This document shows positions 1 to 64,000 of a stretch of 64,000 bases of DNA, one piece after another (positions within the stretch are counted from its first letter, which is position 1; each line of letters starts with the position of its first letter). The notes beneath the pieces were generated by a model, which was not told the DNA's origin, searched no databases, and saw only the letters and a list, made by a program, of their open reading frames with translations. Location of the stretch: contig NC_068987.1 of NCBI RefSeq assembly GCF_001194135.2, forward strand, positions 74,956,865 to 75,020,864, read 5' to 3'. This DNA is from Octopus bimaculoides. Taxonomy: Eukaryota. The position numbers and the translations under genes are program-made.

Positions 1-25533: not shown

Positions 25534-26269
25534 NNNNNNNNNNNNNNNNNNNNNNNNNNNNNNNNNNNNNNNNNNNNNNNNNNNNNNNNNNNNNNNNNNN
25601 NNNNNNNNNNNNNNNNNNNNNNNNNNNNNNNNNNNNNNNNNNNNNNNNNNNNNNNNNNNNNNNNNNNNNNNNNNNNNNNNNNNNNNNNNNNNNNNNNNNN
25701 NNNNNNNNNNNNNNNNNNNNNNNNNNNNNNNNNNNNNNNNNNNNNNNNNNNNNNNNNNNNNNNNNNNNNNNNNNNNNNNNNNNNNNNNNNNNNNNNNNNN
25801 NNNNNNNNNNNNNNNNNNNNNNNNNNNNNNNNNNNNNNNNNNNNNNNNNNNNNNNNNNNNNNNNNNNNNNNNNNNNNNNNNNNNNNNNNNNNNNNNNNNN
25901 NNNNNNNNNNNNNNNNNNNNNNNNNNNNNNNNNNNNNNNNNNNNNNNNNNNNNNNNNNNNNNNNNNNNNNNNNNNNNNNNNNNNNNNNNNNNNNNNNNNN
26001 NNNNNNNNNNNNNNNNNNNNNNNNNNNNNNNNNNNNNNNNNNNNNNNNNNNNNNNNNNNNNNNNNNNNNNNNNNNNNNNNNNNNNNNNNNNNNNNNNNNN
26101 NNNNNNNNNNNNNNNNNNNNNNNNNNNNNNNNNNNNNNNNNNNNNNNNNNNNNNNNNNNNNNNNNNNNNNNNNNNNNNNNNNNNNNNNNNNNNNNNNNNN
26201 NNNNNNNNNNNNNNNNNNNNNNNNNNNNNNNNNNNNNNNNNNNNNNNNNNNNNNNNNNNNNNNNNNNNN
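25534..26269. other. Assembly gap (largest of ten)
   Basis: N runs at 3986-4120, 14274-14283, 23884-24294, 25534-26269, 29630-29721, 36898-37273, 50021-50076, 52408-52417, 61479-61488, 62344-62353. Confidence 0.99.
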
Positions 26270-26525
26270 GTAGTGGGTGTTTTTACGTGTCACTTGCACG
26301 AAGGCCAGTCAGGCGATACTGGCAACGGCCACGCTCAAATGGTGTATTTTATGTGCCACCCGCACAAGAGCCAGTCCAGGGGCACTGGCAATGATCTCGC
26401 TCGAAAGTCCATTACACATGCCACGGGCATAAGTGCCAGAAAGGCGACGTTGGGCACAGGTGCCATCCCGATTTCGCTTTCGCTTGCCCCAATAAGTCTT
26501 CGCAAGCTGAGTTTCGTATCCAATG
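26270..26525 (-). mobile_element. Family A repeat 5' portion; remainder in gap 25534-26269
   Basis: Homologous to 34215-34480 in opposite orientation. Confidence 0.75.
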
Positions 26526-27167
26526 ATATAATGGAAATGCTTTCATTAATCAATTAAAGGAGTCGCTTGAAACGGCCATAATGAATTGACACCTGCACAT
26601 CTTTGTTACTTGTTTATATTTTATTCACCCACCCTGGAATCTGCACTTCTGGAATATTATTAGAGAATGTATTTTTATATAAAGTACATGTCTGAAACAA
26701 CTAAGAACCAATCTCTTCACTAAGTTGGGTCATCTTATATGAATACACTGAAAGGATATCAAGTGCAAACACTTCTGCACAGAGTTTGATATTCATCTGA
26801 TATTGTTTGGTTGTGCAAATTAGATCGACTTAATTTAAGTACCTAATTCAACTGAACCTTAACTCTATATGTAGACATATATACGTGAACATGTACATAC
26901 GACAGGCTTCCACAGTTTCTGGCTACCAAATTCACTCACACGGCATTGATTGTCCCAGAGCTATACAAGAAGACACTAATCTAAGGAGCTGCAACAATGC
27001 AACTGAAAGTGAAACTCCAATTGCAAAGCAAGCTTCTTAACCACATAACCACGTCTGGAATTGTTTGTTTGTTTGTATATTTATTTATTGCTTTTTAATT
27101 TCTCAACTAATGTTTTGCTTTGATAAAAGATACATGCAAATGAATCTTCATTTCCGTTAAGAGTATT

Positions 27168-27636
27168 GGCAATCAATCGTTTTGAGTCTCAAGCTTTTCA
27201 AGATTCGTTCGTTAGTTCCCGTGTGCGTGGCAGCATGTGTTGTCAACGATAGACACATGAAATATTATTACTAATACGGCTTTTTCGACGTCGATCTCGT
27301 TTTCTTCTTGGAAATTTACGAATTTTACATACACAAATGAAGCAGGTAAGAACAAACCCTAGTTGCATACACCACATTCAAGCACAAAAATGCATGCATG
27401 CATACATACATAACTTGCACATTATAAATATGCAAGGCTTTTCTCAAGTTTAAAATACGACATCGTTTTTGTTATCTACGTTCCATACACATACATACAA
27501 AAAAGAAGTATGTATATGTATGTGATATTATTTCGTGTGTTTACAGTTGAGAACATTCGCTGTCTCGCGCATGGAAACTAACGAATGAATCTTGATCAGT
27601 CGATAACAATTCTGAGACTCAAAACGATTGATTGCC
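27168..27636. mobile_element. MITE with 8-bp TSD, Merlin-like termini (GGCAA)
   Basis: Perfect 24-bp TIR GGCAATCAATCGTTTTGAGTCTCA (27168-27191 / 27613-27636); second IR block 27199-27227 / 27566-27594; TSD AGAGTATT at 27160-27167 and 27637-27644. Confidence 0.85.
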
Positions 27637-27776
27637 AGAGTATTAATTACAGACACTCTCTTGTCACTCCCACTGTCGGAAATGCAGTGGTCAGGTGATT
27701 GTTCCAAACCTCTAAACAACATTATTATCCAGAAAATGCTATCGTCATCGTCTGTTTACCATGTCATTTATTTTAC

Positions 27777-27983
27777 GGTACTACTAAAGCAGCACGGTCC
27801 CGAACGCGCAGTCGCGCGTCCGCGCTAGCTAGTCGTGAGTGGTCGACCCTAACCCTAACCCTAACCCTATCCCTAACCCGCGTGTGAAAATGAATACGTG
27901 TTTAGGGTTAGGATCGACCACTCACGACTAGCTAGCGCGGACGCACGACTGCGCGTTCGGGACCGTGCTGCTTTAGTAGTACC
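27777..27983. mobile_element. Foldback MITE with 9-bp TSD and internal telomeric repeats
   Basis: 70-bp TIR with 1 mismatch (27777-27846 / 27914-27983) continuing into (CCCTAA)n / TTAGGGTTAGG; TSD TTATTTTAC at 27768-27776 and 27984-27992. Confidence 0.9.
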
Positions 27984-28914
27984 TTATTTTACTTCAGTAC
28001 AATGTGAAATTCAGCATGATATACGTGTAAAAATCAAGAGAAAAACGAAGAAAAAAAAATTATGAAATATAAAAACAATGTTGTTCTGGTGTACCAAAAG
28101 TACATAAGCAATTGTAGATGCCAGCTACGTGGAGGCTCGTAGAAAAGAAATAATGAGAATTGAGTCGGTTTTGCAACCATACCAGCACAGCCTTATGGTC
28201 ATGTGGGAGCCAATATACTATGGGAAAATAAAGGAATTACACATTGGGTAATGTAGCCCTGGATACACTGTGACTAAATAAAAGTGGGGGTAGTCATAGA
28301 ATACCTTTTATCCTAAGTCTCTCCTATGCTTAATCTAAGCTACATAATAACTTCTCTAAGTTAGCTTAATCGATCCACTTTTCAATGGGTGTGTCATGTC
28401 ACCATACACAAGGAAAAACGTATTCACATATTAGTATAAGAATTCCCTTGTGGTTGCTCTGGATTTCCTTGTGATTGCTCGACGACTGTGAAGAAGAGTA
28501 TTGACAACGAAATAATCCAAGGCATTCTGTTGATCCTAACCTTGTTAGGCATTGTCATCATATAATTAAACACATCGACATTTATATGAATACAACAAAA
28601 GATAATGATAATCGGCAAGTCAAAATTTGACTGAAACTTGATCATGTGTGTGAAAGGAATGGCAGGATATACCGTCATGCTTTCGAAATGGGTCAGTTAC
28701 TTATGACGTCATATTACTCATCCTTTAAGTACTATTATTTTAGCATGTGATTATTCTATGCTTGTATGTACAACTAAAATATGGTATTTTGATGCTGTCA
28801 TATTACAGGTTGGGCACAGTCACTTTTTTCTAACCCAGAAAGAGCACTGAAAATATTTTTATGGTATCCTCTTGTATTCCTTTTTTTTACCGTTTCATGC
28901 TATTATTCTTGAGA

Positions 28915-29375
28915 TTTTTGGTGCTACTTTGGCATGTGATCTACAAGGGAGATTACTTTTTAGTTTACTTATCAATTTCTAAAGACCCCCCCCCATAAGA
29001 TGTTGAGTAAAGATTTTTACAATGTGATCTACAACGAGACAAAGGCAGTTGCATTTTCACAGGAAACCAGCACAAAATTCACATCATTTCTTAAGAAAAA
29101 GGAAGGTGCCACTTTGGCGTGTGATCTACAACTTAAAGGGAGATTACTTTAGGTTACTTTTTAGTTTACTTTGTGTTAGTGCTACTTTCCGTGTGATCTA
29201 CGTGAGCAAATTTACTTTGGTGGGTGATCTACGTGCTTGTTTTAACTATTATAGGGTTTTCTTATTAAAATAGTAAGAATTTTGAAAAAAATCTTACGGG
29301 ATTTTAGAAATTGAAAAGTAAACTAAAGTAATATCCCTTGCAGATCATACGCCAAAGTAGCACCGATATTTTCTT
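28915..29375. repeat. Degraded foldback element with internal subrepeats
   Basis: GGTGCTACTTTGGC..GTGATCTAC..GGGAGATTACTTT unit at ~28920, 29105, 29180, 29215 and an inverted copy at 29315-29372. Confidence 0.65.
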
Positions 29376-29767
29376 CTTAAAGAAATAAAATTAAAGTAGT
29401 TAGAAAAATATTAACATCTTTTTTACCTCAGTGTCTTTGAAAACAATTGTATCATGTCTGAATACATTAGGAAACTGACAGTAGAAGTCCTCTATTATAA
29501 TTCGGTTCATGTCTAGAATACTTTATGGTAAAGTTACCATGCATCCATATTTTTTAGGACATGTCCTGGAGTCAGGTTTCAAAATTTGCGTCAGCAAATT
29601 TTTTTAATTCTTCAAAAGATCGAAATTTCNNNNNNNNNNNNNNNNNNNNNNNNNNNNNNNNNNNNNNNNNNNNNNNNNNNNNNNNNNNNNNNNNNNNNNN
29701 NNNNNNNNNNNNNNNNNNNNNATATCATACTGATATTTCGGACTTTTGAAGAATATACATATACATA

Positions 29768-30005
29768 TATCTGTAAATAATATGTAGCAATTATTCGGTA
29801 GCCATGATAAAACTCCGAGTTTCGGATGTCGGGGCAGAAATCCACGCTGCCATCGAAAAAATGCTATAGCATTTTGAGATAGCATTTTTTCGATGGCCAG
29901 ATAACTGAAGAGATAGCGGCGTGGGTTTCCGCCCTGACATCCGAAACTCGGAGTTTTATCATGGCTACCGAATACCGAATAATTGTCACATATTATTTAC
30001 AGATA
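29768..30005. mobile_element. Palindromic MITE-like element with nested inner hairpin
   Basis: ~80-bp arms TATCTGTAAATAATATG...GCCATGATAAAACTCCGAGTTTCGGATGTC; inner perfect 19-bp IR 29849-29867 / 29879-29897; TA at both ends. Confidence 0.8.
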
Positions 30006-30270
30006 AATTCCTCTATTTACATAATTCTTTCTTTTGTTGTCTTACCTTTTCTATCAATATAACACTTGCGTAATGAGCGACAGCTAGTCAAGAAACATAT
30101 GTAACATACATTTTATCTGTTCCATTCCCTCAGTTTGGAATTTTATTCGCATTTTTAGGAGCATTAGTTGCTAACAGTAAGCTGTATAAAAATTATCAGC
30201 TTATCAAATTTCTTTGCAACTTCGATATAGGAAAAAGTGCATGACTCTTGATGTCAATAAATTGTTATTG

Positions 30271-30512
30271 ATAGGCGGCGGGCTGGCAGAAACGTTAGCA
30301 CGCCGGGTGAAATGCTTTGCGGTATTTCGTCTGTCTTTACGTTCTGAGTTCAAATTCCGCCGAGGTCGACCTTGCCTTTCATCCTTTCAGGGTCGATAAA
30401 TTAAGTACCAGTTGCGTACTAAGGATGAAAGTGAAAAGATCCTGCATACTGGAGTCGATCAAATCGACTGTCCCCCACCCAAATTTCGGGTCTTGTGCCT
30501 AGAGTAAAAAAG
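30271..30512 (+). mobile_element. tRNA-derived SINE (family C), young copy
   Basis: A/B-box head (TGGCAGAAACG; GTTCAAATTCC), central CCTTTCATCCTTTCAGGGTCGATAAATTAAGTACCAG block (Meta-domain-like, recalled); 15-bp TSD AATAAATTGTTATTG 30256-30270 / 30513-30527. Confidence 0.85.
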
Positions 30513-31009
30513 AATAAATTGTTATTGCATCTCATCATATACTATTCATTTTGCTCGCTATATTGGCTGCCTACAAACTTCCTACACACAGATCCCTGGA
30601 TCGTATTTGTATATTTACACACACGCGCACACACATACACACATATAAATGTACACACCTCTGGTGAGAACCCAATAATGTTCCAAAATCGATTGAGGCT
30701 GTTCATAAATTTTTCAGTCTTTAGAAAAATAGATAAATTTGTCATGTTTGTATGTCTACTGCCTAGGTTTACACACATACGCATAAATGTTTGAGTGTGT
30801 GTGTGCGTGTGTAGGCACAAAGTAAGTTTCTGGAGGTGTCACGTAGGGTCATGGTCACTGGCAGTGGCGATGTCCTAGATTCTGATAGTACAGATATGAC
30901 AACACCATTTTATTTGAATATGAAATAGGATACTCAATAATGCTATTTGTGTAGAATAAGACAGTTGTGACATAACTCAATTACTTTTAGTAAACTTTAC
31001 ATAAACTAT

Positions 31010-31361
31010 TTTGTATTCTCGCGAGACAATTTAAAAAAATATCTTCCACTTCCTTTAAAGAAATTTATTATCGCGAAAGCCATTGTTATTATTGTTGTAA
31101 TGTTATCCGACGTTTCGTAATTTATTTTTTTCATGTTATGTTTATTTAAACTCGTAAATATTTAAATATTGTATGAAATATTTTTTACTTATTAATTAAA
31201 ATATTAATATATTCACATTAATTAACAAAAATTTATAATTTTTTTAAATGTCTGTAGGCAGCTATTTAAAAAGACTTCTAAGAAGCTGACTAAAGTGATA
31301 TGGCGCTACTTTCAAATACCTTGTCGTTGCCGCTATTTTTATTTTGTTTTTAATTGTAAGT
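31010..31361 (+). promoter_or_regulatory. Candidate MCPH1 promoter and non-coding first exon
   Basis: Perfect palindrome TCTCGCGAGA 31017-31026, TCGCGA 31071-31076, YY1-like ATGGCG 31300-31305, CpGs retained, donor-like gtaagt 31356-31361; strong acceptor tttattccag at 32270 lies upstream of the start codon. No transcript evidence. Confidence 0.45.
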
Positions 31362-32044
31362 TGGATTATTTATATATTTTCCTGTTTTATTAACGGTAAA
31401 CACATACTGGATAGTTGTAGATTTCTCACAGAGAAATTTACAACTGCTATAAGATATATGACAACGAAAACAACACGACATAATTGTTAGGTCTACAGAT
31501 GAATTAAACATCAACTTTTTGGACTGAGACCTGTCATGTAAAATGTTTTCTTGAAGTGTTAATTCAATTTCCTTCTCTCACTTTTGCTTAATATTAATGT
31601 ATCTAGACTTTAGTGTGATTCTTGTATGTATTTAAACATTTTATTTACAGTATTTACATTACGTCTTAATCATGTTAAGTGAATTAACAAAAACAAATTG
31701 TTTGTGAATATATTGCGGAATCTAATCTAATTCATAGCTTATTCTTAACAATGATGAAATAAATAAGATAATCAATACTTTAGCCAAAATCAAGTATTAA
31801 CTCTCTGATTGATTTCGTCATTGTTAAAAATAAGCTATAGATTAGATGTCGCAATATATTCACAAACAATTTTTTTTTTTAATTCACTTAACATGATCAG
31901 GATGTGATGTAAATGTATATATTTATATAATAACAGACTTGAAGTTTGTGGGCGCGCAAGACTGGATTCATTTCATCAATATACGTAAGTCCTAGCAAAT
32001 GTGTTGAGTGCTATTTCTTTTTTGTTCACTCGTGTGTATGTGTG

Positions 32045-32112
<68 letters not shown>

Positions 32113-32418
32113 CATATTGGAAACTGAAAGGTCACAAATTGGTACTCGGAATTTCAACAGCGGAGATTTATGATGAACAGTATTTTAAAAATTACTTGGT
32201 GTGAAGCATGTTAACTGTTATTTGTTAATTCTAATGGTGTGTTTAAGTTATTTCTTACGTTTTATTCCAGGAGGATTGCTCTTTCCAGTCCCGAAAAAGA
32301 ACAATGATGCATTTGGCTAATTCGGAAGAAAATGTAATGTTTACGTATGGAATTTCCTTCCTTCAAATCTACTGTTGTTGACACGTGCTTTTCTCTGTGA
32401 ATCAAAGGAAACCTTCCC

Positions 32419-32521
32419 ATGTTATTTCCACGTGAGAAATCAATTTCAAATGTTGATTTATCTAAGTCAGCTATGATGGAAAGTTTGAAGGATACCAAAG
32501 CAAAACATGAAGTTCTTGAAG
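32419..32521 (+). CDS. MCPH1: MCPH1 coding exon 1 (start uncertain)
   Basis: First in-frame ATG after TGA 32398-32400; MLFPREKSISNVDLSKSAMMESLKDTKAKHEVLE; GAAG|gtaagg phase-1 donor joins next exon as EVLE-EVVAYVEV. Confidence 0.72.
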
Positions 32522-35500
32522 GTAAGGTATCTTATCTATTACTTGTTTCAGTTATTAGACTGCGGCCATGCTGGGGCACCGCCTTGAATTTTTAGTCGAA
32601 TGTAGCGATCCCAGCACTTATTTTTTAAAATTTGGTACTTATTGTACCGAACCGCTAGGTTACAGGGACGTAAACATACCAACACACTCATCATCATCAT
32701 CACTACTATTTAACGTCCGTTGTCCGTGCTGGCATGGGTTGGACGGTGTGACCACAGCTGGCAAGCTGAGGTGAGTGGGTGGGACGCACCAGACTCCAGT
32801 CTGATCTGATGTGGTTTCTTCGGCTGGATGCCCTTCCTAACGCCAACCACTTTACAGAGTGTGCTGGGTGCTTTTACCTGACACTGCACGGGCGCTTTTA
32901 CGTGGCGTCGCACGGGCACTTTTACGCGGCACCGCCACGAGTCCTTTACACCACTAGAAGGATCGGTCTTAACACTTCTGCTGCAGGGTGCGGGTCTTGA
33001 GTACGACCCGGCGCCAGGTGTCTCAGCCCTTTGTCACTTCGCCTGAGAAGTCCAGCTTCTTTCAATTTCTGTCTACCAGAGGCTATAGTAGAAGACACTT
33101 GCCCAAGGTATCACACAGTGAGACTGAACCCAGAACCATAAAGGCATTACAAAGAGGGGACGAACAAGGACAGACAAACATAAAAGGGGTGAAGTAGCTG
33201 TATCGATTAAATATTTACAATTTAGATACACAATAAAAATTATTTGCAATGTTCGATTGAAGTATTGTTCATTACAGATGCAATTTGTAATGGCTTTCCT
33301 GAAGGATAGGCATCCGACCATCAGGGTAGACCCCTTGCTTTTCTTTTCCCTTGTTTTTGGCTCCCACTTACCTGGTGCCAAACACTCCCAGCTTCCTCGT
33401 CACAGGCTTCCATCTTCTCATGCATCTGTCTCGTAGCAGGTACCTCTTCTCCAGCCTGATTTTACTACTGAGCTGGTAGCAAAAAAAGTTAACTAAACCC
33501 TGGCCAGATACAAAGGTATCCGTTACTATGCCTCTTACACGCATCTTCCATACTGTTTCTTTCAGTATGGCTACTACGCAGGAAAAGCAAGCCTTCCTTT
33601 CCCTGTTGAGGGAAGGAGGGAGCACAATCTTGATGATAGATTCAGCTGGCTTCTTACCACACAGCCACGCCAGTAATAAAATATTTTGTATGGAAATGTT
33701 TGATTTCATAGCTTTTATGTTGTTGTTTAGCTCCAGGTCAGACCTAACCAAGTATACACATGATCAAAAGCGCTTCAACCTGCCTTTCTTCAGACAAAAT
33801 GACATCTCAGAGAACATTATCTAATGTGCTTTCCTTTTTGAAGACAGTAGATAGTAATTTGAAGGGAATTAAACTATTTTTACCAAATGAAGCAAGCATA
33901 TAGAGCAATGGTTCTCAACCCTTTTTTTTTATCTATGGACCCCTTTGATTCTTATTTTACTGTGGTGGACCCTCCCAGCCATTCAATGCTTAAAAAATCC
34001 TATTTTTATTATTAAATATTATTGGGAATCTTATTTAAAAAATTGTTAAAATTGTTTGGTGTATTGTAGAAGTCTAAGCTATTTATTGCTCATAAATGTT
34101 AACAAAAAATCCTATGTGCACCACAAGGGCTGTATGGGTCCTGGTTGAGAATTACTGATGCAAAGGCTCTATCATTAGTTCATCATGGTACTTGGGTTTT
34201 ATGGTGTTCATGCCAACGTCGTCTTCTTCATTGGACATGAAACTTGGCTTGTGAAAACCTGTTGGGGCAAGCAAAAGTGAAATCGTGATGGCACCTGTGC
34301 CCAGCATCGCCTTCCTGGCACTTGTGCCGGTGGCACGTGTAAAGACATTCGAGCGAGATTGTGCCAGTGCTGCTGGACTGGCTCCTGTGCAGGTAGCATA
34401 TAAAATACACCATTTTGAGTGTGGCCATTGCCAGTACCACCTGACTGGCCTTCGTGCCGGTGGCACGTAAAAGCACCCACTACACTGTCGGAGTGGTTGG
34501 CGTTAGGAAGGGCATCCAGCTGTAGAAACTCTGCCAAATCAGATTGGAGCCTGGTGTAGCCATCTGGTTCACCAGTCCTCAGTCAAATCGTCCAACCCAT
34601 GCTAGCATGGAAAGCGGACGTTAAACGATGTTGATGATGATGATGATGAAGGATTGAGATGCAAAGAATTAAGGAAACACACACACTAGTATCAATTAAC
34701 CACAACAACTCCTAAGAACTATATACACACTGCAGCAGACATTACTGTAAGCAATAAATATACTCAATGATACTAGTCACAATAACACCTATCAACCACA
34801 GCAAGTAATATAAACACTGATATACACCTGCAGCAACACCTATTAACTATAATGAGGGAGACTCTGTAGGTTACTTGATTTGCTATAATTAGCAGCCAGA
34901 TCTCCTTATCACAAACTACCATAAACAAACAAACAAAAAAAAAGGGGGGATACATAGCATAATATGGTCTGGTAAAAAGATAAAAATATGGGATGGTCAT
35001 AGTTGGAATACTTTTGATAGTTGGTTGACTTGGGTGTTGAACAACGGGAATTACAGTGGAACCTGTTAACTGCATTAGTGACACCTGTTAACCGCGACAG
35101 TTATAAACAGCACGGTGACACCTGTTAACTACAATAGTTATAAACAGCACAGCGACACCTGTTAACTCTAGCAGTTATAAACAGCACAGCGACACCTGTT
35201 AACTCTAGCAGTTATAAACAGCACAGTGACACCTGTTAACTACAATAGTTATAAACAGCACAGCGACACCTGTTAACTCTAGCAGTTATAAACAGCACAG
35301 TGACACCTGTTAACTACACCATTAATAAACACAATATGCTCTCTGTGTTTGTGTGTATGTATACACATTATCTTTCACCATATTTTCTATTCCTTTTTGT
35401 TGCAGAAGTGGTAGCTTATGTGGAAGTGAGGTCCAAAAGTGAGAATCGCAGTAAAGAAGTCGCCATAGAACTGGAGAAACTAGGTGCCCGCATTTCACCC

Positions 35501-38500
35501 AAGCTAAATAATGAAGTCACCCATGTTATATTCAAAGATGGAACCAAACGAACATGGGACCGTGCCAAGAAACTAGGTATCCCACTGGTGTCAGTTTTGT
35601 GGGTGGATAGGTGAGTTAATGTTTATGGGTATGTGTAAGGTTGCAAGCTGGCAGAATCGTTGGCATGCCAGGCAAAATGCTTAGCGGTATTTCATCTATG
35701 TGGAGGCGCAGTGGTCCAGTGGTTAGGGCAGCGGACTCGCGGTCATAGGATCATGGTTTTGATTCCCAGACCGGGCATTGTGAGTGTTTATTGAGCGAAA
35801 ACACCTAAAGCTTCACGAGGCTCCGGCAGGGGATGGTGGCGAACCCTGCTGTATTCTTTCACCACAACTTTCTCTCACTCTTACTTCCTGTTTCTGTTGT
35901 GCCTGTAATTCAAAGGGTCAGCCTTGTCACACTGTGTCACGCTGAATATCCCTGAGAACTATGTTAAGGGTACACGTGTCTGTGGAGTGCTCAGCCACTT
36001 GCATGTTAATTTCACGAGCAGGCTGTTCCGTTGATCGGATCAGCTGGAACCTCGACGTCGTAAGCGACGGAGTGCCAACAACAACATTTCATCTGTCTAT
36101 ATGTTGTGAGCTCAAGTTCTACTGAGATCAGCTTTGCCTTTCATCCTTTTGAGGTGAATAAAATAAGTACCTGTTAACCATGGTGGGTGGGGGGCAATAT
36201 AATCGACTTATTGCCTTCTCCCAAATTGCTGGCCTTGTCCCAAAATTTGAAACGGAGATTTATGGGTATGTGTGCCATGAAAAATTGCACTCAGTTCCAC
36301 TCTGTAAAGTGGTTGGTGTTAAGAAGGGTATCCACTTGTAGAAACCATATCAGAAACAAGACATTAAAGCTGGTCATGGCCAATTGAATCCCATAAAGCC
36401 ATCATACCACGCCAGCATGGAAAGCTGATATCTAATATAATAAATGTGAAAACTAATTTCTGTATGTCAGTGTGTCACACTTAGACCCCCTCTCTCACTA
36501 TTCAATGATAGTCCTACTATTACTCATGATGGGGTAAGAGTAATAGTAGGCATAGAGATGGTGAGGGCGGTGGCGAAAACAGAGAGAGAGAGAGAGAGAG
36601 AGAAAGAGACTAAGAAATTTAGGGAGAGTTGATGTTTTATTAAAAGTAGTTGTGTTGATGGTGGCAGTGGGAGTAATAAAAGAGGGAGATGATGTACAAC
36701 TTCATTTAACAGAAATTTGACAAATTCCTGTCGCCAACATACTGAACACTCATTTTTGTTTTATTTTTTGCTTTCTTTAATACACACACATATAAAATAC
36801 ACTTTAAATGAAATAAAGTTTCCCCAAAATCAAACACATCTAATATGATAAATGTGAATGTTAGTGTTTCACACTTTTTCAACTTTAATAAATCCTTNNN
36901 NNNNNNNNNNNNNNNNNNNNNNNNNNNNNNNNNNNNNNNNNNNNNNNNNNNNNNNNNNNNNNNNNNNNNNNNNNNNNNNNNNNNNNNNNNNNNNNNNNNN
37001 NNNNNNNNNNNNNNNNNNNNNNNNNNNNNNNNNNNNNNNNNNNNNNNNNNNNNNNNNNNNNNNNNNNNNNNNNNNNNNNNNNNNNNNNNNNNNNNNNNNN
37101 NNNNNNNNNNNNNNNNNNNNNNNNNNNNNNNNNNNNNNNNNNNNNNNNNNNNNNNNNNNNNNNNNNNNNNNNNNNNNNNNNNNNNNNNNNNNNNNNNNNN
37201 NNNNNNNNNNNNNNNNNNNNNNNNNNNNNNNNNNNNNNNNNNNNNNNNNNNNNNNNNNNNNNNNNNNNNNNNNTATATATATATATATATATGCACATAA
37301 AAAGCATCATCCGAACCTGGCTGATGCTAGTGTCCCCAGACTGGCTCCCTTGCCGGTGGCACGTAAAAAGCACCATCTAAATGTGATCAATGCCAGGCTC
37401 GTCTGGCTGGCTCCTGTGCTGTGGCACATAAAAAGCACCCACTACACTCTCTCAGTGGTTGGCGTTAGGAAGGGCATCCAGCTGTAGAAACATTGCCGGA
37501 TCAGATTGGAGCGTGGTGCAATTGCTGGCTTCCAGACGTCAGTCAAACTGTCCAACCCATACCAGCATGGAAAATGGACGTTAACCGACAATGATGATGA
37601 AAATTTAATAAATGTGTATGTCAGTGTGTCACTCTTTTTCAACAATACTCCTAGAGACCGTAGCCCAACATATATCATATTTTGAAATCAGGTTGACTCC
37701 GTGAGTAAATTAAAAACATTCCGGGCTGAGTCCAGACCCACAATCCTGAAATTATGGATTCGCAAGTTTTCATTACTGTGATTGTATTCGATGATTTTTT
37801 TACGTGACTTTGTGCGACAAATTTTTTTGTATGATAACAATTTTTATAATCTGAAAGCTAATTCTGCGAGTAAATTAAAAACATTCTGGTCTGAATCCGG
37901 ACCTGCAATCCTGAAATTTTGGATTCCTATGCTTTCATTACTGCAATTGTTTTTGGTGATGTTTTTTACACGATTTTTTGCAAGGAATATCATCATTGGG
38001 ATATGGCTCTGGAGAAAGCAATTGGAACAAATTCTCCAAAACAAGTCAGAGATCTGTTTGCAGATCTTCCCATTCAGGGTCAGTTGCTTAAAAGCTATTG
38101 TATTGTTGGCACTCCGTCGCTTATGATGTTGAGGGTTCCAGTTGATCCGATCAACGGAACAGCCTGCTCGTGAAATTAACGTGCAAGTGGCTGAGCACTC
38201 CACAGACACATGTGTACCCTTAACGTAGTTCTCGGGGATATTCAGCGTGACACAGAGTGTGACAAGGCTGACCCTTTGAATTACAGGTACATCAGAAACA
38301 GGAAGATAGAGTGAGAGAAAGTTGTGGTGGAAGGGTTTGCCACCCCTGCCGAAGCCTCGTGGATCTTTAGGTGTTTTCGCTCAATAAACACTCTCAACGC
38401 GCCCGATCTGAGAATCGAAACCGCGATCCTATGACCGTGAGTCCGCTGCCCTAACCACTGGGCCATTGCGCCTCCACTTAAAAGCTATATACTAGCTTAA

Positions 38501-41500
38501 AAGCTGCCCAATAGGACAGCTTTTAAGCTAGTGTATATACAGCCATCCATACATACATGCATGCATGCATGCAAAGAAACAATCCAAATCATCCTTATTT
38601 AATATCCACTTGTCCATGGATGGAATTTATTGAGGCAGAATTTCTACAGCCGGATGCCCTTCCTGTCACTAACCTTCACATGTTTCCAATCCCATGACCA
38701 GACATGTTTTTCATGGAAGACTGGAAACGAACAACCTCACTTGTGTGACCATGACGCTCTGACCTGCGGGAATATCTATATGGTCACTTGACTTGCTAGA
38801 AAAAACAGCTGAGTCTTTTAAATCATACCTAACCACCTTAGAAAATAATACCATCTACAATGTGGTCCAAAGGACATGTCACTCTGGAAAAAGACAGGAT
38901 TGTTATGGCTTGAATGTCTTTGACTAAACCACAACAATGATAATCATAGTTTATATGTAGTGATATGAGGTCCTAATGAAATTCTACTTGGAAATTTTTG
39001 TTTGCTTTCACTGTTTTTAATGCATTGTTTCTTTGATTTAGTTGCAAAAGAAGCCTACAGCATGCAGATGAAGAGGCATTCTTTGTCAGTACACCACATA
39101 ATATAGCTGAAGCAGAAATTAGTATATTTCCTAAGAAACGAGCCAAGGTAACTATGCATATTTTTGTGGGTTGTGTTATTTTGGTTTTCAATTCTGTTTT
39201 CATTTCCAAACTAGAACTTCTCATTGGCTATTACTGCCCCTTTTTACTCTTGCTTGACTCAGATATAATTGGGAGTAGGGGTGTGGTTGTCAGTGGTCAG
39301 TAAACTGCTTTGTCCATCTCAGCAAAACTGAGGTCCTGTCAAACCTCCCTCCATCTTCTTATACTCATCCCTTCAATCTTCTATCTGTGGTACTACTTAC
39401 TCAAATGCTGTTAATGATACCATCTGTCTCCCTACACTTCACATTGTATCCCTACTTCTGTCCTTTATCATCTCTTCTGCCACCCTGACCCACTCTTATT
39501 TCCTCCCTCCAAACTGCCCATTTCTAATCTTCTATCACACTCTTTTCATATACTCTTATGCACTTACTTGCCTACCCACTTTTTTGTTTCTCTATCCCTA
39601 AACTCTTTCTCTTATTCACTTTGTACCTTGAGGATATGTACCTCCCCCTCCTCTCTCCTGCTGGGGGAGCAGTGAATTTATTTCTTCAGCAAGGCACTCA
39701 TTCCTGTTCCTCAATCATGCATTCACAACCTTCAATACTATGCTCCTCTCACGTGGGGGGGTCTTATCTTGTGAGTACTTGGTGGCTTCACAAAAGTTGG
39801 TGCCACAAAAAAAAGTGGTTGGTGTTAGGAAGGGAGTCCAGCTGTAGAAACCATGCCAAAGCAGCCCTCTAACTAGTTGGTTCCTGTCAAAGCATCCAAT
39901 CTCTGTCACTACAGTAAAAGGGACATTAAATATTTATATAAATGTATAGATACAGGCATGCCTGTGCTTAATAAGTTGGCAACTTGGGCGAGGGTTTTTT
40001 TTACAGTAGACCTGGGTCAACCAAAGCCTTGTGAGTGGATTTTGCAGACAGAAACTGAAAGAATCCTATTGTATGTGCATGTATACACTTATGTGCATGT
40101 TTTGTCTCTTTGCTTTGGCATTACATGATAGCTGTAAATGAGCATCGCTGTCATACAAGCAGTGTCATTCATTTCCAGTATTCTCCAAAAACATGTCTGG
40201 CCTTGAAGTATTTACCTTGCTTGGAAGCAGTTGAGGATTGGCAAGAAAGTCATCCAGCCATAGAAAATCATCATTTTTTATGTTCTTTTTCCATGCAAGC
40301 ATTAAAAAATGTTGGACTTGTTTTTCACAAGTCTGACTGTACTGAGAAGTCCATGTGGTCTTGTATACACAGATATATTTTTCAAATAAAATCTGTCAGA
40401 ATTCTAGACAGAAAAATCCATTCCTTGAAGTTTCCTCTTCTCCCTCTTCTATATTCCTTCTTTCCTGCTTGTCCTCCCTTCCTTACTTTCTGTTACTTTC
40501 CAAAATCATTCCCCCAGTTTATCTTCATTGGCTTCTATCTTCCCACACAAACCTATTTTACTTTTTGTTTGATCAAAAATTCATAAAATTGAAATGTACC
40601 ACATTCACACATCTTTGTGCATGCTCTTGTGTGTGTGTGTTTGTATCTACCCACCCATGCATGCAAGCAAATATATTTATATGTATATATACATATTACA
40701 GGGGTTTCGATGCATGCAGCCCAAGAACTTGAATGAGGAGTTTGAAGACAGTTCCCAGCGGTGCCGTCGTCGAAGGAAGCGTTCTCATAAAACAAATGAG
40801 CAACAAAATTCTAGTCTGAGTGATGTTTATTTCACGCCTGTCTCAGATGTAAGTACAAGTATTTCTTTTTGCTCTATTTTCTGTTTTCTTATTTCATGCT
40901 TGTTTTTATAATTTTTGTTCCTCAATGATTATCATCATCATCATCATTTAATGTCTGTTGTCCATGCTGGCATGGGTTGGACGGTTTGATCAGGGCTGGT
41001 AAGCTGAGGGACTGCCCCAGACTCCAGTCTGATTTGGCATGGTTTATATGGCTGGATGCCCTTCCTAATGCGAACCACTTTACAGTGTGCTGGGTGCTTT
41101 TACGTGCCACTGGCATAGGTGCCAGTTGTGTGACACCAGTATCTGCCACGACTTCAATTTTATTGGGCTTGATGGGTCTTCTCAAGCACAGCATATTGCC
41201 AAGGGTCTTGGTTATTTGTAGTGCCTTCATGAAGCCCCAAAATTATAGGTATGACCACTTGTGAGGCCTGAAGGTCATAGGTATGACTACTTCACATGTA
41301 TATGTGTGTTGTTTGAGTGACCTCTGTCATTTCTGCTGGAGTAGGAGACAGTCATATCATTAGATCAGCAGTGAAAATGCCTTGCTATGTTTAGTTGCAA
41401 TCTTAAAAACTCAGAATGGGGTCAGCATTGCTTTAGATCTTTTGGGGGCTGACAAAATAAACCATCAGTCAAGAACAAATGCCAGTATAACCAACTGTAT

Positions 41501-44500
41501 TCTCCTCTACTCTGAAAGACAAAATAAAAGTTTGTGTTGTATACAATATCTTTTACTTGTTTCGGTCATTCGACTGTGGCCATTCTAGGGCACTGCTTTG
41601 AAGGGTTTAGTCAAACAAATCGACCTCATACTTGTTTTTCAGGCTGATACTTCTTCTATTGGTTCTTTTATGGGGATGTAACAAAAACCAACACTAGATG
41701 TCAAGCAATAGTAGATGACAACTGCAAACACACACATACATATATTTGACAGGCTGTTTACTATAAATTTGTGTTTTTTTTTTTTGCTATTTTACATGAA
41801 ATTTTCATTACTAATTTAAGACAATTACTTTGAGAACTTGATAAATAGCTTTCCATCCATTAACCATTGAACCGTAAAGTAATAGAGGAGGCTACTTTTT
41901 GTAGGGGGAGGGGATAAGTCAATTACATTGGAGTAAGCAGATTTGTGTCCCTTGTTCACTGTGGAGGCTGTTAGATGTAATGGACTAAGTCTCAATAAAT
42001 AACTAGATAAATATCTTAAAAAGGTGTTTGTCATTGTACCATTTAATGTCAAACGTCCAACTCATGCTAGCATGGAAAGCGGATGTTAAACGACGATGAT
42101 GATGATGTCATTTAGTCCGAAGTCAGTTCCAGTATATCAGACTAAGGGTCAAAGGTGTTTAGCTTTGGCTCCTTGGATCTATTCCATCTCAATCACATAT
42201 TTTTTTAATTAATTTTTTTTAACTAAACAGTTTGAAACTTCAAATAGTGGTAGAACTTCTCATGTAGAACACGGTATACTTTGTGCGTTTTTGACAAAAT
42301 TTCCTATTTTAGAAGTTATTTCATGTTAATGTTGTGTTTGAGTAATTTCAACCAATCAACGATGTGTATTCGGTTGAAGAAAGCTACTGCTGTTTGTGAT
42401 AGTAATCAAAGAGGAACAACTTCTGGGTCATCTCTACTAAATATCACCACTCTTTTCTATTCGTCAAAATATAAAGAAGGATCATTAATTAAAAACAATG
42501 TTTATTTTCCAGTTCAAACAAAATGTACCCCGTTTAACTACACCCCCGAGAATGAAGGAAAGACTCCTTGAATACAGCAGAAGCCAAGGTATGTGTTTGT
42601 GTTTCTCCCATAACTTTATTACTCCATTCTTGTCAAGTCTGTGACTGATATTTCCATGAACTGTACTGCATGCAAAAACTATTTTGTGACAGTAACTTCT
42701 GTTTCTAGTTTAATTAGTCAGACTGTTTTCAGGTTTATGTTGTTTCCTACTCTATGTGTGTTTTGTAACTGTATGTCTATATATTTGTATTTGTGTATAT
42801 ATAGTATTTTCGTTTATTACTGTTTGTCAACAGGAGAGCTATTAAGCTATTATAAATATGATGAAAGTGAAAACCAACACCTGTGGCTTGCACAGCTCTC
42901 TCAACCATTCATCATTAGCGTTTTAGAGAACACCAGAACACTAAGCATAGTATATTATTAACAATCTGTGCCGGTGGCACGTAAATAGCACCGTTCGAGC
43001 GTGATCATTACCAGCGTCGCCTTGCTGGCAATTGTGCCGGTGGCATGTGAAAAAACATTCAAGCGAGGTCATTGCCAGTGCCACTGGACTGGCTCCTGTG
43101 CAGGTGGCAGGTAAAAAACACCATTTGAGCGTGGCCGTTGCCAGTACCGTCTGACTGGCCCTCGTGCCAGTGGCATGTAAAAGCACCCACTACACTCTTG
43201 GAGTGGCTGGCATTAGGAAGGGCATCCAACTGTAGAAACTCTGCCAAATCAGATTGGAGCCTGGTGCAGCCATCTTGTTCGCCAGTCCTCAGTCAAATCG
43301 TCCAACCCATGCTAGCATGGAAAGCGGACGTTAAATGATGATGATGATGATATGGGGGTGGGGTCATGTGTATGTATATATGTGTATGCATGAAGATTTG
43401 AGAGTTAGTTTATTTGTATGCACATTTATTAAGTGGTTCTGTTAGATATAGTTCAGTGAGGGTGGTCTATTGGTACCCAACACTTATTCTAAAATGAAAT
43501 GTGTGTATGTATCTGTATATGTGTGTAAGTGTCTGCATGTCTGTGCATGTATCCTTTAAGCCTGTCTTCAGTGTTGATATTGTTGTAAATTAAGATAATC
43601 TTTCTATTGTCTTTTTTTTTCTCTTCCAGATAACACCCCTATTTGCCATCGTTCTTTCCAGAAACAGATCTTCAGTAAGTATTATACAGTCCCTTTAACT
43701 AGGTACATCTCCTTCATTGTACTGTTTTTCTTCACTTGAAAAGCTGCTCACTGTGTGAATTTGCTGTTCTATGTGCTGAGAATACTGTTCTATTAATCAT
43801 GCCTCATAAATAGCGCTGGTGCCAGTGCCAAATAAAAAGTAGCGTATACACTCTGTAAAATGGTTGGTGTTAGAAAAGACATCCATCTGTAGAAACCAAA
43901 CCAAAACACACAATTGGAGCCTGGTGTAGCTCTCTGCCTGGCCTGCTCTGATCAAAACTGTTCAACCCATGCCAGCATGGAAAATGGACGTTAAATGATG
44001 ATGATACATTATTTACATCATTTACATTTGACGGATATTTGTCCTCATCTTGTCTGCCAAATCAGATTGGAGCCTGGTGTAGCCATCTGGTTCACCAGTC
44101 CTCAGTCAAGTCGTCCAACCCATGCTAGCATGGAAAGCGGACGTTAAACGATGATGATGATGATGATGATGCACATAATATGCACCCAGATAGTTCTTGA
44201 TTCAATATTACTGCATCTGCATAGCAGCCTGTGCATGTGTCTTCAAATGTAACCTAATGTTGACCAATACTTTGTGTATGAAATTTGGTAAATGGAAATG
44301 GCTATGAGTTAAGAAGTTTGCTTCCCAACCACATGGTTCTGGGTTCAGTCCCACTGCATGGCACCAATGTCTTCTACTACAGCCTTGGGCCAACCAAAGC
44401 CTTGTGAGTGGATTTGATGGACAAATTGAAAGAAGTGTGTCATACATGTGTGTCTTTGTGTTTGTCCCCAACCACCACTAGACAACCAGCGTTGGTTTGT

Positions 44501-47500
44501 TTACATTCTCATAACTTAGTGGTTTGACAAAAAGATAACCATAGAATAAGTACCATGCTTAAAAAAAGTAAGTGTTGGTGTTGATTTATTCAGTTCAGAA
44601 ATTCTTCAAGGATGTGCTCCAGCATGGCCACTGTCTAATGACTGAAGCAAGTGAAAGATAAAACAAACCCATTGTTATGTCTAACATCATCTTATATGTG
44701 TATGTGTATTTTTGCTGATATAAGGTGCACATCATATTAAGTAACTTGATGTTCTCTTTTTTAAAGGTGGCTGTAGTAGAAGTTATTGCTGTTGTTTTTT
44801 ATTACTGGCATTAAGAAGGGCATCCAGCTGTAGAAACAATGCCAAAGCGGACAGTGAAGCCTGGTGCATTCTTGCGGCTTGCCAGCTCCTGTCAAACCAT
44901 CTAACCCATGCCAGTATAGAAAACGGATGTTAAATGATTTGAATGCTTATGATGATGATGTGGCTGCAGCTGCTTCAATAACCACTGGTGTGATTGCTGC
45001 AGCCAAGGTCATGGAAGTTGGCATTCAGCTCTCATCTTCTGTGGTCCAGTAAGCTTTGAAGTGGTTTGGTGTACCACGAATGTAAACAATTTGTTTTTCT
45101 ACTTTCGATGACCACCTGTATCTGCTGACACTGTGTGAAATAAAAGTAAAAGGAAATTTCTCCAGAATAACCAGCATAGGGAACTCTAGTGACATTCCCA
45201 TTTGGTTCTCTTGGAGTAGGTGTGGGCTTGAGTTATGTTATTTCTCAATATAATACAGTCAGAACATAGTGATGGGTAAAATACCGCTAAGCATCATCCA
45301 GCATGCTAACAATTCTGCCAGCTCGCCCCCTTAATATTCTCTTACTTGTTTTAGTCATTTGACTGCGGCCATGCTGGAGCACCACCTTTAGTCGAGCAAA
45401 TCGACCCCGGGACTTATTCTTTGTAAGCCTAGTACTTATTCTATCGGTCTCTTTTGCTGAACCGCTAAGTGACGGGGACATAAACACACCAGCATCGGTT
45501 GTCAAGCAATGCTAGGGACACACACACACACACACACACACATAAATATATATATATATATACATATATACGACGGGCTTCTTTCAGTTTCCGTCTACCA
45601 AATCCACTCACAAGGCTTTGGTCGGCCCGAGGCTATAGTAGAAGACACTTGCCCAAGATGCCACACAGTGGCACTGAACCCGGAACCATGTGTTTGGTAA
45701 GCAAGCTACTTACCACACAGCCACTCCTGCGCCTATATGATAATAATAATTTCTAATAAACTGTGTTTTATTCTTTGTAGATGATGGTTCTGATGTAGAG
45801 AACAGTAGCCCTTCTGAAGACAAAGAAATGTTGAAGACTGAGAGTTTTAAGCTACATAATTCTGATGGCTCCACTCAACAGGACAGTTTGGCTTCAGCAT
45901 CTTATCTCTCTATCAACAATCAAATGTCTTTTGTTCCCACCAAGTCGTCCGATCTTACTTGTCTGCCAAATCAACTCGACGTTTTAAATGACACAAAACA
46001 GAATCCTAAAGCAGTAAGTGAAATCGATCAACTGGATCAAAATGCCAAAATAAAAGTCAGTCCAGATTTACCAATGAAGTCATCGATATACTGTTCCATG
46101 ATGTCTTCATCATTAGATGTGAAATCTGCTGAAAATTCTTCTACAGATGTTAGTGATGTTCCTGAGGATGTTGATGTGAATGTGAGCAGCACTGTCTTCA
46201 AGGAAGCTGACATTTTCAGTAACAGTCCTATTGAAAATCTGTCTAGTTCATTACTATCAAGTGACTGTGACACAAGTTTGACAAGCTTCAAAAGATCTCA
46301 GAGGATTTCTAGACAGAAATTTGCTCACAGAGAGACAATGCATGTACTTGGTATTAGTGATGAAGACTATGTCTCATCTAAAACAAGTAGTTTATCAAAT
46401 GCTAACATTCCATCTTATAGAACTGATGATGTAGGTACTAACATATCTAGTTTCACTGTAAATCAGGAGGAAGTATTGATAAATGGCAATACACAAAACT
46501 CAAACACCCTGTCTTCCTTGTTGTCTTGGAAGAGTGTGGGAAGTTTAGACAATTCTCAAGAGAGTAAAGCTTGGGAGATGGAAATTGAGAAAGAGAAACA
46601 AGTCAGAGAGTCACAACAGACATCTTCCTCTTGCTTGGACCAGTCAGATACCATTATCTCAGATGACCAAACTCTTGGGCCCAGAGTCAAGCGAAGGAAA
46701 CTTGACTTCCCTACTACTGTGTCTCTGACTACAAGGAACCTTCGACCTGTCAAGAAATATTTGGTGATGACCAGTATGTCTACCTCGTAAGTAAACTTTA
46801 TGTTAATGGTATTGTCCTCATTAGAGGTAGCATGAAACTTTTGGTAATTTAAGGGTTTACTAAACTCCACAGTAGCATCTTTCATCTCAGTATTGTCACT
46901 CCCTAACTTTAGCAATAGTAGGAACACTATGAATGTTAACACCTCAACTATCGTTGCTAACTGACTTGCCATCAGCCATGTACCATTTATATAATCTATC
47001 TCACATTTTCGTGTAACAGGTGGTAGATAACCTAAAATTATCGTGGACTAGTTTGAAATGAAAACTTTCAGTCTCCCCAAATACAGTTGATACTCACTGA
47101 TTTTTGTAGCCTGTATTTGACGAAAATATGTATTAACCAGTGGTACATCAACTATTTATTATTATACAAAATAGAGTTGTTTTTTTTTTAATGTATAGTT
47201 AATGAAACCCCCTGTTAATGGATGGTACACCTAGTATACCATTTCTACGATATTAACATTTCTTTCCAAATTTCATGTTTTTTTTTTTTGTCTAGTAAAG
47301 GAATACTTTTCATCTTACGAGGTTTTTAGTTTCATTCAACAACCAAATTGCATTTGGGAAGAACCGTCTGGCATTTGCTCTAAATTGCAGCAAAATACAC
47401 CTGCTTGATAATTAGCATGCATTATAAGTTCTTTGTTTGGAGGAAATGACTCTTGTGTATGTGTACCATGTTGGAACATGTCATGCCAGGTGACACTAAT

Positions 47501-49984
47501 ATTTAATGTTTTCTTCTCTTCATACATATGGTATGATATACAATTGCTTCTGACAAGGGACTAAGTTGTCAGATGGAATGAATAATATACATGTTATTGG
47601 GTTGTCCAGAAAGTTTGTGCCGATTTATAGTAGCTTACTTTTCGACTTATTTGCCATGAAGCCACCTCGATTCTGAGAAGAGGGTATTTTCAAGTTAAAG
47701 GAAAGATAGAGACGCATTATGCAACAAAATGGTTCATATTTGGTTGATTAAAAATGTAATGGCAAGTATTTATTGACCTTTTTCATTCCTTTAAAACTCG
47801 GCACGAACTTTCTGGACAACCCAATAGATACACGTTTTCAAAACGTGTATGTACCATTCATGCTTGATTACTAATTTGAAGGTTTTGTTCTTTCTTTTCT
47901 CAAAGAATCCATTTATAAAATCACATCTGGTGAATACATTGAATCAAACCAAGGCCAAATTAACATAAAAACCATGCTGACTGTAAAGGGACTTGATGTC
48001 AAGTTTATGGCACCTCTTCTGTGCACATCCCTTGCTAATAATGAGCACATTAGTATCCATTCTCTTTATAACCCCACTCCCGCAAAAAAATCGACCATGG
48101 TCAGAATTTCCAATCGCATTTAATTGTTTGATCAACAAAACTATTAGCGTCATTGGATTAGCATATAAGTGGCTGAGTAAACTACAGATACTTGTAACCT
48201 TAGCATAATTCTCAAGCATAATTAGCATGTCTGTGTGAAAAGGTTCGACCTTTGAATTACAGGTACAGTTCGTCAGTTTCTGTCTGCCTAGTTTCAGTCA
48301 CAAGTTATAGGTCAATCTGTGGCTATAAACAGCAATGTTTACTGAGGTGCAGCCCTGTGGAATCAAAATAAAGCCTCATGATTGTGAAATGAACTTCTTA
48401 ATAATTTTGCCAGTGGAACTGATGTGGATGATGATGGTTTTGGCTGATGAAGATGCTTCTGAGCATACTCTTCAGGACGAAATATCCAGATGTCAGCTTC
48501 TTTCTGACTACAGTGCAATTCCAGCTTGGGTACTGTCTTTACCATTCCACCATCATCATCATCATCATCGTTTAATGTCCGCTTTCCATGCTAGCATGGG
48601 TTGGACGATTTGACTGAGGACTGGTGAAACCAGATGGCTGCACCGGGCTCCAATCTGATTTGGCAGAGTTTCTACAGCTGGATGCCCTTCCTAACGCCAA
48701 CCACTCTGAGAGTGTAGTGGGTGCGTTTACGTGCCACCGGCACGAAGGCCAGTCAGGCGGTACTGGCAACGGCCACACTCAAATGGTGTATTTTATGTGC
48801 CACCCTCACAAGAGCCAGACCAGGGGCACTGGCAACGATCTCGCTCGAAAGTCCTTACACATGCCATGGCCATGATTCTCTAAAAGTGTATGATACTCTT
48901 TCCCGTATGCTAAGTACACTGTTATGTTCTTGTACACCTCAGCTGAGTACCTCTGCCAAACACGATACTCTACAAATGATTTTTTTTTATTCTCCCCTGT
49001 GTTGAGGAATTTTTTTCACTGGGTTGTTTTGTATGGTTGATCATTTTTATGCCTGTGGCAGCATGATACCTCTTTCAGCACTGTTGAAGTTTATGTTTGG
49101 TGTTAGGAAGGGCATCCAGCTGTAGAAACCATACCAAAATCAAACGGGGAGCCTGAACAGCCCTTCAGCTGGTCAGCTCTTAGCAAACTATCTAATTCAT
49201 GTCAGCATGGAAAGCAGATGTTAAATGATGATGATGATGTTTGGTTAGGCATCTCTCACAAAATGGATCTTGCTTGTTCCTTTTGGTCAGCTTGTTTCAC
49301 TAATCAAAACTTGTTTCGCTAATCAAAACTTGTTTCGCTAATCAAAACTTTTAAAGTTGGAACCCCAGCAAAATCACAATCTGTGACATTAAATATTTTT
49401 TTATATTTTAGATTCTATTTTAGTTCCAAATTTTCTTTATTCAGATATTCATTTTAATAAAAAAAAAAATTCTTTTTTCTTGATTTTTTTTTTTCTGTTT
49501 AAAAATTCATATTTCTATGACTTGGTGTACTTCTAGAGATCAAGAAATGGTGAAATCTGTAGCCAAAACCCTGGGTGAATGCGTAATCAGTGACATTGTG
49601 AAGAAGTCCACGACACATGTAATCTGTGGTATGCCTAGGCGCACACTCAACGTGCTCTTTGCTCTTTCTCAGGGATGCTGGCTTGTCAGTAAAGAATGGG
49701 TAAGTCAAGATTTCATTCTTTAAACATTTAGAATTCAAATTACTTTGTCAGATGTTATTTTTTTTTCATTCACATTGTTTTGAATTAATTATGCATTATC
49801 TCATAGATTTGAGGTTTTGATGGTGTGGTTGTTTATTTTTAAAATGATTTTGTAGGGTGGCTGTAGGAGGTCAGATCAGGCTAGCTTAAACATAAAACAA
49901 GTAGAATATTTGGACCAGATATGGCTGGTTTAAATGCTAATGGGTTAACTAATTCTACTGTTTCATACTACTACTTACTTGTTG

Positions 49985-50020
<36 letters not shown>

Positions 50021-50099
50021 NNNNNNNNNNNNNNNNNNNNNNNNNNNNNNNNNNNNNNNNNNNNNNNNNNNNNNNNTATATATATACATATATATATAC

Positions 50100-50131
<32 letters not shown>

Positions 50132-53100
50132 GCATATATATACGATGGGCTTCTTTCAGTTTTTGTTTACTAAATCCATTCACAAAGCTTTGGTTGGACC
50201 AGGGCTATGCTAGAAGATATTTGCCCATGGTGCCATGCAGTGGGATTGAACCCAAGACCATATAGCTGGGAAGCAAACTTCTTAACCATACAGCCATACC
50301 TGTGCCTATGTGAATGTTAGAAACAATTCTGGCAACCAGTTCCTGTTCTGTTTCAATGACTTGGCCAAATAACGATTAAATTTGGTTGTTGGTGTCCCTT
50401 TCAAGAAGTTTTTCCCATTTTGAGTAGTTGGTTGGTAAACTCAGCTATCCATACATATATTTATGGTAATGCTAAGTCGTAAAGTGTGATGTCATGGTTA
50501 TGATGTTTCTAAATAAATTTTGATCTGATTAGCTTGGAATCCACAAAGAATTACAGCCAGAGCTTGTCTGAAGTTGCCAACAAAAAACAATGGTTACTTC
50601 TCCCCTTATATATGTTTTATCTCTTAGATTTTGCTTTGTCTGATTCAATACTTGACTTGCTCATTTGTAGTTGTAGGTACCATCTTAAATCAACTTGCAT
50701 CTTTGTTGGAGCTCGTCCTTGAGCAAGTTCTCAATATTTCATAGAAGATCATGTGAAATCTAGCTTAAACACATAAGGTGTTGTTCTTCCATCATCCAGA
50801 AGTATTGCTGCAATGCCATTTGATGCAACAACAATTGCAAGAAGCTGCCTTTGGCAGACTTTTGCAAGCAGATTTGTCAGGGATAAATTGCCAGTGCTGC
50901 CAGGAGTATCAATGAAGGAGTGTCTTCTCTTATTTTTTCATGTTTCTCTGATATAGATGCTTCTGGTCATCCATCAAATGAGGTACATTTTCTTTCAGAA
51001 ACTGATTCAAGCCTTGCATACTGTAGTCTGTCTTTTGAAAAACTTCTCATGCTACCTCCACTTCTTCATCTGATTCTGGTATTCCACAAAATCACTTATA
51101 CATATTGCCATTCATATTTTACTTTGATTCAGTCTTCTGACATGTTTTTATATCCCTGGCAGAAAAGATGAGGTTTGTTAATTTCACATGGAGTGAGCAT
51201 AATAGCAAAGAACTCTCATATCTGACTTGCTTAATGAGTCAGATAAGACAGCTGTTTGCTTCTTCTAGAATCTATTTGCGTTGTTCATTGGCTGTGTATG
51301 AATCCATGTAGTTCACATGCTTCTTGGTATGTTGTGTACATCCACTCTGCAAAGCAGCTGAGAACCTCAAGCCACATCAGTCTGTGGAGTGTGTGGAGAA
51401 GGAGCTACAAGTAAAATCATTTTCTATTCTTGGGATTAACAGTGTAAACATACTGTATTTTAACGTGTATAAGGAATCCCCTAATTTTTGGAGCTTAAAA
51501 TTTGGGAAAAAAGTTTTGTAAAGGATTATAATACTATCCATGTATATGAAACTCCCATATTTTTTTAACCTAATTTTTAACAAAAAAAAAAAAATGTTCC
51601 TTATACACATTAAAATACTGTACTCAGTAGCATCATTTACCTTGACTTCTTTGTGACTTACTAAATGACACTACTTCCTTTGATATGTTTGGGTGTAGTA
51701 GGTTTGCAAGTTTATATAGGAAAGACTCAGTGAATTTGTCTTGGTAGCACTGGGCAGACAGAAACTATAACCCTGGTCAACCAGTGCTCTGCAAGTAAAT
51801 TTGGTAGATGGAAATTGTCTGAAGTAAATATGCATGTGTGTATGTCTGTGTGGATGCTTACATTCTGCACGTTGCACTAAAAGGTTCTTGTTTACAAACA
51901 TCACATAGTGTTAAGACAAGGTACACTCAAATATATACACACATGTGTATGTGTTTGAGTGTACCCTTAAAAAGAAACAGTTAAGATGATATTGAATGAT
52001 GCTTGAATCAACTGATGAGTTGTGATCTTTGTGAGGTCCTACTATAAAGTGACCCAGAATATACCTTAATTGAGACACATATTGTGAACTAGGTACTAGA
52101 TATTCTATAGTCAACTAGGTACCTAGATGCTGTTGTTGTTGTTGGCACTCCGTCGCTAATGGCGTCGAGGGTTCCAGTTGATCCGTTCAACGGAACAGCC
52201 TGCTCGTGAAATTAACATGCAAGTGGCTGAGCATTCCACAGACATGTGTACCCTTAACGTAGTTCTCGGGGATAGTCAGCGTGACACAGAGTGTGACAAG
52301 GCTGACCCTTTGAATTACAGGCACAACAGAAACAGGAAGTAAGAGTGAGAGAAAGTTGTGGTGAAAGAGTACAGCAGGATTCGCCACCATCCCCTGCCAG
52401 AGCCTCGNNNNNNNNNNAACGTAGTTCTCGGGGATAGTCAGCGTGACACAGAGTGTGACAAGGCTGACCCTTTGAATTACAGGCACAACAGAAACAGGAA
52501 GTAAGAGTGAGAGAAAGTTGTGGTGAAAGAGTACAGCAGGATTCGCCACCATCCCCTGCCAGAGCCTCGTGGATCTTTGTGTTTTCGCTCAATAAACACT
52601 CACAACGCGCCCGGGCTGGGAATCGAAACCGCGATCCTATGACCGCGAGTCTGCTGCCCTAGCATCCAGACTAATACCATATAGTGGATTAGGTACCATA
52701 CATTGAACTAGGCATACTATATGCTAAACTGTAGTGGACTAGGTAGCATGTGGTGTGCCATATGAACTCAGTACCATGTGGAAGTCTTGGTAGCATATGA
52801 TGAATTAGGTGCCATATGGAGGTTTAGACAGCATGTAGTGAAAAATGTACCATAGAATGAACTAGGTACCATTTCAAAGTTTTCAAAGTTTAGGCAGTTT
52901 AGTGTGAACTAGATGCTGTATGAAAGTTATGGAACCATATAGGGACTAGATACTGTGCAGTAACTAAGAATTGGATATCATGAAACAACTATTGTAGCTA
53001 GCTCTGTACTGTCTGATGTTGTTATGTTATTATGTTTTGATGTCATAGAAGTAAATATGAGTTTCTGTTTTCTCCTTGCAGGTGTCAGCATCAATGGAGG

Positions 53101-56100
53101 CCGGCTGTTGGTTGGATGAGAATAAATTTGAGTTGGTTGCTAGCTATCCTGTGGCCCAGGTAAGGTTATGCTGCTAAGATTTAGTGATCCAGTGTTGTGT
53201 TTGTCTTTCACCAAAACATTCAACTCTGCTTGCCAGAGACTTCATGTCCATTTAAGAAATTGTTATTGTTTATATTTATACAGAAATCCATCACTTACCC
53301 TCTCTCTTACCGAGAGTTATCCTTTCTGACATTCTGACATTACTCTTCCTCTTCCCTTTCTGCTGTTGTCCCCTATTTTTCCTTGTGTCATGGATGGTTG
53401 TTAGGAAGGGTTTAATAAAAGTGTACATGGCGCAGGAGTGGCTGTGTGGTAAGTAGCTTGCTTACCAACCACATGGTTCCGGGTTCAGTCCCACTGCACG
53501 GCACCTTGGGCAAGTGTCTTCTACTATAGCCTCGGGCTGACCAAAGCCTTGTGAGTGGATTTGGTAGACGGAAACTGAAAGAAGCCCATCGTATATATGT
53601 ATATATATAAGTATGTGTTTGTGTGTCTGTGTTTATCCCCCCAACATCACTTGACAACCGATGCTGGTGTGTTTACGTCCCCGTAACTTAGCGGTTCGGC
53701 AAAAGAGACTGATAGAATAAGTACTAGGCTTCTAAAGAATAAGGCCTGGGGTCGATTTGCTCAACTAAAGGCGGTGCTCCAGCATGGCCACAGTAAAAAA
53801 GACTGAAACAAGTAAAAGAGTAAAGAGTATAATATGTAAAGATAATAAAATTTAAGGATTTGGTTACAAAATACAAACACGCAATGTTGTTTTGGATAAA
53901 TATGTATACAGAAGTCATTTAACCCTTTAGTGTTTAAACCGGCCATATCAGGCCAAAATTGTCTTCCTGTTTTATGCTCAAACCAGCCAGCTCTGACCTC
54001 TCACACCTACCCTACAAAGTCATTTTAAAAATAAACAGGGTCATCATCAAAATCTCAGAGTTACAAGATGCTGTACAATTAATTTGCAACCTTGTGAGTG
54101 GATTTGGTAGACGGAAACTGAAAGAAGCCTGTCATATATGTGTGTGTGTGTGTGTGTGTATGTTTGTGTGTCTGTGTTTGTCCCCCCAACACCGATGGTG
54201 GTGTGTTTACGTCCCTGTAACTTAGCGGTTCGGCAAAAGAGACTGATAGAGTAAGTACTAGGCTTACAAAGAATAAGTCTTGGGGTTGATTTGTTCGACT
54301 AAAGGCAGTGCTCCAGTATGGCTGCAGTCAAATGACTGAAACAAGTAAAAGAGTAAAAAGAGATATATATAATATGTGTGTATGTATGCATGTATGTATT
54401 AGTGACGTTTATGAATGTTTTGTGTGTGTGCGTGCATGTGTTGATGCAGTGTGGCTTTTATTCTACCTGGGTTATCTTTTTGCATTGTTATTATTTACAG
54501 TTATATCGTGAACAGAAGCAGCTCAACTCTGGCCCTAAAGTGTTCGATGAGTGTGGGAGTATCTATGTCTCTGCTGTTAAGGCCCCTCCAAAGAAGGATC
54601 TGATTCAGTTATTGCAGCTGTGTGGAGGAAAAGTAAGTAATTAGAAGTCATGTAATGTCTACTGCATTCTTAACAATGGAAACAGTGTGTTGAACTGGCT
54701 GACATATATTCATATCATCATCATCATCATTATTATTTACCATCCATTTTCCATGCTGGCATGGGTTAGACAGTTTGACTGGAGCCAGTTAAGTGGAGAA
54801 CTGTACCAGTTTCCAGTCTGATGTGGTTTGGTTTCTACAGCTAGATGCCCTTCCTAATGCCAACCACTCCAAGAGTGTAGTGGGTATCCTTCTGTGTGTC
54901 ACCAACATGGGTACCTTTTACGTGTCAGCAGCACTGCCACGACTACAATTTTCACTTGGCTTGATGAGTCTTCTGTAGCACAGCAAATTGTTAAAGGTCT
55001 CGATCACTTGTCATTATCTCTGTGAGAACCAACATCCGAAGATCATGCTTCACCACCTCATGCCACATCTTGTATCTACCTCTTCTACAAGTTCTGTCCA
55101 CAGGTAGAAATCAGCACTTCTTTACACAGTTGTTCTCGTCCATATGCATTACATGCCCATACCAGCACAGCTATCTCTCTTGCACACCACATCTGATGCA
55201 TCTTATGCCCAACTTTTCTCTCAAGATACTTACACTCTGTCATACATGCACACTGACATTGTACACCCAGTGATGCATATATGTACCTATATCTGTATTC
55301 ATATACAGACATCCCTTGCATTACAGAAGGATCACATTCACATACTTTGTAATGAAACATGGAATTTCATAGCATAGAGTGTATTTTCCCATTGAATTCC
55401 ATGTTCATCGATTTCCATCTAATATGGAAATCTTTGGTAAAATTTGTTTCATATTAAATGCCACATTACAGCAAGTTTTTTAGGAGCACAATGTTTCCAT
55501 GGTATGGAGGAGGATTATATATTTATACACTTAGATGTATATTTTTATCAGTGTATATCATCATCATTTAATGTCTGTTTTCCTTGCTGGCATGGATTGA
55601 ACAGTTCAACAGGAGCTGGTGAGCAAGAGGATTATCAAGCTCCAGTGTCTACTTTGGTTTTTACAGCTGGATGCTCTTCTTAATGCTAACCACTTTACAG
55701 AGTGTACTGGGTACTTTTTACATGGCAGCTGCACCAGTGAAATCACCAAATAACTTACAAGACAAGGCCCACTCAACTAAGGGGTGTAGTACTGAGGGAA
55801 GTGGCTTTGTGCCGGGTAATGAGAGTTTAAAGTATGATAGAGAGATAGAAACAAGTGTCTTGCTGTAGGGAAGACATATGATTATACTCATCATCGTTGT
55901 TGTCACCGTTATTGTTGTTTAACATCCTCCTTCCATGCTGGCATGAATTGGACGGTTTGACAGGAGCTGGCCAGACAGGAGCCTGCATCAGACTTCTGTG
56001 TCTTTGGGAAAAAAAGAGTCACAAGTATAATCTAAATCTTTTATTCAAAAGCCTTTGTTTAATGATAAGGTTGTTAAGCATGCTGCACTTACACATATTT

Positions 56101-57361
56101 ATATAATCGATTCATGAACAAGAAGCCCCTATCAATAATACATTTATTGAAATAGCACTGAAATTAACAGCCTTTCTTTTTATATTATATTATACAGGTG
56201 AAGAACACGATATGTAATGCTAGTATCTATATTGGTGAGGAGTATCATCCATCCATGATTAGTGTTACTCCTCTTTGGATATTTGGTAAGTTTCATTTGG
56301 TATGGTATTTCTTCTGTTTTTTCGAGCAAGGTGATATTTCCCCATGGCCCAGACATGTTTTCATGGAATATTAGAACGAACGACACTGCTTATATGACAG
56401 TGACACTCATTTTCATCTATCACACAAACATACACACTTCCATACATACATACATACACATATTTCGATGATGTGACTGTTTGTTTTTAGAATGACATTG
56501 TAGGGTAGGTGTGAGAGGCCAGATCTAGCCAGTTTGAAGATAAAACAGGTAAAATATTTGGGATGGATGTGGTCAGTTTAAATGCTGAAAGGCATTCAGA
56601 GTAATCTGAATGCTAAAGAGATTAAGGTTTCTCCGTTTGCTTCTATCATTCTCAAGGCCCTGCAAAAGGTCCTGGGTGTTGTGTTTTCACTTCTGTTTAA
56701 ATAGCAGGTGAAGTCATAAAGGGATGTTGTCTATAATTCCAATAGTTTTCTTTCTGAGAAGGGGTCATTTTCTCTCCTATAGACTTTCTCTCATCCATTG
56801 CTCTGCTGCCGTACACTTCAATTTTCGTATGGTAACTAGGGTTGTAAATTGTAAGAGCAACAGCAGCAGCATTTTTTTTTGTTGATACACAGGAAAACAT
56901 GGAATGAAGTACTGAAGGCTGATCTCAAATCACTGAGCCTTATGAAGGAGGTGACAAAGGACTGAGATATCTGGCACCTTGCTGTACTCAACAAGACCCA
57001 TCCACCACAGTAGAATTGATACTGGTGCTACTGCCATGTAAAAAGCATCCAGTAGATTCTGTAAAGTGATTGGCATTAGGAAGGACATCCAGCCATAGAA
57101 ACCATGCCAGAACAAACAATGGAAGCTGGTGTGGCTCCTGGCCTTTCCAGCTCCTGTTGAACCATCCAGTCCATGCCAGCATGGAAAACTGATGTTAAAT
57201 GATGATGATGATGATGATGACGACAGCGGCGCAAGATCCTTGTACACTGACATATCTCTTTTCTATCTTCTCTATTTCCAGATTCCATCAGTTCAGGAAC
57301 AGCTTTGCCTTTCGATGACTACATGCTTGGCCAACCAAAACCACCAAGTCCAGAATATTAG
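32419..57361 (+). CDS. MCPH1: Microcephalin (MCPH1), 3-BRCT protein, ~742 aa; join(32419-32521,35406-35610,39042-39147,40702-40848,42513-42588,43630-43674,45781-46786,49537-49699,53082-53159,54501-54632,56198-56285,57282-57361)
   Basis: Twelve exons, all GT-AG and phase-consistent, total 2229 nt including stop. BRCT1 EVVAYVEVRS...VTHVIFKDG...LVSVLWVDSC, then CMQPK, BRCT2 LVMTSM...TTHVICG..RTLNVL...GCWLVSKEW and BRCT3 LLQLCGGKV...WIFDSI match recalled human MCPH1. Start codon uncertain (32419 vs 32473/32476). Confidence 0.93.
32690..33050 (-). mobile_element. Family A variant nested in a family B SINE (32540-33135)
   Basis: Family A core flanked by the tail and head halves of family B. Confidence 0.7.
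33906..34157. mobile_element. Old hAT/Charlie-like MITE
   Basis: Termini CAATGGTTCTCAACC / GGTTGAGAATTACTG; TSD degraded. Confidence 0.5.
34215..34649 (+). mobile_element. Family A repeat, long copy
   Basis: Full core plus (GAT)n tail. Confidence 0.85.
35078..35331. repeat. 37-bp minisatellite, ~7 units
   Basis: Units start at 35078, 35115, 35152, 35189, 35226, 35263, 35300; G[TC]GACACCTGTTAACT(ACAAT/CTAGC)AGTTATAAACAGCACA. Confidence 0.95.
35406..35610 (+). CDS. MCPH1: MCPH1 coding exon 2 (BRCT1)
   Basis: ttgcag|AA...ATAG|gtgagt; 205 nt; VVAYVEVRSKSENRSKEVAIELEKLGARISPKLNNEVTHVIFKDGTKRTWDRAKKLGIPLVSVLWVD. Confidence 0.95.
35701..36085 (+). mobile_element. tRNA-derived SINE (family D, tRNA-Arg-like head; possibly octopus OR-type) nested in a family C SINE
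   Basis: Head TGGAGGCGCAGTGGTCCAGTGGTTAGGGCAGCGGACTCGCG, (AAC)n tail, TSD ATTTCATCT 35689-35697 / 36086-36094. Confidence 0.85.
37290..37600 (+). mobile_element. Family A repeat copy
   Basis: Core and tail visible after gap 36898-37273. Confidence 0.75.
38099..38476 (-). mobile_element. Family D SINE, full length
   Basis: Reverse complement of 35701-36085; 12-bp TSD CTTAAAAGCTAT 38087-38098 / 38477-38488. Confidence 0.88.
39042..39147 (+). CDS. MCPH1: MCPH1 coding exon 3
   Basis: atttag|T...AAG|gtaact; 106 nt; SCKRSLQHADEEAFFVSTPHNIAEAEISIFPKKRAK. Confidence 0.9.
40702..40848 (+). CDS. MCPH1: MCPH1 coding exon 4
   Basis: ttacag|GGG...GAT|gtaagt; 147 nt; GFRCMQPKNLNEEFEDSSQRCRRRRKRSHK...DVYFTPVSD (CMQPK conserved; basic NLS-like run). 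Confidence 0.92.
40930..41215 (-). mobile_element. Family A repeat including the last codons of an RTE ORF
   Basis: Minus strand AVLEKTHQAQ* then 3'UTR core and (GAT)n. Confidence 0.8.
42513..42588 (+). CDS. MCPH1: MCPH1 coding exon 5
   Basis: ttccag|TTC...CAAG|gtatgt; 76 nt; FKQNVPRLTTPPRMKERLLEYSRSQ. Confidence 0.85.
42968..43351 (+). mobile_element. Family A repeat, long copy
   Basis: Repeated GTGCC-NNN-GGCAC motifs, core and tail. Confidence 0.85.
43630..43674 (+). CDS. MCPH1: MCPH1 coding exon 6 (45 nt)
   Basis: cttccag|AT...TTCA|gtaagt; phase 1/1; DNTPICHRSFQKQIF. Confidence 0.75.
43810..44170 (+). mobile_element. Two adjacent truncated family A copies
   Basis: Two (GAT)n tails, at ~44005 and ~44170. 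Confidence 0.75.
45336..45734 (-). mobile_element. Family B SINE, full length
   Basis: Head GGCGCAGGAGTGGCTGTGTGGTAAG, B box GGTTCAGT, central (TA)n/(TG)n, tail GACTAAAACAAGTAAGAG on the minus strand; ends 47 nt before the exon 7 start. Confidence 0.88.
45781..46786 (+). CDS. MCPH1: MCPH1 coding exon 7 (large S/D-rich central exon, start of BRCT2)
   Basis: ttgtag|AT...CTC|gtaagt; 1006 nt; contains track ORF 45828-46790; ends PRVKRRK...KKYLVMTSMST. Confidence 0.92.
47597..47824. mobile_element. mariner-type MITE
   Basis: 27-bp TIR TTGGGTTGTCCAGAAAGTTTGTGCCGA / TCGGCACGAACTTTCTGGACAACCCAA (1 mismatch), TA on both flanks. Confidence 0.88.
48551..48870 (-). mobile_element. Family A repeat, young copy
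   Basis: Near-identical to 34215-34649 and 4121-4353 cores. Confidence 0.85.
49291..49350. repeat. 19-bp tandem repeat x3
   Basis: CTTGTTTC[AG]CTAATCAAAA repeated three times. Confidence 0.9.
49537..49699 (+). CDS. MCPH1: MCPH1 coding exon 8 (BRCT2)
   Basis: ttctag|A...TGG|gtaagt; 163 nt; DQEMVKSVAKTLGECVISDIVKKSTTHVICGMPRRTLNVLFALSQGCWLVSKEW. Confidence 0.95.
50450..51560 (-). mobile_element. Decayed Helitron RepHel fragment (PIF1 helicase region), intronic
   Basis: Minus strand, broken frames: YTW; VYTVNPKNRK*FYL*LLLHT; TYQEACELHG; FAIML; ENVPHLMDDQK; FIDTPGSTG (Walker A); LAIVVASNGIAAILLDDGRT; FVGNFRQALAVI; in colinear order with recalled Helitron proteins. Confidence 0.85.
52130..52660 (-). 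mobile_element. Family D SINE, with 152 bp duplicated across gap 52408-52417
   Basis: Matches 38099-38476; extreme 5' head missing. Confidence 0.82.
52670..52960. repeat. Degenerate ~19-bp minisatellite (also 52085-52125)
   Basis: Consensus ~TAGTGAACTAGGTACCATA; 19-bp spacing at e.g. 52690/52709. Confidence 0.7.
53082..53159 (+). CDS. MCPH1: MCPH1 coding exon 9
   Basis: ttgcag|GTG...CAG|gtaagg; 78 nt; VSASMEAGCWLDENKFELVASYPVAQ. Confidence 0.93.
53429..53828 (+). mobile_element. Family B SINE, full length
   Basis: Reverse complement of 45336-45734 at high identity; a partial copy follows at 54090-54360. Confidence 0.88.
54501..54632 (+). CDS. MCPH1: MCPH1 coding exon 10 (BRCT3)
   Basis: ttacag|TTA...AAA|gtaagt; 132 nt; LYREQKQLNSGPKVFDECGSIYVSAVKAPPKKDLIQLLQLCGGK. 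Confidence 0.93.
54710..55265 (-). mobile_element. RTE LINE 3' fragment plus family A tail
   Basis: Minus strand ...DENNCVKKC...WHEVVKHDLR... then core and (GAT)n. Confidence 0.8.
56198..56285 (+). CDS. MCPH1: MCPH1 coding exon 11
   Basis: atacag|GTG...TTTG|gtaagt; 88 nt; VKNTICNASIYIGEEYHPSMISVTPLWIF. Confidence 0.9.
57010..57222 (+). mobile_element. Family A repeat, diverged, in last MCPH1 intron
   Basis: Core and (GAT)n tail ending ~60 nt before the last acceptor. Confidence 0.7.
57282..57361 (+). CDS. MCPH1: MCPH1 last coding exon
   Basis: tttccag|AT; DSISSGTALPFDDYMLGQPKPPSPEY*; TAG 57359-57361. Confidence 0.9.
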
Positions 57362-57959
57362 ATGCCAGGATCAAATTAATGCGACCCAATTCAGGGGTAT
57401 ATTTTTAACCACAGTAGCAGTATTTGTATGTGGAACTACAAAAAGAAAACTTCTCTATTTGTTGAGTTCTATCAACAGTTTTAGATGATTTTGCTAAAGT
57501 GTAACCCAGGCTGTTTAAAAATGCATACAGACTTTACAGTATTTATATAAGTAGTGTATATACAGAATTTTAAAAGACTCTGCGTATAGATCGCTTTATT
57601 TGAAACATAAATGACTTTGTGTGATAAATGAACATAGATTTTTAATTTTATCACTACAGTAATATACATTTTCCTTCCAGTTCCTTCACCTCTTGTCCAC
57701 TTCATCACATTCATTTACATATGTCCATATATACATGTATATATGTACACTCGCTCATACATACCTACATGCATATATATATATATATATGCATAATAAT
57801 ATTACATGCCGATGCACGTATTTAGACATGGTGTGGAATTGAAAATGTATTTGTTTATACCAAGATTTAGTGTTTTGCAGTATGTTAATATTGTAAATGT
57901 CTCACATGAAAAACTATTTGGTGAATCAGTTTTGTACATTATAAGGAATAATTCTACAA

Positions 57960-57972
57960 TGTATGTTGTGTG

Positions 57973-58005
<33 letters not shown>

Positions 58006-58095
58006 GTGTGTGTATATATATATATATATGTATATGTATGTGTGTATATATGTGTGTTTGTGTATATATATATATATGTGTATATATATATATAT

Positions 58096-58130
<35 letters not shown>

Positions 58131-58232
58131 TATTTTTATATATATATATATATGAGATATAGATATATATATATATATGAGATATTTTTATATATATATA
58201 TATATATGATATATATACATATATATATATGA

Positions 58233-58290
<58 letters not shown>
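57960..58290. repeat. (TA)n/(TG)n compound microsatellite
   Basis: Directly visible. Confidence 0.95.

Positions 58291-64000: not shown

What the first reader, a model, noticed from the sequence alone, without database searches (positions are those of the whole stretch)
57347..57361. MCPH1 ends in S-P-E-Y-COOH, a mimic of the ligand its own tandem BRCT binds
Seen: the last exon extends past BRCT3 as GQPKPPSPEY*, and the BRCT2 phosphopeptide-pocket motifs (LVMTSM, RTLNVL) are intact. Established: the MCPH1 BRCT2/3 pair binds pS-x-x-Y/F at a free C-terminus (gamma-H2AX pSQEY, Cdc27 pSDEF); human MCPH1 as recalled has no such tail. Inference: the Ser-Pro is a proline-directed (CDK-type) kinase site, so phosphorylation could create a built-in ligand. 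That could drive autoinhibition or head-to-tail oligomerisation and compete with gamma-H2AX or APC/C binding, i.e. a phospho-switch I do not know to be described.
Basis: partly seen in the sequence, partly recalled or inferred. Interest (0 to 1): 0.8.

Follow-up and report, generated by a model that had tools for sequence, protein, structure and literature searches.

The report
Conserved phospho-tail on octopus microcephalin (MCPH1)
The octopus microcephalin (MCPH1) gene really does end in Ser-Pro-Glu-Tyr, and this tail is an ancient motif (Ser-Pro-x-Phe/Tyr at the very end of the protein) kept from a single-celled relative of animals to corals, molluscs, beetles and amphioxus but lost in vertebrates; it looks like a built-in, phosphorylation-controlled ligand for a BRCT phosphopeptide reader, most likely the protein's own.

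Summary
Window 57347-57361 encodes S-P-E-Y-stop, at the end of the sixth and last exon of a cleanly spliced MCPH1 BRCT2/3 region. The same C-terminus occurs in independent gene models of Octopus sinensis and O. vulgaris.

The tail is not an octopus quirk. Of the 150 best MCPH1 representatives, 33 end in S-[P/Q]-x-[F/Y]-COOH, with consensus R-E-S-S-P-E-F. They include bivalves, gastropods, a chiton, an annelid, amphioxus, corals, Hydra, beetles and the ichthyosporean Amoebidium. Other beetles keep the Ser at -3 but end in Val. Vertebrates, a hemichordate, a starfish, crickets and thrips lack the tail.

The pocket residues that in human MCPH1 bind the gamma-H2AX phosphate and carboxylate (T653, R693, N696) are invariant in the 45-sequence alignment.

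AlphaFold2 orders the octopus tail: pLDDT about 83 for the last 7 residues, against 53 for the last 5 of a same-length tail without the motif.

Binding to its own BRCT pair is inferred, not shown. The main rival reader is BRCA1-BRCT, whose classic ligand is pSPxF (Abraxas ends SPTF-COOH).

I found no description of this motif in the literature I could search. I rate it a new variant of a known kind, interest about 0.7.

The parts
57347..57361 (+). S-P-E-Y-stop: the terminal tetrapeptide (candidate pS-x-x-Y-COOH motif) and the TAG stop codon
   Evidence: Direct reading. Identical in O. sinensis and O. vulgaris models. Aligns with S-P-x-[FY]-COOH of 32 other MCPH1 representatives.
57329..57346 (+). 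Linker G-Q-P-K-P-P between the end of BRCT3 (..DDYML) and the motif. The Lys is at -6, where most orthologues have Arg.
   Evidence: R at -6 in 24 of 33 tails, K in octopus. The distance from the conserved Trp to the C-terminus is 29-35 residues in all tail-bearers.
57282..57361 (+). Last coding exon of MCPH1: end of the BRCT3 helix alpha3' region (DSISSGTALPFDDYML) plus the 10-residue tail. Acceptor AG at 57280-57281.
   Evidence: The phase fits the one-base overhang (G) of the previous exon.
56198..56285 (+). Penultimate exon (VKNTICNASIYIGEEYHPSMISVTPLWIF + G), BRCT3 beta3'-beta4' up to the conserved Trp. Donor GTAAGT at 56286.
54501..54632 (+). Exon encoding the start of BRCT3 (LYREQKQLNSGPKVFDECGSIYVSAVKAPPKKDLIQLLQLCGGK)
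53082..53159 (+). Exon encoding the inter-BRCT linker (VSASMEAGCWLDENKFELVASYPVAQ)
49537..49699 (+). Exon encoding most of BRCT2, including RRTLNVL. R53 and N56 of my 197-aa construct equal human R693 (binds the ligand carboxylate) and N696 (binds the phosphate).
   Evidence: Residue roles from PMC8651625. Both residues invariant in the 45-sequence alignment.
45771..46786 (+). Large central exon ending in ..KKYLVMTSMST(S). T13 of the construct equals human T653 (binds the phosphate). Donor GTAAGT at 46787.
   Evidence: T13 invariant.
32347..42587 (+). Upstream MCPH1 exons, with approximate tblastn limits: 32347-32538, 35399-35608 (N-terminal BRCT1), 39040-39147, 40591-40848, 42504-42587
   Evidence: tblastn with O. 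vulgaris CAI9725748.1. Pfam BRCT hit on 35399-35608 (PF12738, E 1.4e-15).

Best explanation
The window holds the whole MCPH1 (microcephalin) gene of an Octopus species. Its last exon adds a 10-residue tail to BRCT3. The tail ends in S-P-E-Y-COOH, the octopus version of a short linear motif, [R/K]-x-x-S-P-x-[F/Y]-COOH, that is ancestral to holozoan MCPH1 and was lost in vertebrates and some other lineages.

Proposed mechanism (inferred):
1. A proline-directed kinase phosphorylates the Ser at -3.
2. This creates a pS-x-x-aromatic-COOH peptide, the ligand type that tandem BRCT repeats read with a phosphate pocket plus a pocket for the +3 residue and its free carboxylate.
3. The most likely reader is the adjacent BRCT2/3 pair of MCPH1 itself. 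It could bind in cis (self-capping, autoinhibition) or head-to-tail between molecules.
4. The phosphorylated tail would then compete with gamma-H2AX and other pSxx[YF] ligands and gate chromatin and partner binding.

What is shown: the gene model, the motif, its deep conservation, the intact pocket, and the motif-dependent ordering of the tail in AF2.

For: - Motif and gene model.
- Conservation: 33 of 150 representatives end in S-[PQ]-x-[FY]. Ser at -3 is invariant in these by construction (it defines the set), Pro at -2 is 32/33, E at -1 is 25/33, and F/Y at 0 is 27/6. The preceding linker positions vary (entropy above 3 bits).
- Named taxa with the tail: Octopus x2, Solemya, Mya, Liolophura, Haliotis, Elysia, Owenia, Branchiostoma, Acropora, Hydra, Tribolium, Agrilus (SQEF) and Amoebidium parasiticum. 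Amoebidium has the MCPH1-type N-terminal BRCT too.
- Six other beetles end in S-x-x-V (SPFV, SPCV, SFAV, SIVV, SLVV, SGAV). What is kept is Ser at -3 from a hydrophobic free C-terminus, the signature of a tandem-BRCT ligand, rather than the Pro.
- Reader site: human T653 and N696 bind the phosphate, and R693 (plus K814) binds the terminal carboxylate of gamma-H2AX (PMC8651625). The equivalents T13, R53 and N56 are invariant in 45 aligned sequences including octopus.
- Geometry: the distance from the conserved Trp to the C-terminus stays within 29-35 residues in all 33 tail-bearers.
- AF2: the octopus BRCT2/3 plus tail gives mean pLDDT 95.8, and the last 7 residues (KPPSPEY) average 83. A natural homologue with a tail of the same length but no motif (P0089), run with the same alignment, gives 53 for the last 5 residues and 80 (against 94) for the block before.
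- F/Y interchange matches the two ligand types reported for human MCPH1: gamma-H2AX ..SQEY and the Cdc27 C-terminus (interaction cited; the pSDEF sequence is from my own knowledge).
- Precedents: self-oligomerisation through BRCT2/3 is reported for vertebrate MCPH1 (PMC8774270). TopBP1 self-associates via its own pS1159 and BRCT7/8 (PMC7949146).
Against: - There is no direct evidence that the Ser is phosphorylated or that the tail binds any BRCT.
- AF2 output gave no coordinates, so I do not know that the ordered tail sits in the phosphopeptide groove. AF2 does not model phosphate. The control tail also mismatches the alignment columns, which alone could lower its pLDDT.
- S-P-x-F is the optimal BRCA1-BRCT motif, so another reader is fully plausible.
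- The pocket residues are equally invariant in tail-less species, because they also read gamma-H2AX. Their conservation therefore does not discriminate between readers.
- The K814 equivalent is Leu in octopus (..TPLWIF).
- I found no clean co-variation between tail type and pocket residues. The F-to-V change in beetles has no matching pocket change (my reading of the sequences printed), and the tail versus no-tail column associations are confounded by phylogeny.
- Vertebrate MCPH1 is reported to self-oligomerise without a tail, so the tail is not needed for that.
- No transcript evidence for this species.
Confidence: 0.5

Rival explanations
1. The tail is a phospho-ligand for another tandem-BRCT protein, above all BRCA1 (or BARD1, MDC1, PTIP, TopBP1). 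Like Abraxas, BACH1/FANCJ and CtIP, MCPH1 would dock onto BRCA1-BRCT through a CDK-type pSPxF motif. This would physically couple MCPH1 to BRCA1 in non-vertebrates. Vertebrates would have lost this link or moved it to other adaptors.
For: BRCA1-BRCT binds pSPxF (PMC4747905). Abraxas ends in pS406-P-T-F409-COOH, with the terminal carboxylate salt-bridged to R1699. That matches the R-E-S-S-P-E-F-COOH consensus of MCPH1 tails in form. Abraxas also carries a second Ser two residues upstream (S404), and MCPH1 tails often have a second Ser at -4. Pro at +1 is 32/33 and F is the majority last residue, 27/33.
Against:
- Octopus, Mya, Acropora and others have Tyr, and six beetles have Val without Pro. 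To my knowledge BRCA1-BRCT strongly prefers Phe.
- The tail is only 8-14 residues from a folded domain, and its length is tightly constrained. That is unexpected for a motif read purely in trans.
- AF2 orders the tail on its own domain.
- This rival is not exclusive with self-binding.
Confidence: 0.25
2. The tail is a conserved element whose role does not depend on phosphorylation. It could be a structural cap packing on BRCT3 or on the inter-repeat groove as an unphosphorylated pseudo-ligand. It could instead be a different C-terminal motif, such as a degron, a localisation signal or a binding site for a non-BRCT partner.
For: AF2, which knows nothing about phosphate, already orders the unphosphorylated tail. 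A conserved basic residue at -6 and Glu at -5 and -1 could serve non-phospho contacts. The exact C-terminal position could equally suit a C-degron or another carboxylate-reading module.
Against: The Ser is invariant in every motif-bearing tail and Pro at +1 is nearly invariant, which gives the minimal site for a proline-directed kinase. In beetles the register 'Ser exactly three residues before a hydrophobic free C-terminus' is kept even though the other positions changed. This is the defining geometry of tandem-BRCT ligands. It is not that of class I PDZ ligands, which need S/T at -2 (my knowledge).
Confidence: 0.15
3. Chance or annotation artefact: the S-P-E-Y ending is a fortuitous read-through of a mis-called last exon, with no function.
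For: No RNA-seq was available for this species. The first canonical poly(A) signal lies about 1.7 kb downstream. A single tetrapeptide is statistically cheap.
Against: The acceptor is canonical with the correct phase. The ending is identical in two other Octopus annotations. The same motif lies at the exact C-terminus in phyla from Ichthyosporea to Chordata, including transcript-derived sequences (Logan/ENA contigs of 2-4 kb and the Amoebidium transcriptome).
Confidence: 0.02

Closest known systems
gamma-H2AX C-terminal tail (pS139-Q-E-Y142-COOH) read by the MCPH1, MDC1, PTIP and 53BP1 tandem BRCT repeats
   Same: Ser three residues before an aromatic residue that is the very last residue of the protein. 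In human MCPH1 the phosphate is held by T653/N696 and the free carboxylate by R693 (+K814) (PMC8651625). The same pocket residues are present in octopus.
   Different: The kinase site is S-P (proline-directed), not S-Q (ATM/ATR/DNA-PK). One beetle, Agrilus, does have S-Q-E-F. The motif sits on the reader protein itself, 8-14 residues after its BRCT3, not on a histone.
Abraxas/ABRAXAS1 C-terminus (pS406-P-T-F409-COOH) and the other BRCA1-BRCT pSPxF ligands (BACH1/FANCJ, CtIP)
   Same: Identical motif form, S-P-x-F, at a free C-terminus. The carboxylate is read by the Arg equivalent to MCPH1 R693 (BRCA1 R1699). There is often a second Ser just upstream (PMC4747905).
   Different: The known reader is BRCA1, not MCPH1. 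Octopus has Tyr rather than Phe. MCPH1 tails carry a conserved Arg/Lys at -6 and Glu at -1 and -5. The motif is directly appended to a tandem BRCT.
TopBP1 pS1159 - BRCT7/8 self-association
   Same: A BRCT protein carries a phosphosite that is read by its own tandem BRCT. This switches partner choice (PMC7949146).
   Different: The TopBP1 site is internal, phosphorylated by Akt, and acts in trans (oligomerisation). The MCPH1 tail is C-terminal, proline-directed and close enough to act in cis.
Human/vertebrate MCPH1 (BRIT1)
   Same: Orthologue with the same architecture (N-terminal BRCT, long disordered middle, C-terminal BRCT2/3). The fold matches at TM about 0.9. BRCT2/3 is reported to direct self-oligomerisation.
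   Different: Ends 20 residues after the conserved Trp (..ENYLLSQ) with no tail.

Membership tests
MCPH1 / microcephalin orthologue | Architecture: one N-terminal BRCT plus a C-terminal tandem BRCT pair in one gene | tested here: met
   tblastn of O. vulgaris CAI9725748.1 maps 11 colinear exons from 32347 to 57361. Pfam BRCT hits on the N-terminal exon and on both C-terminal repeats.
MCPH1 / microcephalin orthologue | The C-terminal BRCT pair is closest in sequence and fold to human MCPH1 BRCT2/3 rather than to BRCA1, BARD1 or MDC1 | tested here: met
   PDB phmmer: 3sht/3szm at E about 2e-17 against BARD1 at about 1e-5 to 1e-6. Foldseek: MCPH1 entries at TM 0.87-0.91 and E about 1e-22 against BARD1/BRCA1 at about 0.7 and 1e-14. 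Named best hits are 'microcephalin-like'. The RefSeq name 'BRCA1 homolog' for O. sinensis is a misnomer.
MCPH1 / microcephalin orthologue | Phosphopeptide pocket residues of human MCPH1: T653, R693, N696 (and K814) | tested here: met
   T13, R53 and N56 are invariant in alignment A1. Their roles come from PMC8651625. The K814 equivalent is Leu168 in octopus, so this auxiliary contact is not kept.
pS-x-x-[Y/F]-COOH tandem-BRCT ligands (gamma-H2AX type) | Ser at -3 from an aromatic residue that carries the free C-terminal carboxylate | tested here: met
   S-P-E-Y followed directly by TAG. Conserved in 33 of 150 representatives.
pS-x-x-[Y/F]-COOH tandem-BRCT ligands (gamma-H2AX type) | The Ser is phosphorylated in vivo | not testable with these tools
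   No phosphoproteome was accessible. Only indirect support: near-invariant Pro at +1 (32/33) gives a minimal proline-directed kinase site.
pS-x-x-[Y/F]-COOH tandem-BRCT ligands (gamma-H2AX type) | Phospho-dependent binding to a tandem BRCT groove | tested here: inconclusive
   AF2 orders the tail (pLDDT 83, against 53 for a tail without the motif). No coordinates are returned and no phosphate is modelled, so the docking site is unknown.
BRCA1-BRCT pSPxF ligands (Abraxas, BACH1, CtIP) | S-P-x-F with Phe at +3 | tested here: not met
   Octopus has Tyr at +3. Most orthologues (27/33) do have Phe, so the family-wide motif fits but the octopus copy does not strictly. The motif definition is from PMC4747905.
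BRCA1-BRCT pSPxF ligands (Abraxas, BACH1, CtIP) | Binding to BRCA1 BRCT of the same species | not testable with these tools
BRCT proteins with a self-ligand (TopBP1 pS1159-BRCT7/8 type) | Reader domain and candidate phospho-ligand on the same polypeptide | tested here: met
   The tail starts 3 residues after the invariant Tyr185 at the end of BRCT3, in the same exon.
BRCT proteins with a self-ligand (TopBP1 pS1159-BRCT7/8 type) | Kinase-dependent self-association or autoinhibition | not testable with these tools
   This needs biochemistry. The only hint is the report of BRCT2/3-directed self-oligomerisation in vertebrate MCPH1, which has no tail.

The most novel reading that the evidence does not exclude
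MCPH1 is ancestrally a self-gated gamma-H2AX reader. A proline-directed (cell-cycle) kinase phosphorylates its own C-terminal [R/K]xxSPx[F/Y]-COOH tail. The tail then folds back into, or bridges to, the BRCT2/3 phosphopeptide groove and shuts out gamma-H2AX and other ligands. This switch has been kept since before the origin of animals and was discarded in vertebrates, so the human protein that has been studied is the exception.
Probability: 0.4. Interest if true: 0.8.

Novelty: new variant of a known kind. Interest (0 to 1): 0.72.

Why it matters
MCPH1 is a primary-microcephaly and tumour-suppressor protein. Its C-terminal BRCT pair has been studied almost only in human, mouse and chicken, the lineage that lacks this tail.

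If the tail is a phospho-switch, it adds a regulatory layer to a DNA-damage and chromosome-condensation factor: cell-cycle kinase control of gamma-H2AX reading, or of coupling to BRCA1. That layer is older than animals, so vertebrates must have replaced or dispensed with it.

The motif gives a very cheap, sharp experiment (four peptides and one recombinant domain). It also gives a clean genetic handle, S-to-A or deletion of the last four codons, in tractable tail-bearing species such as Tribolium, Hydra and possibly other cnidarians, and amphioxus.

It would also be a rare case of a tandem BRCT carrying its own C-terminal ligand.

Tried and rejected
- The search for homologous proteins with a crude concatenated query and with the 45-sequence profile returned only 10 and 5 hits. 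Neither returned any cephalopod. This word-indexed search was of no use for the census. The exhaustive representative search gave the data.
- I could not get squid, cuttlefish or nautilus sequences, or Drosophila melanogaster MCPH1. Conservation within cephalopods therefore rests on three Octopus species only.
I used a natural homologue with a same-length tail lacking the motif instead.
- I looked for co-variation between tail type and the protein's own pocket. The beetle F-to-V change has no matching change in RT[IL]N[ML]L, the BRCT3 beta1'-alpha1' loop or W[VI]LD (read by eye from the sequences). A column-by-column Fisher scan of tail versus no-tail puts a His three residues after the phosphate-binding Thr on top (39/46 against 20/82). 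This is largely vertebrates against the rest, and octopus itself has Ser there. I rejected it as evidence.
- The primary structural papers on MCPH1-gamma-H2AX and MCPH1-Cdc27 (PMC3437875, PMC3268443) are not held. Residue roles come from a review, and the Cdc27 pSDEF sequence is from memory.
- Literature searches for the motif found nothing relevant: SSPEF/ESSPEF/SSPEY, MCPH1+SPxF, and MCPH1 with tandem BRCT, C-terminus and invertebrate or orthologs.
- A PDZ-ligand reading was rejected because the Ser is at -3, not -2.

Full report
**1. The observation.**
Window 57347-57361 reads AGT CCA GAA TAT TAG, that is S-P-E-Y-stop. It closes an exon that begins at 57282, behind a pyrimidine-rich tract and an AG. 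The exon encodes (D)SISSGTALPFDDYMLGQPKPPSPEY.

Using three distant homologues as tblastn probes, and reading the junctions by eye, I rebuilt the C-terminal part of the gene. It has six exons with GT-AG borders and consistent phases..46786, 49537-49699, 53082-53159, 54501-54632, 56198-56285 and 57282-57361.

The spliced 210-residue product is 98% identical to the C-terminus of Octopus sinensis XP_029638881.2 and O. vulgaris CAI9725748.1. Both stop at the same Tyr. The window differs at 5 of 210 positions from O. sinensis (6 from O. vulgaris), so it is probably a third Octopus species. With the O. vulgaris protein, the whole gene maps colinearly from about 32347 to 57361, including the N-terminal BRCT.

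**2. Identity.**
The best solved-structure match by sequence is human microcephalin BRCT2/3 (3sht/3szm, E about 2e-17), well ahead of BARD1 and BRCA1. An AlphaFold2 model of the 197-residue region (45-sequence alignment, mean pLDDT 95.8, pTM 0.90) superposes on 3sht/3szm at TM 0.87-0.91 and rmsd about 1.9 A.

According to a review of BRCT-phosphopeptide structures, human T653 and N696 hold the gamma-H2AX phosphate. R693, helped by K814, holds the carboxylate of the terminal Tyr (PMC8651625). The equivalents T13, R53 and N56 are invariant in the 45-sequence alignment. The K814 equivalent is Leu in octopus.

Human MCPH1 (835 aa) ends ..ENYLLSQ, 20 residues after W815, so it has no tail.

**3. 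The tail is ancient.**
An exhaustive phmmer search of 1.84 billion representatives returned 150 best MCPH1-like proteins, and I read their C-termini.

- 33 end in S-[P/Q]-x-[F/Y].
- Within this motif-defined set, Pro at -2 is 32/33, Glu at -1 is 25/33, Phe/Tyr at 0 is 27/6, Arg at -6 is 24/33 and Glu at -5 is 17/33.
- Linker positions -7 to -11 are highly variable.
- The consensus is R-E-S-S-P-E-F-COOH. Octopus has K-P-P-S-P-E-Y.

Cluster look-ups gave names. The tail occurs in these taxa:
- bivalves: Solemya, Mya
- a chiton: Liolophura
- gastropods: Haliotis, Elysia
- an annelid: Owenia
- a cephalochordate: Branchiostoma
- cnidarians: Acropora, Hydra
- beetles: Tribolium (SPAF), Agrilus (SQEF)
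- the ichthyosporean Amoebidium parasiticum (DSPEF), whose protein also has the MCPH1-type N-terminal BRCT

Six other beetles end in S-x-x-V (SPFV, SPCV, SFAV, SIVV, SLVV, SGAV). The Pro and the aromatic residue can change, but a Ser exactly three residues before a hydrophobic free C-terminus stays.

Of 51 representatives with a 27-36-residue extension after the conserved Trp, 45 have this Ser(-3)/hydrophobic(0) pattern. Human and the vertebrate-like representatives are tail-less, as are Ptychodera, Patiria, Gryllus and Megalurothrips (mode: 20 residues after the Trp). The tail is therefore the ancestral state, with several independent losses.

Several tail-bearing sequences come from transcript-sized contigs or transcriptomes. 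That argues against gene-prediction artefacts.

**4. What the motif is.**
A Ser at -3 from a hydrophobic residue carrying the free carboxylate is the geometry read by tandem BRCT repeats. Examples are gamma-H2AX pSQEY-COOH with MCPH1, MDC1, PTIP and 53BP1, and Abraxas pSPTF-COOH with BRCA1, where the terminal carboxylate is salt-bridged to R1699, the equivalent of MCPH1 R693 (PMC4747905).

The near-invariant Pro at +1 makes no major contact in the Abraxas complex. It is better read as the mark of a proline-directed kinase. The conserved basic residue three positions before the Ser would fit an Arg-preferring CMGC kinase such as DYRK, but that is speculation from memory.

**5. Who reads it.**
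Four things favour MCPH1's own BRCT2/3.

(a) The motif is appended 8-14 residues after the very domain that binds this ligand class in human, and the pocket is intact.

(b) The length from the conserved Trp to the C-terminus is confined to 29-35 residues in all 33 cases. This suggests a geometric constraint relative to the domain.

(c) AF2 places the octopus tail with confidence: 94 for residues 181-190 and 83 for KPPSPEY. With the same alignment, a natural homologue whose tail has the same length but no motif drops to 80 and 53.

(d) The Phe/Tyr interchange, and the beetle Val forms without Pro, fit a generalist pS-x-x-hydrophobic-COOH reader better than BRCA1, which to my knowledge strongly prefers Phe.

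Against this:
- No coordinates were returned, so I cannot say the tail lies in the groove.
- AF2 has no phosphate, and the control tail mismatches the alignment.
- Pocket conservation does not discriminate, because tail-less species keep the pocket too.
- I found no convincing co-variation.

The BRCA1-type reading therefore remains a serious rival, and the two readings are not exclusive. Precedents for a BRCT protein reading its own phosphosite exist (TopBP1 pS1159-BRCT7/8). BRCT2/3-directed self-oligomerisation has been reported for vertebrate MCPH1, although that protein has no tail.

**6. Novelty.**
Full-text searches found no description of a C-terminal SPxF/SPxY motif in MCPH1. The queries were the motif strings, MCPH1 with SPxF, and MCPH1 with tandem BRCT, C-terminus and invertebrate or orthologs. 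Reviews of MCPH1 do not mention it in the passages I searched. The likely reason is that the species studied experimentally lack the tail.

The ligand type and the idea of a BRCT self-ligand are both known. New here is a deeply conserved C-terminal copy on a gamma-H2AX reader itself. I file it as a new variant of a known kind.

**7. Verdict.**
Self-binding is plausible, and AF2 orders the tail in cis, but neither phosphorylation nor binding is demonstrated.
- Confidence that the tail is a functional conserved motif is about 0.95.
- Confidence that it is a phospho-BRCT ligand is about 0.7.
- Confidence that its reader is MCPH1's own BRCT2/3 is about 0.45-0.5.
- Interest is 0.72.

Noticed in passing
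protein level: P0137, P0138, P0104, P0125, P0149, P0092 (beetle MCPH1 C-termini): Six beetles (Henosepilachna, Brassicogethes, Ceutorhynchus, Rhynchophorus, Sitophilus, Diabrotica) end in S-x-x-V-COOH instead of S-P-x-F. Tribolium keeps SPAF. Agrilus has SQEF, an ATM/ATR-type SQ site like gamma-H2AX.
   Followed up: partly
window 56276-56284 and 46779-46786/49537: Octopus-specific substitutions sit next to the presumed ligand site. W-I-F replaces the near-universal W-[VI]-L; that Leu aligns with BRCA1 L1839, which lines the +3 pocket. Ser replaces the His found three residues after the phosphate-binding Thr in 39 of 46 tail-bearing homologues. It is unexplained whether these go with the Tyr ending and the Pro-rich linker.
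   Followed up: partly
O. sinensis XP_029638881.2 (P0011): The RefSeq name 'breast cancer type 1 susceptibility protein homolog' is a misnomer, because the protein is MCPH1. That model (605 aa) also lacks the N-terminal BRCT exons. These are present in the O. vulgaris model (772 aa) and in this window at 32347-39147.
   Followed up: yes
window 11888-12682 (+): A 265-codon open frame, Ser/Asn/Thr-rich, with no Pfam match. It lies about 20 kb upstream of MCPH1 exon 1 and may be a terminal exon of a neighbouring gene. It was not identified.
   Followed up: partly
window 57099-57250 (also 4169-4327, 6049-6381, 43129-43335, 44858-45049, 49107-49319, 54750-54990, 55590-55700): There are many copies, on both strands, of a short interspersed repeat whose translation reads ..WHGLDG../..HASMESGR... 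One copy, followed by a (GAT)n microsatellite at 57200-57222, lies about 50 bp upstream of the last-exon acceptor.
   Followed up: no
window 52160-52501, with the N run at 52408-52417; also the N run at 50021-50076: Assembly gaps lie inside MCPH1 introns. The sequence on both sides of the 10-N gap is duplicated (..NVVLGDSQRDTECDKADPLNYRHNRNRK twice), which looks like an assembly artefact. No coding exon appears to be lost, since all exons of the O. vulgaris protein are found.
   Followed up: partly
window 3497-3931 (+) and 20347-21174 (+): These open frames have the look of retrotransposon remnants (..[28 protein letters not shown]..). There was no Pfam hit at E<=0.01. The identification is from memory only.
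   Followed up: partly
alignment A1, positions -6 to -4 of the tail: Arg (Lys in octopus) is conserved three residues before the phospho-acceptor Ser, and a second Ser often lies directly before it (R-E-S-S-P-E-F). R-x-x-S-P resembles the DYRK-type consensus (from memory), and S-x-x-E is a CK2-type site for the upstream Ser. Double phosphorylation, as in Abraxas pS404/pS406, is conceivable.
   Followed up: no
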